64,000 nucleotides of DNA from Acidobacteriota bacterium. GTDB taxonomy: Bacteria > Acidobacteriota > UBA6911 > RPQK01 > JAJDTT01. Below the pieces are notes generated by a model. The model was not told where the DNA came from and searched no databases. It worked only from the letters and a program-made list of their open reading frames with translations. The stretch spans positions 3,680,001-3,744,000 of the forward strand of contig OZ253580.1 in NCBI GenBank assembly GCA_965263035.1. Reading direction: 5' to 3'. A program made the position numbers and the translations under genes. Below, piece after piece: positions 1 to 64,000 of the stretch. The stretch's first letter is position 1. Each line of letters begins with the position of its first letter.

Positions 1-685
1 CGCTCATGCGGCCGGACTGCACTGCCAGGGGCGAAGTCGTGTAGGTGGCGGCTGCCGGGTGCAACGTGGGGTCGCCGACGGCGAGTCGACTGATTTTCCG
101 GGCCGCCGACAGGTATCTTTCCAAGAGCAGCGGAGAGAAAGAGAGGGCGTCGGAGATGTTGTCGAACCCGTACGCCAGGTCGTCGGACGGCAGCAGCGAT
201 GGACCGTCGATCTCCAGCGCCAGCAGGTCCCGGACCGCGTTGGCGTACTGGGTGCGGGTCAAGCGGTAGGACGCCGGACGGCCCGGGTTGGGATCGCTCT
301 CCGCCGCCCGGTCGAGCGCGGACTCCAGCCAAGAGCTGAACGCCGAGCGGTCATCTGCCGTCGGAAGCGGCATTCCCTCAGGCGGCATCACCCTGGTCCT
401 GAGCTGGCGAACCACCTTCTCCCAGACCGGGGCGTCGCCACCGACCCGAGCCAGGTCCAAACTGTCGAACTCGACTCCGGCGGTCTTGAGTTGCCGGTTG
501 TGACAGCTGACGCAGTAGCGATCCAGGAGGGTCCGGTAAGGGGGTAGCGACGGTGGGACAGAGGTGGGGGAATGCAGCCTGAGTCCGGCGCTGGGGCTGC
601 CGGAAACTCCCTTGCCTGCGGCCTGGGACTGAGGGGCCCCGGCCAGGGAGAGTCCCAGACAGGCGATGATGATCCTGGAGTTCAT
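1..685 (-). CDS. DUF1592/DUF1587-type (Planctomycete cytochrome c / PSD) protein, N-terminal part; runs off the left edge
   Basis: Manual translation from ATG 685 (absent from the ORF track): signal peptide, YCVSCH haem motif, WEKVVRQLRTRVMPP, RLTRTQYANAVRDLL, GFDN motifs. Confidence 0.8.
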   Translation of the reverse strand, partial: MNSRIIIACLGLSLAGAPQSQAAGKGVSGSPSAGLRLHSPTSVPPSLPPYRTLLDRYCVSCHNRQLKTAGVEFDSLDLARVGGDAPVWEKVVRQLRTRVMPPEGMPLPTADDRSAFSSWLESALDRAAESDPNPGRPASYRLTRTQYANAVRDLLALEIDGPSLLPSDDLAYGFDNISDALSFSPLLLERYLSAARKISRLAVGDPTLHPAAATYTTSPLAVQSGRMS

Positions 686-766
686 GAATTCGCGACCGGC
701 TGTTTTCAAAGTATTATGGCGACGGGCTGCGACGGTCTGCAAGCACTTCGCAAGGGTCCGACTGGG

Positions 767-2317
767 ATGAAATTCAATCCAAACAGAAGCCGCGGCGCCC
801 GCTTCCACTGGCCGCCCATGGGATCAGGGTTACATTCCCTCGGTCTTTCGGTTCTGGTGTTCCTCGTGCTGTTACCCGATTTTCCAGCGGCGGCCGGGCC
901 ATCCCGGAACCCGGCCGCCGGAGGCCGGGTGTCCCCGTATCGTCTGGTGGAGGCCGCCAAGTCGGGTGACGACGAGGCTTTGCGGTCCCTGCTGGCCGCG
1001 CATGCGGACGTGAACGAGCGTCAGGCCGACGGCGCCACGGCACTGCATTGGGCGGCCCATCGGGACGACCTGAAGAACGCGGTTCTGCTGATCGAGGCCG
1101 GAGCCGATGTTAGGGCCTCCAACGAACTTGAAGTGAGTCCCCTGTGGCTGGCCTGCGTCAACGGGAGCGCCTCCATGGTGAGGGTTCTGCTTGGAGCCGG
1201 GGCCGATCCCAACGCCGCGCCCGCCAGCGGCGAGACCCCTCTCATGCATGCCGCCCGCAGCGGTTCGACGGACGCAGTCAAGCTTTTGCTACTGCATGGC
1301 GCTGACGTGAACGCCAAAACCCCTTTGGAAGACCAGACGGCGCTGATGTGGGCTCTATCGGAGAAGCATGCAGAAGTTTCCCGCACCTTGATCGAACATG
1401 GTGCAGAGGTTTCCGCACGTTCCAAGTTCGGCTTCACGCCTCTGCTGTTTGCCGCTCGCGTCGGCGATCTCGACGGTGCCCGAGCCTTGTTGGCGGCAGG
1501 AGTGGACCCGAATGTGACGGCTTCCGGCGGTGAGAGTGCGCTGGTGGTGGCGACCGTGCGCGGTCACGTGCCGTTTGCGCTCTGGCTGCTGGAACAGGGG
1601 GCGGACCCGAACTCCGACGGCTCGGGATACACGGCTCTGCACTGGGCCGCCGGCGCCTGGGAAACCGAGATGACCGGTCCCAAGGGGATCGTGGCGCATC
1701 CCGGCCACGAGTGGGACGCCATGCGAGGCTTGCAGGAGGGCAAGCTGGAACTGGTTCATGCGCTGTTGGCGCGGGGAGCGGACCCCGACGCCCGGCTCCT
1801 GAAGCACCCTCCCCGGTTCGGCTACACAGCCGACCGGCAGCGGCCGGCGGGGGCGACCCCCTTCCTGCTGGCGGCCAGGGCCGGAGACGCCGGCGTCATG
1901 CAGGTTCTGGTGAAGGCGGGCGCCTCTCCCCGGCTCGCAGCCGACGACATGACGACGACTCTGATGGCGGCAGCCGGGGTGGGCCGAAACTTGACCGAGA
2001 GCCGGGTGACTGAAGAACAGACGCTGCGTGCGGTCCGGCTCGCCCTGGAATTGGGAGCCGACGTGAATGCCGCCAACCGGGACGGGGACACGGCTCTGCA
2101 CGGTGCCGCCCGCATCAAATCCCCCGCTCTGGTGCAACTGGTCGTTGACCACGGCGCCGAGGTGAACGTGAGCAACCGGAAGGGACAGACGCCGCTGTTC
2201 GTGGCCCGGCACTATTTCCATCCCGGCTCTCCGCCGCTCCCGGTCCCAAGCGAGACCGCGGATCTGCTGCGCCGGCTGGGCGCCGAAGAAACGTTTTCTG
2301 AGGGAGTTACGGAATGA
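767..2317 (+). CDS. Secreted ankyrin-repeat protein
   Basis: Many ankyrin repeats (GATALHWAA, GETPLMHAA, GFTPLLFAA, GDTALHGAA); hydrophobic signal near N-terminus; start uncertain (767 or 818). Confidence 0.9.
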   Translation: MKFNPNRSRGARFHWPPMGSGLHSLGLSVLVFLVLLPDFPAAAGPSRNPAAGGRVSPYRLVEAAKSGDDEALRSLLAAHADVNERQADGATALHWAAHRDDLKNAVLLIEAGADVRASNELEVSPLWLACVNGSASMVRVLLGAGADPNAAPASGETPLMHAARSGSTDAVKLLLLHGADVNAKTPLEDQTALMWALSEKHAEVSRTLIEHGAEVSARSKFGFTPLLFAARVGDLDGARALLAAGVDPNVTASGGESALVVATVRGHVPFALWLLEQGADPNSDGSGYTALHWAAGAWETEMTGPKGIVAHPGHEWDAMRGLQEGKLELVHALLARGADPDARLLKHPPRFGYTADRQRPAGATPFLLAARAGDAGVMQVLVKAGASPRLAADDMTTTLMAAAGVGRNLTESRVTEEQTLRAVRLALELGADVNAANRDGDTALHGAARIKSPALVQLVVDHGAEVNVSNRKGQTPLFVARHYFHPGSPPLPVPSETADLLRRLGAEETFSEGVTE

Positions 2318-2464
2318 AGCTATCCCACCGGACGGGGTCGGACGAAGTCATGGGAGAAACAGGTGCCCGGTCCCCGTTTTCGGCATAGTCATGCATCCAG
2401 CCTCCGCAGGTAAGTCCAAGCGAGAACGGACGGTCTCGTATCCCGCCGTTTCAAAGAACCCTCA

Positions 2465-2978
2465 CTATGGGTTGGACATGCGCATCAGACGTCGGTCTCG
2501 TCGATCGTCGAGAATTCGCTTCAGGTACTTATGTCTCTCCTTGGGGTCCATCTTGAAGGCTTGCCTCAACGCCCGCCCAAAGCTGCCAGCCTTCTTCAGT
2601 TCCACCAGCATGCGATTCTCGATCCTCCCGTCTCTTGGCTTGTAGCTGTCGATTCTAGCTTTCCGGTGGGAGTAAGCCTTGTAGAACTCATCCATCGTCA
2701 TCCCTTTTGCCTCGGCCTCGACCTCGGCCCACATGAGATCTTGGACGTGGCTTGCCTGATGGGGATCCAGGAGCCTGCGCCGCAGAAATTGATCTACTGC
2801 GAAAGCGGTAGAATCGGTCCATATTTCCCCGATTTCTCGGCGAATAGAACAACTATGCACCTCAAAATCGAGAAAATCTGGACTCGATTCCCCACTTTCT
2901 CGCTACGATCATTTCTACCGCGCAGACTCCTGGCACCATCAAGATGATCAGCTCAGCCTTGCCGAGATTTTTCTGCAT
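2465..2978 (-). pseudogene. Small basic hypothetical protein interrupted by a MITE
   Basis: AAGGAGG RBS then ATG 2978 (MQKNLGKAELIILMV); removing MITE 2771-2929 plus one 4-bp flank restores the frame into LDPHQASH...MSNP*. Confidence 0.6.
2771..2929 (-). mobile_element. 159-bp MITE, copy 1
   Basis: Near-identical to 20637-20795 and 51707-51865 in reverse orientation; TIRs GAGTCTGCGCGGTAGAAAT / GAGCCTGCGCCGCAGAAAT; flanks CCAG and CTGG. Confidence 0.9.
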
Positions 2979-3110
2979 GTGGACCTCCTTTCGATGCTCT
3001 TGGGCCTCGCATCCGGACCCACGCTGGTTTCGACGCGCCCTTTTTGTCTGATCAATAGCGTCGACGGTCTAGTCGCGCCGGGATGTACTGATCGAATTTC
3101 AGCAAACGCG

Positions 3111-3148
3111 CTCCCGAACGGAGGCGCTTCCGTCCCTCCGTTCGGGAG
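3111..3148. terminator. Strong hairpin downstream of the recombinase gene
   Basis: 14-bp arms CTCCCGAACGGAGG / CCTCCGTTCGGGAG; no clear U-tract. Confidence 0.5.
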
Positions 3149-3180
3149 ACCTCCGCCGCTCCGTCGTATGCACAGGGCCT

Positions 3181-4164
3181 TCAGACGGAGATCCGCTCGA
3201 CGAGGTTGCGGGAGACGCGCCGGCGGCGCCGGTCGTAGACCTGGGTGGTGCTGGGGTGGGCGTGCCCGGCCAGGTACTGGACGTCCTCGAGCGGCACATT
3301 CTGACTCAGCAGGTCCGTGACCACCAGGACGCGGAACGAGTGGGACGAGAGGATCTTCGGCAACCCGGCGGCCGCCATGCGCCGCTTGAGCATCCGCTGG
3401 ACGGCGGGAGGCGACATCGCCCGATCGGTGAGCGGGCTGGAGCGTCGCTCTCCCGCCCGAAAGAGCGGCGAGGACTGGGGCGCATCCGTCAGGCCGGCCC
3501 CTTCGAGGTAGGCCGCGATCCACTCGTCCAAGTCGTGACGCACCGGGATCTCCCGGGACTTGCCCCCTTTTTCCGAAAACTGCAGCGACCGGTGGTTGCC
3601 GTTGTCGCGAAGATCCTGCATCCGCAGCCGGCTGATGGCCCCGACCCGGGCGCCGGTGTAGATGAGCGTCCCGAGGACCGCCCGGTCCCGGAGCCCGAAC
3701 ACACGATCCGTCTTGATGGAGGCGAGCAGCTGACGGGCCTGGGCGACGGTCGCCTCGGGCGTGCGGCCCTCCCCGAAGGGATGGCGCATCCCGCGAACCA
3801 GCCGAAAGGGATTCAATACGGCAGCATGCCGGGCGACGAGCACATCAAAAAAATGCCGCAGTCCGGCCAGGGCCTGGTTCTTGGTGGACGCGCCGCCGGG
3901 GAGCTGTTCGAGGAACCGGCCGGCCAAGCCGGGCGTGACTTGGTGGAGCTCCAGGTCCTGGTCCTCGCACCAGTTGAGGAACCGACTCACGTGGCGGGCG
4001 TAGGCGGTCCGAGTGTGGGGATTCGAGAGGCGCGCGGAGAAGAACTCATCGGCCGCGAAGCAGGCCGCCTTGCCGGCACGCACGAGGACGGCCGGGAAGG
4101 TCCCTTCGAGGTCGGTTTCGGCCCGCGAATCCGAGGTTCTGAGCACCAGTTCCTGATCAGCCAT
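3181..4164 (-). CDS. Tyrosine recombinase (phage-integrase/XerCD superfamily)
   Basis: Catalytic set visible: TGARVG (R), EKGGK (K), HSFR (HxxR), LAGH (H), TQVYDR (Y); N-terminal NPHTRTAY core-binding segment; no obvious IntI-specific insertion. Confidence 0.95.
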   Translation of the reverse strand: MADQELVLRTSDSRAETDLEGTFPAVLVRAGKAACFAADEFFSARLSNPHTRTAYARHVSRFLNWCEDQDLELHQVTPGLAGRFLEQLPGGASTKNQALAGLRHFFDVLVARHAAVLNPFRLVRGMRHPFGEGRTPEATVAQARQLLASIKTDRVFGLRDRAVLGTLIYTGARVGAISRLRMQDLRDNGNHRSLQFSEKGGKSREIPVRHDLDEWIAAYLEGAGLTDAPQSSPLFRAGERRSSPLTDRAMSPPAVQRMLKRRMAAAGLPKILSSHSFRVLVVTDLLSQNVPLEDVQYLAGHAHPSTTQVYDRRRRRVSRNLVERISV

Positions 4165-4168
4165 AATA

Positions 4169-4196
4169 GATAAGTATAATATCCTTTATCGTAATC
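4169..4196. promoter_or_regulatory. Recombinase-proximal palindromic site (A0) overlapping the likely recombinase promoter
   Basis: TATAA-TATCCT-TTATCGTAATC; right arm identical to that of site 10987-11015; TATACT on the minus strand lies 8 nt before the ATG with no RBS. Confidence 0.65.
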
Positions 4197-4273
4197 TACG
4201 GCAGGCCTCTGACTCCCCATTCTCTGCACCGGACGGGCGCTTTTCCTTCCCCTCGCTTCCCCACTTGGTGAAC

Positions 4274-5332
4274 TTATTCTGACGAGATAATCACATCTCC
4301 TGATGTGGAGCGGACGGATGTGAAGGTGGTCTTGCCGTTTTTGAAGGTGACCACTTCTCGCTTGCCGGATGGGTCCTGAGTGACCCAGCGCCCGTGCCGC
4401 TTCCCCTCCACATACGAGCCTTCGTGGACCGCTCCATCCGCACTGCGGACAATCCACTGTCCGTGTCTCTTCCCCTCGACATGGGGGCCTTCGGAGACAG
4501 CTCCATTCTCGTAGCGCGTGATCCACTGACCCTGCCGATTCTTGCCGGCCTCAAGATACCCGGTCTCTTCCGCAGTCTCCTTGCCTCTGCCTCTGTCCCA
4601 GACCCATTTGAGGGTTCCCTGCCCTTGGGCCAGGTCCCCGGCACACTCGCCCGTCCAGGTCACGGTCTGGTCCGGCAGGAGGAAACCATTCCAGACGTAG
4701 CATCCTGGCGGGTTTGACAACTCCATCCAGCACTCAGTGCCGCCCCACTGGCCGGCACAGGAAAGCCGTCCAGTGGTTGTAAATGAGGGCGGGCGGCAAT
4801 CCTCCTCGTTCACCCGCCGGTACTCCTCCAGGAACCAGTCGAGGTCGGAGGTCAGCACTTCGCTGATGCGTTCGGGATCGTGGGCACCGCAACACTCGAC
4901 CGAGCTGATTCTCCACGTGGGCGCCATGTTCTCCAATCCGCTGGCGGGATCGGTGACGAGCTTGTGGTATTCGAGAGAGATAGCATGTGCCACGAGCTCG
5001 GGGGAGACCGCCCTGACATCGATGGAGACCTTCAGGAACGCTCCGTTCGACTCGCTTTTCAAGGATGAGGAGAGACGCTCTGCCCGCAAGCGGCTTTTGG
5101 CGACGTCCAGAACGGGACTTAGTTGGATTGCCTCCTCAGGTTCCGCCGCGCCGGCATCTATCGACCCGCCGCCACCGCCTCCCAGTCCCATGGGGCGGCA
5201 GGCGTTGTACAACTGGAAGCGCTCGAGATCCGAGGCGGATTGTCCGCTCACATCCGTCGCAGAAACCAGCAGCAGCGCCACCAGGCCCGCCGCAACTCCT
5301 CGGAACCCCCGGTTGCCGTTTCTCATTCTCAT
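4274..5332 (-). CDS. Secreted protein with C-terminal MORN-like repeats
   Basis: RBS GGAGGAG, signal peptide, repeats EGPHVEGKRHGQW and EGSYVEGKRHGRW, TWTGECAGDLAQGQG motif. Confidence 0.75.
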   Translation of the reverse strand: MRMRNGNRGFRGVAAGLVALLLVSATDVSGQSASDLERFQLYNACRPMGLGGGGGGSIDAGAAEPEEAIQLSPVLDVAKSRLRAERLSSSLKSESNGAFLKVSIDVRAVSPELVAHAISLEYHKLVTDPASGLENMAPTWRISSVECCGAHDPERISEVLTSDLDWFLEEYRRVNEEDCRPPSFTTTGRLSCAGQWGGTECWMELSNPPGCYVWNGFLLPDQTVTWTGECAGDLAQGQGTLKWVWDRGRGKETAEETGYLEAGKNRQGQWITRYENGAVSEGPHVEGKRHGQWIVRSADGAVHEGSYVEGKRHGRWVTQDPSGKREVVTFKNGKTTFTSVRSTSGDVIISSE

Positions 5333-5491
5333 GGCATCTCCTCCCCTCGCGGAATACGGCAAGCCTACTCCTCGAGAGCAAAGTCCGCCGACGGGGTCGC
5401 GGATCCGGATCTGGAGGATGCCGCCGGCGAGACCAGCGCCGGGTCCGCGGGTCCCCCAGCTGATTCTGCAAAGAGTTTTCTCCTCAAGAAG

Positions 5492-5515
5492 GTCCGATAA
5501 TTGAAATTAACGGAC
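5492..5515. repeat. Type-B palindromic site (B1)
   Basis: GTCCGATAA-TTGAAA-TTAACGGAC; homologues at 10862-10884 and 11735-11758. Confidence 0.8.
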
Positions 5516-5591
5516 ATCCTGGGGGAAAAGGGAGGATTTCGCCGGTTCTATGGTCCAAGAGAAGCGGACCAAACGCCTCTTGGAGGGGTCT

Positions 5592-5620
5592 GGGTCCAAC
5601 AAGATCAACATATTGGACCC
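5592..5620. repeat. Variant type-A 29-bp site (A1)
   Basis: GGGTCCAACAA-GATCAAC-ATATTGGACCC; same length and flanking context as the other A sites. Confidence 0.65.
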
Positions 5621-5835
5621 TAAACTAAGCCCCTGACTCCTCAGTTTCCGGAGGTGACCGCAGGCAGGAGCCGCCCCCTTCTTTCCCAATCCGGGGATCC
5701 CCTCGGGACCAGAAATGAGGCCAAGACTCGACCCGCCGAGTCGGTGACCCGTACTACAATTCGGCCAGAAGGAGCTCCCCAGCATCATTGAATACTGTCG
5801 AAGGCCAAACCTTCTGCCGGGAGGAACCATTCCGG

Positions 5836-8700
5836 ATGTCAGTACACACCCTAAAGATCGAACATCCTCGCCGATTGCGATCCACGACCTCGATGCTAAC
5901 CGTAACTTTGGGCTTGATTCTGCTGGCCGTACCGGAGAAAGCCATGGCTCAGATCGTCCCCGTCTGCGACCGGACCCCGGAAGTACGCGACGGCATCGTG
6001 GGGAAGATTCCGGACGTTTCCGATTGCGGTGATGTGACAGAGGCACATCTGGCTGTGATCAAAGGCTTCCTCGATCTGGCAGGTCCGCACAAGTTTTGGG
6101 GTCTTCCCAGCGGCCTCGAGAGCCCCATTCCAGAGTTGAAATCGGGGGATTTTTCCGGACTATCTTCGTTGGAAGGACTCCGGTTGCAGTACAATGACCT
6201 GACGACTCTACCGCCAGGCCTCTTCGACGGGCTGTCCTCCCTGAAGACGCTCGGGCTGAGCCGCAATCTACTGACGAACCTGCCGGCCGGAATTTTTTCC
6301 GGGCTCACTGGGCTGGAGACACTTACTCTGCCCCTTCATTACAACGACCGTCTCCCCCTGTCCGGTGACCTTTTCTCCGGGCTCACTGGGCTGGATACTC
6401 TCTGGTTGTCCTTGGTCGGGTACAACGACCTGATCCCTCTGCCCGATGAGATCTTCTCCAGACTCACCGCGCTACAATCGCTCACTCTGCACGTCGCGGA
6501 TCGGAGCACTCTGCCCGATGACCTCTTCTCCCAATTGTCCACACTAAAAAGGCTCTATCTGGGTTACAACGACCTGACCACACTGCCGGACGGGGTCTTC
6601 GCCGGGCTGTCCTCGCTGGAGGAGCTCAACCTTTTAGACAACGACCTGGCTACACTGCCGGACGGGATCTTTGCGGGGCTGTCCTCGCTGGAGGAACTCA
6701 ACCTTTTAGACAACGCCCTGACCACACTGCCGGACGGGATCTTTGCCGGGCTGTCCTCGCTGGAGGGGCTCGATCTGAGTGGTAACGACCTGACCACACT
6801 GCCGGACGGGATCTTTGCCGGGCTGTCCTCGCTGGAAACGCTCTCGCTGCATGGCAACGCCCTGACCACACTGCCGGACGGGATCTTTGCCGGGCTGTCC
6901 TCGCTGGAAACGCTCTATCTGCGGGGCAACGACCTGACCACACTGCCGGACGGGATCTTTGCCGGGCTGTCCTCGCTGGAGAGGCTCTCGCTGTCTCGAA
7001 ACCGGCGCCCACTGACCACGATGATTTCGCTGGAATTCGCCGGGGAAGGCCGGTTCAGAGCCCGGTCGCACACGGGAGCGCTCTTCGATATCGTGCTTCC
7101 GATCACCATTGTAAACGGCGTCATCGACGGAGGTTCAAGCCAAATCACCATTCCCAGGGGCAGCGTGGAAAGCGCCACATTCACAGTCTCCCGGGATCCT
7201 GGCACGGCCTCTGCCGTCTTCGTGGACATCGGCGAGTTGCCGGGGCTGCCGAACTCCATTTCTACGGACCTCACTCTGGTCAAGTCCCCCAACCTGCCCC
7301 TGACGGTTCTGGAGGCGCCAAGTCTGCACTTCGCCCATTTCGCCAATGGGGAATCCATCACCTCCGAGTTGGTGTTGGTGAACGTGGGCGCCGAACCGAT
7401 CCGTCCGGTCGTCCACTTTCTGGATCGCGGGGGGAATCTCCTGTCCGGCGGATGGCTGGTGGAGATGAGGGAAGGCCTGGAGGTTCAAGAGGACGGCTCG
7501 GTGAGTGTTCAGATGGGCGTGGAACCCTTGGGAGAGATCACGATCTCGACCCACTCTCGAAGGGTGATGGTGTCCGGATCGGTGCGCGTGGAGTCCGACG
7601 GTCCCATCGGCGGGGTCCTCCGCTATGTCGATCCGGGCATCGGCGTTGCCGGGGTGGGAGCGAGTCCACGCGTCCGGGACGCCATCTTCCCGGCTCGAAA
7701 CCAGGCGGGCGGGATCCGCTCAGCGGTCGCGGTCCGCAACCGAGGAGTGGAGTGGATGAGGGTGCAGTGCCAATTGATGCAAGCGGGCGCCGTGCTGGAA
7801 GAGACGAAGATTTCTCTGAAAGGCGACGGGCAGGAGGCCCGGTTTCTCGACGAGTTGTTCCCCGAAACCGACACCTCCGACTTCCTTGGATCGGTGCGCT
7901 GTACTGCCCCGCGCGGCAAGCTTTTTACGGGAGTGGCGGTGGAGATGGATACCGGGAATGGAATCTTCACGACCCTGCCGATGATTCCGGTGGAACCTGC
8001 GGCAGCCGGCGGCGAGGACGGGACGCTGGACTTCGCGCATTTCGGAAACGGGTCGTCCGTTCGATCCGAGTTGGTGTTGGTGAACGTGGGTGCCGAACCG
8101 ATGCGACCAGCCGTCTACTTTTACGATCAGGACGGCTCCGTCATTGCTGCAGAATCGGTAGTGGACGTGGTGGAAGATCTGGAGGTCCGAGAGGACGGGG
8201 CTTTGAGTGTTCGGACGGAAATGGCGGTGCTGAGCGAGCTTACGATCTCGACCCACGGGCGAGGGGAGTTGATGACGGGATCGGTGCGCGTGGTCTCCGA
8301 CGGTCCCATGGGCGGGGTCCTGCGCTTTGACGTCCCAAGCGTGGGGGTGGCCGGGATAGGCGCCTGCCCGCCCGTCACGGCCGCGATGTTCCTGGCCCGG
8401 CGGCAGGAGAACGGGATCAACACCGGAGCTGCGGTCCGAAACCTCGAGTCGGAAGCGATGACGTTGACCTGCGCACTGATGCAGAATGGCCGCATGCTGG
8501 CTGAGACGGAGATCGATCTGAAGGCCGGCGGCCAAGTTGCCCGTTTCATCGACGAGCTCTTCAAGGAGGCCAATACCTCCGACTTCATCGGCTCGGTCCA
8601 CTGCACCGCGCCCCCGGGCGGATCCTTCACGGGAGTGGCTCTGGAGATGGATGCTGACAACCGGATCTTCACCACGCTGCCCATGGTCCCGGTTCCTTGA
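5836..8700 (+). CDS. Secreted leucine-rich-repeat protein with a duplicated C-terminal domain
   Basis: Signal peptide, VCDRTPEVRD..C cap, 24-aa LRRs (NDLTTLPDGIFAGLSSLExLxL), two ~220-aa tandem domains starting LHFAHFANG and LDFAHFGNG. Confidence 0.9.
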   Translation: MSVHTLKIEHPRRLRSTTSMLTVTLGLILLAVPEKAMAQIVPVCDRTPEVRDGIVGKIPDVSDCGDVTEAHLAVIKGFLDLAGPHKFWGLPSGLESPIPELKSGDFSGLSSLEGLRLQYNDLTTLPPGLFDGLSSLKTLGLSRNLLTNLPAGIFSGLTGLETLTLPLHYNDRLPLSGDLFSGLTGLDTLWLSLVGYNDLIPLPDEIFSRLTALQSLTLHVADRSTLPDDLFSQLSTLKRLYLGYNDLTTLPDGVFAGLSSLEELNLLDNDLATLPDGIFAGLSSLEELNLLDNALTTLPDGIFAGLSSLEGLDLSGNDLTTLPDGIFAGLSSLETLSLHGNALTTLPDGIFAGLSSLETLYLRGNDLTTLPDGIFAGLSSLERLSLSRNRRPLTTMISLEFAGEGRFRARSHTGALFDIVLPITIVNGVIDGGSSQITIPRGSVESATFTVSRDPGTASAVFVDIGELPGLPNSISTDLTLVKSPNLPLTVLEAPSLHFAHFANGESITSELVLVNVGAEPIRPVVHFLDRGGNLLSGGWLVEMREGLEVQEDGSVSVQMGVEPLGEITISTHSRRVMVSGSVRVESDGPIGGVLRYVDPGIGVAGVGASPRVRDAIFPARNQAGGIRSAVAVRNRGVEWMRVQCQLMQAGAVLEETKISLKGDGQEARFLDELFPETDTSDFLGSVRCTAPRGKLFTGVAVEMDTGNGIFTTLPMIPVEPAAAGGEDGTLDFAHFGNGSSVRSELVLVNVGAEPMRPAVYFYDQDGSVIAAESVVDVVEDLEVREDGALSVRTEMAVLSELTISTHGRGELMTGSVRVVSDGPMGGVLRFDVPSVGVAGIGACPPVTAAMFLARRQENGINTGAAVRNLESEAMTLTCALMQNGRMLAETEIDLKAGGQVARFIDELFKEANTSDFIGSVHCTAPPGGSFTGVALEMDADNRIFTTLPMVPVP
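6568..6990 (+). repeat. Six near-identical 72-bp LRR-coding tandem repeats
   Basis: Units start at 6568, 6640, 6712, 6784, 6856 and 6928 with AACG(A/C)CCTG..ACACTGCCGGACGGG. Confidence 0.9.
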
Positions 8701-8914
8701 TCACCTGTCAGAGATAGCTTGGGAAACGAGTCCTGCTTCGGAACCTACTCCGGTGACCGGAAGCGGCGATCTCCACAAAAACAGGCAGGAACTAATCTTG
8801 AATTCTCTATAGGAGCAGGGTCTCTGCCCTTACTCTTGGGGGGCCAGGATCAGCCTCGAACTGCCCGGAAACAAGGGTCAGAAGAAGAGGGTCAGGCCCC
8901 TCCAGGAGGTCTCA

Positions 8915-8943
8915 GAGTACGATAATTGCACTTTATCGTACCC
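8915..8943. repeat. Type-A 29-bp site (A2)
   Basis: GAGTACGATAA-TTGCACT-TTATCGTACCC. Confidence 0.9.
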
Positions 8944-9079
8944 TAATCGACCCTCTTGCTACGCGTCTCGGGGCTGGATGCTTGGGTGATCGACTCACCC
9001 TTAGATGCCGTAGCGTTGCCGCTCCGGCTACTTGTAACCGACTACTACCGATCGCATGAACGCATGATATTGTAAGTAG

Positions 9080-10516
9080 TTGGAGGACATTGGATCCGTG
9101 TTTGGTGTGGAATTTCGGCGTTGGGTCTTGATTCTATCTGCTACGGCCTTGTGTGTTGCCGTCGTTTCATGCGAAGGCGAGACGGTATCGAAGGGAGACA
9201 AGAAGCAGTTCCTTAAAGAAGTCGACCTGCTCGAAGATCCTTCAGAGAAGAGGGCCGAACTCGAAGCGTACATCACTCGAAATCCAGACGGACCTCAACT
9301 GTCATTCGCATATGGCCTGTTGCTGGACCTACTGAGAACAGAGCACCCTCAGGACGCTCTCAGATTGGCAGACAGAATACTGACCGAGCAGAAGACAGAC
9401 ACCGAACTTCACTACTACGCCTACCTCACAAAGTTCACGGTGTATGAAGATCTCGGTGACCGGGACGCCGCCGCAGCATTGGCCCGCCGAGTCCTCACCT
9501 CTGAAAGCGATCCGAACCTCCTCCGTCTCGCCAGGCCTCATGATCCCGAGAAGGCGGAAGAGTACGAGGCTCGGATTCAAAGCTCGCATATCAATTCTCA
9601 AGAGATCGAAGCCATCGGCTGGGAGTCGCGGTTGTACGACTTAAGCCCCAGTGACTTGAAAAAAATGTCAGATGAAGACAGAGCCCGCCGTTTGACTCAG
9701 CAGATCCGGCGCTACGAAGCACTTCCGGAGAGCGACCGCGCCCTCACCAACAAATTTCCTGCTCTTTACTTCGAGATCGCTCGCCTATTGGCCCGTTTGG
9801 GAGACGGTGAATCGGCCCTATCTTATCTTGAGCGAGTCGAGGAAGTGCCGGGATCAGACTGGCATCTCGCCAGCAGCCGTGGCGAAGTCTACGTAAAAAT
9901 GGGAAAATCCTTACTAGCCATAGAAGCCCTTACTGAGGCACTCGCTTTGACTATGGCTCCGTGGCTTTGGCAACGGATTCAGGAGACATGCGAGTCCGTG
10001 GGGGAATCTCCGGAGAAATGGCTGGCGCGAAGCCGACAAATTCGCGCCGAACGACGCTGGGTTTTCCCCAATCTGAACCTTGAGACGCCTGACACCGAGA
10101 AATGGAATCTGCATGACTTCCTGGGTAGTGCTGGTAGTGTCGTCGTTTTCTTTTCGCCCGGCTGAGGTCCATGCATTGCGGAGTTGCCGCATTTGCAACG
10201 TTTCCATGATCGCTACGCGGACTCGGGACTCCGGGTAGTACTCCTCGAATACGGCGGTTGGACACATCAGCAGATCGAGTCTTGGCTCGACAAGCAGAGG
10301 GGTAGTCTTCCCGTCCTCCTCGGGGCTGATCGAGAACGGCTTGAAAAGAAATACAATATTCGAGTCACTCCGACCAAGTTCATCCTCGACGAAAACGGGC
10401 GAGTTCTGTTCCGTCAAATAGGATATGGCCCAGGTGTCGAGAAGACTCTGGAAGCGCAGATTCGAGAAGCGCTAGGCATGAACCCTTTTCTGGCCGAGAC
10501 AGTGAGCGCACCTTGA
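9080..10516 (+). CDS. TPR plus TlpA/thioredoxin-like protein, probable selenoprotein (TGA 10163-10165 read as Sec)
   Basis: ORFs 9080-10165 and 10184-10516 are in frame; read-through gives VVVFFSPG-U-GPC-IAELPHL (UxxC) and later YNIRVTPTKFILD (cis-Pro loop); helical TPR-like N-terminal part; lipobox-like AVVSC. Confidence 0.75.
10172..10197 (+). promoter_or_regulatory. Candidate bacterial SECIS hairpin
   Basis: TGCGG-AGTTG-CCGCA stem-loop begins 11 nt after the TGA and can be extended by TGCA/TGCA pairing. Confidence 0.55.
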
Positions 10517-10861
10517 GCAAGCCCGTAGTTCAATTCGGGCCACGCCTCCTCAATCTTCTTTAACTCCCGTCGGAACACAATGCCAATGTTCCCTGGGCCA
10601 GCGCGGGTCCTGGATCCAAGCGGCCAAGAAGCTTTTCGACGATGCACAGACCAGTGGCAGCCATCTACGTTTTCCGATTCGCCCCACGACTGGAACCGAC
10701 CGGGACCGCGTGATCTACGACGCGGTTCAGCAGGTGTGCAGACTCGCCAACAGGCTTCGGACGGCGTTCCCAGACGCATAGCGATTAGCTCAGCGAGTGA
10801 ACGATATTGTGGGCCTTGCGGCAGCTGGAAGCAGTAAATCGTTGTGATCGGGTGGGCCACT

Positions 10862-10884
10862 GCCGTTAACTGAAATTAACAGAC
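10862..10884. repeat. Type-B palindromic site (B2)
   Basis: GCCGTTAA-CTGAAA-TTAACAGAC. Confidence 0.8.
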
Positions 10885-10986
10885 GTTCTCTGGAAAAAGG
10901 GAGGATCACGGGGGGTGCGAATCAGCCCCAAGCCTCCCGGAAACACGGACCAGGAAAAGACCACCAAGCCCCTCCAAGAGGGTTCA

Positions 10987-11015
10987 GGATACGATAATTG
11001 CACTTTATCGTAATC
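10987..11015. repeat. Type-A 29-bp site (A3)
   Basis: GGATACGATAA-TTGCACT-TTATCGTAATC. Confidence 0.9.
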
Positions 11016-11187
11016 TAATCCACGGCCCTGACTCCCCTATTCTCCGCCGGACGAGGCGCTCGATCTCCTCTTTTTTTAACCCGGTGAGCCCATCCGGGCA
11101 CCAAAATCACATTCCTTGATGCCGTACCTCCTGCCCTCTGTGAGGATGGTCTACGGGGGGCAGGGGACCAAGGTAGAAGGAGGTGCC

Positions 11188-11694
11188 GTGATGACAACAA
11201 CGATGAAATCGAGCCGGACTCAAGTTTTTGTTTTGCTCCTGGCAGGACTACTCGCACAACCGGTGACGGCGGGGGTGATTCCAGGGCGCTGGGAGAAGGT
11301 CTCGACCTTGGAAATGACGTCGCCCATCACGGCGGAACTGAAAAACGGGGATCGGATCCGGGGCCAGTTCCGACGGCTGTCGCCATCAGCCCTGGAACTC
11401 CGGAGCCGCGCCGGTTGGGCAGTGATCCCAAAATCGGACATCCGGACGATTACCACTCCCTCAAAGGATGGTCTGGGCAACGGAGCCGGCATTGGCGCAG
11501 CGATTGGGGCTGGACTTGCACTCGGGGCCTTCGGCTTAGCAGTTCGTACTCGAGGTGGGTTGGATGGTGATACTTGGCCCTTTTTGATGATTGGAGGCAT
11601 CGGAGCCAGCATCGGAGCCGGCATTGGCGCAGCTGCCGATGCTGCCATGAAGGGCGAGCCCATCGTGGTCTACAAAGCGCCCGGAACTCCTTAG
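11188..11694 (+). CDS. Secreted protein with a C-terminal glycine-zipper-like hydrophobic region (paralog 1)
   Basis: RBS AAGGAGG, signal peptide, VIPGRWEKV domain, GAGIGAAIGAG and GASIGAGIGA segments. Confidence 0.75.
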   Translation: MMTTTMKSSRTQVFVLLLAGLLAQPVTAGVIPGRWEKVSTLEMTSPITAELKNGDRIRGQFRRLSPSALELRSRAGWAVIPKSDIRTITTPSKDGLGNGAGIGAAIGAGLALGAFGLAVRTRGGLDGDTWPFLMIGGIGASIGAGIGAAADAAMKGEPIVVYKAPGTP

Positions 11695-11734
11695 AGTCCC
11701 AAGCACAGAGATCCGAAAGGGAGGCGACGATAGG

Positions 11735-11758
11735 GTCCGTTAACTGAAATTAACGGCC
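11735..11758. repeat. Type-B palindromic site (B3)
   Basis: GTCCGTTAA-CTGAAA-TTAACGGCC. Confidence 0.8.
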
Positions 11759-11972
11759 TTCTCCCTTCTGCCCCACCCGATCCAGGATTCCAGACGCCGT
11801 GAATTCCCGGTCTCGGTGAGCCCATTTCGACGAAAAAATCACATTTGTTGATGTGTACCTCCTGCCCTTGGTGGGGACGACCCACGGGGGGCAGAAGAGC
11901 AATGGTTCGACGGTGACCGTGAGCGTCTCCGGCGACCAGCAGTGTTTCTTCAGGAAAGAAGGAGGTGCGAAG

Positions 11973-12566
11973 GTGATAACCCCAAAGATGAAATCCTGCC
12001 GAACCCAAATCCTCTCCTTGATCCTGGGGGGACTGATCGCACAGCCGGCGCAAGCGGAGGTGATCCCCGGACGGTGGGAGAAGGTCTCCGCCTTGGAAAT
12101 GGCGTCGCCCATCGTGGTGGAACTGAATGCCGGGGATCGAATCAAGGGCCAGTTCCGAGGCCTGTCGGCATCAGATCTGGATCTCCTGAGCCCCTCTGGT
12201 TGGGCAGTGATACCGAAATCGGACATCCGAACGATTACATCTCCTTCGAAGGACGGCCTAGGCGACGGAGCCAAGATTGGAGCCGGGATAGGGGCCGGGA
12301 TTGTAGTCGGAGCCGTTGGCATAGCTGCCATGGCCCAAAATAAGGGGGATGCTGCCAGTGCGCCAATGCTAATGTTGATACTTGGAGGCGGTGCAGCAGG
12401 CATAGGAGCGGGACTGGGTATGATTGCCGACGCCGTAATAAAGACCGAGGACATCGTGTTGTACATAGCGCCCGGAACTCCTCGCCGGTCCAAGCACAAA
12501 GATTCGGAGTGGTGGCCCCCAGATCCGCCGGCGGCCGAGACGGAGGAACCCCAAAATTCACAATGA
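11973..12566 (+). CDS. Secreted glycine-zipper-like protein (paralog 2)
   Basis: RBS AAGGAGG plus GTG; shares VIPGRWEKVS and GWAVIPKSDIRTIT with 11188-11694. Confidence 0.75.
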   Translation: MITPKMKSCRTQILSLILGGLIAQPAQAEVIPGRWEKVSALEMASPIVVELNAGDRIKGQFRGLSASDLDLLSPSGWAVIPKSDIRTITSPSKDGLGDGAKIGAGIGAGIVVGAVGIAAMAQNKGDAASAPMLMLILGGGAAGIGAGLGMIADAVIKTEDIVLYIAPGTPRRSKHKDSEWWPPDPPAAETEEPQNSQ

Positions 12567-12718
12567 CTGGGACGGGCGTTCTCCAACTGGTAGGAATCTA
12601 ATCCTAGATTCCCTATAGCAGCGGGTTTCCTCCCCTTCTCTCGGAGGGCGTGGGTTAGCCTCAAGCCACCTGGAAACACGGTCCGGAAAAAAGGACCAGA
12701 CTCTTCCAAGAGGACTCA

Positions 12719-12747
12719 GGGTACGATAATTGCACTTTATCGTACCC
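12719..12747. repeat. Type-A 29-bp site (A4), perfect 11-7-11 palindrome
   Basis: GGGTACGATAA-TTGCACT-TTATCGTACCC. Confidence 0.9.
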
Positions 12748-12939
12748 GTGCCGGGCGCCGAATCCGCACAGCCAACGAGAAGTGTACGCCCCTCGGAGAG
12801 AAGGGGAAGGAGGGCCCATCACCGCACCCTCTCCCCCTCACCAAAGTCTGATTTGACCGTCCCTTTTCTCGGGTAGTTCTCGCTACTGCTCAGGATGGGA
12901 CTGCCTAAACTAGCCCACTGGGGTATATAATGTCGTTCG

Positions 12940-13277
12940 ATGCAAACAGTGGCCGAGACCCCGACATTCTCCCGTCAGGCCGAAAAGCTGTTCAGTGAGG
13001 ATGAGAAAATGAGCTAATCAACTTCCTCGCGGAGAATCCGCTGGCAGCTGATGAAATTCCGAGTACGGGCGGTGTCCGAAAGCTACGCTTCGCAGCCTCC
13101 GGCCGGGGCAAGCGAGGCGGGGCTCGAGTGATCTACTACTACTTGGACGAAGCGAGTCCGGTTTACGCGCTGCTTGCCTATGCGAAGAGTTCGAAAACTG
13201 ACATGACACCGAAAGAAAGGCGCACGGTTTCAAAACTCGTAGTCGCACTCAAGGCGGCCCGAAAGGGGATGAAATGA
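12940..13277 (+). pseudogene. RelE/HigB-family toxin, frameshifted
   Basis: MQTVAETPTFSRQAEKLFSEDEK, one base missing in the A-run near 13006-13009, then ELINFLAENP..GGVRKLRFAASGRGKRGGARVIYYY; ATGA overlap with the antitoxin; TATAAT at 12926 suggests a leaderless transcript. Confidence 0.8.
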
Positions 13278-13564
13278 GCACATTTGGAGACGACCTGATC
13301 CAGTCACTCAAAGAAGCCCTCGCTCACGCAAAGGGAGATGGCTACGCTATCCTCCATGCTCCCGTAACTCCACGCGAGGTTCGGGAACAGGCGAAGCTCA
13401 CACAGGCGCAGATGGCGCCATTGATGGGCATGAGCCTTTCCGGCTACCGGAAATGGGAACAGGGAACGCGCCAGATTAGCGGCCCGGCTGCAACTCTTCT
13501 GCGTGTGATCGCAAAGGAACCAGAGGCCGTCAAGCGCGCATTGCTGTCTTCGGGGCAAGTATAA
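13274..13564 (+). CDS. HigA-like XRE/HTH antitoxin
   Basis: FGDDLIQSLKEAL...LTQAQMAPLMGMSLSGYRKWEQG..GPAATLLRVI. Confidence 0.85.
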   Translation: MSTFGDDLIQSLKEALAHAKGDGYAILHAPVTPREVREQAKLTQAQMAPLMGMSLSGYRKWEQGTRQISGPAATLLRVIAKEPEAVKRALLSSGQV

Positions 13565-13939
13565 GCATAGTAGTAGAGAGGACCCTCCTCTTGCAGCGCA
13601 TGCTTAGAAAGTGCCGGAGTCACGCAATAGGAAAGACACAATGGCCTTTGTATTGCACGGGTCTTTCGCGCCCGGGATCCGCACCAAGTCGGCAAGCCGA
13701 TCAAATCACCCTCCCGGTCGGCTGTTGAGAACCTGGGAATCCTCTAGGAGGCTGTCCGAGAATTCGACATTGAGTGACCTTCACCCGTAGCCATGCTCAG
13801 GGGCAATGGCCCAAGGCTCCGAAGACCCTCGAAGCCTGGCCTCCGGAGCCGAAGGAATCGATGGGCTACTCTATTTACGACTCGGAAAGAGGCTACAGCG
13901 GCCGATTTTTGACTTCATCCGCCCTTATCCGCCCCTTTT

Positions 13940-15460
13940 TTACGCCCAGGCCGCTCGCTTCCCGAACTCCGGACACAACACCTCTCCCCGCAGAGCCGCA
14001 AGCATGATCTTTTTGAGATTGTGCGCCACGCAGACCAAGGAGAACTCCCCGGCCACTTTCTCCTTGCCCCGCAGCCCGAATCCCCGAAATCCCGAGTTCT
14101 TGATCTGCCCGAATACCGGCTCGACGATGGTCTTGCGACGCGCGTAGAGCGCTCGGCTCTCCGGTTTCGACATCCGCTCGTTCATCGCCCGTCGCAACGG
14201 CTCCTTCCCGTCGCTCGTGATCGTGCGCGCCGCCCCTGACTTCGACCGGCAGCACCGACGATAGTAGGCACAGGATCGGCACTCCTCGATGTCCCCCTGA
14301 TACACCCGCTGTCCCGTGCCGCGGGGGGTCTTCGACCTCAGCAGTTGGCCGCCGGGACAATGAAACCCGTCCCGCTCCCCGTCGTAACGAAAGTCCGCTT
14401 TCACCAGGCGACGCTCACTCTCCTCCAGCTCTCCCTTCCCCCGCTTCTCGCCCCGGTCCGTCGCCACGTACGCTTCCACCTGACGATCGGACACCTCCTG
14501 CAGGTTCTTTCCCGAATAGTAGCCGTGGTCCAGGCTCAGCTTCTCCGGCAACCGACCGCTCGTCTCCTCCATCTCATCCAGCGCCCGAGCCACCTCCTGG
14601 GCATCGTTCGCCTGTTGGCTCACGTGCTGACCCACGATCACCTGCGATGTCTCCTCCACGCTGATCTGCGCGTTGTACGCGTACTCGAACCCCCCTTTTT
14701 GCTTCATGATCCGCGCCTCGGGGTCCGCAAAGCTGAGCTGCTTCTTGTCCTCGATCTCCCGACCCGGTCGAAGCTCCGCCTCCCGCGCTTCCAGCGACTG
14801 TTTCGTCTCCCGGATCTTCTGCAACCGCTGCTGCTTGTCGCGCAGTTCCTCCGGCAACTCATACCCGGTCCGCTCCGCGTAGGCTCGATCCTCTTGCTCG
14901 TCGCAGCGATCGGCCTGTCGGGTCAAGGCCTCGATCTCCTCGCACAACTCCTTCTCCTTCTCCTTCTCCTTCAGTCGTCCGTAACTCATCGCCTTGTGCT
15001 TCGAGCTGTTCGCCTTGAACTTGGACCCGTCCAGGCTCACGTGGCCCAAACTCACCAGCCCCAGCCCCAGCCCCAGCGCCAACTGCACCGTCTGCTTGAA
15101 ACAGGACCGGAAGAACTCCCCGCGGTCCTTCCGGAAATCGCTCAACACCCGGAAGTTCGGGCAGTTCCTCCCCGCCAGGTACATGAAGCCGAGATCTTCC
15201 CGGCAGCGCTGCTCGATCTGTCGCGAGCTGAACACGCCGTGACTGCAGGCGTAGATCAGGATCGAAACGATCTGGCGCGGCGCGTAGGCCCGCTGACCCC
15301 GGTGGCTGTACCGGGCCTTCACTTCCGTCGTGTCCAGCTGCCGAAACAGATCCCGGTAGAGGAAACACTCGTGATCCTCCGGCAACAAGTCGAATACGTT
15401 AGCTGGAAACAGCTGACTCTGGTAGTAATCTTTCGGGTAGGCTTTGAAGCGAGGGGGCAT
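13940..15460 (-). CDS. IS1182-family DDE transposase
   Basis: GVFSSRQIE, PNFRVLSDFR, LDGSKFKANSS, YAYNAQI, LDHGY, RRKTIVEPVFGQIK motifs. Confidence 0.92.
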   Translation of the reverse strand: MPPRFKAYPKDYYQSQLFPANVFDLLPEDHECFLYRDLFRQLDTTEVKARYSHRGQRAYAPRQIVSILIYACSHGVFSSRQIEQRCREDLGFMYLAGRNCPNFRVLSDFRKDRGEFFRSCFKQTVQLALGLGLGLVSLGHVSLDGSKFKANSSKHKAMSYGRLKEKEKEKELCEEIEALTRQADRCDEQEDRAYAERTGYELPEELRDKQQRLQKIRETKQSLEAREAELRPGREIEDKKQLSFADPEARIMKQKGGFEYAYNAQISVEETSQVIVGQHVSQQANDAQEVARALDEMEETSGRLPEKLSLDHGYYSGKNLQEVSDRQVEAYVATDRGEKRGKGELEESERRLVKADFRYDGERDGFHCPGGQLLRSKTPRGTGQRVYQGDIEECRSCAYYRRCCRSKSGAARTITSDGKEPLRRAMNERMSKPESRALYARRKTIVEPVFGQIKNSGFRGFGLRGKEKVAGEFSLVCVAHNLKKIMLAALRGEVLCPEFGKRAAWA

Positions 15461-15848
15461 CCGACACTCTCCTGATGATCTGTTCCCCTTATTTTAGGGA
15501 GTATCCATGTTGCAAGTGGTGGGTGCTAATCGGTGTTTCCATCCCGTGTCGTTAGTACGTGATCTGTCCGGTCCAAAGGGCACAGGGTTAGGAGGAGCGT
15601 TCTTCCGCCAGAGGTGAGGCGGAGATCGAGCTGGATCCAGCGGGCGCCGTGCAGGGGGCGATGAGTGGACGGATCAACTGGATCGAGGGGCCTGAGATCG
15701 TCGACGTCAGTCCTCCGGGAGGTCCGGATACGCCGTGAAGAGCTTTCATGGCCGTAAGCAAGCTTCCGGCCAGACCTGACCGGAAGTTCGACAGACGGCC
15801 ATCAGGGGGTCCACACGCTCCCTTTCCTCACGGGGTCTCTCCGTGGCC

Positions 15849-16796
15849 TCAGAAGGTCGCTCGGGGCGCTACGGGCAACCAGGTGCGGTCCTGCCGGACG
15901 AGGGTGTTGGCCAGGACGATGAGCTTGCGCATGACGGCGACGAGGGCCACCTTGCCGGGCTTGCCGCGCTCTCTCAGCCTCCGGTACACCTCGGCCAAGT
16001 CGGGGTTCCAGCGCAGGGCGGCCACCGCCGGCATGTACAGGAGCCGTCGCGCCCGCGCCCGTCCGCCCCGGATGAAGGCCCGGCCCTGCCAAGTCCCGGA
16101 CTCGCGGGGAACGGCCGCCAGCCCGGCCAGACTGGCGGCGGCCTTGCCGCTGAGGGCGCCCAGCTCGGGCATCTCGGCCAGCAGACCGGCGGCGGTGGTG
16201 GCCGCGATCCCGGGAATGGAGGTGAGGATCTCCAACTTGCGGGCCCGCGCCTCGTCGGCCGCAATCAGCTGCTGCATTTTGCGGTCGATGGCGCGCAGGT
16301 GGCGCTCGAACAAGTTGATCCGGGTCTGGTTCTGCTGTTTGAGCAAGGGTTCGCGGAGCTGTTGGCGGCGGTTGAGCAGGGCCGTGCGCTGGCGGATCAG
16401 CGCGTCCCGGGCCGTCTGCAGATCCTGGAGCCGGCGTTGCGTTTTGGACGGGGCCGGGGTCCGGCGCGGATCCAGGCTGGCGGCCAGTTGGGCCAGTTTC
16501 CGAGCGTCTACGGCGTCGGTCTTGGCGCGGCTCCCGGTCGCCCGGGCGAAACATCGGGCCTGCCAGGGGTTCACCTTGGCCAACGGCAGCTTCGCTTTGG
16601 ACAGCGCCTCCTCGAGGTCCCGGTGGTAGGGGCCGGTGGCCTCGTAGGCGACGCACTCGACCGGAGTTCCGATCCAATCGATCAGCGCCCGGAAGCCGGC
16701 CGGGTCATTGTCGAACTGGGCGGAATGGCCGTCGGCCAGCCGGTGCGCGTCCAGGTGAGCTTTCGAGATGTCGATGCCTACGGTATGCTGTTTCAT
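15849..16796 (-). CDS. IS110 DEDD recombinase
   Basis: VGIDISK, EATGPY, KTDAVDA, SIPGI, RESG (catalytic Ser region), GKPGKVALVAVMRKL. Confidence 0.95.
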   Translation of the reverse strand: MKQHTVGIDISKAHLDAHRLADGHSAQFDNDPAGFRALIDWIGTPVECVAYEATGPYHRDLEEALSKAKLPLAKVNPWQARCFARATGSRAKTDAVDARKLAQLAASLDPRRTPAPSKTQRRLQDLQTARDALIRQRTALLNRRQQLREPLLKQQNQTRINLFERHLRAIDRKMQQLIAADEARARKLEILTSIPGIAATTAAGLLAEMPELGALSGKAAASLAGLAAVPRESGTWQGRAFIRGGRARARRLLYMPAVAALRWNPDLAEVYRRLRERGKPGKVALVAVMRKLIVLANTLVRQDRTWLPVAPRATF

Positions 16797-16799
16797 CTT

Positions 16800-16965
16800 T
16801 CCTGTCTCCTGTGCTTGTCATTCGGGCCTTGATGCCCTCGTATCCATTCAGGACATCGGGAAAGACGGTGGCCGACCTCACTCCCAAACGGTTCCTAACA
16901 GTCCGCGTCGGTACGGTCCAGCCACCGCCGTCCGGGTCGCTCATGAGCGACCCGGACGGGCCTAT
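16800..16965 (-). ncRNA. IS110 bridge RNA
   Basis: Left non-coding end: 32-bp palindrome 16928-16959; target guides ACCGACGC and GGGAG; donor guides ATGGATAC and GACAAG; boundaries approximate. Confidence 0.8.
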
Positions 16966-17486
16966 TTAAACAGACAAGCGTCGGTGACAGTCCTGTTCTC
17001 GGACAGGCTCCTAGGACAGCAAGAGCCGTTTGGGCAAGGACTTCGTCACAATGACACTCCGTCACTCCGCGGCGCTCGGAATAGGCATCCTGAACGAATT
17101 CAAGCGCAGCTCTCTGGGCCCGGTCTGTACATGTGGCTCACCTATCGACCTTCGCCTTGAAGAAACCAGTGCAGCTCCGCTGGCGCAACCTCTCTCGGCA
17201 GTTTGGGGTTAATCTGGGCCAAGAGAGCAGAAAACGCGCTGTGGATAATTTCCTTGCGAAGTGTCTCCGGGAGCCTAAGGAGATCAAGGAAGCTTGACCG
17301 GAGCAACACTACGGAATCGCCCGAGGTGTGTTGCTGCTGGTTCCCTTAAAGCCCACCGTGCTACCCAAACCCTTTACGCTTCTTACGTAGTCGGATCTCG
17401 ATCCGGTGTCCTCTTGATCGTTCACGCTAACCACAGGCGAGGCGGATTTTCGCGCAGATACGGCCGGACTCTCTTGCCAGGAGAAG

Positions 17487-17571
17487 TGCGAAAGGGGGGA
17501 CTCGAACCCCCACGGGGAGTAACCCCACCAGATCCTAAATCTGGCGCGTCTGCCAATTCCGCCACTTTCGC
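17487..17571 (-). tRNA. tRNA-Leu(TAG)
   Basis: GCGAAAGTGGCGGAATTGGCAGACGCG-CCAGAT-TTAGGA-TCTGG, long variable arm, GGTTCGAGTCC; CCA not encoded. Confidence 0.95.
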
Positions 17572-17666
17572 TGAAAAAATCATTCTAACGCAAGCGCACG
17601 ATCAACAAGGGATACTATCTGCTGTGAGCGGAACGCCGTGTGATATTCTCCACTTCTCGGTCGTGG

Positions 17667-17743
17667 CGGGGCATGGCGCAGTCTGGTAGCGCGCCTGCTT
17701 TGGGAGCAGGAAGTCGGGGGTTCAAATCCCTCTGCCCCGACCA
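17667..17743 (+). tRNA. tRNA-Pro(TGG)
   Basis: CGGGGCATGGCGCAGTCTGGTAGCGCG-CCTGC-TTTGGGA-GCAGG...GGTTCAAATCC...CCCCGACCA. Confidence 0.97.
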
Positions 17744-17831
17744 TTATTCCGGAGTCGGACATCCAACGGCCTGACCTCATCGGCGTGCCGGCCGCGCGTA
17801 TCTCGGGTGACATCGTCGTAATAAGAAAATC

Positions 17832-19310
17832 GTGAGACCTGCTTCGTTCCTGTGCTGCCTGTCTCTTCTCCCCCTCTGGGCGCCGCCGGCGACTCTGGCC
17901 CTTGGGAAAGGGATGCCGGAACCGCCAGGAGAGCCTCGACTCGTCCATATCGGTCAACGGGTCGGAGCCTGGGGCCGCATGGGTGGCCTCTTTCTCCACG
18001 ACGATCACTTGGTCGCCCGGTCGCAGGGCCTGGGGCGTGTCATGGGAAAGGTCAGGAAGCATCCCGGCAACCCGATCCTCGCGGCCGATCGTCCCTGGGA
18101 GGCCGGTTCCGTCGGGTATGCCTGCGTCATCTACGACGGCGAGGAGAAGCTCTACAAGATGTGGTACGAGTCCCGCCTCAACCCGGGGCGGCTCAGCGGT
18201 CCCAACCTGGAGCAGGGGCGCTGCCTGTACGCCACTTCCGGAGATGGACTGGCCTGGGAAAAGCCGATCCTCGGAATCGTCGAAAGCCACGGTTCCCGGG
18301 AGAACAACATCGTCTTCGCCGGTCCGGAAGGGGCTCGCAACAAGGTCTACTGGGTCATCAAGGATCGAGCCGACCCGGATCCGGCCAGACGCTACAAGAT
18401 GATGTTTCATCTCTGGGACTTTCGGGGCCGCGGCGTGGGCATCGCCTACTCGGCGGACGGTCTGCATTGGAAGACGGACGCCCGGGTGAACCTCCACGGG
18501 GGCTTCGACACCCACAACATCTTTTTCTGGGATGACCGGGTGGGACAATACGTGGGCTACTTCCGCACCCGTATGCTGGGACGGCGCTTCATCGCCCGCG
18601 CCACGAGTCCCGATGCCTTCCACTGGTCTCATCCGGTGAGCGTGCATGGTCCCGACCAGGGCGATCCCCGGGACTTCGACCTCTATACCCCGGGCGTCTT
18701 CAAATACAGCCGCGCCGCGGACACTTACGTCCTCTACTCCGCGGCCTTCGATCGGGCAGCCGATCGACTCTTCGGTCAGCTGGCCGTCAGCCGGGATGGA
18801 ATCGACTGGCATCGGTTTCGTGCTCCTTTCCTTCCCCTGGGTTCGGAGGGGGAGTGGGACGCCGGCTCGATTTATCCCGCACCCTCCCAGGTCTCCGTCG
18901 GGGGCGACAGCGCCATCTACTACCGGGGCGATCATGTCGGTCACGGATCCGGAGGCCGGCCCGGCATCGGCGTGGCGCTTCTGGACGAGGGGGGATTTGT
19001 CGCCTGGGAGGCTGAGACTCGGGGGACTCTCACCACCCATCCGCTGGCAGTCGGGGGATCACGGGAGACCCTCTACGTGAACGGGGATGCTTCCGGAGGA
19101 TCGATCCGCGCCGAGTTGCTCGATGCGGACGGGGAGGTCATTCCAGGCTTCTCGAGGCAGGAGAGCGTCCCCATCAGCGCAAGAGGCTCGCGGCTTTTGG
19201 TCCGGTGGAAGGGAAAGTCCGGCCTGGGCGACGCCGTGCTGCAACCTTTTCGCCTCAAGCTGTATCTGGAACGGGCGCGAGTCTACGGCCTCGGTTGTGC
19301 CCGGCCTTGA
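17832..19310 (+). CDS. Secreted five-bladed beta-propeller, glycoside-hydrolase-like
   Basis: Signal peptide; KHPGNPIL, SxDGxxW repeats, C-terminal GTLTTHPL..GGSIRAELLD domain. Confidence 0.75.
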   Translation: MRPASFLCCLSLLPLWAPPATLALGKGMPEPPGEPRLVHIGQRVGAWGRMGGLFLHDDHLVARSQGLGRVMGKVRKHPGNPILAADRPWEAGSVGYACVIYDGEEKLYKMWYESRLNPGRLSGPNLEQGRCLYATSGDGLAWEKPILGIVESHGSRENNIVFAGPEGARNKVYWVIKDRADPDPARRYKMMFHLWDFRGRGVGIAYSADGLHWKTDARVNLHGGFDTHNIFFWDDRVGQYVGYFRTRMLGRRFIARATSPDAFHWSHPVSVHGPDQGDPRDFDLYTPGVFKYSRAADTYVLYSAAFDRAADRLFGQLAVSRDGIDWHRFRAPFLPLGSEGEWDAGSIYPAPSQVSVGGDSAIYYRGDHVGHGSGGRPGIGVALLDEGGFVAWEAETRGTLTTHPLAVGGSRETLYVNGDASGGSIRAELLDADGEVIPGFSRQESVPISARGSRLLVRWKGKSGLGDAVLQPFRLKLYLERARVYGLGCARP

Positions 19311-19396
19311 CCGGTCGATAATGTAGGCTGGCCGGAGATAAGGAACGGGAACCGATTGCGGGCGGCTGTCGGAAACAGAACTCGGGAGAGGGCGCT

Positions 19397-20191
19397 TTGA
19401 ACGTCGATCTCAAGAATCAGGTGGCCTTGGTCACCGGAGGGGCCAAGGGCATCGGGAAGGCCATTTCCACGCTTCTGGCAACCAACGGCGCTCGCGTGGC
19501 CATCGTGGATATCGATCTGGATGCGGCTGAAAAAACGGCGGCCGGAATCCGGGAATCCGGAGGAGAGGTGTTGGCCATCGAAGGGGACGTGAGCCGCTCC
19601 GGGCAGATGGAGCCGGCCGTCGAGCGGATCGCGGAGGAATGGGGGAAGCTCTCGATTCTGGTCAACAACGCGGGAATCAACACCCTCGGAGGCCGGGTGC
19701 CTATTCATGAGTTCCGGGAAGAAGACTGGAGCCGGATCCTGGAGGTGGACTTGACCGGCGTCTACGTCGTCAGCAAGGCTGCGGTCCCCGCCCTGCTCCG
19801 CAACCGCGGGGGGCGGATCGTGAACATCTCGTCCGTCGCCGGTCTGGTCCCGTTGCGCCTGCAGAGCGCTTTCGTCGCGGCCAAGGCGGGCGTGGTCAAT
19901 CTGACCCGCTCCATGGCACTGGAGCTGGGTTCTCAGGGTATTCTGGTCAACGCGGTGGCGCCCGGTTCCACCCTGACCCGGGGAACGAAGAAGCTCTTCT
20001 ACGCCGACGACGGCGTCTACACGGAAAACGCCGCAAGCTTGCTGTCCCATATTCCTCTGGGCCGGCCGGCTGAAACCCGGGAAATCGCCTATTCGGTGCT
20101 CTTCCTGGTTTCGCCGGAAGCGAGCTATATCAATGGAGCGGTCCTGACGGTCGATGGGGGATGGACCGCCGGATATACTCGAGACTGGTAG
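19397..20191 (+). CDS. SDR-family NAD(P)-dependent oxidoreductase
   Basis: TGGAKGIG, NNAG, FVAAK (YxxxK variant with F), VDGG. Confidence 0.92.
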   Translation: MNVDLKNQVALVTGGAKGIGKAISTLLATNGARVAIVDIDLDAAEKTAAGIRESGGEVLAIEGDVSRSGQMEPAVERIAEEWGKLSILVNNAGINTLGGRVPIHEFREEDWSRILEVDLTGVYVVSKAAVPALLRNRGGRIVNISSVAGLVPLRLQSAFVAAKAGVVNLTRSMALELGSQGILVNAVAPGSTLTRGTKKLFYADDGVYTENAASLLSHIPLGRPAETREIAYSVLFLVSPEASYINGAVLTVDGGWTAGYTRDW

Positions 20192-20219
20192 CTGCCCAGC
20201 AGAAACGGAGATGTGACAG

Positions 20220-20636
20220 ATGGCCAAGATCACCGAGTTTCAGGGATATCAGGGGGAGCCGCCGATTCCGAAGCCGGACGCGTTGGTAGAACCCAATATC
20301 GTTACCGTGCAGGACGGCGTTCCCGTCAAGTACCCGGGGTGCGAGGGAATAGGGGTCCGCGTGGTGCATCCCTCCAATCCCAGGGCCCCGGCCGAGAACC
20401 TGGGAATGGTCATGTTCTTCGTCCCGCCCCACGTGGTCCTGGGAGTGGGCAGCCACCATACCGAGGAATGCTACGTCATCCTGAAGGGGCGGGGGACCAT
20501 GACGCTGGCCGGGAAACAGGTCCCGGTGAGCGCGGGGACCTTCATCCATCTGCCGCCCTGGTGCGAGCATGGAGTCGAGAACACGGGAGATGAGACCATG
20601 GAGATTCTCATCTGCACTTCTCCTCCCAATCCCTAG
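20220..20636 (+). CDS. Cupin-domain protein
   Basis: HHTEECYVILKGRG...IHLPPWCEH. Confidence 0.85.
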   Translation: MAKITEFQGYQGEPPIPKPDALVEPNIVTVQDGVPVKYPGCEGIGVRVVHPSNPRAPAENLGMVMFFVPPHVVLGVGSHHTEECYVILKGRGTMTLAGKQVPVSAGTFIHLPPWCEHGVENTGDETMEILICTSPPNP

Positions 20637-20795
20637 GAGTCTGCGCGGTAGAAATGATCGTAGCGAGAAAGTGGGGAATCGAGGCCAGATTTTCTCGATT
20701 TTGAGGTGCATAGTTGTTCTATTCGCCGAGAAATCGGGGAAATATGGACCGATTCTACCGCTTTCGCAGTAGATTAATTTCTGCGGCGCAGGCTC
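20637..20795 (+). mobile_element. 159-bp MITE, copy 2
   Basis: TIRs as in copy 1; perfect CTAG duplication (20633-20636, 20796-20799); the left copy includes the cupin stop codon. Confidence 0.92.
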
Positions 20796-20825
20796 CTAGA
20801 CCTTGAGACTACTCTTGGAGGAATT

Positions 20826-21236
20826 ATGAAAGTTCTGGAACATGTGGCAATCGTGGCGGACGATCCCGAGAGCTTGGCGGACTGGTACTGTCAGACCCTT
20901 GGATTCGAGCTCTTGTCCAAAGGGACCGTCGTGCTTGGGGACACGGAGATCTCCTATCACTTTCTGGGCCTGTCGGGTGGGGCCCTGCTCGAGATCCTGA
21001 ATTCCAACGGGAAGGAACGGACCCGGAAGGAGGACGACGACGCCGGGATTCGACACATCGCGTTCCTGGTGGAGGATATGGACGCCTCCTGCCGGTCCTT
21101 GCAGGAGAAGGGGATCGAAGTCGGCCCAACGCGGGAGCTCCCGAACGGGACGAAGCTGGTGTTCTTCCGGGACCCGGAGGACAACATCCTCCAACTGGTC
21201 TTTCGGACCGCGCCCGTACGGCCCTGGCTGTCGTGA
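20826..21236 (+). CDS. VOC/glyoxalase-family protein
   Basis: EHVAI..WYCQTLGF...IRHIAFLVED...FFRDPEDNILQL. Confidence 0.88.
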   Translation: MKVLEHVAIVADDPESLADWYCQTLGFELLSKGTVVLGDTEISYHFLGLSGGALLEILNSNGKERTRKEDDDAGIRHIAFLVEDMDASCRSLQEKGIEVGPTRELPNGTKLVFFRDPEDNILQLVFRTAPVRPWLS

Positions 21237-21291
21237 AGAAGCCCGTCAGGGAACGAGAAACCGCCCTCGCGCGTTCGCCGGCGAGCCGGTT

Positions 21292-22294
21292 TCAGCGTCC
21301 GGTCCAGGAACGGTAGGCGGCCAGTCCGACCAGAGCGTTGCAGGTGGTGTTGAGCCGCAGATCCAAAGGCTGATCAGGATCTCCTCCTCCCACCGCGTCG
21401 CCCCACCACTGTCCGTCCGGCTGTTGGCTGCGAATCAGATACGCGGCAATCCGACGGGCAGCGTGCCGGTAGCGATCCTCGGGCGACACCTGGTACAGAT
21501 CGGTGAGGCCCCAGAGGAATTTGTGGGATTCTACGCAGTCGTAGATGCCTTCTCTCCCGGTGAGAACGGCGTCCGTGTACTTCCGGGCCGCCTCCAGATA
21601 CCGGTTCTCTTGGGTCAGTCGAAAGAGCCGCACCAACAGCACCTGGACCGGCCCCAGGCGGGCCGGTCGCTGTTTGAGCCCGTCGCGGTCTACGAAGTCC
21701 CTGCTGGTCCGTTCCAGGAGCAGCTCCTGGGTGCCGTCCACCCGGCGGTTTGCTGCCAGGTAGATTCCTTCCTCCGGGTGGGGCTGAAGCTTCAGCAGTT
21801 CGATGAGAAAATCACCCGCGCTCCGAGCGGCGGCAACGTGGCGGGTTGACAGAAGGCCGAGACCGGAAAATCCGGCTGTCATGGCGTGTTGGACGCCCTC
21901 CCCCTCGCTGAGGTCCGCCGCCCTGTCCAGGAAACCCCCATTCTCCCCGTCCTGATAGGCGAGGATGTCCTCGGCGAGCGGGAAGGCGATGTCGTACCGG
22001 CCGCAGATCCCGGCGCCCCAGACCATCCAGCCTCGATCGTAGGTGTTGGTGGACCGGGACGCCTCCTGCTCCGGCGGGATCGACAACTCGCCGCGGTCTC
22101 CCAGGAATCGAGAGGCAAACCAGTCGAGACAGGAGAATGCCGCGTCGAAGGCGCCGTTGACGGCCAGACTGCCGGGAACCTTGTAGTAAAGCGAAGCTTG
22201 ATCGGATCCCTGGATGCTTCCCCGCTCGTCCATCAGGGATCGGAGCCAGCGGCATGCCGATTTCAGGCTCCGGGACAACTCCTGATCGGTGGAA
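21292..22294 (-). pseudogene. Helical-barrel-like hypothetical protein separated from its start codon by IS1634
   Basis: RBS and GTG lie at 24395 beyond the IS; rejoining at CTAG gives MSVPEPTPSSTDQELSRSLK in frame; QQPDGQW-type motif. Confidence 0.7.
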
Positions 22295-22298
22295 CTAG

Positions 22299-24369
22299 CC
22301 CGAGTTTACCGTATTGGAGATCAGGATAAAGATAAGTTGTTTTTTTGCAAAGAGATAGGGCAGGTGTCCCGTATGACCTACGGAGCCGCATCAAGGGGTC
22401 GGATGGCGTGTTTTTCGAGTCCCAGGACTTCGTACATCGTGCGCTGTTCGTCCGTCATCTGCGAGAGCGTCGTCCGGAGTTCGGGCTCGCCGCCCTCCTC
22501 CCGCGCTGGATACAGCACGTCGACTTCGCGGATCCCGCTGAGCGCGTCCAGCAGCGCGGGGATCGAATCCTGCACGCCGTGGCGGCTCAGTTCCCGCTGC
22601 AGCAGGCCGCACAGCAGCAGCGCCAGCACGCAGCAGAACACATGCACCGCGATCTTCTGGTCCGTCCAGTGGTATTGTGGCCGGATGGCGATGCAGTTGC
22701 TGTCCTTGAGCTGCCGGAAGGCGCTCTCGACATGATGTTGCGCGCGGTAGCCGCGCACCAGCTCGGCGTCGCTCCAGCCCGCCTGGTCGGTGAACAGCAG
22801 GGTCTTGCCCAGTAACGTGCGCTGAAGCTGCTCCCAGGCGCGCCGCTGGAAGCGATAATTCACCTTCGGCAAGCCGTCCACCTCACGCACCTGAACGGCG
22901 AACAGGTCCCGCATGTGCCGGGCCCGCAGCCAGCCGTCGACCTTCTTGCGCGTGCCGGCCAGGCTCGGCTTGCGTCCCCCCCGGATCTTGCCCTCGCGCC
23001 AGCGCCGCAACTGCCACTGCAGGGCGCGCAGGTGCTGGCGCCGCTTAGCGATCTCGCGCAGCAGCGTCCGACATTGGGCGTCGAACAGCGCTTGGTTCCA
23101 AGTCACCAGCACCGTGCGCTGGACGCCGAACACTTTGGACTCGGTGCGGTAGGAGCGCACGCCGGCCAGCCCGTCGGCCTCCAGCGAGCGCATCTGGTCC
23201 GCAGGCACGGCCAGCAGGTGCGGATGCTGGGTGGGGACCAGCGAGCCGATGAAGTGGAACGGGCTGCGCTCGACCCAGTCCAAGTTCGGGCGCGAGTTGT
23301 TGCCCTTGTCGAAGACCAGGGTGACCGTCTCGGTCCCGGCGGCGATCTCCCGGTAGCGCCGGGCCAAGTCGGCGGCGAGGCTTTGGAACGTTGGCGCGTC
23401 GGGGCGGTTGCCGGGATAGGTGCGATGCAGCAGGGGCAGGCGGAAGTCGGCCGTGACCAGCAGGGCCACGCCGATGATGCGCAACGACCTGCGGCCCTCC
23501 TTGCTGTGACCGCGCTGAGCCAGTTGGGAGCGCTGGTTGAAGGAATTGATGTAGGTAAAGAAGTGGGTGGCGTCAAACAGCACTTGGCCCAGGTCGAGGC
23601 GGAACTCGCGGGTCATGGCGGCAACGATGTCGCGTTCAATGGCGGGTAGGGCGGGGACGGGGACGCGGTGCATATGGTCCCAGAAGCGCTGGCTGGTGAG
23701 CTGGTTGGAGCGCAGGGGGAGCAGGCGGCGCAGGGCGGTGGAGTCGAACCAACGGGCGAGGCTGGCCTTGGAGCCGGGGGCGAGGCAGCGGTTGAGGACG
23801 GCGGCGAGCAAGTAGGTGCCGACGGAGGGACCGGAGCCGCGCTTCGGGAGATGGCGGTCGATGTGCTCGACCAACTGCAAGCGGCGGGCGAGGGTAAGCA
23901 GGGCGGCCGAGGCCCCGAATTCGCGCACGACCGCCTCGAGCGGCTGGGCGGGGGCGGGGGCGGCGCGGAGCTTCTCGATGATCTTGTCGGCGCGACCGAG
24001 ATAGGTCTGGGAGACGATCTTGGGTTTGCCGTCGACGCGCTTGCAGACGCGGGCGTAGTAGTAGGGGCGGCCCCGGATGATCTTCTTGACGAGGCTGGCC
24101 ATATATTTAGGTCATACAATAGCGTATGGATCCGACCGATGTCAAGCGAGTTATCCGTAAAAACTTCATTTATAGATGGAATAATAGTTCTGGAGAAGAC
24201 CTGACAAATCCCACCATATATTAGGCCATACAAAAATCAATGGGACGAGAGCAAGGGCCTCGGCCGGGCTGGGTGATAAACCCTTCCTTATCAATAACTT
24301 GAATCTGAATCGTCGGTCTGCCCACGCGCTAGGGCAATGCTATGCTGGTGCGAACACGGTAAAGTCGAG
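22299..24369 (-). mobile_element. IS1634-family element
   Basis: IRs CCCGAGTTTACCGT / CTCGACTTTACCGT; CTAG duplication at 22295-22298 and 24370-24373. Confidence 0.85.
22378..24102 (-). CDS. IS1634-family DDE transposase
   Basis: GRPYYY..RVDGKPKIVSQTYLG N-terminus, FDATHF, RGHSKE, VFDKGN, VESAFRQLK..IRPQYHWT. Confidence 0.88.
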   Translation of the reverse strand: MASLVKKIIRGRPYYYARVCKRVDGKPKIVSQTYLGRADKIIEKLRAAPAPAQPLEAVVREFGASAALLTLARRLQLVEHIDRHLPKRGSGPSVGTYLLAAVLNRCLAPGSKASLARWFDSTALRRLLPLRSNQLTSQRFWDHMHRVPVPALPAIERDIVAAMTREFRLDLGQVLFDATHFFTYINSFNQRSQLAQRGHSKEGRRSLRIIGVALLVTADFRLPLLHRTYPGNRPDAPTFQSLAADLARRYREIAAGTETVTLVFDKGNNSRPNLDWVERSPFHFIGSLVPTQHPHLLAVPADQMRSLEADGLAGVRSYRTESKVFGVQRTVLVTWNQALFDAQCRTLLREIAKRRQHLRALQWQLRRWREGKIRGGRKPSLAGTRKKVDGWLRARHMRDLFAVQVREVDGLPKVNYRFQRRAWEQLQRTLLGKTLLFTDQAGWSDAELVRGYRAQHHVESAFRQLKDSNCIAIRPQYHWTDQKIAVHVFCCVLALLLCGLLQRELSRHGVQDSIPALLDALSGIREVDVLYPAREEGGEPELRTTLSQMTDEQRTMYEVLGLEKHAIRPLDAAP

Positions 24370-24424
24370 CTAGGGGTCGGCTCTGGGACTGACACGGGCT
24401 GTTCCTCTACGAAGTAGTGCGGCT

Positions 24425-26116
24425 TCAGTCCCTGTCCCAGGCCTTGGGTGCGATGCCCTCGATGTGGGTCTTCACGTCGATCACGGCGGGCCGGTCGGAA
24501 GCCAACGCCTGCTCCAGGGCGCCGGCCAACTCGCTCGGCTTGTTGACCTGGACCCCGAAGCAGCCCATCGACTCTGCGATCTTTGCGAAGTCGGCGTCGG
24601 TGAGCCTCCAGAGCAGGTCGGATCCCGGCTGGCGCCCGCCGTAGATCCCTTCGTTGAGATCCTTCTCCTGGTTCAGTGAGGCGTTGTTGTTGATCAGCGT
24701 CACCGTGTGGATGCCGTAGCGGAGCGCCGTATCCAACTCCGTCATGTGGTACCAGACACCGCCGTCTCCGGTGAAACAGATGACGGGCCGGTCTCCGGCG
24801 GCGCACTTGGCTCCGATGGCCGCCGGAATACCCCATCCCAGGGACCCGGCGCAGCGGATGTAGGATTGAGCCGGCGACGTCAGGTCCACCATGGTTCCGG
24901 TCCAGATGCCCGCGTGCCCGGTGTCGGACACGAGGATGGCGTCGTCCGGCAGCCGCCGGGTCAGCTCCTTGCACAGCCGTTCCGGCCGCATGGGAAGCAG
25001 ATCGGAGTCGGCGATGGGCGCCACCTCATCGCGCCACTCCCGGACCAGCTGATGAATGCGGGCGATCCAACCGGCGCGGGACCGGGACAGCTCCGAGGAC
25101 TCGACGCCGCTGCAGTGGGCCAACATCTTGCGCAGTCCGGCCCGGGCGTCGCCCTGCATGCCGACCGAAATGGGGAAGGACCGCCCCAGCTCGGCGGGGT
25201 CGATGTCGAGTTGGATGACTTGGGTGCCGGGCCGAGGGATCCGCCAGTCGTTGGTTACCTGACCGCCGGTATGACTGCCCACGAAGAAGACCAGGTCCGC
25301 TTCGGCCAGGGCGCGGTTGGCGCAGGCGCGGGAGTACTGGCCTGAAACGCCGACGGCCAGAGGGTGGTCGAAAGGGAAGGTCTCCTTGGCGTTCAGGGAG
25401 GTGATGACGGGCAACTGGAGCCGGTCCGAGAGCTCTACCAGTTCCTGACCGGCCCCGGAGACGGTCACGCCGCCCCCCGCTACCACGATGGGGCGTCGGG
25501 TCTTGACCAGCAGTTCGATGGCGCCGAGCACCGGCGCCAACTCCGGCTCCGGGCGAAAGGGTGGAATCTGGGTGAACGGCTCCTCGACCACGATCTCCAG
25601 GTCGGCCTCGCCGGTCATCACTTCCCCGCCGAAGATCCCCCACAGATCCAGATGAGTGGGACGAGGCGTTGCGGTCACGGCCTCCCGAATGGCTTGGCGC
25701 AGGAAGCGGGGAAAGTGGTCGACGGCGGTGACCGCCATGCTGTACTTGGTCACGGCGGCGAAGGGCCCCGCGTGCGACACTTCCTGATAGGCGTTGCGGT
25801 CTTGCCGAACCTGCGGGAGCCGGCCCGTCAGGGCGACGACGGGTGAACAGGCCAGATAGGCGTCCTGGAGTCCGGCGGCCAGATTCAGGGCCCCCACCGA
25901 TTGGGCTCCACAGACGCCGATCCCACGGCGCACGCGGGCGTAACCGTCGGCCATGTAGGCCGCCGCCTTCTCGCCGTGGGTCATGATTCTGGAGATCCCC
26001 ATCCGCTCCATTTCGGGCATCGCATCGGGTATGACCACGGGCATGAAGAAGAAGTGTGTGACGCCGTACCCGTGCAGGGTCTCGGCCAGAAAGCGGGCTC
26101 CCGTCATCGTCGCCAT
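24425..26116 (-). CDS. Thiamine-pyrophosphate-dependent enzyme (acetolactate-synthase-like)
   Basis: HGEKAAAYMADGYAR, GSLGWGIPAAIG, GDGG...NN TPP motif. Confidence 0.92.
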   Translation of the reverse strand: MATMTGARFLAETLHGYGVTHFFFMPVVIPDAMPEMERMGISRIMTHGEKAAAYMADGYARVRRGIGVCGAQSVGALNLAAGLQDAYLACSPVVALTGRLPQVRQDRNAYQEVSHAGPFAAVTKYSMAVTAVDHFPRFLRQAIREAVTATPRPTHLDLWGIFGGEVMTGEADLEIVVEEPFTQIPPFRPEPELAPVLGAIELLVKTRRPIVVAGGGVTVSGAGQELVELSDRLQLPVITSLNAKETFPFDHPLAVGVSGQYSRACANRALAEADLVFFVGSHTGGQVTNDWRIPRPGTQVIQLDIDPAELGRSFPISVGMQGDARAGLRKMLAHCSGVESSELSRSRAGWIARIHQLVREWRDEVAPIADSDLLPMRPERLCKELTRRLPDDAILVSDTGHAGIWTGTMVDLTSPAQSYIRCAGSLGWGIPAAIGAKCAAGDRPVICFTGDGGVWYHMTELDTALRYGIHTVTLINNNASLNQEKDLNEGIYGGRQPGSDLLWRLTDADFAKIAESMGCFGVQVNKPSELAGALEQALASDRPAVIDVKTHIEGIAPKAWDRD

Positions 26117-26294
26117 AGGAAAGCGCCTCCCCGAATGCGCGCTGCCGATCTCAGCTCTGGGAACGCTTCGATCGGACGCGTTCATGACCCATTTCAGTCC
26201 GGATCAGTCTACTACGTGCCCGTGGTGCAGGTCGCCACGGCACCTGACAGACAAGGAAACCTGGCGGTAGGGGTGTTCTGCCGAGTCTGAAAGA

Positions 26295-26325
26295 AGAAAG
26301 GGCAACCACCAGGGTTGCCCTTTCT
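26295..26325 (-). terminator. Intrinsic terminator-like hairpin
   Basis: AGAAAGGGCAACC-ACCAG-GGTTGCCCTTTCT with a T-rich tail on the minus strand; homologous hairpin at 28924-28948. Confidence 0.7.
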
Positions 26326-26380
26326 CGTCTGCATGTTCGACGCCGCGCGCTGCCACGCGGTCCGGGAGATCCTAGAATTG

Positions 26381-28732
26381 CTAGCGGTTCCTGGATGAAC
26401 GTCGAGAGCGGGAGCTGCTCCCGGAAGATCCGGATCGTCTGGGCGCGGACCGCACCTTAGACTTGGATGGCTTGCTTCTCGACGGCGCTGGAGCGCGATA
26501 CGAGGGAGTCGACCTGGGGGAAGGCCGTGATTGCACCGAAGGACGAGAGCTGGGCCGTGACGAGGACCGGACTGCCGGACGCGAGACCGTCCGTTGGGAA
26601 GTGGGTCTCGACCGCCTCGAGCTGGAGACGGAGGGCCTTGCCTGGTTGCGGGGGGTGCGTTTGGTGACGGACCCTCTCGATCCGGATGAGGGCCGGGAAA
26701 TATTCCGGCTCGAAGCAGGGGATCGGGTCGACTGCGGGACCCGGGTCGGGGTGCGGATGACGTTCGGGCCGGACCGCCCGCTCTGGCGGGAATCGGTGCG
26801 TTGACGGGTAAAGGATCCCGTGGACCCGGTTCGATTGGGACGGCTGACGAATGATGGCCGGGATGGGGCCCGAACCTGAGAGTTTCCAGGGTTTGTGACG
26901 GAGGGCCTTGACGGGCTTCGGCTGGTGCGTTTGGTGACGGACCCTCTCGATCCGGACGAGGGTCGAGAAAGACCACGGCTCGAAGCAGGTGAGCGGCTCG
27001 ATTGCGGGGCCCGGGTCGGAGTCCGGATGACGTTCGCACCGGACCGCCCGCTCTGGCGGGAATCGGGGCGTTGACGGGTGAACGTTCGGGTGGATCCGGT
27101 TCGATCCGGACGGCTGACGTTCGATGGCCGGGATGGGGCCCGAACGGAAGAGCCGCCGGGTCGGGAGACGGAGGGCCCCGACGGACTGCGGTTTGTGCGT
27201 TTGGTGACGGACCGCGTCGATCCGGACGAGGACCGGGAAAGATCACGGCTCGAAGTCGAGGAACGGGCTGGCTGTGAGGCCTGGGTGCGGGAGCGGCTCA
27301 GGCTCTCTCGGGACCGGCCTTGTTGCCGGGAATCGGACCGTTGGCGCGTAATTGCTCGGGTGGGCCCGGTTCGATCGGAACGGTTGACGGTCGATCGCCG
27401 GGAGCCGCCTTTCACGACTCGGTCGCGAGTTCGATCGGCAGGTTTGGAAGCCAGCCTCGAGGAGCGGACGCCACTTCTCGAATTCACGGAATTCGGCCCC
27501 CGCACACGCGGACGCCGGAGTTCTCTGGGGAGACCCTGACGGAAACTTCCCACGATGGCGTTGGAGGCCACGACTCGAGTCCTTCCTGGTCCTCTTCCCA
27601 GATTGCGCCCATGAACGACGGTCAGCCCGTTGGAGCGGTCGCGTGGATTCCAATTCCGGAAAACGTTGTTCTGAACCACCACGGTCGTGTTGCCGCGCCC
27701 CCGATAGCCCCTTCCGTAGTAGCCCCTGGGCGCCCAGCCGACGTAACCGTTTCCCCAATAGAAGTCGACGTGCGCCGCACGCCAGCGGTTGAATCCCCCG
27801 GGCACCCAGGCCCAACGGGCCCGGGGCCCGTAATAGATCCAGCGCCCGTAATGGTAGGGCAGCCAACCCCAGGGCTCGTAGCTGACCCAGGTCCACCCGC
27901 CCGCGAGGTAGCCCCACCGACCGTGGCGAAACGGCGCCCATCCCACCGCGACGGTGGGCACCCAGACGTGTCCGTGGGAGCCGTAGTGAACCCAGTCGCC
28001 ATGATGGTCCAGAGAATGAACTCCCGGGTAGTCGACGCCCCCCAGATACCCAGTGGAACGGCTGCTCACCAGAAGGGCGTCCCGGCGCCCGCTCCAGAGC
28101 TCGAAATCGTCCAGATCCCGAACCAGAGCCTGGATTCCGCTCTGCTGTCCGTCCAGACGCAACTCGTGTCCGGTCTCCACTCTCACCTTCCCGTGCGGAC
28201 TGCGGACTTCCGCCCGGCCCTTGTGGACCACCAGGCGCATGGAACCGCCGGGATCGACCTGGATTCGGTAGAGTCCTTTCTCTCGGAAGCTCACCGAGGC
28301 CAAATCCGTCTCCGCATGGATCCCGCCCGCATCATTCACTCGGAGGATCAGATCGCCCTGGTGAATCTTCAGGATGTTCTTTTTCTGGGACAGTTCCGAG
28401 AAGAAGACGTCGGTCTCTCCGGAGATCCGGACGAAGTTGCCGTCCCCCAACTCCACCTCGATCCGCGAATCGGGGTGGGCGACGACCCGGTCGCCGCTGA
28501 CCAGGGGAAGATTGAGCGTCACCTCGTTCCAGTCCACGTCGCCGGAAGTCTCGTAGGCGGCGCGGCCGTCCATGAAGCTGACCCGGGCCGGATGTTCCCG
28601 GCTGGCCGAAACCCACGTGGTGGAAAATCCCGTCATCAGGATCAGGAGGGCGGACAACGGAGCCAGCCGGTCCCCCCGCCACACCCTCGAGTTTCTGTAA
28701 GCGCCTGGTGGAATGGGTGATGCTTTATTCAT
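26381..28732 (-). CDS. FecR/DUF6600-domain protein with a long Ser/Arg/Pro-rich tail
   Basis: ARVSFMDG..NLPLVSGDR, WAPFRHGRW, WVSYEPWGWLPYHYGRW; low-complexity repeat tail. Confidence 0.88.
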   Translation of the reverse strand: MNKASPIPPGAYRNSRVWRGDRLAPLSALLILMTGFSTTWVSASREHPARVSFMDGRAAYETSGDVDWNEVTLNLPLVSGDRVVAHPDSRIEVELGDGNFVRISGETDVFFSELSQKKNILKIHQGDLILRVNDAGGIHAETDLASVSFREKGLYRIQVDPGGSMRLVVHKGRAEVRSPHGKVRVETGHELRLDGQQSGIQALVRDLDDFELWSGRRDALLVSSRSTGYLGGVDYPGVHSLDHHGDWVHYGSHGHVWVPTVAVGWAPFRHGRWGYLAGGWTWVSYEPWGWLPYHYGRWIYYGPRARWAWVPGGFNRWRAAHVDFYWGNGYVGWAPRGYYGRGYRGRGNTTVVVQNNVFRNWNPRDRSNGLTVVHGRNLGRGPGRTRVVASNAIVGSFRQGLPRELRRPRVRGPNSVNSRSGVRSSRLASKPADRTRDRVVKGGSRRSTVNRSDRTGPTRAITRQRSDSRQQGRSRESLSRSRTQASQPARSSTSSRDLSRSSSGSTRSVTKRTNRSPSGPSVSRPGGSSVRAPSRPSNVSRPDRTGSTRTFTRQRPDSRQSGRSGANVIRTPTRAPQSSRSPASSRGLSRPSSGSRGSVTKRTSRSPSRPSVTNPGNSQVRAPSRPSFVSRPNRTGSTGSFTRQRTDSRQSGRSGPNVIRTPTRVPQSTRSPASSRNISRPSSGSRGSVTKRTPRNQARPSVSSSRRSRPTSQRTVSRPAVRSSSRPSSRPSVQSRPSPRSTPSYRAPAPSRSKPSKSKVRSAPRRSGSSGSSSRSRRSSRNR
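26630..27400 (-). repeat. About three degenerate 270-bp (90-aa) tandem repeats in the tail
   Basis: TTGGTGACGG recurs at 26661, 26931 and 27201; peptide SVTKRT...RAPSRPS..SRP.RTGST...RQR.DSRQ. Confidence 0.8.
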
Positions 28733-28923
28733 GATTGCCTCACTTCATACAGATGGCGCGCCTCTCTTCCCGGTTCAATTGAGATGACAGGCTGGTCGTT
28801 CTTGCTCCCTTCACCCGACTCCGCGGCGATTGGACTCACATTTTCCCTGGTGGCCGTCGCGACGGCTTCCGACTGGTTCGGCACCCCGATGGCCGTCGGT
28901 ATTGTACCGGTTCCGAAACGAGA

Positions 28924-28948
28924 ACGGGCAACCACCAGGGTTGCCCGT
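28924..28948 (-). terminator. Hairpin homologous to 26295-26325
   Basis: ACGGGCAACC-ACCAG-GGTTGCCCGT. Confidence 0.65.
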
Positions 28949-29003
28949 CTCTTCCAATGTTGTAGTCACAGCGCATCGGCGCGCGTTTCAGGCGAGTCCT
29001 GAA

Positions 29004-30707
29004 TCAGTTCCGATTGCGGTTCGTGGTCCGAGAGCGGGAGCCGCCTCCGGAAGATCCGGATTGTCTGGGAGCGGATCGTACCCGAGGGCTGGGTGAACGG
29101 CTGACCGATGGCGCCGCCGAGCGGGAAGAGGGAGCCGTGTAGGTAGGCCTCGAGGGATACGGTGTCCGGGAGGTGGAACGCGAAGAGGATCGGACCGACG
29201 GACTCGAAAAGGTCGGCGAGGTAGCGGGTCTCGATCGTCTCGAACTCCAGACGGATGGCCTGGACGCGCTACGGCTGCTGCGATTGCTGAGGGACCCTCT
29301 GGAACTGGGCGAGGACCGGGAAAAACTACGGCTCGGTGAAGTTGAGCGAAACGACCGCTGGTTCCGGGTCCGCGTGCGGTCGATGCCGGCGGTGGAACGT
29401 CCCAGGGTGGACCGCCGGGAGCTGTCTTGGCCGACTCTCTCCCGATTGCTCGCAGCCGATCGGGATGCCAATCTGGAGGCGCGCGAGCCCGTTCTCGAAA
29501 ATGCGGAGTTTCGATTCCACACACGAGAACGCCGGAGCTCTCTGGGGAGTCCCTCTCGGAATCCGCCCACGATGGTGTTGGAGGCCAAGACTCGAGTCCT
29601 CGCTGGTCCTCTGCCCAGATCGTTCCGGTGGACGACCGTCAGGCCGTTGGAGCGATCCCGCGGGTTCCCAAGCCCTTGGTTGCCGCCGGTGTAGTAGCCT
29701 CTGGGCGCCCAGCCGACGTAACCACTTCCCCAATAGAAGTCGACAAGGGAGGGGTGCCACCGGTTGAAACCTCCGGGCATCCAGGCCCAACGACCCACCG
29801 GCTGGTAATAGATCCAGTTCCCGTAGTGATAGGGGAGCCAACCCCAGGGCTCGTGGCTGACCCAGGTCAGGCCGGAAGAGAGATAGGTCCACCGTCCGTT
29901 TCGAAACGGAGCCCATCCCACCGAGGCGTCGGGCACCCAGACATGCCCGTAGCGCCCGTAGTTGTCCCAGTTGCCATGATGGTCCAGCGACCGGGCTCCA
30001 GGGAAGTCCTCGCCCCCCAGGTACGCGGCGGAACGGCTGCTTACCATGACGGCATCCCGCCGGCCGCTCCAGAGTTCGAAATCGTCCAGATCCCGAACCA
30101 GCGCCTGGCTTCCGATCCGGCGTCCGTCCAGAAGCAGTTGTTGTCCCGTCTCCACTCTCTCCTTCCCGTGCCGGCTGCTGACTTCCGCCCGGCCCTGGTG
30201 GACCACCAAGCCTGTCGAGCCGTCGGGATCGACCTGGATTCTGTAAAGCCCCTGCTTGCGAATCTTGACGGAGGCCAGCTCTAAATCGACCTGGACCCGA
30301 TCCGCATCATTCACCCGCAGGATCACGTCGCCCGCGTGAATCTTCAGGATGGTCTTTTTCTGGGACAGCTCAGGGAAGAGGACATCGGTCTCGCCGGAGA
30401 TTCGGACGAAGTTGCCGTCGCCCAACTCGACTTCAATCCGTGAATCGGGGTGGCCGACGATCCGGTCGCCGCTGACCAGGGGAAGATTGAGGGTCAGTTC
30501 GTTCCAGTCCACGTCGCCGGACGTCTCGTAGGCGGCGCGGCCGTCCATGAAGCTGACCCGGGCCGGGTGATCCCGGCCGGCCGAAACCCAGGTGGTGGAA
30601 AATCCCGTAATCAGGGTAACGAACGCGCACAACAGAGCCGTTCGGCTCCACCGTCGCGTCCTTAAGTGTATGGAATTGCCTGTGGGAACTAGGAGTGAGA
30701 TTCTCAT
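29004..30707 (-). CDS. FecR/DUF6600-domain protein (tandem paralog with shorter tail)
   Basis: N-terminal domain highly similar to 26381-28732. Confidence 0.88.
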   Translation of the reverse strand: MRISLLVPTGNSIHLRTRRWSRTALLCAFVTLITGFSTTWVSAGRDHPARVSFMDGRAAYETSGDVDWNELTLNLPLVSGDRIVGHPDSRIEVELGDGNFVRISGETDVLFPELSQKKTILKIHAGDVILRVNDADRVQVDLELASVKIRKQGLYRIQVDPDGSTGLVVHQGRAEVSSRHGKERVETGQQLLLDGRRIGSQALVRDLDDFELWSGRRDAVMVSSRSAAYLGGEDFPGARSLDHHGNWDNYGRYGHVWVPDASVGWAPFRNGRWTYLSSGLTWVSHEPWGWLPYHYGNWIYYQPVGRWAWMPGGFNRWHPSLVDFYWGSGYVGWAPRGYYTGGNQGLGNPRDRSNGLTVVHRNDLGRGPARTRVLASNTIVGGFREGLPRELRRSRVWNRNSAFSRTGSRASRLASRSAASNRERVGQDSSRRSTLGRSTAGIDRTRTRNQRSFRSTSPSRSFSRSSPSSRGSLSNRSSRSASRPSVWSSRRSRPATSPTFSSPSVRSSSRSTSRTPYPSRPTYTAPSSRSAAPSVSRSPSPRVRSAPRQSGSSGGGSRSRTTNRNRN

Positions 30708-30795
30708 GATTGCCTCCCAGTATACAGACGGAGACAATTCTTGCCCGGTTCAATTTCCAATAAAGTTTTCTATCGCGTTTTCCTTACCGGACTCC

Positions 30796-31884
30796 TCACC
30801 GTGTGAACTCGTAGGTCCCCTTCAAATACGAGGCATCCCGGAACTGTTCGATCCATTCACCCGAAACCAGATTCGACTCGAAGGAGAATTGGTCGTGTCC
30901 AATCGACATGGTTGCCTCTTCGTCCAAGAAAGGATCGTGACGAATCGTATAGGCAAGCCGGAGCTGGCCATCCTTCAGTTCGCCGTTGACCAGGCTGAAC
31001 TCCGGAACCTCCCACGCTACACCGTCCAGGCCCGAGATCATCATGTAACCACGAATGAACGAGCCGTCAGCCCAGAGGGCAAGTTCGCCAGTGGCGTAGC
31101 CGTCATCGTCCTCAAGGCGAACCGAATAGGTGACCGGGGCCGGGTCCAGTGGAAGACTGGAGAACTGTCCGCCTGAGAAGGTGAGGGCCGTTCCGAAAAT
31201 AGGGAAGTCGGAAGCGATTTCGACCTTGCCGCCGTCCAGCGTCTGACCCGGAAAGTACTCATGGAGGAATTTGGCCGTGTGAGAGAGTGGCCCTAATGTA
31301 ATGGGCTTCTTGGGCCCCAACGGGTTGCCGTCTCCCGAGAAGAGGGAGAGTTCGACCTTGGCCGTTCTTTCTCCGTTCAAGTCGCCGTTGGCTAGGGCAA
31401 GGGCGATCTCCGAGAATTTCTCGAACGGAATGGAAGCCCGGTAAAACTCCTTGGACGGGGCAATGCCGACGCTATCGCTCACCCGGCCGTCCTCGAGTAT
31501 CAGATATGTGAGGTTCGCCTCGATGAGGTTGTCCAGCAAGAGATCATCGGACCGCAGAATGGCGGCCCCGGCCTCCAATTGGGATCCGGTCAATCGAAGG
31601 GTGACCGTGGCCTGGGGCTGGATTTCCACGCCATACTCCCCGTTTTGCACGACGTCGCCGTTGACCATTGGGTTCCAGGCCACGTCTTCGCCGTCATCGG
31701 TTCTGAACAGGAACAGCGTCCCGACATAGACGTGTGTTTCCCGGTTCGTGAGGTTGATGATGGTCTCATATCCACCTCCCGCCACGACTTGTCCGAACGC
31801 GGCGTCCTTTTTGGGATAGAAGTTTTGCGCTGAGGCGACTGCCGTGAAGGCGAGCCAGACCAGTACGAATCGTTTTGTCTGCAT
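30796..31884 (-). CDS. Secreted hypothetical protein
   Basis: RBS GGAGG, signal peptide; FGQVVAGGGYETIINLTN...IALALAN...AKFLHEYFP resembles the C-terminal domains of the LRR protein. Confidence 0.7.
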   Translation of the reverse strand: MQTKRFVLVWLAFTAVASAQNFYPKKDAAFGQVVAGGGYETIINLTNRETHVYVGTLFLFRTDDGEDVAWNPMVNGDVVQNGEYGVEIQPQATVTLRLTGSQLEAGAAILRSDDLLLDNLIEANLTYLILEDGRVSDSVGIAPSKEFYRASIPFEKFSEIALALANGDLNGERTAKVELSLFSGDGNPLGPKKPITLGPLSHTAKFLHEYFPGQTLDGGKVEIASDFPIFGTALTFSGGQFSSLPLDPAPVTYSVRLEDDDGYATGELALWADGSFIRGYMMISGLDGVAWEVPEFSLVNGELKDGQLRLAYTIRHDPFLDEEATMSIGHDQFSFESNLVSGEWIEQFRDASYLKGTYEFTR

Positions 31885-31961
31885 CTCTGTTCCTCCAGTA
31901 CTCACGCTTTTTGTTGACGGGACGGCGGGGACAATAGTTCGATCCCCAATCAAGGATTCGT

Positions 31962-33008
31962 TCAGTACCCGGCCGCCTTGTCGACGATGTGCCGGAGGGT
32001 TCGGCCCGTGACGAACCGCTCGATGTTGTCCCGGATCAGATTGGTGAGCCGCTCGCCCGACCGGTCGGAGCGGGTCGCCACGTGGGGCGTGATGATGACG
32101 TTGTCCATCTTCCAGAGAGGATGGCCGGGGGGCAGGGGCTCCGGATCGGTGACGTCCAGGCCGGCGGCCCGGACCTTGCCCGACCGCAGGGCCGCCAGCA
32201 GCGCTTCGGTCTGGATCACCTTTCCCCGGGACACGTTCACCACGTAGACGCCCTCCTTCATGGCAGCGAACTCCGCGGCCCCCAGCATTCCTTCCGAGGC
32301 GGGCGTGTGGGGCACGCAGCTCACCACCACGTCGGCCTTGGGCAGGACTTTGTGCAACTGGTCCGGAACCACCACTTCCTCCACGTCCCGGCTCAGCGGA
32401 ATGTCCTTGGGATCGACGCCCAGCACCCGCATGCCGAACGCCGCGGCGCGTTGGGCCACCTGGGAGCCGATGCCGCCGAGTCCGATGATCACCATGGTCT
32501 TGTGACGGAGCTCGATCATGGGCAGCCGGCTCGCCCCGCGTTTCCAGGTTCCACGGTCCATTTCACGGTCGAACTGTTTCAGATTCCGGGTGAGCGTCAG
32601 CAGCAGGGCAAAGACGTGGTCGGCGATCTCCGGTCCCATCATGATCTTGGCGTTGGTCACGGTGATATCGCTGTCCCTCAATTCGGGCAAGTGGACGATC
32701 TTCTCCACTCCGGCGCTGGTGCTGTGGACCCATCTCAACTTCTTGCCCCGGCGCAGGATCTCCCGGCCCTGATCGCCGTAGGGCAGGCCGATGATGGCGT
32801 CGCAGTCGCCGATGAGGCCGGCGATCTCGCCGCGGCCGGCCGCCACCAGCTCCAGGTTGGGCAGTCTCTTCTCCAGGTCCGCCATTTGTTGCTTCTGGCC
32901 GGGCGAAACCAGGACCTTCACGGTCGAGGCCAGCCCCAGGATCTGGCTCGGGACCAGTATCCAGAGCAGGCACCAACCCATCGTCTGAAATCCGAAGAGG
33001 CGTTTCAT
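31962..33008 (-). CDS. D-2-hydroxyacid dehydrogenase with an N-terminal signal-like segment
   Basis: IIGLGGIG, VNVSRG, LDVTDPEPL, ITPHVA. Confidence 0.92.
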   Translation of the reverse strand: MKRLFGFQTMGWCLLWILVPSQILGLASTVKVLVSPGQKQQMADLEKRLPNLELVAAGRGEIAGLIGDCDAIIGLPYGDQGREILRRGKKLRWVHSTSAGVEKIVHLPELRDSDITVTNAKIMMGPEIADHVFALLLTLTRNLKQFDREMDRGTWKRGASRLPMIELRHKTMVIIGLGGIGSQVAQRAAAFGMRVLGVDPKDIPLSRDVEEVVVPDQLHKVLPKADVVVSCVPHTPASEGMLGAAEFAAMKEGVYVVNVSRGKVIQTEALLAALRSGKVRAAGLDVTDPEPLPPGHPLWKMDNVIITPHVATRSDRSGERLTNLIRDNIERFVTGRTLRHIVDKAAGY

Positions 33009-33120
33009 AATTGTCTCCTAGGGTGGGATCAAGGTCGAAAACCGACATCGAGTCGGGACACTGGAGCCATTTTGCGACAAACTGTCCAGGAATCAAACCT
33101 GGATCGGAGGTGCAAGAACC

Positions 33121-34077
33121 ATGAGGAAGTGGACACTACTGCTGGTATTGACCCTGTTCCCCCATCTGGCCGGCTCCGGGATCGTCGCCTCGTCAGAGGC
33201 GGCCGAGCCCCCGAAGCGGATCAACAAGGCCATCGAGCTACTGGAGCGAGGGCAGCCCATCTACTACGCGGGAGCCCATGGCGGCTACGAAGAGGGCCGG
33301 AAGATGGCCCGGACCTGGGCCGACTACATCAACTACGAGATGGAGCATGGATCCTACGATGTGACTCTGCTCCGGAAGTTCATGCAGGGTCTGGCGGACG
33401 GCGGTCCCACCCCCAGCGGGCACCGGACACCGGCCGTCATCTGCACCTTGCCGGTGGGCGGGATCGATGAGGCCACCATGAAGGCCAATTACTGGATGGT
33501 GCAGCAGGTCCTGGCCACCGGGGTCCATGGGATCCTGCTCTGCCACGCCCGAACGCCCGGGGCGGTCCAGATCCTGGTGCAGGCCGCCCGCTATCCCTTT
33601 CACCGGCAGGGCGTGGGAACTGGCCTCGGCGAGGGTCTGCGAGGCAGCGGAGGCCAGGGTTTCGCCAGCGGGATCTGGGGTGTCGAAGTGGACCGTTATC
33701 TTGAGATCGCGGACCCCTGGCCTCTGAATCCCCAGGGGGAGATCCTCCTGGGACTCAAGGTGGAAGACCGCCACGCTCTGATCCACGCCGAGGCGAGCGT
33801 GCAGGTGCCGGGCGTCGGATTCGCCGAGTGGGGACCCAGCGACATGGGTTTTTCCTTGCGCTCCACGAAACTCCCGGGCGAGGAGCTGTCCACGCTGATG
33901 CGGACGGCCCGGCAACGGGTCTTTTCCGCCTGCAAGGCCGCCGGGGTCGCCTTCCTCAACGGGGTGCGTGCGGATACGGTGGAAGCCATGATCGACGAGG
34001 GGGTCATGATCGGGTCCGGGGGCCGCGAGGCCGCCGAGAAGGGCCGCAAGTACACCAAGCGGAAGATGCCGTGGTGA
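33121..34077 (+). CDS. HpcH/HpaI aldolase-like protein with a signal peptide
   Basis: YINYEMEHG, QVLATGVHG, KVED, WGPSDMG. Confidence 0.75.
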   Translation: MRKWTLLLVLTLFPHLAGSGIVASSEAAEPPKRINKAIELLERGQPIYYAGAHGGYEEGRKMARTWADYINYEMEHGSYDVTLLRKFMQGLADGGPTPSGHRTPAVICTLPVGGIDEATMKANYWMVQQVLATGVHGILLCHARTPGAVQILVQAARYPFHRQGVGTGLGEGLRGSGGQGFASGIWGVEVDRYLEIADPWPLNPQGEILLGLKVEDRHALIHAEASVQVPGVGFAEWGPSDMGFSLRSTKLPGEELSTLMRTARQRVFSACKAAGVAFLNGVRADTVEAMIDEGVMIGSGGREAAEKGRKYTKRKMPW

Positions 34078-34116
34078 GTCAGGATCCCGAGCAGTTGGAT
34101 CTTGACGCGAAGGACG

Positions 34117-36798
34117 TCAGGCGCCTGGCGGGCCGGCCACGATCCGTTTTGCCACAACTTCTTGGCCGGAACGCGCGGTGGCGATGACCGTCTCCCCGGG
34201 CTCGACGCCGATGAGCCCAGGGACGGGAAGCCTTCCGTCCGGAAGCGTTCGCGCGCCGCGCAGGGGCCTGCCATCGGTCCTTGACAGCAGGATGTCCGCG
34301 TCAGGTAGCAACCGGGTGGCGGGCAGGGAGCAGGTAGGGGTTCTCCCGGTGCGGGACGCCAATTCCTGGACCTGGCCCCCGCCGCGGGGCCGTTCGGCCG
34401 GCGGGTCCACCAGGTTGCGCACCCGCAGACCGATGGCCGGGTCTTCCCCTCTCGGGTCGAACTCCATTTCCAGGAAATTCCAGTAGAACGGACCGGCCAG
34501 CTTGCGCAGGTCCGGCGTGTCGTAGCTCTGATGGTAGAGTGCCTTGACGGCCACCTTCCGGCCGTCGAAGTCGGTCATGCGGGGCCCGAAACCCTCCTTG
34601 ACACCTCGGCCTCCGCTCCGGCCGATGGGTCCGAAGGAACACTCGAAGACGCGGTGCTCCAAATTCTGCAGGATCATGCCCGTATGCACGTCCCCGTAGA
34701 CGGTGGTCACGCCCGTGCGGGAGCCGAGCAGTTCCAGGACCCGGCTCGCTCCGGCCGCGACCCATCCGGCATAGTCGGCTGAGACGCGGTCGCGCTCGCC
34801 GAGACTGGTCTTGGCGTCGGCCCGCCGGCCGTCCCCGGTCCAGATGGTGTGAAGGCCGTTGATTCCGGTCAGGCAGATCAGAGGCGAGGAATCCGTGCGA
34901 ATCGTCTCGCGCAGCCAGGCGAACTGTTCCTCGCCCAGGAGGCTGCGGGTGACGTCGGTCCTCGGGTAGAGGTTCTCCTTGGCGCCCCAACCCTGGTCAT
35001 CCCAGATATTTGTGTCCTGGCTCGAGCGCCAGAGCCTGGAATCGAGGATGAGCAGGCTGAAATCACCCTTGGGCATCTTCCAGCGCCTCCATTTCTTGGG
35101 ATTCCCGGTCGCCGAAGGAGCCTCGTCTCCCGTCACCAGATGGTGGACGATCTGGAAGTTGCGCCGCATGTAGTCCCGGTCCTGACCGAGATCCTCGTGG
35201 GCTCGGATCGCGATCTGTTCCGGACCCTTCACGTCGTCCATGCCGTAGTCGTGGTCGCCGGGATTGATGGTGTTCCAGTGGCGCATCATCTGCCAGCGCG
35301 TCGTCGGCCCGCAGAGCGTGGTGGTGACGATCTTGTACGCGTCGTCGGGGGAGGGCGGGTACAGAAGGAGCTCCATGTACCAGACATCGTCCTCCCACAT
35401 CATGACCTGGAATCCGTAGTCGCCCAGGTGCCGGTAGGCGCCCGGCGTGGGCTGGTCGTGGACGAAGAAGCCTCCACCCGGTCCCGCGTCGGGCAGATTC
35501 GGTTGGCTCCCGCTGATGGCATGGCAGGAGAGGCCGCACAGCCGGTAGGGGGCCGAGAGCCTGGGGAGCCGGCCCACATAAGCGCCGCTGTTGGGCACGT
35601 CTCCGACTTGGCCGGTTCCGATGCCGACGGCGTCGCTGCCCAGCCTGGAATCCGCCGTCACATCGCGGCCGTCCTTCCAGACCGTGTAGTAGAGGTCCGT
35701 ATCCGCGGGGTTGCGCGGCAGCGTGGTGTCGATCACGGTCGTGTTGCGCCGGAAGTCGTTGTTGACGATGGACGCCTGTCCCGCCACCGGAACCAACTCC
35801 CAGCCGCCGGCCGGATCCGGCGTATCCGCGACTCGCACCACCGCCTTCGTCCCTTCACGGCGGAACAGGGCAATGAATCGCACGCGCCAGGCGTCGCCTG
35901 CTTGGCGCAGGGTGTCCCCCAGGGCGTAGCAGACGTGGCACTCGTTGATCCGCGGGTCCAGCGGGCTGTTCTCGCCGGGGTCGATGGTGAATTTGCCGAC
36001 CTCGAAGTCCAGGAGGCCACGCCCCGCGATCCCGGCGAAGCCCTGGAGGTGTCTTGCCCGGTTCAGGTTCTCGACCTGGATCTCGGCCATGCGGCCGCGT
36101 CCCTCGATGTCCAGCGATGCCGAAACGGTCCCCTTGTCGGCATCGTCCCCCGAGACGGCCACTACGATCCGGAAACGGTCCCCAGCCGATGGCCTCGGAA
36201 CCCGCTCGATGGCAATGACCGCGTCCGAACCGTGCTCCCGGATTCCGAAAGTGCCATCGTCGGTCCAGGCGGCGATCCACGCCGCCTTCCCGTCCGGGCC
36301 GGACATGCCGAAGGACTCGTACAGAGTCGACGAACCGAAGGAGAGGCCTATCAGGCCGTACCCCTCCTGGTACATCCGCCACTTCGGGTCGTCCTGCTCC
36401 GACGGACCGTGCGAAGGAGCGTGAACCCGTCCCGTCATTTCAAGCTTGTAGTTCCCGGTCAGACGCCAATGCCGGTGCCAGATCAACCCCGGCGGGAGGG
36501 TGGGGTCGTAGTCGACCGGCATGGTGTGGCTCCCCAGCCGATCTCCGTGAGTCTCGTAGTGATAGGGGAATCCGGTGTTGCGGGCGCGGTCGCCGACATT
36601 GTGAATTCGCCGTCGAAGGGCGTTGTTGCGGATGCTCCAATAGCCGGGATTCAGCGTCTCCCAGTCGTCCCCGTGGTGCAGGGAGTCAGGCCGCCGGAAG
36701 GAAACCGAATGCGCCCGAGTCGTCCCGGTGGAGACCGACGCCACCGCCGTAACTGTCGCTGCCTGCAAGAACGTCCTGCGATCGATGGCGTTATTCAT
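34117..36798 (-). CDS. Tat-exported protein with a PhoD-like metallophosphatase domain
   Basis: DRRTFL Tat motif; GDHDYG, ILDSRLWR, LLGEEQFAWL, YGDVH. Confidence 0.75.
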   Translation of the reverse strand: MNNAIDRRTFLQAATVTAVASVSTGTTRAHSVSFRRPDSLHHGDDWETLNPGYWSIRNNALRRRIHNVGDRARNTGFPYHYETHGDRLGSHTMPVDYDPTLPPGLIWHRHWRLTGNYKLEMTGRVHAPSHGPSEQDDPKWRMYQEGYGLIGLSFGSSTLYESFGMSGPDGKAAWIAAWTDDGTFGIREHGSDAVIAIERVPRPSAGDRFRIVVAVSGDDADKGTVSASLDIEGRGRMAEIQVENLNRARHLQGFAGIAGRGLLDFEVGKFTIDPGENSPLDPRINECHVCYALGDTLRQAGDAWRVRFIALFRREGTKAVVRVADTPDPAGGWELVPVAGQASIVNNDFRRNTTVIDTTLPRNPADTDLYYTVWKDGRDVTADSRLGSDAVGIGTGQVGDVPNSGAYVGRLPRLSAPYRLCGLSCHAISGSQPNLPDAGPGGGFFVHDQPTPGAYRHLGDYGFQVMMWEDDVWYMELLLYPPSPDDAYKIVTTTLCGPTTRWQMMRHWNTINPGDHDYGMDDVKGPEQIAIRAHEDLGQDRDYMRRNFQIVHHLVTGDEAPSATGNPKKWRRWKMPKGDFSLLILDSRLWRSSQDTNIWDDQGWGAKENLYPRTDVTRSLLGEEQFAWLRETIRTDSSPLICLTGINGLHTIWTGDGRRADAKTSLGERDRVSADYAGWVAAGASRVLELLGSRTGVTTVYGDVHTGMILQNLEHRVFECSFGPIGRSGGRGVKEGFGPRMTDFDGRKVAVKALYHQSYDTPDLRKLAGPFYWNFLEMEFDPRGEDPAIGLRVRNLVDPPAERPRGGGQVQELASRTGRTPTCSLPATRLLPDADILLSRTDGRPLRGARTLPDGRLPVPGLIGVEPGETVIATARSGQEVVAKRIVAGPPGA

Positions 36799-36891
36799 CT
36801 TGTGCCTATCCTACCAAGGGGGCCGCGAAGGGGTCCGGGGGATGGGACGGATTCATCGCCGGCCGCAACCCTGGCCAGCTCTGGGACCGTT

Positions 36892-37446
36892 TCAGTTATG
36901 GCACAGCTTGCAGGCCTGCTCTCGGCTCACGATCAGATGGTCCGCCGCGGTGGAGCCATGGGCGTTGTGGCATTGCCCACAATTCCGCAGGACGTGGGGC
37001 GCGTGCTGGTGGGTCTCGACGAAAGAGGCCTTGCCGTGACAGGAGAAGCAGCTTCTCTTGGAGCGGAAACGTCCCCGCCGGCTCACCGTGTGACATTGTT
37101 GGCAGTCGATGGCGAACGGGGGATGCAGGCGGAAGGAAGCGAAGCCCTCGGGCGCTCCCTCTCCCACGAAAAAGCGGATCTCACGGCGTCCGCCCTCCCA
37201 GACCAGCGCCAGCGAGTGCTCACCGGGAGCCGGAGTCAACTTGGCATGGAAAACGTTGGGAAAGGGTTCCTGGGCGGGAAGGACCTGGCCGTCCAGTTCC
37301 AGCCGGCCCCCGGGGCCGGTGGCCGCGATGCTGATCTCTCCCTCGGGCAGGATCGACTGGTCGGACGGCCGGACGATCTTTCCCTCCTGACCGGCGGAGG
37401 CCGGGGAGAGCAGACCGAGAATTGCGGCGGCAACCAGGGTTCTCAC
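36892..37446 (-). CDS. Tetrahaem cytochrome c
   Basis: Signal peptide; CQQCH, CFSCH, CGQCH, CKLCH. Confidence 0.88.
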   Translation of the reverse strand: MRTLVAAAILGLLSPASAGQEGKIVRPSDQSILPEGEISIAATGPGGRLELDGQVLPAQEPFPNVFHAKLTPAPGEHSLALVWEGGRREIRFFVGEGAPEGFASFRLHPPFAIDCQQCHTVSRRGRFRSKRSCFSCHGKASFVETHQHAPHVLRNCGQCHNAHGSTAADHLIVSREQACKLCHN

Positions 37447-38210
37447 AGGTGGAGCCGGCAGATGTAACCCGAGTATCGGCTCTTCGTATCGACCCCGCCG
37501 GGACCGATGCCGGCGTCCGTGTAGTAGAAGACCCCCTGGTGGAGGGTCATCCCATGGGGATCGGGGTCGGACCGGCTCAACTGGATGGCCTCCATGATGC
37601 GGCCGTCTTTGGCGTCCAGCCGGTGGATCACGTAGTCATTGGAGAACATGCACCAGATGGAGCCGTCGTCCCACGCCAGGCCGTGGGCCCGCCCCAGGGT
37701 CACCGGGACGGAGTGACGGATGCGGAAATCGGGATCCACCTGGGTCAGGCTCTCGCTGCTCAGGGTGGTGATCCAGAGGGTGTTCTCGGCCCAGGTGAGG
37801 CCGTGCACGCCTCCGCCGCCGGGGATCGGATGCCGTGCCAGCGTCTTGCCCGTTTCCGGATCGACCTTCAGCACCCGGCCGGTCTTGGCGTCGGTGGGTC
37901 TGGGCTCCCTTCTCAGAGCGGGTCCGTTGGCCGCCATCCAGAGGTAACCGCCGCCGTAGGCCATGCCGCTGGTGTTGGTGGACTCGGTAGGGACCTCCCG
38001 CAACGGCTTGCCCGTCTTCCAGTCCAGGAGATAGGCCTTGTTGGTGAGCTGCTCGCCGACCCAGAGGCCGTCGCCGGTGGCCTCCAAGGCGTTGGGATAG
38101 CGGTCGGGAGAGGGCCAAAGGGGCTCCACCCTGGGCTTGCGGACCGGATAATCCCTGGGCCCCAGTGCGGCTGCCGCCAACAGTTCCAGAAATTCTCTGC
38201 GATAGAACAT
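37443..38210 (-). CDS. Tat-exported beta-propeller protein
   Basis: ATG 38210 overlaps the upstream stop; RREFL motif; repeats GMAYGGGYLW, HGLTWAENTLW, HGLAWDDGSIW. Confidence 0.75.
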   Translation of the reverse strand: MFYRREFLELLAAAALGPRDYPVRKPRVEPLWPSPDRYPNALEATGDGLWVGEQLTNKAYLLDWKTGKPLREVPTESTNTSGMAYGGGYLWMAANGPALRREPRPTDAKTGRVLKVDPETGKTLARHPIPGGGGVHGLTWAENTLWITTLSSESLTQVDPDFRIRHSVPVTLGRAHGLAWDDGSIWCMFSNDYVIHRLDAKDGRIMEAIQLSRSDPDPHGMTLHQGVFYYTDAGIGPGGVDTKSRYSGYICRLHL

Positions 38211-39412
38211 CAGATACTCCGAATCCGAACCAGGGACTTGTCGATGTCGGCAATTCCAGCGACGCCGGCCATCCCCATATCCAGCGCCAGCTCTACCCGG
38301 AGCAGTTCCAGTACCCGGGAGACTCCCCGGTGGCCGAAGCAGGTCAGCCCCCAGAGATAGGGACGAGCCACACCCACCGCCGTAGCTCCCAGAGCTAGGG
38401 CCTTCAGAATGTCGCCGCCGCGTCGAAACCCTCCATCCACCAGTACGGGCAGGCGGCCTTTGGCCGCGGCGACGCACTCGGGCAGAGCCTCGATGGTGCC
38501 GCCCACGTGATCCAGTTGCCGGGCCCCGTGGTTGGAGACGACGACCGCCGCCACGCCCCGCTCCGCGCACTTGGCGGTGTCCTCGGCCGTCATGACGCCC
38601 TTGATCATGAGCGGCAGATCCGTCATCTCCATCAGCCGGTCGATCGTCTCCCAGGTCGGAGTGGGAAAGGGCCGCTCGGGATAGACGCCGGTCCGCCAAG
38701 GGCGGTCCTGGGGCTGGTAGATCAGATTGCCGTCGGCGTCCCTGGGGATTCCGGTTTCGCACCAGCGGCGCACGAATCGGTGGTAGATGCTCCGTTCCCG
38801 GTAGGAGACATGCATGTTGTCGACGGTGAAGCAGATGCCGCCGGCCCCCAGATCCTCCAGCCGCTCCACGAAGTCCAGCATGGTGTCTTCGGTTCTGAAC
38901 TCTCCGCCGGTGGTGTACTGCCACCATGGCTCGGGTCCCTCGCCCGACTCCAGGAATTCGTCGATGCCGCCGTTGGTGACGAACATGGCTCCGGAAGCCG
39001 CCGCGCCGCGGGCGGCCTCCTCTTCTCCCCCCGGAAAGAAGCAGTTCTTGCCGCCGGCCGGACAGACGAAGATGGGATAGTCCAGTTTCCGTCCCAGGAA
39101 ATCGACCGAGGTGTCGATCTTGTGGACGTCGGTCAGGATCTTGGGCCGGAGGATGATCCGCTCGAAGGCCCTCCGGTTGTCGCGGAGGGACACTTCGTCC
39201 TGGGAGCCTTCGGCCATGTAGTCCCACGCCACCGGGTCCAGTTTGGACTGGGCCAACTTGGCGAAGTCGAACACGTTGACCAGATCCAGAAGCTGCTTCT
39301 GGTTTTCCGGGGACGAAAGCGCGGATTCGAGCAGGCCGGACCGTCCCGCCAGAAGTGGTGAAGAGATCAGGAACTGGGCAAAGGCTGCTAGGGCGTGACG
39401 TCGAGTGAGCAT
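38210..39412 (-). CDS. FMN-dependent alpha-hydroxy-acid oxidase/dehydrogenase, Tat-like signal
   Basis: SNHGARQLD, DGGFRRGGDILKALALGA; TRRHAL N-terminus. Confidence 0.92.
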   Translation of the reverse strand: MLTRRHALAAFAQFLISSPLLAGRSGLLESALSSPENQKQLLDLVNVFDFAKLAQSKLDPVAWDYMAEGSQDEVSLRDNRRAFERIILRPKILTDVHKIDTSVDFLGRKLDYPIFVCPAGGKNCFFPGGEEEAARGAAASGAMFVTNGGIDEFLESGEGPEPWWQYTTGGEFRTEDTMLDFVERLEDLGAGGICFTVDNMHVSYRERSIYHRFVRRWCETGIPRDADGNLIYQPQDRPWRTGVYPERPFPTPTWETIDRLMEMTDLPLMIKGVMTAEDTAKCAERGVAAVVVSNHGARQLDHVGGTIEALPECVAAAKGRLPVLVDGGFRRGGDILKALALGATAVGVARPYLWGLTCFGHRGVSRVLELLRVELALDMGMAGVAGIADIDKSLVRIRSI

Positions 39413-39576
39413 CAAGGACGATCGGTTTTTCGGCAGACCCGCTTCGGGTTCAGTCTAGCAGTTGCCGGACTGCCCCGAAACCCGGCACCTACGCCAAAGG
39501 GGTGAACCGTAGCCTCGGCGCTTGGTCGCGGCCGGAGCGCTTGTGGAATAATTGCCGCCCAACCGGGAGGGGTGCC

Positions 39577-40569
39577 ATGGAGTTGACCTGGGAGCCGACG
39601 GACGCGGACCGGGAGTTGTTCGACAGGGAGTTGGACAGCTTCGTCCCGGACCGGATCTACGACGTCCACGCCCACCTGTACGAGCTGTGGCAATGGAAGA
39701 AGCCGACGATCCTGGAGGGAGGGCCCGAGAAGCTGCCCCTGGAGCGGTACCAGGAAGAGATCAAGTGGATCACTCCGGGACGGGAGACCCACGCCCTGTT
39801 CTTCGGCGGCGGGCTCCACGAGGAGACTTTCCGGGCCTCCAACGAGTACGTGGCGGCCCAAGTGGCCAAGGACCCGGCCTCACGGTCGCTTCTCATCGTC
39901 TCCCCGCACATGGATCCGGAGGAGGTGCGCCAGGAGGTCCGGCGGCTTTCCATGGCGGGTTTGAAGGTGTACCAGCATTTCGCTCCGGGCGAGGAGACTT
40001 GGGAAGCGGAAATCGAGGAGTTCCTGACCGAAGAGCATGTAAGGGTGGCGCATGAAGAAGAACTGGTCATCATGCTCCACATGGTCAAGAGCCGGGCTCT
40101 GGCGGACCCGGTCAACCAGGCTACCATTCGACACTACTGCGAAGCCTATCCCAGGATGCGGCTGGTCCTGGCGCACTCAGGCACCGCCTTCAATCCCCAT
40201 CACACCGCCGCAGGCATCCACTCCCTGGCGGGCCTCGACAACGTCTGGTTCGATACCTCCGCCATGACCGAGACGGGCGCCTTCGAACCCATCGTCCGGC
40301 AGTTCGGCCACACTCGCCTGATGTGGGGGTCCGACTATCCCATCAGCCATCTGCGGGGGCGTTGTGTCGCCATCGGCGACAATCACATCTGGCTGTACGA
40401 GAACAACGTGGACTGGGACACCATCTCCTACCGGAATATCCGGCCCGTCTACCTGGGCCTGGAATCACTGCGGGCGCTCAAGGTGGCGGCCTGGAACCTG
40501 CGCCTGTCGGACTCCCAGATCGAGGACGTCTTCTGGACCAACGCCCGCAAGCTGTTGCGACTGGAGTAG
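39577..40569 (+). CDS. Amidohydrolase family protein
   Basis: DVHAH, LAHSG, FDTS, WGSDYP. Confidence 0.88.
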   Translation: MELTWEPTDADRELFDRELDSFVPDRIYDVHAHLYELWQWKKPTILEGGPEKLPLERYQEEIKWITPGRETHALFFGGGLHEETFRASNEYVAAQVAKDPASRSLLIVSPHMDPEEVRQEVRRLSMAGLKVYQHFAPGEETWEAEIEEFLTEEHVRVAHEEELVIMLHMVKSRALADPVNQATIRHYCEAYPRMRLVLAHSGTAFNPHHTAAGIHSLAGLDNVWFDTSAMTETGAFEPIVRQFGHTRLMWGSDYPISHLRGRCVAIGDNHIWLYENNVDWDTISYRNIRPVYLGLESLRALKVAAWNLRLSDSQIEDVFWTNARKLLRLE

Positions 40570-40617
40570 CCCCCCGGGCCGATGCGGCGCTGCTTGCTCC
40601 GGCGGTCCGGCGCCCGG

Positions 40618-40800
40618 CTACTTGTCCCGAATCTGGACCAGCAACAGGGTGACGGCGAAGGCCAGGAAGCCGACGGCCCCTCTCCAATAGACCACCGCCT
40701 CGTATCCCAGCAGATTCCCCCCTGACAGGAAGCGGGACAGAGTCCCCGAGACGAAAGCCAGGGCGGCCAAGAGGATCAGGGCGTTGATCAGTCGATTCAT
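40618..40800 (-). CDS. Small two-helix membrane protein
   Basis: 60-aa hydrophobic ORF with RBS; paralog at 44603-44818. Confidence 0.7.
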   Translation of the reverse strand: MNRLINALILLAALAFVSGTLSRFLSGGNLLGYEAVVYWRGAVGFLAFAVTLLLVQIRDK

Positions 40801-40908
40801 GGAAGCTCCCCTTCTTGCCCGGTCAAGCACGGAGTGGCCAAGCGTTCTGCTGCTCGACGAAAATACGGGCCGGAATCAATCTCGGATAATCGTGTGGATC
40901 ATCGCCCA

Positions 40909-41349
40909 TCACCTTCTGTGAGGAGGCGGGTGTCGCGACTGGTATTGAGAGACCTGCAATGCGACCTCCTCGGTCGCTCGAATGAGCGCCTCGACCAAAG
41001 GCTCGTTGACGTCGATATCGCCTTCGTATTCGGACAGGTTCCGTTTTCGATGGGCTTGGTCCAGCACGCGCCATTTTTGGTTCGGAAAATCCAGCGTTTG
41101 GCGGAGTCATTGAAACACGATGTAGCGGTTTCTGGCCCGATACCCGGCGATCCGCAACGCCGCCAACGATAACGCGTGCGCCGCGTTATACGCCAAGTCG
41201 AAACGGGACTCGATACTCAGATCGCTGTTTTTCGCGTCTTTCAGTCGCGCCAATCCCGATCGGATCAGGCCGGCGACTTCTCCGGTCGCCGGCGTTTCCT
41301 CCTTGAGAACGCCGATCCTTACGAGATTGTCGAGTCCTTCATGCGGCAT
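40909..41349 (-). pseudogene. HEPN-like toxin with an in-frame TGA at 41107-41109
   Basis: RFDLAYNAAH...NRYIVFQ*LRQTLDFPNQKWRVLDQAHRKRNLSEYEG continues in frame to the stop at 40909. Confidence 0.7.
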
Positions 41350-41998
41350 CGACGGAACCTATGAGTAGGATGTGTGGGCCTTGGAGGACGCTGCTCAGAA
41401 TCCCGGCCTCGGTCGCTCGACGACGCCGGAACTCACTCGACGTGTATAGAGTCGGGCTCACGCGCCGACCAAGCCTCTTTTCGACAGGGGCCAGGGCAGC
41501 GTAGGTCGCTTCCAACGTCAGTTCATCGGAGACCAGAAGAAGATCGATGTCGCTCGCTGCCGTGTCCGCTTGTTTTGCGACCGATCCATAGAGCAGGGCC
41601 AGTTTGAGTTTGTCCGCGAGCGGCTGGAGCGCGGCGCGAACCGGTTCCTTTAGGCCCACGGTCTTTCTGATGATGCTGCACAGCTCGTGGAACAGAGGCG
41701 AGTCGCGATTTGCCTGGTAGTGTTTCTGGTTGCCGATCCTGGAAACCGTCGCCAAACCGCTCTCGGCGAGGCGGCGCAGTTCGCGTTGAACAGCGCCACG
41801 CCCCGAGCCTGCCAAGGCGATGATCTCGGTGACGAAGAAACTGCGGTCCGGCTGACCGAACAGCAGAGCGAACACGCGCTTTTGCGTCGTCGTGAACAGC
41901 GCATCGGTCAGCGAGGAACCGACAAGTCCGTCGTTCCGCCGCTTCGATGCGAGAGGATACGGGGTGGTTTCCGGGGAGTCCGAATCGTTCATACCCAT
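41339..41998 (-). CDS. HTH plus minimal nucleotidyltransferase (MNT) antitoxin
   Basis: N-terminal HTH (GAVQRELRRL); YGSVAK..ASDIDLL. Confidence 0.85.
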   Translation of the reverse strand: MGMNDSDSPETTPYPLASKRRNDGLVGSSLTDALFTTTQKRVFALLFGQPDRSFFVTEIIALAGSGRGAVQRELRRLAESGLATVSRIGNQKHYQANRDSPLFHELCSIIRKTVGLKEPVRAALQPLADKLKLALLYGSVAKQADTAASDIDLLLVSDELTLEATYAALAPVEKRLGRRVSPTLYTSSEFRRRRATEAGILSSVLQGPHILLIGSVDAA

Positions 41999-42028
41999 TT
42001 CGGGGATAATAGTACCTGAAATGGGTAT
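41991..42028. promoter_or_regulatory. Inverted-repeat operator over the MNT start
   Basis: ATACCCATTTC-N16-GAAATGGGTAT. Confidence 0.6.
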
Positions 42029-42154
42029 TTCAAGCCGTACACCATACGGACTGGGCCGGTGGATGGCCCCAGTCGTCGCCTATCTCCAGTGCAGCGTCCT
42101 CGACGGTGGATTCAGTGATCAAGACGTGGGCTTGATCGCCGCTTGGCAAATCGT

Positions 42155-42781
42155 TCATGCCGTCGTCTCGATAATAGCGTCGCGGAATCTTGCAAAGCTC
42201 GTCGACCGGTTTCGGATTGGGTCGACGTATACGGCGATTGCGCGAGCCGCTTTCACCTTCCTTAACCCTCCCCTGAAGTAACCGCAACTCTTCATGACTC
42301 TCTCGAACGCCTTCCATGTACCGCCGCGGATCGCGTCGGGATTGCGGTAGGAAGCTCGGTTGGGAATGCCCGGCGACACTCGCGTATAGGCTCTGCATAC
42401 GGCTTTCCAATCGCCGAAATACCACGCCTCCAATTCCTCGATTGCGATGCGGTTGACCACTTGCCACGGACCGCCCCCGGCCCGTGATCGTGAAAGTAGA
42501 CCCGCCTCGGCTGCCATGGTTTCAAGTTGATCCTTCAGCATCCGGCAATCATCGTTATCGCGATCGACCACCACTACAATTCTGTAGTTCTCCGGAATCC
42601 AGTTGGCATAGCCACGCAGGCGATCTCGCAATTTTCTCAGCAGATCTCTCTTGCCCCGAAAAGAATGGATCGAAAACGTAGGACCCGCGGGCAGCAGGGT
42701 CATCAATACCGTCTGCAGAAACGCCTCCATCGACGGCTCCTCAGTCAGTACTTCCAAGTGGTGCGCCCTCGTCTTTCGCAT
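42155..42781 (-). CDS. DUF4276-like (TOPRIM-type) protein
   Basis: LTEEPSME, GKRDLL, VDRDNDDC, IEELEAWYFGD, NRSTSF. Confidence 0.8.
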   Translation of the reverse strand: MRKTRAHHLEVLTEEPSMEAFLQTVLMTLLPAGPTFSIHSFRGKRDLLRKLRDRLRGYANWIPENYRIVVVVDRDNDDCRMLKDQLETMAAEAGLLSRSRAGGGPWQVVNRIAIEELEAWYFGDWKAVCRAYTRVSPGIPNRASYRNPDAIRGGTWKAFERVMKSCGYFRGGLRKVKAARAIAVYVDPIRNRSTSFARFRDAIIETTA

Positions 42782-42783
42782 CC

Positions 42784-44013
42784 CTATAGATCCAACTTCG
42801 GCGCACCCTCTTCTACTAGTGGATCGCCCACACGGAACTGGCCCTCCATCCACAAGTCACCGAGTTGCGCGCCAGCTTCCACGAACTCGCGCACGCCGCG
42901 AACCTGATCGACGCAACGCGCCTGCGTGTGACCGTCCTCATCGCGCCACAGAATGCGGACTTCCTTGGGCCGTAGCGCATCGAGAAAAAACGGTGAATGA
43001 GTGGTGACGAGCAATTGGGTGCGCTCGCCGGCCGCACGGCACTCCTCGCACAGTTCGTAGAGCAGCCTCGGGTGCAAAAAGTTTTCCGGCTCCTCGATTC
43101 CGATGAAGGGCGGTGGTTTCGGGTCGTACAGCAGCACGAGATAGGCCAGCATCTTCAAGGTGCCGTCGGAGGCGAAACGGGCTAGCACCGGCCGCATGAA
43201 CGGGGCGTCCTTGATCTGGAGCAATAGCCGGCCGTCCGGCATCGTTTCGGTCAGAACACGCTCGATGCGCGGCACGCGCTTGCGCAGAGTGTGGAAGATG
43301 CGCTCAAGTCGAGATGGATGTCGCTCGCCCAGATACTGGATGACATTGGCGAGATTGTCGCCGGTTCTGGTCAGCCGTTCATGCGGCCCCGCTTCTGGTT
43401 GGCCGCGGGTACTTTCTGCGGAAAGATAGGACACGTACCAACCCATGATGAAATCGCGCAATGCTGCCACGCGCGGGTGTTCCTGAAACTGTCCCAGCGC
43501 ATTGACGGCGATTAGATCGGGTGATTTAAGCGGGATCGGCACCCTTTTGTCTTCCACGTCCGGAGCTTCGCCGCTTGCGGCCCAACCTTCACCATTCCAA
43601 TACGTAACAAATTGAAATGGCGCTCCGTAGCTGCCTCGTTTCCACGCCAGCCATTCGCGGACAACTACTGGCCCGCCGTCCTGCTCATCGATGTCCAGAT
43701 GGTAGGTCATCAGAGGCGTTCCCGGGCGCTCGCGGTATTTGATCTCGATGGTCACTGCTTCCTCGGCGCCACGAGTCTTGAGTTCCTTGGCTCTACCGCG
43801 ACGATCCCAAGCGCGTCGCAAGCCAGCTTCGAAACACTCTGCAAGGAAAGCGAACACGTCGAACACCGTAGACTTGCCGCTTCCGTTGGGGCCAAGCAGC
43901 ACCGTTAACGGTGTCAAGCCCACGAATTCCACCTCTCGTAACGCGCGGAAGTTCCGTACCTTCAGGGACTCGATTCTCGGTGGCGTCGCGTACTGTGAGA
44001 CCGCCTGTTTCAT
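42784..44013 (-). CDS. AAA/ABC-type ATPase (AAA_21-like)
   Basis: GPNGSGKS Walker A, SDGT signature, IEEPEN Walker B, TTHSP. Confidence 0.92.
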
Positions 44014-44602
44014 CCCGTTACCTCCGCGCATTTCGAGCCATTCTTGGCCGATGAATCCCGGAAATGAGTCTTCGGTAGCGGCATGTACCGCAGGCCTGAG
44101 ACGGTGCGGGATTCTTCTTCCAATTGGCCCCCACAAGCGAAGAACATTCCTGCCTGTCTTCCCAATTGTTCAACGATCGAAGCACGGGGAATCGTTTGCC
44201 TCATTCCATCGCCCGAGCGGATGCGCCATTCGGCCCACCGCGTTTCGAAACCGTATTCCTGAAGAATCGTGGCAATCTTCGCCGACGTTCAAACAGATCT
44301 CACACACAGAGATAAGGTCCGAATCAAGGTCATCAAACTCCGTCTCGTAGCCGTTCACAACGACCCACATGTTTCGCGGAAAGTTCTGCAATATCCGTAT
44401 CAACCCTCAGACGGTCACGATTTCCCTTCTTCAAGCACTATCCCGTTCGTCCTGACCCCTGTATGTTTCCGGTGAGGCAATTTTACCGGACTGATTAAGG
44501 CATTGCTTCCGATTCCACGTCGGCCCTTACTCCATGAGGCCCTCTGCCGGGATTCCAGCTTCGACGTCGTTGCCTGTGGAGTCCTCTCGGAGATCTGTTA
44601 CC

Positions 44603-44818
44603 CTACGGAAACCTCTTCGATGGAAAGTCCACACAGCCGCGAGAACGGGGATGCCCGTCGGTGACCATGACGGCGAAAGACAGGAAGCCGATAGACCCCC
44701 TCCGGTAGACGACCGCCTCGTTGCCCAACAGATTCCCTCCGCCCAGGAAACGGGCCACAGTCCCCACGATGAAGGCCAGCGCGGCCAGGAATACCAGGAG
44801 GTTGACCAGACGATTCAT
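44603..44818 (-). pseudogene. 3'-truncated paralog of the small membrane protein 40618-40800
   Basis: MNRLVNLLVFLAALAF...GGNLLGNEAVVYRRG..GFLSFAV, then homology stops near 44665. Confidence 0.65.
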
Positions 44819-44996
44819 TGAAGCTCCCCTTTTTCCAGGGTGGCGCCGGAGCCCTTACGGCTACGGTACCGGGACGAACAGATGTTCATTGGCATGACTC
44901 CACGGGCCAGCCTGGCTCTCCCGGACACGATTCCGCGTTGCATTTGCTTCTGCTCCGTATGATAATGTCATGCACAATATCAAAGGAGAATCAGTC

Positions 44997-45260
44997 ATGG
45001 CTGCAAATCAACTCGTCCAGGCCCGCATCGACGGGGCCGTCAAGGAAGAGGCGGCCGCCGTGCTGGCCGCGATAGGCTTGACGGTTTCCGATGCGGTGCG
45101 GCTGCTGTTGACCAAGGTTGCACAGGAAAAGAGACTGCCGTTCGCGCCGCTGATTCCAAACGAAGCCACCATCGAGGCAATGAAGGAAGCCCGAAAGGGC
45201 GGTCTTCCTCAGTTCGACAACGTGCAGGCCCTGATGGACGACCTGCATGCGCAAGATTGA
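44997..45260 (+). CDS. RelB/DinJ-family antitoxin
   Basis: VQARID..KEEAAAVL..IGLTVSDAVRLLL...PNEATIEAM; TTGCAT-17-GATAAT upstream. Confidence 0.9.
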   Translation: MAANQLVQARIDGAVKEEAAAVLAAIGLTVSDAVRLLLTKVAQEKRLPFAPLIPNEATIEAMKEARKGGLPQFDNVQALMDDLHAQD

Positions 45261-45528
45261 GCGCACCAGCCAGTTCAAGCGCGATTACAAACGCGAGGCC
45301 AAGGGCCGGCATCGGGCGTCACTGGACGCTGCGTTGGTGCCCCTCCTGGTGGCCTTGGCCGCTGACCGGCCATTGGAACCCAGGCACCACGACCATTCGT
45401 TGAGCGGCAACTGGAAGGATCACCGCGATTGCCATGTGAAGCCCGATTTGGTGCTGATTTACCTGAAACCCGGCACCGGCACGTTGCGGCTGGTTCGCCT
45501 CGGGTCCCATTCGGAACTCGGGCTTTGA
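45247..45528 (+). CDS. YafQ-family toxin
   Basis: TSQFKRDYK..HDHSLSGNWKDHRDCHVKPDLVLIY..LVRLGSHSEL. Confidence 0.92.
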   Translation: MRKIERTSQFKRDYKREAKGRHRASLDAALVPLLVALAADRPLEPRHHDHSLSGNWKDHRDCHVKPDLVLIYLKPGTGTLRLVRLGSHSELGL

Positions 45529-45586
45529 CTAGCTCCGTGCGATCATCCCGCCCCGGGTAAGAAATGCGGACTGTTAAGGAGACACA

Positions 45587-47083
45587 ATGATCAGATCAAG
45601 TTGCCGCCGGGGCTGCGGGGGCCGGTCTCGGGCCGGGAGTCCGGGCATCTTTCTCCCGATCCTGATGTTCCTCGTTTCACAACCGCACAATGCGGCCGGT
45701 GAACCGGTCCGGGACATCGGCTCCCGGTTGGAGCTTTTCCTTGACGACTACGTGATCGACCGCCTGCAAGGCGCCCGCCTCAAGCTTCACAGCCCCCGGT
45801 CCAAGGGCATCGTGCTGCGTTTCGATCAGCCTTGGGAAGGAGAGTTTTCCGGATTTCCCAGGATCGTCGGCGACGCCGGCGTCTACCGCATGTACTACCG
45901 GGGTCTCCCGCCCTGGAAGAAAGGGGAACCGCTGGTGGAATCCACCTGCGTGGCCGTGAGCCGTGACGGCATTCACTGGGAGAAGCCCAACGTGGGACGG
46001 ATCGAACTCCTGGGCTCGACCCGGAACAACGCCATCTTCGTGGGGAGCGGGTTCGCTCCCTTTCTGGATACCCGTCCCGGGGTGCCCCATTCCCAGCGCC
46101 TCAAGGCGCTCAAGGCGCCCCCCCGGTTGAAGACCGAGATCGGCGTCAGGGCCTACGTCTCCCCCGACGGGGTCCATTGGGAGGAGATGCACGATGCCTA
46201 TCCCGGGGACCGGTTGGGAAGCGTCTTTTGGAGCCCGGTGGAAGATCGCTACGTCCAGTACGTCCGGTCCGACGACGAGAGGAGCGGAGAGCTGATCCGT
46301 TCCGTCAGCCGGGCCACCTCCTCGGATTTCATGACCTGGGGGGAGTTCTCCTTCATGGACTTCGGTTCGAACGGCCCGACCCGGGAGGAGCAGCTTTACA
46401 CAGTCGGCGTCCGTCCCTATTTTCGGGCGCCCCACATCTACCTGGCGCTGGCCGCCCGTTTTCTGCCCAACAAGAGGTCTCTTACCGACGAAGAGTGCCG
46501 AGAATTGGGACGGCATCCGTTGGGAGGCGGTTGCAGCAGCATCGCCGAGGGCGTTTTGCTGAGCATCCGCGCCTCCGAGCCCAACCGGATTCGGTGGACG
46601 TTCCCGGAAGCCTTCGTCCGGCCGGGGCTGGAAGCCAGCAGTTGGAGCGCCAGGACCAACTACCCGGGGAAGGGCTTCATCGCCACCTCGGAGGAGGAGA
46701 TCTCCTTCTACGTCCAGCGGGACTACGGATTCAAGACCAATGGTCTGGAACGCTTCGTGGTGCGGACCGACGGTTTCACCTCGGTTCGGGCGCCTTACGG
46801 CGGCGGCGAATTCCTGACCCGGCCCCTGCGATTCTCGGGAAACGAGCTGGTCCTGAACTACGCGACATCGGCGGCGGGCGGGATTCGCATCGAGGTCCAG
46901 GACCGAAAAGGTCAGCCGATCCCGGGACGGACCCTCGACGACTGCCCGGAGATCATCGGCGACGAGATCGAGCGGGTGGTGCGTTGGAAAGAGGGGGCCG
47001 GTCTGGGCCGGCTCCAGGGGACGGTCGTCCGTTTGCGCTTCGTGATGAAGGACGCCGATCTCTATTCGATCCGATTCCGCTGA
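45587..47083 (+). CDS. Secreted beta-propeller glycoside-hydrolase-like protein
   Basis: SRDGIHWEKP, SPDGVHW, RTDGFTSV..GEFLTRPL; same family as 17832-19310. Confidence 0.75.
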   Translation: MIRSSCRRGCGGRSRAGSPGIFLPILMFLVSQPHNAAGEPVRDIGSRLELFLDDYVIDRLQGARLKLHSPRSKGIVLRFDQPWEGEFSGFPRIVGDAGVYRMYYRGLPPWKKGEPLVESTCVAVSRDGIHWEKPNVGRIELLGSTRNNAIFVGSGFAPFLDTRPGVPHSQRLKALKAPPRLKTEIGVRAYVSPDGVHWEEMHDAYPGDRLGSVFWSPVEDRYVQYVRSDDERSGELIRSVSRATSSDFMTWGEFSFMDFGSNGPTREEQLYTVGVRPYFRAPHIYLALAARFLPNKRSLTDEECRELGRHPLGGGCSSIAEGVLLSIRASEPNRIRWTFPEAFVRPGLEASSWSARTNYPGKGFIATSEEEISFYVQRDYGFKTNGLERFVVRTDGFTSVRAPYGGGEFLTRPLRFSGNELVLNYATSAAGGIRIEVQDRKGQPIPGRTLDDCPEIIGDEIERVVRWKEGAGLGRLQGTVVRLRFVMKDADLYSIRFR

Positions 47084-47089
47084 ATCGCC

Positions 47090-48658
47090 ATGGGTTTCAC
47101 CAGAAAATCTGAATTGGATCGACGCAGCTTTCTGGCCGGTTCCACCGCGGCCCTGGCGGCGGGGCGGGGACTGCTGGGCCGGGAACGCACCTCTCAGGAG
47201 CGGAAGCCGGGTTACCGCATCGTCTACAACGACGATTCCAATGCTCCGATCCTGATGTCCGAGAGCCTGGAGCACTTCCTGGAGCTGGCCGTCGATCGTT
47301 TTCGGGATACCCAGGTGGACGCCCTCTTCTGGAACGTCATCTCCAGCGACGTGCTCCACTATCCCTCGGAAGTGGCCGAGATGGTGGGCGCTCACCTGGA
47401 ACGATTCGAATCGGCTGGCTACTTCCAGTGGTATCAGCGCCTGATGAAGATCATCGACGAGCGGCCCGACTATCTCCAGGCCATGGCCGACCGGGCCCGG
47501 GCCAGGGGCCTGGAGTTCTTCGCCTCGCTGCGGATGAACGATTGTCACGAAAGCCCGGTCTGGAAGGCGATGGACACATACAGCCGGTACCGGAAAGAGC
47601 ATCCTCAGTTTCTGCTGGGAGACTCGGTCCACCCCGGCTTCAGCACCGGATTCGATTTTGCACATGAAGAGGTCCGTGAGCGCCGCTACCGGATCATCGA
47701 GGAACTGGCTACTCGATATCGGCTCGACGGCATCGAGCTGGACTTCTTGCGGCATCCGGCCTATTTCAAACCGGACGAGGCCTACCGGAACCGGCATCTC
47801 ATCACCGGCCTGGTCCGCCGGGTTCGGGAACTGCTGGATCGGCATCAGGAGGAGACGGGCCGCCGGGTCCGGCTTGCGGTCCGGGTCGCCACGCCGATGG
47901 AGATCTCGAAACGCATGGGCCTCGACGTGGAGACCTGGATCCGGGAAGGACTGCCCGACCTGGTCATCGCCGCCACGCCCCGAGGCTTCGAGCTGAGCCT
48001 TCCCCTGGAAAAGTATGTGGAAGCGGTTCGAGACCGCCCCATCACCCTGCTGGCTCAGTTGGGCTGGCACCAGCCGCTGAAGGAAGCCCGCGGCGCGGCC
48101 TTGAACTTCTGGGACCAGGGGGCCGACGGGATCTATCTCTTCAACTGGTACTCGCGGAAGGACCGGCGTCACGAATCGTTGGGGGAAATCGGCGATCCCG
48201 GCCTTTTGCGGCGGCGGGACAAGGTCTATCCGGTCCATTCCCAGGAGGGAGATCTGTGGGCCGGCACCCACCCTCCCGCCCAACTTCCCTTGAGCTTGTC
48301 CCTCGCTCCTCCGGAGGGCGGGGTTGAAATCCAGCTCAGGATCGGGGACGACGTGACCGCTGAGGTTGCAGCCGGACGCCTCAGGAGTGCCCGGCTACGG
48401 ATGCGGTTCGAGGAGATTCATTCCGCGGACAGGGTGGAAGTGTTGCTGAACGGAGTCGCCCTGGCGCCTGAGACCGGCAAGCTCAGGATCGACGACGCTC
48501 ACATGTACATCTGGAAGTACTGGATCGAGTATGAGTTGCCGGTTCCTCCGCTGCGGGCTGGAATCAACCGTTTTCAAATCCGGCTCGCTCACCGGAACCC
48601 CCGACTGGACGGGCCGGTAGCCCTGGTGGAGTTGAAGGTAGAGATGGATTACCGGTAG
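47090..48658 (+). CDS. Tat-exported GHL10/DUF187-like TIM-barrel protein
   Basis: DRRSFL; YNDD, SLRMND, DGIELDFLR, GADGIYLFN. Confidence 0.75.
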   Translation: MGFTRKSELDRRSFLAGSTAALAAGRGLLGRERTSQERKPGYRIVYNDDSNAPILMSESLEHFLELAVDRFRDTQVDALFWNVISSDVLHYPSEVAEMVGAHLERFESAGYFQWYQRLMKIIDERPDYLQAMADRARARGLEFFASLRMNDCHESPVWKAMDTYSRYRKEHPQFLLGDSVHPGFSTGFDFAHEEVRERRYRIIEELATRYRLDGIELDFLRHPAYFKPDEAYRNRHLITGLVRRVRELLDRHQEETGRRVRLAVRVATPMEISKRMGLDVETWIREGLPDLVIAATPRGFELSLPLEKYVEAVRDRPITLLAQLGWHQPLKEARGAALNFWDQGADGIYLFNWYSRKDRRHESLGEIGDPGLLRRRDKVYPVHSQEGDLWAGTHPPAQLPLSLSLAPPEGGVEIQLRIGDDVTAEVAAGRLRSARLRMRFEEIHSADRVEVLLNGVALAPETGKLRIDDAHMYIWKYWIEYELPVPPLRAGINRFQIRLAHRNPRLDGPVALVELKVEMDYR

Positions 48659-48751
48659 CCAGGAAAGAGGAAAGAGGGGGTTGGTGGCGGGGCAGTTTGC
48701 CGTGGGTTGTCTTCAGTTGCAGTATGTAAGCAAGGGAAAAGGAGATTGATC

Positions 48752-49972
48752 ATGATCCGACGGGATTTTCTGAAGACCGCGGCGGGGACGGCAGCCGCAT
48801 TGGGCACGGGGTCCTCCGCCGCGTCTGCGGCCGAGACGGCAGGAACGACCTATCGAGCCGGCGTCATCGGCCTGGGTTGGACCGGAGTCCTCTACGATCT
48901 GGCCGGTCGGGGTGGTGAACACCGGCAGGGAACCCATTGGGACCCGGCCTACGACCTGGAGGGAGACCGTCCCACGCCCGGCGAGATCGACGTTCACCGG
49001 AAGTTCTACCACCACGATCACCCGGGCAACGAGGGACTTCCCATTTCCTACTCGGAAGCGCTTCACTCCCGTCCCGAAGTGGAGCTGGTGGCGGGAGCGG
49101 AACGGGACCGGAAACGGCTGGCGATCTTCGGGGAGCGCTATGGAATCGAGGCACTCTATACCGACGCCATCGAGATGCTGCGCCATGAACGGCTGGACAT
49201 CGTCGCGGTCTGCACCAACGTCAAGGGCCGGTCCTTCCTGACCTGCGCCGCGGTGGAGCACGGGGCCAAGGCGGTGATCACGGAGAAGCCCATGGTCTTC
49301 ACCCTGGAGGAGGCGGACCGGATGGTCCAAGCCTGTGCCGACCGGGGCGTTCCCCTGGTAGCTGGAGCTATCAGCACGGTCCATCCCTCCTTTGAGAAGG
49401 CCAAGCAATTGGTACGGGACGGGACCATCGGAGAGGTGGTTTCCATCGAGGCCGGCTTCTACCTCTCCCAGCATCAGAACTGGACCTACTTCATCGACAG
49501 TCCGCCCGCCTGGGTGAGCGGCACCGGGGATCTTCCCCGCCTGGAGAACGGCAGCGACGAGTTCAGGGGCCAGGGAATGATGGTGACGCGGAAGGGGCAG
49601 GTGGTCCACTACCGGCCCGGCGGTCCCATGCTCCGGGTCAGCGGGTCGAAGGGGGAGATCACATTCGACCGCATTGAAGGAGGATGGAGGATCTGGCGGG
49701 GCGTGGAGTCTCTGACCGGCCGGACGCGGCGAGTCGAAGTCCCCTGGCCCGATCCCAAGTTCGTGGGTTCCTATGGAGCCGTGAACTGCCTCGACGACGC
49801 CCTGCGGTGCCTGGCCGGAGACCTGGACGAACCCAAGAACTCGGGCCGCCGCGTGGCTCAGGCCATCGAGGTGGAGATTGCCCTCAAGCTTTCCTCGGAT
49901 CGTGGCGGCGAGCGGGTGGAACTGCCCCTGGCCGACCGGTCGCTGGGCCTGAAATACGCTTGGTTCCGTTGA
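48752..49972 (+). CDS. Gfo/Idh/MocA oxidoreductase with a Tat signal
   Basis: IRRDFLK; GVIGLG; EKPM. Confidence 0.85.
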   Translation: MIRRDFLKTAAGTAAALGTGSSAASAAETAGTTYRAGVIGLGWTGVLYDLAGRGGEHRQGTHWDPAYDLEGDRPTPGEIDVHRKFYHHDHPGNEGLPISYSEALHSRPEVELVAGAERDRKRLAIFGERYGIEALYTDAIEMLRHERLDIVAVCTNVKGRSFLTCAAVEHGAKAVITEKPMVFTLEEADRMVQACADRGVPLVAGAISTVHPSFEKAKQLVRDGTIGEVVSIEAGFYLSQHQNWTYFIDSPPAWVSGTGDLPRLENGSDEFRGQGMMVTRKGQVVHYRPGGPMLRVSGSKGEITFDRIEGGWRIWRGVESLTGRTRRVEVPWPDPKFVGSYGAVNCLDDALRCLAGDLDEPKNSGRRVAQAIEVEIALKLSSDRGGERVELPLADRSLGLKYAWFR

Positions 49973-49997
49973 GAAATAGAGAGTTGGACGACCAAGT

Positions 49998-51701
49998 ATG
50001 AAACGTAGGCGCTTCTTTCTGACCGCCCTGACCGCTGGACTCTCCTCGCGCCTGACCAAGGCTCGCGGCGAGACGGCTCGCAAGAGCCGGAGCCCGTCGG
50101 GCTCTCCGATACCCCGGATCATGTTCACCCACGACAGTCGCCACCCGGCCGTCTACATGTACGAACCCCCCATGGAGCGGGAGGAGTTCGAGGCGGCGGT
50201 GGACGAGCTGGCGGGGACCCCCGTGGACGCCCTGATGTTCGGGCTGGCCGACGGCCGGACCTTCTTTCACGACACCAAGGTGGGTGAGACCTGGGGAGAC
50301 CCGGTGCGGAAGTGGCCCCACCTGATCTTTCGGCGGGCGCGCCAGAACGTCAAGATGATGTTGGCTCGGGGCCAGGACCCGCTCCGCATCGTCTGCGAAC
50401 GGGCCCGGGCCAAGGGAATGCTCCTGTACCCGACCCTGTTGGTCAATCAGGGAATGACGGGAACGACTCCGGAAGACGACGTGAGGGCTTCCAGCTTCCG
50501 CTGGGAGAACCGCCACCTCGAAATCGGCGCCGCCGGGGACCTGGAAGAATTTCCGGGGAAGACCCACCTGGATTTCAAGCATGAAGCGGTCCGGAGGGAG
50601 CGGTTGGCCGTGATTCGGGAGGTGTTGAACAACTACCCCGTCGATGGATTCGAGTTCCAGCTCAATTACGCTGGACCCTACTTTTTTCACCCTGATCAGG
50701 TCGCTGCCGGCCGCGACATCATGTCGTCCTGGGTGGCTCAGGTCCACGAGGCGGTGAAGGCCAGCGGTGAGGATCGGCATTTGGTGATCACGGTCCCCGT
50801 CGACTTGGACCGGGCCTACAGCCGGGGGTTGCACGTGCTCCGGTGGATCCGCGACGGAAGCGTCGATGTCCTGGTGGGAGCGTCCCACAACTCCATGGAT
50901 CATGTGGCCGACTTCCGGCCTCTGGTCAAGGCGGCCCGGGGCTCCTCTTGCCGGGTTTACGCGGCTCTCAACGGACAGGTCTACTCGGACCGGCTCCAGA
51001 ACGCCGACACTACTCTCACGCGTGCAGGGGCCTGCAACTACTGGGCCCAAGGCGTAGACGGGCTCTACCTGGATCAGTGGTTTGCCCGCTGGCCCTACCA
51101 GGCCTCCTTCTATGAGCAACTCCGGGAGATGCCCCACCCGGACGTGATGGCCGCCAAGGACAAGTTCTACTACGTGCCGACCCGGGCCGGGACCCGGCTC
51201 CGCTCCCACGAGCCGGAATTACCCCTTCCCCGGAAGCTGGAGACGGAAAGGCCGGTCGCGGTCGATTTGGAGATCGCGGACGACCTGCCCCGCTGGGATC
51301 GGGTCGGCCGCGTCCACGAAGTGCTGCTTCGCCTCCGGATCACGGGGACGACCGAACTGGACCGGTTGGGGTTCAGGCTCAACGGCCAGGTCCTGCCCCG
51401 GGAGCAGATGAGGAAGATCAACCAGATCTACACCATGAGGGCTCCGAGGCGACAGAGGGTCGTCGGTTACTGGTTCGTCTTTCGTCCGGACCGGGAACGG
51501 TGGCCACGGCAGGGAAGGAATCGGATCGAAGTGACCCTCTTGGAACGGGACCCGGAGGTGACACCGCCCATCGAGCTCCGGGACGTCGAGTTGGAGATCC
51601 GGTACCTGCGGGGGAAAAATGCCGGGAGGGGACGGGACCCGGACGATCTGGGCAAAAACGAAACCACCGTCCGCTTGGGGCCGGGGTCTCATCTGGTCTG
51701 A
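49998..51701 (+). CDS. Tat-exported GHL10/DUF187-like protein
   Basis: RRRFFL; HDSRHP, DGFEFQ, GVDGLYL; paralog of 53827-55413. Confidence 0.72.
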   Translation: MKRRRFFLTALTAGLSSRLTKARGETARKSRSPSGSPIPRIMFTHDSRHPAVYMYEPPMEREEFEAAVDELAGTPVDALMFGLADGRTFFHDTKVGETWGDPVRKWPHLIFRRARQNVKMMLARGQDPLRIVCERARAKGMLLYPTLLVNQGMTGTTPEDDVRASSFRWENRHLEIGAAGDLEEFPGKTHLDFKHEAVRRERLAVIREVLNNYPVDGFEFQLNYAGPYFFHPDQVAAGRDIMSSWVAQVHEAVKASGEDRHLVITVPVDLDRAYSRGLHVLRWIRDGSVDVLVGASHNSMDHVADFRPLVKAARGSSCRVYAALNGQVYSDRLQNADTTLTRAGACNYWAQGVDGLYLDQWFARWPYQASFYEQLREMPHPDVMAAKDKFYYVPTRAGTRLRSHEPELPLPRKLETERPVAVDLEIADDLPRWDRVGRVHEVLLRLRITGTTELDRLGFRLNGQVLPREQMRKINQIYTMRAPRRQRVVGYWFVFRPDRERWPRQGRNRIEVTLLERDPEVTPPIELRDVELEIRYLRGKNAGRGRDPDDLGKNETTVRLGPGSHLV

Positions 51702-51706
51702 GCTTG

Positions 51707-51865
51707 GAGTCTGCGCGGTAGAAATGATCGTTGCGAGAAATCGGGGAATCGAGGCCAGATTTTCTCGATTTGGAGGTGCATAGTTGTTCTATTCGCCGAG
51801 AAATCGGGGAAATATGGACCGATTCTACCGCTTTCGCAGTAGATCAATTTCTGCCGCGCAGGCTC
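51707..51865 (+). mobile_element. 159-bp MITE, copy 3
   Basis: Near-identical to copy 2; flanks CTTG and CTAG. Confidence 0.9.
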
Positions 51866-51905
51866 CTAGTGACAGTATGACCATGTTGGATTGGGAGAAG
51901 AGAGC

Positions 51906-53804
51906 ATGAGGAATTCACGTTACGGGAAATGTTGTGGGTTTGCGGCGGCCGCAACGGTGCTGGTCCTGCTGGCCGCCGGCTGTCAGTTGGGGGAACCCTG
52001 GCGCGAAGACAATGCCCGGGTGATCCAAGAGAATGGAGTCCAGGGGAGGGAGCGAGAGCTTCCCGATCTGGACGTCCGCTCCAACCTGGATTGGGACAAG
52101 GTCTATCCCCATGAGACGCTTCCCAATCTGGAGTTGGCTCCCGGGGTCGCGGCCAGGGCCGCTTGGGGTCAGGGCACCCTCTACGAATACGTCACCTTGG
52201 CGCCGGGAGCCGTCTATCCTGAAGAGACACTGGCCGTGGAAGTGATCACCAAGGTCCGGGCCGGCGGCGTCACCCTGCGGGTGGAGGACACGGACCACAC
52301 ACTGGCTCGAAACGAAGTGATCTATCTGGCCGAGGGGACCCGCCGCCGAATGGAGGCGGGCGCCGAGGGCGCGGAGCTGGTCGAGGTCTTTTCTCCTCTC
52401 AGAACCGACCATCTGGAGTTGGCCGGTGTCGAGGTGGACCCCGCCGAGATGCCGGATCAGGGGGTGATGCCCTCGTTGAAAGCGGGCAAGGTCTACAATA
52501 TGGGGCAAATTCAACTCACGCCCCTGATCCCGCCCGACAAGAATCTTCCCTACCCACGCAGCAGGGCGTATTCCCGCCTCATCTGGGGCAGGAACGCCAT
52601 GCTCAGCTTCATCACCCTGGATCCTTCGGCGTCCTTTCCCTTGCACATCCATCCCGAGGACCAGCTGATGATCGTGCTTCGAGGGGGGGTGTTGCAGACC
52701 ATGGTGGATCTCAAGCTGCCGGTGGACGGACAGGCCCGGCATGCCCTCTTCGTTCCGGGAGGGATGGTGCATGCCGGGGACTCGGGGGAGTTCGGAGCGG
52801 ATGTCCTGGATGCCTTCTGGCCGGTGAGACCCGACTATCTGGAGGCGGCCTCCCGGCAGAGCACCCGTTTTCAGGAGGTGATCGCCGCCGGAACCGAGCC
52901 GGAGCGGGTGGCGACCGGCTTTACGTTCCTGGAGGGTCCCACCTGGCTGGACGGGCGCCTCTACTTCTCCGATATGTACTTCAAGGATCCGGCCAACGGT
53001 GACTGGACCGGAGATCCCAAGCAGAGCCGCCTGATCCGTATGGATCCGAACGGTGAGACCAAGGTGCTCTCCCGGGGCCGGCAGACCAATGGAACCATTG
53101 CCTCCCGGCGCGGCAACCTCATCGTCTGCGACATGTTCGGACACCGCGTCGTGGAGGTCCATCCCCGGTCCGGACGGGTGGTCCGCAACCTGCTCAGACG
53201 GGTCGACGGCAAGGCGGTGGACGGCCCCAACGACCTGGTCATGGACGCCAAAGGGGGCATCTACGTCACCGATCCCCAGTTCACGCTGGAGGCGAAGAAG
53301 AGCCAGCCCGGCGCCCAGGTCTACTACGTCCCGCGGAGAGGTCGCGCCCGCGTGGTGGTGCCCGCCGGGGAATTCGCCATGCCCAACGGCGTGGAGATCT
53401 CACCGGACGGGAAGACGCTCTACCTGAACAACACCTGGAAGAGCCCGGGCGAGAACTTCATTTGGGCCTACGACATCCAGGAGAACGGATCGCTCACGAA
53501 CAAGCGCAAGTTCGCCATGCTCAATCTGACGCCCGAAGTGATGGATGCCGCTGACCCCGAAGACCGGGTGAATACCCAGGCCGACGGGATGGCGGTGGAC
53601 ATGGAGGGCCGAATCTATGTCGGGACCCTCTCCGGAGTACAGATCTTCGATAAGACCGGTCTTTACGTCGGGACCATCGCACCCCCGGAACTTCCAGTGG
53701 TGAGCTGCACCTTCGGAGGCGAGAATTACGACGAGCTCTACATGGTCAGTCCCAATTCCGTCTGGAGGATACCGACGAGGGTTCAAGGCTTCCGGCATCC
53801 GTAG
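51906..53804 (+). CDS. Lipoprotein: two cupin-like domains fused to SMP-30/gluconolactonase
   Basis: LAAGC lipobox; HIHPEDQ; FLEGP, GPND, PNG, ADGMAVD. Confidence 0.85.
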   Translation: MRNSRYGKCCGFAAAATVLVLLAAGCQLGEPWREDNARVIQENGVQGRERELPDLDVRSNLDWDKVYPHETLPNLELAPGVAARAAWGQGTLYEYVTLAPGAVYPEETLAVEVITKVRAGGVTLRVEDTDHTLARNEVIYLAEGTRRRMEAGAEGAELVEVFSPLRTDHLELAGVEVDPAEMPDQGVMPSLKAGKVYNMGQIQLTPLIPPDKNLPYPRSRAYSRLIWGRNAMLSFITLDPSASFPLHIHPEDQLMIVLRGGVLQTMVDLKLPVDGQARHALFVPGGMVHAGDSGEFGADVLDAFWPVRPDYLEAASRQSTRFQEVIAAGTEPERVATGFTFLEGPTWLDGRLYFSDMYFKDPANGDWTGDPKQSRLIRMDPNGETKVLSRGRQTNGTIASRRGNLIVCDMFGHRVVEVHPRSGRVVRNLLRRVDGKAVDGPNDLVMDAKGGIYVTDPQFTLEAKKSQPGAQVYYVPRRGRARVVVPAGEFAMPNGVEISPDGKTLYLNNTWKSPGENFIWAYDIQENGSLTNKRKFAMLNLTPEVMDAADPEDRVNTQADGMAVDMEGRIYVGTLSGVQIFDKTGLYVGTIAPPELPVVSCTFGGENYDELYMVSPNSVWRIPTRVQGFRHP

Positions 53805-53826
53805 CGTCCGGGCCACAAGGCACAAC

Positions 53827-55413
53827 ATGAAGAAGCCGCGCATCTACTTTTACAACGACGGCCGCCATCCGTTGATCTACATGTACGAGCCTCCCATGCA
53901 GAAGGAGGAGTACGAAGCGGCCGTGGACGAGGTGTTGGGAACTCCCGTCGAAGCCCTGGTCTTCGCCCTGGGCGAGGGGCGCACCATGCTCCACGACACC
54001 AAGGCCGGCGAGCTCTGGGGGCACAACGTGGACAAGTGGCCCCACTTGATCTGGCGGCGCGCCCATCAGAACGCTCGCATGATGATCGATGCCGGAGATG
54101 ATCCGTTGCGAGTCGTCGCCGACCGGGCCCGTAGCGAGAACATCCAGTTCTATCCCTCCCTAAACGTTCAATGGGCGGCCGTCGAACGGGGCGAGGGGAC
54201 CGTTTGGGTTCGAGTCTCCGACTTCCGTTGGGACAACAAACACTTGGAAATCGGCGCCGAGGGGGACGTGGACCCCGAGTATCCCGGCTTCGGGTGTCTG
54301 GATTTTCGACATCGGGAAGCACGGGACGAACGCTTCGCCATCGTGGAGGAGACGGTCCGGCGATACCCGGTGGACGGCTTCGAGCTCAACCTGAACGGTT
54401 ACCCCTATTTCTTCGCTCCTCACCGCATAGAAGAGGGGCGTCCCGTCCTTACCGAGTGGGTGAAGCGCGTCTCGGAGACGGTCCGAGGCAGCGGCGCCGG
54501 CCGCGAGCTGCTGGTGCGGGTGGCCACCAACCTGGCCGGCAGCTACTCGCTGGGAATGGACGTTGTGGAGTGGATTCGCCAGGGCCTGGTGGATGTCCTG
54601 GTGGTTCAGGACCGGCCGGGCGTGGTCAACCAAATGGCTGATTTCCGTTCCCTGGTAAAGGCGGCTCGAGGAACAGGTACGCGGATCGTAGCGGCGATCC
54701 AGAGCATGGTCAGGACAGACCGGCTGGATGTGGAAACCATCGAGATGCTCCGGGCTACCGCCTGCAACTACTGGGCTCAGGGCATCGACGGGATGTTCCT
54801 GGATCGGGGCTGGTTTCTGGACTGGCCCTACGAAGCCCCTTTCTACCAGAAGCTCCGGGAGTTGCCCTATCCACGCGTGATGGAGACCCGGGACAAGCAT
54901 TACCATCTGTTGACCCAGCCGGGCCCGGGGGTCGAAGACACGGTCCTTCAGACGCGGGCCCCGCTTCCGGCCAAACTGGAGGTGGGCCGGCCGGTCCACC
55001 TAGATTTCACCATCAGCGACGATCTGCCCCGCTGGGATTCGGTGGGACGGGTTCATCGGGTCCTGCTGAGGATTCGGGTGAGGCAGACGACGGAGTTGGA
55101 TCGCTTGCGGTTTCGACTCAACGGGCGGGAGCTTCCTGAAGATTCGCTCCGGAAGATCAATCATATGTACAAGATGCACGCCCCGCGCAAACGGATCTCA
55201 GGCTATTGGTTCGTCTACACGCTGGAGCGCGAGCATTGGCCCCGGCGGGGCGCCAACCGGATGGAGATCACTCTGCTGGAGCGGGACCCGGAGGTGACAA
55301 AACCGATCACCGTTCGCGATTTGGAGTTGGAGACACGGTACCTGATGGGACAGAACTTCCACCGGGAATACGTGGATCCGGACCTGGGGCCTTACGAATT
55401 CTCTACCGCCTGA
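53827..55413 (+). CDS. GHL10/DUF187-like protein without a signal peptide
   Basis: NDGRHP, DGFELN, GIDGMF. Confidence 0.72.
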   Translation: MKKPRIYFYNDGRHPLIYMYEPPMQKEEYEAAVDEVLGTPVEALVFALGEGRTMLHDTKAGELWGHNVDKWPHLIWRRAHQNARMMIDAGDDPLRVVADRARSENIQFYPSLNVQWAAVERGEGTVWVRVSDFRWDNKHLEIGAEGDVDPEYPGFGCLDFRHREARDERFAIVEETVRRYPVDGFELNLNGYPYFFAPHRIEEGRPVLTEWVKRVSETVRGSGAGRELLVRVATNLAGSYSLGMDVVEWIRQGLVDVLVVQDRPGVVNQMADFRSLVKAARGTGTRIVAAIQSMVRTDRLDVETIEMLRATACNYWAQGIDGMFLDRGWFLDWPYEAPFYQKLRELPYPRVMETRDKHYHLLTQPGPGVEDTVLQTRAPLPAKLEVGRPVHLDFTISDDLPRWDSVGRVHRVLLRIRVRQTTELDRLRFRLNGRELPEDSLRKINHMYKMHAPRKRISGYWFVYTLEREHWPRRGANRMEITLLERDPEVTKPITVRDLELETRYLMGQNFHREYVDPDLGPYEFSTA

Positions 55414-55430
55414 CGGGCGGGAGGGGACAT

Positions 55431-55532
55431 GGAGGGGCGACATCCTGGTCGCCCATTCTTTCTTTTCTCGGTTCTTTCCTGCCTCAGGTTTTTTGGGAGG
55501 TCGGCTACGGGGCGGCTGGAAACCGCCGCTCC
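55431..55532. repeat. REP/REPIN-like paired hairpins between convergent genes
   Basis: GGAGGGGCGAC-ATCCTG-GTCGCCC...GGCGG-CTGGAAA-CCGCC-GCTCC; homologous to the exons around the intron at 63271-63983. Confidence 0.65.
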
Positions 55533-55551
55533 TCGACCGGTGGGACAGCCT

Positions 55552-56439
55552 CTATTTTGTCTCTACCACGACCGTGTCCAACTTGTCCTTTTCCCGGGCG
55601 ACGCCGATGATCATCAGTTCCAGGGAAGAATCCCGGTCGCTGGCGATCGAATGGGCTTCGCCCAGAAGGACCGGAACGGCGTCTCCCCCGGATACTGGAG
55701 CGGTCTCTTCCCGGTCGCCCGCACCGAGGCGGAAGGTTCCCGACCCGTGCATCACGTAGAACACTTCCTCCACGCCCTGGTGCCGGTGTTTCCCCAGCGA
55801 GGTTCCCGGCGGAAGGAGCAGGTGGTCCACGTAGGCCCAATTGGTACGGAACACCTCCGGTGAGAGCGCCCGGCGGTAGCGGACGGTTCCGGTCCCGCCG
55901 TGGAGTCTTTCCGTGGACTTGAGCAGCCGGCGGTCCAGGCGCATGGTCATGAAAACGGGTACGCGGTCTTTGGGGACGTCGACCCGGTCGTCCCCCAGAT
56001 CGAAGGCGTCATACTTTCGCTTGACCGTGGAGACGGCGATGTTCATCCACTGCGTAGGCCGGTCCGATGGGTTGTAGATGCCGTGGGAGCTTCCCTGCCG
56101 GCAGGGCGCTCCGGCCGGACCCTGAACCGTGGAGGTCCTCCCGTCGATGGTGAACTCGGCCTCGTTGTCGAAGATGACGTACATCTCCTCCATCCGGTTG
56201 TGGAAATGGTGGCCGATGCCTCCCCCGGGATGCAGCACTCCCCGGTGGACGAACAGGAGGTTCGTGGTCAGGGCGTCCCGTCCCAGGAGGGTCGTGTAGG
56301 CCATCTCACCGGCGCCGCCATGGACGGCTTGAATCGTCCGCAAGGCCTCGGGCGTGGTGTGGCCGATCCGTTCCGCAAGGGGGTTTTTTTGGGCCGCGGC
56401 CGGAGTGAAGAACAGAAACAGTAGGGGAAGTACTCTCAT
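55552..56439 (-). CDS. Secreted double-cupin protein
   Basis: Signal peptide; [10 protein letters not shown] and [11 protein letters not shown]. Confidence 0.85.
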
Positions 56440-56545
56440 AGGGAGATCCTGTCGAATGGATGCAGGCTGCTGAATTCGGCTTCAGCACGCCGAATCTCAT
56501 GCGGGACATTGATCGCCGGAACGCCCACCGGAGAATCCGGCGGCA

Positions 56546-57052
56546 TCACCAGCCGCGGCGGTTTCCCTCCAGGACGATTCGCCGGTAGACGGCGGGGGGC
56601 AACTGAAAGTCGTGGAACACCTTCAGCTTGTAGCGATCGTTCAAGAGATTCTTGAGCCGGAGGTTCCGTTTCAGGTTCCTTCCCGGCGGCCGGGTCCGGT
56701 CGGCCTCGTCCCGGGCCCTCTGCTCAGCCTTCTTCCAGGCCGCGTAAATGTCTCGGCGAACCGAGCTGTCCTGGGGAAGCTCCGCGACGAAAGCGACGGG
56801 CCGCGCCACCGACTTGTGGACATAGCGGGTCGCCGCGGAGAAGAGATGGATGGCGTACCAGTTGCCCTTTTCGTCCTCCAACTGGAAGACGTCGTTTCGA
56901 GCCGCCTTGGCTACGATTCCGGCGCCCCGGCGGGGTGCGTTGCGGATGTTGGCCACCCGGGTTCTGATCTCGACGTAGTGGGCTGCGCTCAGCAGCGGAC
57001 CGCTCAGGAGGAGAAGGATCAATCCCAGGCAAACCGACGGCATCGGTCTCAT
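56546..57052 (-). CDS. Secreted SH3b-domain protein
   Basis: Signal peptide; ANIRNAP..IV..AARND...GNWYAI..YVH. Confidence 0.7.
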   Translation of the reverse strand: MRPMPSVCLGLILLLLSGPLLSAAHYVEIRTRVANIRNAPRRGAGIVAKAARNDVFQLEDEKGNWYAIHLFSAATRYVHKSVARPVAFVAELPQDSSVRRDIYAAWKKAEQRARDEADRTRPPGRNLKRNLRLKNLLNDRYKLKVFHDFQLPPAVYRRIVLEGNRRGW

Positions 57053-57059
57053 TTGCCCG

Positions 57060-57380
57060 TTACTCTCTGGACCGGGAGTTGGTGTCGGCGGCGGCGGATT
57101 CCGTCTCTTGGGACTCGGCGGACGGCTTTCTGATTCGAGGTCTCAGATGGGTCCCGGACCCCGGCGCCATCGGCTTCAGGTTCCGCACCTCGTGAAATTG
57201 AAATCCCATGGCCTCAGTCTCGTCCTCCTCAAAATCCGCGCCTTCGGGGTAGTCGTAGTGGTCTACGGGAGCCAGCCCCTTGCTCCGTTCCATACGGCGC
57301 TGGCGCTTCAGGCTGGCCTTCTCCATTCTGCGTAACTCTTTCTGCCGTTTGAGGTAGGACTGTCGAGACTTCCTGGCCAT
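57060..57380 (-). CDS. Small protein with a basic N-terminus
   Basis: RBS GGAGG; SYLKRQKELRRMEKASLKRQRR. Confidence 0.6.
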   Translation of the reverse strand: MARKSRQSYLKRQKELRRMEKASLKRQRRMERSKGLAPVDHYDYPEGADFEEDETEAMGFQFHEVRNLKPMAPGSGTHLRPRIRKPSAESQETESAAADTNSRSRE

Positions 57381-57715
57381 ACGGAGGACCTCCGGGAGAT
57401 GGGACAAGAAAAGTTACGGGAATCTCGCCCGGAAAGATCCAACTCTACATGGAACCCGGAGAATTTTCCAGCGGGCGACATCGACCGCCGGCGGAGTTCC
57501 GGGGAGCATCCCCTGGGTCTTTCCGGAGATCGGTCCGACCTCCGCAGAGACGCACATGGAGCCACGTCATTCCGTACCTGGCCGCCCTTTTCGTAGAGAT
57601 CCTTCCCGAGGACCGCCAAGTGTGGTAGTCACATCATGACGTCAGACATCCGGCAACATCTCCCGGCCACCAGCACCTTGATGGCCGTGAGCTCTGCCGG
57701 AGAAGGGACAGGAGA

Positions 57716-59911
57716 TTGACGCATTCTCGTTTCGTCCGAGTCAGCAGTGGCCTTGGACCATTGAACCGGGGGTGGGCCTGCTTGCCTCTCTTGTTGCTCG
57801 TCCTGGTGTTTTCGCGATTCTCCCAGGCTCAGGAACGAAGTGTTCCGGAACGTGGATACAGGGACTGGCGGGTGTACGGGGGAACCTCCGAAAGCATTCG
57901 CTACTCGGCTTTGACCCAGATCCACCGTGAGAACGTTCAACGGCTCCAGCTGGCCTGGAAGCACGACACCGGCGATGCCTACGAAGACTCGGAGATGCCC
58001 TGCAATCCCATTGTCATCGGCGATGTCCTCTATGCCGTGACGCCGACGCTGCGGATCTTTGCGCTGGAGGCGGCCACCGGAAAGTCGCTCTGGCGGGCCG
58101 AACTTCCAGGAGAATTCACCCGCGCGCAACGGCGCAGCCGCGGGGTCGTCTGGTGGGGAGATGAACGGGAAGAGCGTATCTTCGCCACCAAGGGGCCGTA
58201 CCTCTATGCCTTGGACGCTCGCAACGGCCGGCTGATTCCGGGCTTCGGCGACTCTGGGCGAGTCGACCTCAGAGTCGGCTTGGGCCGTCCGCCCGAGACC
58301 CTTCGGATCTGGGCCAGGACGCCCGGTGTGATCTACCGGGACCTCCTGATCCAGGGCAGCGTCATGAGCGAGGGCCTGCCTGCTCCGCCCGGCGACGTGC
58401 GCGCCTACGACGTGCGTTCCGGCGAGCTCCGGTGGTCTTTTCACACGATTCCGCGTCCCGGAGAGACGGGTTACGAGACTTGGCCGGCGGAGGCCTGGAA
58501 ATACGCCGGAGCCGCCAACAGCTGGGCGGGCCTGAGCGTGGACCTGCAGCGGGGACTGGTCTTCATACCCACGGGGTCCGCCTCCTTCGACTTCTATGGA
58601 GCCAACCGCCACGGCGATAATCTCTTTGCCAATTCTCTGATTGCGCTCCGGGCCGCCACCGGGGAGCGCGTCTGGCATTTTCAGTTGGTCCGCCACGATC
58701 TCTGGGATCGGGATCTCCCGGCACAGCCATCCCTGGTCACGGTGAAGCGGGACGGGCGGCTGGTGGACGCGGTGGCCCAGACCACCAAGTCGGGTCACGT
58801 CTTCGTATTCGACCGGGATCGGGGAACTCCCCTGTTCCCCATCGAGTACCGGCCGACGCCGGAAACCGACGTCGAAGGTGAACGGGTCGTCTCCAGCCAG
58901 CCGTTCCCCCTGAAGCCGCCCCCGTTTGCCCGGCAACGGCTGACGGAAGAGATCGTCACCCGCCGCACTCCGGAGGCGCGCAAGGCGGTCCTGGAGCGAC
59001 TCAGGAGTCTCCGCAACGAAGGACCCTTCACGCCTCCCAGCCTTCAGGGAACGGTGATCTTTCCCGGGTTCGACGGTGGAGCGAATTGGGGCGGAGCCGC
59101 CTTCGATCCCGAGACCGGACTGCTCTACGTCAATGCCAACGAAATGGCCTGGATCCTGCGGTTGGTGGAGACGTCCCGTCCCGATCAACCGTTCGGCGGC
59201 CGGCAGTTGTATCTGGATCGTTGCTCCGGGTGTCACCGGGAAGATCTCCGGGGGACTCCGCCCGAGTTCCCGTCTCTCGTCCACTTGAGGAACCGCTCGA
59301 CTGAGGCGGAGGTCGTCCGCATGATCCGTGAGGGCGGAGGCCGGATGCCAGGTTTTCATCAGTTGGAGCAGGATGAGCTTCGGGCGGTGGCGCTCTATCT
59401 CTTGAAGGGCGAGGATACTCCTCTGAGCAGAAAGGGCCGGAAAGCCCGGGACCCGATCCTCCGTTACCGGCACGACGGATACATCAAGTTGTTGGACCCG
59501 GACGGATATCCGGGTGTCCAGCCCCCTTGGGGCACTCTGACGGCCATCGATCTGGACCAGGGGGAAATCGCATGGCAGATCCCCTTCGGAGAGTTTCCCG
59601 AGTTGGCCGCCCAGGGGCTTCGGAACACGGGGACCGAGAACTACGGCGGCCCGGTGGTCACCGCCGGAGGCCTCGTCTTCATCGGGGCCACCAACCATGA
59701 CAGCAAGTTTCGCGCCTTCGACAAGGCCACGGGCCGGCTGTTGTGGGAGACGGGTCTTCCGGCGGGAGGGAATGCCACTCCTGCCGTGTATCAGGCCGGC
59801 GGACGCCAGTTCGTGGTCATTGCCGCCGGGGGCGGCAAATCGGGGGCGCCGTCGGGGGGCAGCTATTTGGCGTTTGCCTTGCCGGACGGTGAAATCGAGA
59901 ATGCCCCCTGA
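57716..59911 (+). CDS. PQQ-dependent glucose/quinate dehydrogenase-like protein with an inserted c-type haem domain
   Basis: [46 protein letters not shown]. Confidence 0.9.
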
Positions 59912-60040
59912 CGCGTCTGGTGACCCGCTTCGGATCGATTTCCGATCTGAGCCGATTCGCACACGGTGCGGGGGCGGTCGAGGAGGAATCGAAACGGACC
60001 AGAGGTGAGTGGCCGTCACCAGCGGTTGTCCAGCATTCTC

Positions 60041-61210
60041 ATGTGGGTATTGAAAACAATCCTCCCATCGGCACTCCTCCTGACCTGTTCTCAGTTGATG
60101 GCGGCGGAACTCACCCGTTATCCCGTCGGCGGCAGTGGCATTCCCGGTGCGGTCCGCGTCGGAAGAGCGGGTCTGGCGCACACTGAAATGCTCCTTGGAG
60201 CCCCGGCTGGACAAGGGGCGTCCGGTCTCTCTGAAATCGCCACGCAGCTCGAGGCCATCGCCCGGCACTACGGATCGAGGCTTGAAGACGTGGCCAAGTT
60301 GAATCTCTATGTCGCGGAACCCAGTTCCGCCCTGATCGACCGGATCGGAACCGAAATCGAGCAGGAATGGCCACGCGGCGCCTGCCCCGCTCTCACGCTG
60401 ATTCCGTCGCCGATCCCGGGAGGCGCCTCCGCCGTCGCTGCGGACGCCGTCATCGCCGTACCCGTGAACGACGATGCGGTGACTCGGTTCGCCGACCGGG
60501 CCTCCGTGATGCCTGCCGGGCGCGACATCCTTTATGTTTCCGGCCGTGCGGCTTCCGGTGCGCTCGCAGAGGCCACGGCGGAGACGATGAATCAACTCTT
60601 CGAAGTGCTGGCCCACCTGGGGAGCACCCCGGCCGACGTGGTGCAGGTCAAGGCATTCATTCAACCCATGTCCCAGTGGGAGACCGTCCAACACGAAATC
60701 GACCGGTCGTTTGGCGCCGCCGCCACGCCGCCGGTGGTCCATGTTGCATGGACGTCCCCCTCGCGAGCTACGGAAATCGAGTTGATCGCGGCGGCGCCCG
60801 AGCGGGAGGAAACGGGAGAAACCGTCAGCTACTTCACTCCTCCCGGCGACGAGGCATCTCCGGTCTACAGCCGCGTGGCTCGGGTTCACTCGGACGAAGT
60901 GATCTACATTGGAGGTGTCAGCGCTTCGAATGCCGCCACGCCGCAACAGGAAGTTCGGTCGGTTTTGGAACAGATGAGGCGTCTTGCCGAAGCCGCCGGG
61001 TCGAACCTGAATCACTTGGCGAAAGCGACCTATTACGTTTCCGGCAGGCCGGTGTCGGCGATGCTGAACAAACTGCGGCCCGAGTACTATCTGCCGACGC
61101 GACCGCCGGCCGCATCCAAGATCTCCGTGGCCACCATCGGCGTCAGAGACCGCACCCTGTTGGTGGACATGGTCGCGGCGCCGGCGGGTCTGTTGTCGCC
61201 GGGGCGCTGA
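60041..61210 (+). CDS. Secreted multi-domain RidA-family protein
   Basis: Three Rid-like units (DVAKLNLY, DVVQVKAF, HLAKATYY..PPAAS); signal peptide. Confidence 0.75.
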   Translation: MWVLKTILPSALLLTCSQLMAAELTRYPVGGSGIPGAVRVGRAGLAHTEMLLGAPAGQGASGLSEIATQLEAIARHYGSRLEDVAKLNLYVAEPSSALIDRIGTEIEQEWPRGACPALTLIPSPIPGGASAVAADAVIAVPVNDDAVTRFADRASVMPAGRDILYVSGRAASGALAEATAETMNQLFEVLAHLGSTPADVVQVKAFIQPMSQWETVQHEIDRSFGAAATPPVVHVAWTSPSRATEIELIAAAPEREETGETVSYFTPPGDEASPVYSRVARVHSDEVIYIGGVSASNAATPQQEVRSVLEQMRRLAEAAGSNLNHLAKATYYVSGRPVSAMLNKLRPEYYLPTRPPAASKISVATIGVRDRTLLVDMVAAPAGLLSPGR

Positions 61211-61427
61211 CGTGTCGGGGGGACAAACGGCACCGATCCAGCCTGAATGATTCCGTGGAGGTTGGGTGCAGCGCCTCCGACTGACACGTACTCGACCCGG
61301 TGCGCCTCAAGCTCTCGGAAAAGCTGTAGAAAACGGTCGAAACTCAGGAATTATCTGCGAAAAGAGTAGCCTGACCCGGCTGTGGTAACCTGAGGTTCTC
61401 TCGGCTCATACTTCCGGCAGGGTTCCG

Positions 61428-63077
61428 TTGTTGCGAAAGAAAAGGTTTCAGGTCGATCGCCGGCGATTCCTGGTGGGGACGGCGGGCGCCATGGGACCGG
61501 CCTTCTTCGGACGCCTGCCGCTCCCGCTGCTGGCGAGTCAAGGTGCCCCGTCCCCGGTTCCAGCTTGGGATGCCGGCCGCGTGCGGCATCTCCTGCCTAC
61601 CGTCAGCGATTCCCGAGTGCTGATCAAGGCCTCCTTCGACCGGCCGTTGGCGGCCTCACCCAGACTTCGGATCGGAGCTGCCGAGATAGCGGGCCGGATG
61701 AACGACACGGCGGGCGTTTTCTGGCAGTTCTACGCCACCGGCCTGGAGCCGGATAAACGATATTCCCTGTCCCTGTCGGGCGGCGACGGACGAGCCTTGT
61801 GTGAACCGTGGACGCTTTCAACCTTTCCGGCCCCCGATGCCCGTCCCGAACGGTTCCGGCTGCTCTTTTTCACCTGTGCGGGCGGTCCGGGCGGGACCTA
61901 TTCAGGGATCGGTAAACGGAGCAGCTTCCTCCCCGCCGCCATCCGCAATCGGCTCCTCCGGCGCGCGCTGTCGTTCCGGCCGGATGCCGCCGTGGCCAAC
62001 GGTGACCACATGTATTGGGATCTCCACACCTGGTTGGGAGACAGCGTCGGCGAACTCAGTCCCGGCGGGCGGGACTCCGACTTCGATTTTTCGGCTTCTC
62101 CGTTCGGCGGCAGCAACGAAGCGGCACTGAAGGCGGCGGCCGGGCCGCAGATCGTACCGGTGTACGGCTCGGACTTCAGATCGACGCCGGTGTTCTTCCT
62201 GCAGGACGACCACGACCACTGGGAGAACGACGCCGCCAGCGACGAAATCGTCAACTTTCCCATCCCCTGGTTCCAGCTGCAGTTGGCCCGGGCGACCCAG
62301 CAGCTCTACTATCCGGAGTTTCTTCCCGACGTCCGGCGGCCGGCGGGATTGCCCTGGTCCGGCGCTGGGGACCGGGGCGGCCTGTCCGAGAGCTTCGGGA
62401 CCATCCGTTACGGGGGGCTCGCGGAGGTTCTGCTCTACGACGTGCGCCGCACGCTGAGCCTGGCGGGACCCACCGCGGTCTTCGTCGATGGACAGGTCGA
62501 GAAGTGGTTGCTGGAGCGCACCCGCTCGACCGAGGTGCGGCACTTGGTCCACGCTCCCTCGAACCCGTTCGGGTGGAGCGCGGGGAAGTGGGGCGAATGG
62601 TATCCGGACGTGCTGGATTGGGAGGCGGGCGCCCTTACGACGGCTGTTCCGAAGCCGTACTGGCAATCGGGATGGCTCAAGCAACACGATCGGCTGGTGC
62701 AGGCGATTGCCGCCCAGCCCAGCCGCGTCCCGCTGGTGGTCAGCGGAGACCTTCATGCCATCGGCGTGGGGCGGATGCATCGCGCGGGGAAGCTCGACCT
62801 GAAGGCCAACCCGTTGACCACGGTGCTGAGCGGCCCCATCGGCACCTCGATCCGGGGATTTCCGTCGGTGGTCCGCGGTATCGGCGCAACGCCGCCGGCG
62901 CACCTGGACCTGGAGGAGACGGTTCCGCCGGTCGAGCAACACGGATTCACCCTGGCGGACTTTCTGGCCGACCGGATCGTGTTGCGGCAGTACAAATGGG
63001 ACGTGAACAGTCAGCCGCTGGAGGCCATCGACAACCTGGAGCCGTTCCAAACGACGGAGCTGGGAGCCGGTAGCTGA
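61428..63077 (+). CDS. Tat-exported PhoD-like metallophosphoesterase
   Basis: DRRRFL; NGDHMYWD, QDDHDH, SGDLH. Confidence 0.8.
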   Translation: MLRKKRFQVDRRRFLVGTAGAMGPAFFGRLPLPLLASQGAPSPVPAWDAGRVRHLLPTVSDSRVLIKASFDRPLAASPRLRIGAAEIAGRMNDTAGVFWQFYATGLEPDKRYSLSLSGGDGRALCEPWTLSTFPAPDARPERFRLLFFTCAGGPGGTYSGIGKRSSFLPAAIRNRLLRRALSFRPDAAVANGDHMYWDLHTWLGDSVGELSPGGRDSDFDFSASPFGGSNEAALKAAAGPQIVPVYGSDFRSTPVFFLQDDHDHWENDAASDEIVNFPIPWFQLQLARATQQLYYPEFLPDVRRPAGLPWSGAGDRGGLSESFGTIRYGGLAEVLLYDVRRTLSLAGPTAVFVDGQVEKWLLERTRSTEVRHLVHAPSNPFGWSAGKWGEWYPDVLDWEAGALTTAVPKPYWQSGWLKQHDRLVQAIAAQPSRVPLVVSGDLHAIGVGRMHRAGKLDLKANPLTTVLSGPIGTSIRGFPSVVRGIGATPPAHLDLEETVPPVEQHGFTLADFLADRIVLRQYKWDVNSQPLEAIDNLEPFQTTELGAGS

Positions 63078-63282
63078 CGCACACCGGCGAGGAAGTCGTC
63101 CCGCGAACCCGGCTTCCAGGGAAGAGAGGAAAAGCAGGAAAGAGGAAAGAGTGAAGAAAGGCGGGTAGTTTACGCGTCGCGGGGCGCCGTCGGCGGGGAA
63201 GCTTCAAAAAATCAGATCGTCCCCGGTTTCGCTTACAGACCTCTTCTCTCTTTCCTCTTCTAAGAAACAAGGAGGGGCGACT

Positions 63283-63925
63283 GTGCGCCAGGCTAACTGG
63301 CACAAGATAGGCGGTGAAAGTCCGCTGAAACGAAAGGACTAACCATCCACGTTTCTCCGCGAGCCGTGCGTGGGCGTCCGTGAGGGCGTCGGCGAAGCGT
63401 CGGTAGCGGTGCGTATGGGCAGGCTATTGAGCATCGAAAGCTCCTTGATCGGAAGTGCCGAGGCTGTAGTCGCGGTCGAAGGCAACACTGGCTGGACCGC
63501 CAAGGTGAGGGACGGCCGGGCTCCGCGGTGTCAAAGAACCCATGCACGTACGTACATCTGGTGTCGGGACCTGGGAGGGCTTGGTCTCTCCCCGGCGAGA
63601 GCCGGGGCCTCGTGGGAAAGGAGAAAGCCGTAACCCATGAGGGGAAAGAGCAAGCAATCGGATACATCCATAGTAGTGATGAAGCGGGCGAACAAGGAGG
63701 GGGAACTCTCTGCGGAGTCGGTGGAGCGAAGGGGTGGAACCAAGGGGAATTCGGCTCACCAAAGTACGGACCGGACTCAGAGCCGGGCTACCGTGACACA
63801 GGCGGGGGTCGGATACGGCGGGCGTCGCGACCTGCCGTCATTACCTGAGGTAGGAGCCGTGTGCCTTAACGGGCACGCACGGATCTGCGCGGGGGGCGCT
63901 GGGCAACCGGTGTCCCTACCGCGAC
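63283..63925 (+). ncRNA. ORF-less group II intron (643 nt)
   Basis: 5' GTGCG; domain V GAGCCGTGTGCCTTAACGGGCACGCACGGATC; domain VI ending CCCTACCGCGAC; EBS1 AGTCGC and EBS2 CTCCTT match the 5' exon; no RT ORF. Confidence 0.88.
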
Positions 63926-64000
63926 TCCAGTCGCCCATTCCTCCATGCTCCACCGGAGTTCGGCGGTTGGAAACCGGCGCTCCTACCCTTTTTCTACCGG

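Follow-up and report, generated by a model that had tools for sequence, protein, structure and literature searches.

Gene arrays separated by dif-like sites beside a Xer-like tyrosine recombinase in an Acidobacteriota genome

The window, a 64-kb stretch (64,000 nt) of an Acidobacteriota chromosome, contains a gene array that takes up a whole hypervariable island, bordered by an ankyrin-repeat gene on one side and a tRNA gene on the other. The ankyrin-repeat protein (572..2317, plus strand; 581 aa; Pfam Ank_2, 2.5e-69) lies outside the system and forms the conserved left flank of the island; its gene shows 84–86% nucleotide identity across the seven congeners compared (G001–G007), and this flank is also matched in G008. 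The right border is tRNA-Leu(TAG) (17486..17571, minus strand), at a junction conserved in G001–G007. Next to the ankyrin-repeat gene is an intact gene for a 327-aa tyrosine recombinase (3181..4164, minus strand), which scores 81 bits with Pfam Phage_integrase (PF00589; cut-off 27.1). Its scores are far below the cut-offs of the NCBIfam XerD (114.5 vs 329.6), XerC (111.5 vs 335.15) and integron integrase (TIGR02249; 56.9 vs 265 bits) models, and the XerS model score is also under its cut-off (39.8 vs 267 bits). An alignment to XerD (1a0p) covers residues 49–312 and places R, K, H-x-x-R, H and Y in register; the stretches GARV, KGGKSR, HSFR and GHAHPSTTQVY match the catalytic motifs of XerD, and the large insertion of IntI-type catalytic domains is absent from this alignment. 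Judged by its sequence, the enzyme is a Xer-like member of the tyrosine recombinase superfamily and, as the preliminary description had proposed, a non-IntI one.

A palindromic core lies 7 bp from the recombinase start codon (4167..4197, plus strand, P2 type). It had been listed as a variant site at 4169 and is real: its right arm, TTATCGTAATC, is that of the A cores, whose right flank it also keeps, and its recombinase-side arm and centre differ from A. To the right of the recombinase and this proximal core we found seven more cores in a single orientation, comprising three identical A cores, three B cores (11-6-11) and one variant. All cores of the window are dif-like, with 11-nt arms around asymmetric 6–7-bp centres, and are direct repeats throughout. 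The exact A core, TACGATAA-TTGCACT-TTATCGTA, occurs three times in the 64 kb (starts 8918, 10990 and 12722), where shuffled sequence gives 0.04 matches; extending the arms to 11 nt yields an 11-7-11 structure and places the cores at 8915..8943, 10987..11015 and 12719..12747 (all plus strand). The B cores lie on the same strand at 5491..5516 (CCGATAA-TTGAAA-TTAACGG, with a hybrid left arm), 10860..10887 (CCGTTAA-CTGAAA-TTAACAG, opening a B-linker-A module) and 11734..11761 (CCGTTAA-CTGAAA-TTAACGG), with inner matches at 5494, 10863 and 11737. The putative A variant at 5592 does sit in an A-module flank context, and the palindrome itself is a different one, the X-type GGTCCAACAAGATCAACATATTGGACC (5593..5619, plus strand). 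A fourth B-like match at 7099 has three mismatches and was discarded as chance level (0.94 expected); the remaining 50 kb of the window hold no further A or B copies. Thus the sites, their shared orientation, the identical A spacer and the restriction to this part of the window were all borne out.

The cores fall into classes defined by their centres: P (TATACT), B (CTGAAA), A (TTGCACT) and X (GATCAAC). The arms are common to A, B, P and hybrid cores. Hybrids such as CCGATAA...TTAACGG and CCGTTAA...TTATCGG show the A/T arm position to be interchangeable. The cores are embedded in longer modules, with ~100 bp conserved on the left (8838–8914 at the first A core), ~35 bp on the right and a leader motif, which hints at another or additional role. 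In X-type cores both arms are altered symmetrically, as would also fit a hairpin. Beyond the palindrome the modules showed no consensus RNA fold, and the cores showed neither terminator nor promoter signals. B cores follow the stop codon of a co-oriented gene by 36–49 bp in at least seven cases; the core at 11734 lies 42 bp past the stop of the first glycine-zipper gene. A consensus scan detected no promoter at the platform; each cassette brings its own 100–350 bp of upstream sequence, in which a leader motif recurs.

The genes between the cores are varied. A 362-aa protein (4274..5362, minus strand), encoded in the same direction as the recombinase, has a MORN-type repeat recognisable only by eye in its C-terminus and matches neither Pfam (E <= 0.1) nor NCBIfam; a copy with 80% nucleotide identity adjoins a recombinase fragment in G007. 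The other genes are on the plus strand. A 970-aa LRR protein (5788..8700; Pfam LRR_8, 1.3e-58) has a duplicated C-terminal domain (7324–7991 and 8026–8693). It is followed by a TPR-thioredoxin-fold gene (9080..10516, read through an in-frame TGA at 10163–10165) and two genes for glycine-zipper membrane proteins (11116..11694, assigned from its translation, with no family match, and 11853..12566). The last two are paralogues (73% nucleotide identity), so the six units, supposed to be unrelated, are not all so. The array ends with a RelE-like toxin (12940..13277; Pfam RelE, 1.3e-07) and an HTH antitoxin (13274..13564; Pfam HTH_3, 2.3e-08). The toxin is frameshifted by a 1-nt deletion relative to the intact G007 copy, and no core lies to the right of the pair; the suggested stabilisation of the array by this distal toxin-antitoxin (TA) pair is not supported here. 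Two insertion sequences (13744..16796, minus strand), encoding a DDE transposase (13940–15460) and an IS110-family transposase (15849–16796), separate the array from the tRNA; the segment 13744–15501 is multi-copy at 90–99% identity, and a MITE is also present inside the island.

A search of the whole genome (G000) shows that the window array has at least four counterparts, giving five or more arrays in all, and that the sites extend beyond the window, with 52 cores compared with none when the genome is read backwards as a control. The same genome contains ten copies or fragments of the recombinase. Six copies are intact and retain the catalytic residues; four or more fragments and one split copy were counted. 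All intact subfamily-1 copies have the same proximal core 7 bp from the start codon, with the arrays leading off from this core, divergent to the recombinase. Of the 46 non-proximal cores, 34 have a recombinase gene or fragment within 25 kb, against 4.1 expected (8-fold), confirming that the sites are linked to the recombinase; for a control, an unrelated 167-bp MITE, the count is 23 of 183. Neighbouring cores are co-oriented in 35 of 37 pairs, whereas neighbouring MITEs are so in 33 of 62. Clustering and co-orientation, set against a real MITE of this genome, rule out that the cores are themselves a MITE or another randomly oriented dispersed repeat. Two arrays, at 6.146–6.194 Mb (14 cores) and 6.02–6.04 Mb (6 cores), begin with a broken recombinase and run in the same direction as the window array; paralogous LRR genes are frequent in the arrays, and in the largest one they account for six of the nine proteins scanned. 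An A core perfect over 23 bp occurs six times, though the flanks are only 75–98% identical; the intact A core is present in G000 only.

Comparison with relatives revealed variable gene content and homology that breaks at cores. G001–G007 show seven different contents between the ankyrin-repeat gene and tRNA-Leu, and the island of G006 is empty, with a 4-bp gap. Gene content thus differs in every congener examined, and the invariance that would speak against rearrangement is not seen. Two loci share a 156-bp B-linker-A module at 98% identity with both outer flanks unrelated, and a 1473-bp block of 99.3% identity begins in the proximal-core arm of a subfamily-2 copy; because blocks of 98–99% identity end at cores, these are likely to be recent events. 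G005 matches the first glycine-zipper cassette with 89% identity, starting in the right arm of the A core (11008) and stopping in the left arm of the B core (11741); the G005 copy has degenerate half-sites only. In G007 an 86% copy of the TPR-thioredoxin gene is flanked by a P-type core and a B-A module, and homology of the cassette stops inside the A core. In run X1, one contig contains 10985–11752 preceded by 288 unlike letters. A 1-kb gene-plus-site unit is near-identical in different genomes. Some shared segments start away from cores, at 9036 (TPR-thioredoxin) and 12835 (TA pair), and at least one segmental duplication (88% over 897 bp) was found. G004 and G005 hold eight and six B cores, respectively, and only a recombinase fragment each. 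The excision products suggested earlier were not seen: neither excised circles nor empty sites turned up, and like cores were nowhere linked by a deletion.

Beyond the genus, the recombinase family spans many phyla. At 19 of 78 related loci from several phyla, a palindrome whose inner arms are ATAA/TTAT and whose centre is 6 bp long occurs within 140 bp upstream of the gene, and both plasmid relatives read have it as well; the proximal core accompanies its recombinase gene from phylum to phylum. L034 and L036, two copies from one record that are 99.7% identical, diverge inside the centre of the site. Family members were found on 134 plasmids, mostly one per plasmid, in one case adjoining replication and TA genes. 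Taken as a whole, the family resembles a replicon multimer-resolution module, on plasmids one with a single site. Cre/loxP and ResD/rfsF are tyrosine-recombinase systems of this kind from plasmids and phages, and cer/psi use accessory sequences. Such systems have a single site per replicon and no cargo arrays. The window resembles them in having the gene beside an inverted-repeat core with an asymmetric centre, in direct repeats that would give deletion and in conserved sequence to one side of the core, reminiscent of accessory sequences; it differs in that the module is multiplied on a chromosome and its sites bracket genes.

The arrangement also recalls integrons: a recombinase gene with a site against its 5′ end, followed by a divergent array of mostly co-oriented, unrelated genes, a directly oriented site after each gene, content that varies among relatives and a TA pair in the array. 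The attC sites of integrons are long, imperfectly palindromic sequences that have conserved outer R''/R' boxes and recombine in the form of folded single strands. The cores here, in contrast, are 28–29-bp double-strand-type palindromes with 6–7-bp centres, fall into several classes with different centres, and accompany cassettes with their own upstream sequence and many platforms per genome. The window enzyme lacks the IntI insertion and scores under the IntI cut-off, and the system is not an integron, though the adjacent site and divergent array are shared; in the whole genome, too, no IntI was found (best integron integrase model score 78.7).

Plasmid dif (pdif) modules of Acinetobacter are described as substrates of host XerC/XerD, their cores having distinct XerC and XerD arms. 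Cores of pdif modules alternate in orientation. Like pdif modules, the window has genes bounded by dif-like 11-6-11 cores and modules in different contexts; unlike them, its cores are palindromic, directly repeated and tied to a dedicated recombinase. A candidate host dif, ACGTCGCATAA-TGAATA-TTATGTAAACT, lies at 5,875,250, near the skew maximum (5.84 Mb), and the window begins at 3.68 Mb; a host XerD above its cut-off and a XerC-like gene are encoded elsewhere in the genome. We excluded the cores from the pdif modules because they lack the pair of XerC-type and XerD-type arms seen in this dif candidate. XerS/difSL and XerH/difH are single-copy chromosome-dimer resolution systems. In both, as outlined in PMC5357621, one Xer-type enzyme has its site immediately beside the gene, as a single module. 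The adjacent site is shared here, yet the ten recombinase copies or fragments, the separate host dif candidate and more than 40 extra cores are not; with the window far from the terminus and host XerD elsewhere, a single-recombinase dimer-resolution system was rejected.

From the sites, their orientation and linkage, the variable content, the breakpoints and the catalytic residues, we infer a mechanism in which recombination between like cores excises and inserts gene cassettes, integron-like in working without being an integron; we put its chances slightly above even. Each of the genome's several platforms consists of a simple Xer-type recombinase gene with a dif-like core directly upstream and an array alongside. 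Its mostly co-oriented cargo genes, LRR, TPR-thioredoxin and glycine-zipper genes among them, each have behind them a core whose arms belong to one family, CG[A/T]TAA...TTA[T/A]CG, and all cores are in direct repeat. Recombinase dimers would bind both arms of a core, cores sharing a central region (P, B, A or X) would synapse in pairs, and strands would be exchanged at the edges of the 6–7-bp centre. Recombination between direct repeats would release the intervening gene or genes as a circle with one core, and the reverse reaction would insert such a circle wherever a core of its class is present. In the long run this would give arrays whose content differs among close relatives. The ~100 bp conserved to the left of A and X cores may resemble the accessory sequences of plasmid resolution sites. 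The P, A and B centres differ (6, 7 and 6 bp), so that cassettes could be captured at the proximal site only by exchange across heterology, and recombination between like cores is a more defensible mechanism than attI-like capture there. The original proposal that a dedicated recombinase captures or shuffles cassettes is thus partly supported, by linkage, variable content and core breakpoints; capture at the proximal site is not implied.

The long modules around the cores, with their conserved motifs and shared leader, admit another explanation: only the proximal core may be a true site, of a plasmid-type multimer-resolution module that landed several times in the chromosome, and A and B may be lineage-specific intergenic elements (3′ or 5′ untranslated or operator) that spread with duplicating families of secreted repeat proteins. 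The likeness of the cores would then reflect descent or chance, and the arrays would not be rearranged by the enzyme. The fixed spacing of B cores after stop codons, the LRR-rich largest array, segmental duplication, the symmetric arm changes of X cores, the persistence of B cores in G004 and G005 beside mere recombinase fragments and the single site of plasmid relatives are all consistent with this. We nevertheless consider it unlikely, since A and B arms are the arms of the cognate core and hybrids occur, cores are enriched beside recombinase copies in uniform orientation to them, homology breaks at cores on either side independently, unrelated genes are flanked by the modules, and neither an RNA fold beyond the palindrome nor terminator or promoter signals at the cores were detected.

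The position of the island against the 3′ end of tRNA-Leu, where G006 is empty, instead suggests an ordinary tRNA-linked genomic island or integrated-plasmid debris grown by accretion, its arrays being relics of a now inactive system. Recombinase fragments and the split copy, the insertion sequences and MITE, and the frameshifted toxin would then represent decay. However, the window cluster is the only one of ten to abut a tRNA (two others have tRNA-Leu(TAA) inside, and in one tRNA-Ser lies 3.6 kb off), and no tRNA-fragment repeat was seen. Six intact recombinases, six perfect A cores in diverged flanks and the recent events at cores make this account less probable still. A role for host XerC/XerD at the cores, of the kind put forward for pdif modules and with the Xer-like recombinase as a passenger, is very improbable. 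Host XerD and a XerC-like gene are present, and the B arm ACGTCCGTTAA shares 8 of 11 bases with the left arm of the host dif candidate, yet none of the A, B and P cores, all near-perfect palindromes, has an arm resembling its right arm; the cores are direct rather than alternating, and the proximal one moves with the recombinase gene.

Returning to recombination between like cores, a bolder form is conceivable, if doubtful: a second, independently evolved integron-type capture system, built from a plasmid-style resolution module and double-strand dif-like cores. Centres would serve as compatibility labels (P, B, A and X), platforms would multiply, cargo would be mainly repeat-domain or surface proteins, and the 1-kb gene-plus-site unit would itself be a minimal mobile element. 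Recombinase platforms with rows of genes separated by sites may represent an undescribed way to collect and swap genes.

A 327-residue tyrosine recombinase is encoded on the minus strand of the window (3181-4164; Pfam Phage_integrase, 81 bits; SAM-like N-domain, 32.5 bits) of a single-contig genome of 6.198 Mb and 62% G+C. Seven bases from its start codon lies the proximal core, a dif-like site with 11-nt arms; it shares its right arm and right flank with the A sites. All cores to the right of the gene have plus-strand sense: a B-type core at 5494, an X-type palindrome at 5593-5619, an A core at 8918 (a 23-bp match), a B core at 10863 and an A core at 10990 (105 bp apart), a B core at 11737 and an A core at 12722. 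The three A cores agree at every base of a 23-bp stretch, against 0.04 matches expected, so these sites of the preliminary description are real. With outer bases included, A has the form 11-7-11 and B the form 11-6-11; the best copies of B read ACGTCCGTTAA-CTGAAA-TTAACGGACGT. The intervals between cores hold a minus-strand gene whose MORN-type repeats were recognized by eye only and genes for an LRR protein, a TPR-thioredoxin-fold protein and two glycine-zipper proteins; a RelE-like/HTH pair is also array cargo. The mixed character of this cargo is confirmed, but the six units are not all unrelated, the glycine-zipper genes being paralogous, and the toxin gene of the toxin-antitoxin (TA) pair is frameshifted. 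Two insertion sequences and then tRNA-Leu(TAG) follow. Both elements occupy the array-to-tRNA-Leu interval (13744-16796): a multi-copy one with a DDE transposase (13940-15460; other copies in the genome 90-99% identical) and an IS110-family transposase (15849-16796).

Some features of the window stand apart from the cores. The TPR-thioredoxin-fold gene (9080-10516) has an in-frame TGA at 10163-10165, the first Cys position of a thioredoxin-fold redox motif, G-U-G-P-C. A copy in the congener G007 (94% nucleotide identity) keeps the TGA and the frame beyond it. The codon is followed by a hairpin, and selB scores above its cut-off elsewhere in the genome; on this sequence evidence the gene likely encodes a selenoprotein. 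A leader motif, GGTGAGCCCAT...AAAATCACAT, recurs ~90 nt to the right of A, P and B cores ahead of unrelated genes (4266-4305, 11082-11121, 11814-11853 and in other arrays); it could pair as a stem and has no Rfam match. Three tandem 270-bp repeats (26627-27436; 68-83% identity) are probably part of a repeat-protein gene; related copies are found near 29249. An Rfam scan of 1-18500 placed no family on any module (a core with its conserved flanks) and returned just two tRNAs plus a single chance miRNA match. A promoter and terminator scan found nothing at the cores, with counts at or below those of shuffles, and in an RNA consensus fold of 13 A/X modules the palindrome alone folds (-9 kcal/mol).

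The cores are tied to the recombinase genome-wide. Scanning with five patterns (A, B, P, P2 and X, up to 3-4 mismatches allowed) gave 52 cores, against none in the genome read backwards. Among the 46 non-proximal cores, 34 have a recombinase gene or fragment within 25 kb (4.1 expected), which argues against sites scattered without link to the enzyme; only 23 of 183 copies of an unrelated 167-bp MITE, used as a control, lie that near. Adjacent cores agree in orientation in 35 of 37 cases (MITE, 33 of 62), extending to the whole genome the co-orientation claimed for the window. Distribution and orientation thus rule out that the cores are themselves MITEs. The control element, at 2767-2933, 20633-20799 and 51703-51869 of the window, has terminal inverted repeats and a whole-length hairpin of -104 kcal/mol; its 183 copies are split between strands (95 plus, 88 minus), and it occurs at 92-97% identity in both genera of the family. 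The largest array (6.146-6.194 Mb) begins with a recombinase remnant and proximal core and contains 14 cores, all facing one way among plus-strand genes; six of its nine scanned proteins are LRR proteins. In at least seven cases a B core follows a co-oriented gene at 36-49 bp from its stop codon, in arrays and islands whose gene calls are crude since GC3-based calling failed on low-GC cassettes and a looser caller was used.

Outside this genome the core classes differ in reach. The B core (≤2 mismatches) occurs in all eight other genomes of the genus at 1-12 copies, compared with 23 here, and went undetected in the 22 genomes searched outside the genus. An intact A core (≤3 mismatches) was found only here, in nine copies, among the genomes searched; in G007 the left arm and centre are those of A but the right arm differs. 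Searches of metagenome contigs for exact A and extended B cores returned no stretch for either.

Invariant gene content, which the preliminary description names as a refutation, is not what the island shows. Its left flank (window 1-2330, an ankyrin-repeat gene) and right flank (from ~17470, tRNA-Leu onward) are 84-92% identical in seven congeners, and each of the seven has different DNA between them. In G006 the interval is empty, with a 4-bp gap, while G004 has 1.6 kb of a different sequence. In G001 and G007 a recombinase and proximal core precede other genes with B cores, and G002, G003 and G005 have recombinase remnants with other cargo. Cassettes of the window are present elsewhere in these genomes, for example its TPR-thioredoxin gene and TA pair in another region of G007, and its LRR genes and glycine-zipper gene 1 in another region of G005. 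An extra palindrome, TTGTCAATGGCCATTGACA, which the window lacks, stands ~30-60 bp before tRNA-Leu in G001, G002, G004, G005 and G007 (loci L117-L120).

Several homology breakpoints fall at cores. Two B-linker-A modules, at 2.108 Mb and 6.157 Mb, match at 98% identity along a 156-bp stretch that begins 4 bp left of B and ends 3 bp right of A, with unrelated outer flanks on both sides; in other pairs just one flank of a core, left or right, is shared. A 1473-bp block (99.3% identity) begins in the recombinase-side arm (outer part) of a subfamily-2 proximal core and recurs 0.8 Mb away without a recombinase. Inside this duplicated block lies tRNA-Leu(TAA) (genome positions 2914932-2915018 and 2101850-2101936), so a tRNA gene seems to be carried as cargo. 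G005 shares glycine-zipper cassette 1 at 89% identity, the homology running from the A right arm (11008) to the B left arm (11741). The G007 copy of the TPR-thioredoxin cassette is bounded by a P-type core on one side and a B-linker-A module on the other, and its homology to the window ends after the A centre. A contig of public run X1 carries window 10985-11752 preceded by 288 letters unlike the window. Other observations speak against breakpoints at cores: the left ends of the shared TPR-thioredoxin (9036) and TA (12835) segments lie off cores, the G005 copy of glycine-zipper cassette 1 has only degenerate half-sites, and two array segments are simply a segmental duplication of each other (88% over 897 bp).

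The recombinase scores far under the curated cut-offs for XerD, XerC, XerS and the integron integrase. Its closest solved structures are XerD (1a0p) and archaeal XerA/XerC-like chains, and alignment to solved relatives shows R, K, H-x-x-R, H and Y, which from XerD we take to be the catalytic residues, to be kept. The alignment lacks an IntI-type insertion, bearing out the earlier non-IntI assignment. A classical integron is ruled out by the score against the integron-integrase profile, and the genome contains no integron integrase. The reading of the enzyme as a tRNA-targeting integrase is weakened. The host has its own Xer genes, a XerD over its cut-off at 0.948 Mb and a XerC-like gene at 4.479 Mb; one canonical dif candidate, ACGTCGCATAA-TGAATA-TTATGTAAACT, lies at 5875250, near the cumulative GC-skew maximum (5.84 Mb).

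The genome holds four intact subfamily-1 (window-type) copies at 84-86% amino acid identity to the window copy, two intact subfamily-2 copies at 61-63%, one split copy and at least four fragments. DNA homology among the 84-86% copies begins at the stop codon and ends 30-50 bp beyond the start codon, so the shared unit is the gene plus its proximal core. In a tree of 17 copies with an unresolved backbone, loci L031 and L032, from one record, pair (98/95) and three of the four subfamily-1 copies of this genome group (91/91); these pairings suggest within-genome copying or conversion. Recombinase matches number 10 here and 0-4 in relatives (fragments only in G004 and G005), counts that are not independent because the genomes, Acidobacteriota MAGs, are kin; this tally, like those of homologous segments and of A and B cores, includes the further genome G016 as one row, which carries no claim beyond that. 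Judged by sequence, the platforms seem to be multiplying within genomes.

Relatives sharing 50-85% identity come from Acidobacteriota, Latescibacterota, Verrucomicrobiota, Planctomycetota, Gemmatimonadota and others, and at least 2871 of 8000 candidates scored belong to the family at E ≤ 1e-20, all under generic names. The palindrome ACGATAA-N6-TTATCGT (one mismatch per arm allowed; usual form ACGATAA-AGTATG-TTATCGT) stands ≤140 bp upstream of the match in 19 of 78 loci; it is missing from the six nearest relatives, which have a changed recombinase-side arm, from Planctomycetota loci and from fragment-only loci. Near-identical copies (98-99.7%) across genomes and loci share just ~1.05-1.36 kb comprising gene, core and short tail, and loci L034 and L036 begin to diverge inside the core centre. 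On plasmids the family occurs at 141 places in 134 records, below 60% identity (37-56% among the matches listed). A Sphingobium plasmid carries the gene between a replication-initiator gene and a VapBC pair, and the Sphingobium and Aquisphaera plasmid relatives each have their own upstream palindrome, 11-6-11 or 12-6-12. The family resembles Cre/loxP and ResD/rfsF. We read it as a single-recombinase resolution module in which gene and site belong together, the arrangement given for XerS/difSL and XerH/difH in the review PMC5357621.

Xer-type enzymes bind as a dimer to the two core arms and exchange strands at the edges of a 6-8-bp centre; tyrosine recombinases require like centres, and direct repeats lead to deletion of the intervening DNA as a circle. 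Because the cores share arms and their centres define four classes, we propose that excision and re-insertion would occur between like cores, B with B, A with A and P with P. This would produce nested, interleaved units, as opposed to capture at the proximal site alone. More speculatively, the ~100-bp conserved left flank of A/X cores may act as accessory sequences favouring deletion between direct repeats. Nine public runs hold the stretch or part of it, and four (X5, X9, X1 and X2), all contigs, were compared. The junctions or circles that the preliminary description suggested looking for did not appear: none of the joints in these contigs connects two like cores of this array, and those seen (2931>8914, 2929>13744 and 4130>12752, among others) fit other MITE, IS or recombinase paralogue copies. 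Contigs break at repeated modules, and low depth at 4902-7169 and 8871-10571 (X1, X2) is not readable as absence. Small shares of the stretch occur in two runs labelled as sponge metagenomes, which are a basis for no habitat claim. Weighing all this, we lean slightly towards a putative system in which like-core recombination excises and inserts cassettes on platforms that appear to be multiplying within genomes.

To our knowledge, integrons are the sole well-established case of a dedicated recombinase building single-gene cassette arrays. Like them, the system has a site at the 5' end of its recombinase, an array running in one direction and content that varies, but it lacks both defining elements, IntI and attC. 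Dif modules have a similar type of site, whereas here the enzyme is dedicated, the arms are palindromic and the orientation is direct. Plasmid resolution modules and single-recombinase Xer modules have a similar core unit, yet here copy number is higher and sites bracket cargo. A search of a limited literature collection found no report of such Xer-like recombinase cassette arrays. The putative system would be a variant of site-specific-recombination cassette arrays. If the proposal is correct, an ordinary Xer-type enzyme with short double-strand cores would be a working analogue of integrons, and cassette arrays can arise from plasmid resolution modules. Such a system would explain a class of hypervariable islands invisible to IntegronFinder-type tools and offer a natural lox-like recombination toolkit with several orthogonal centres. 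It would also hint at how this lineage diversifies its LRR, TPR and ankyrin-type proteins.
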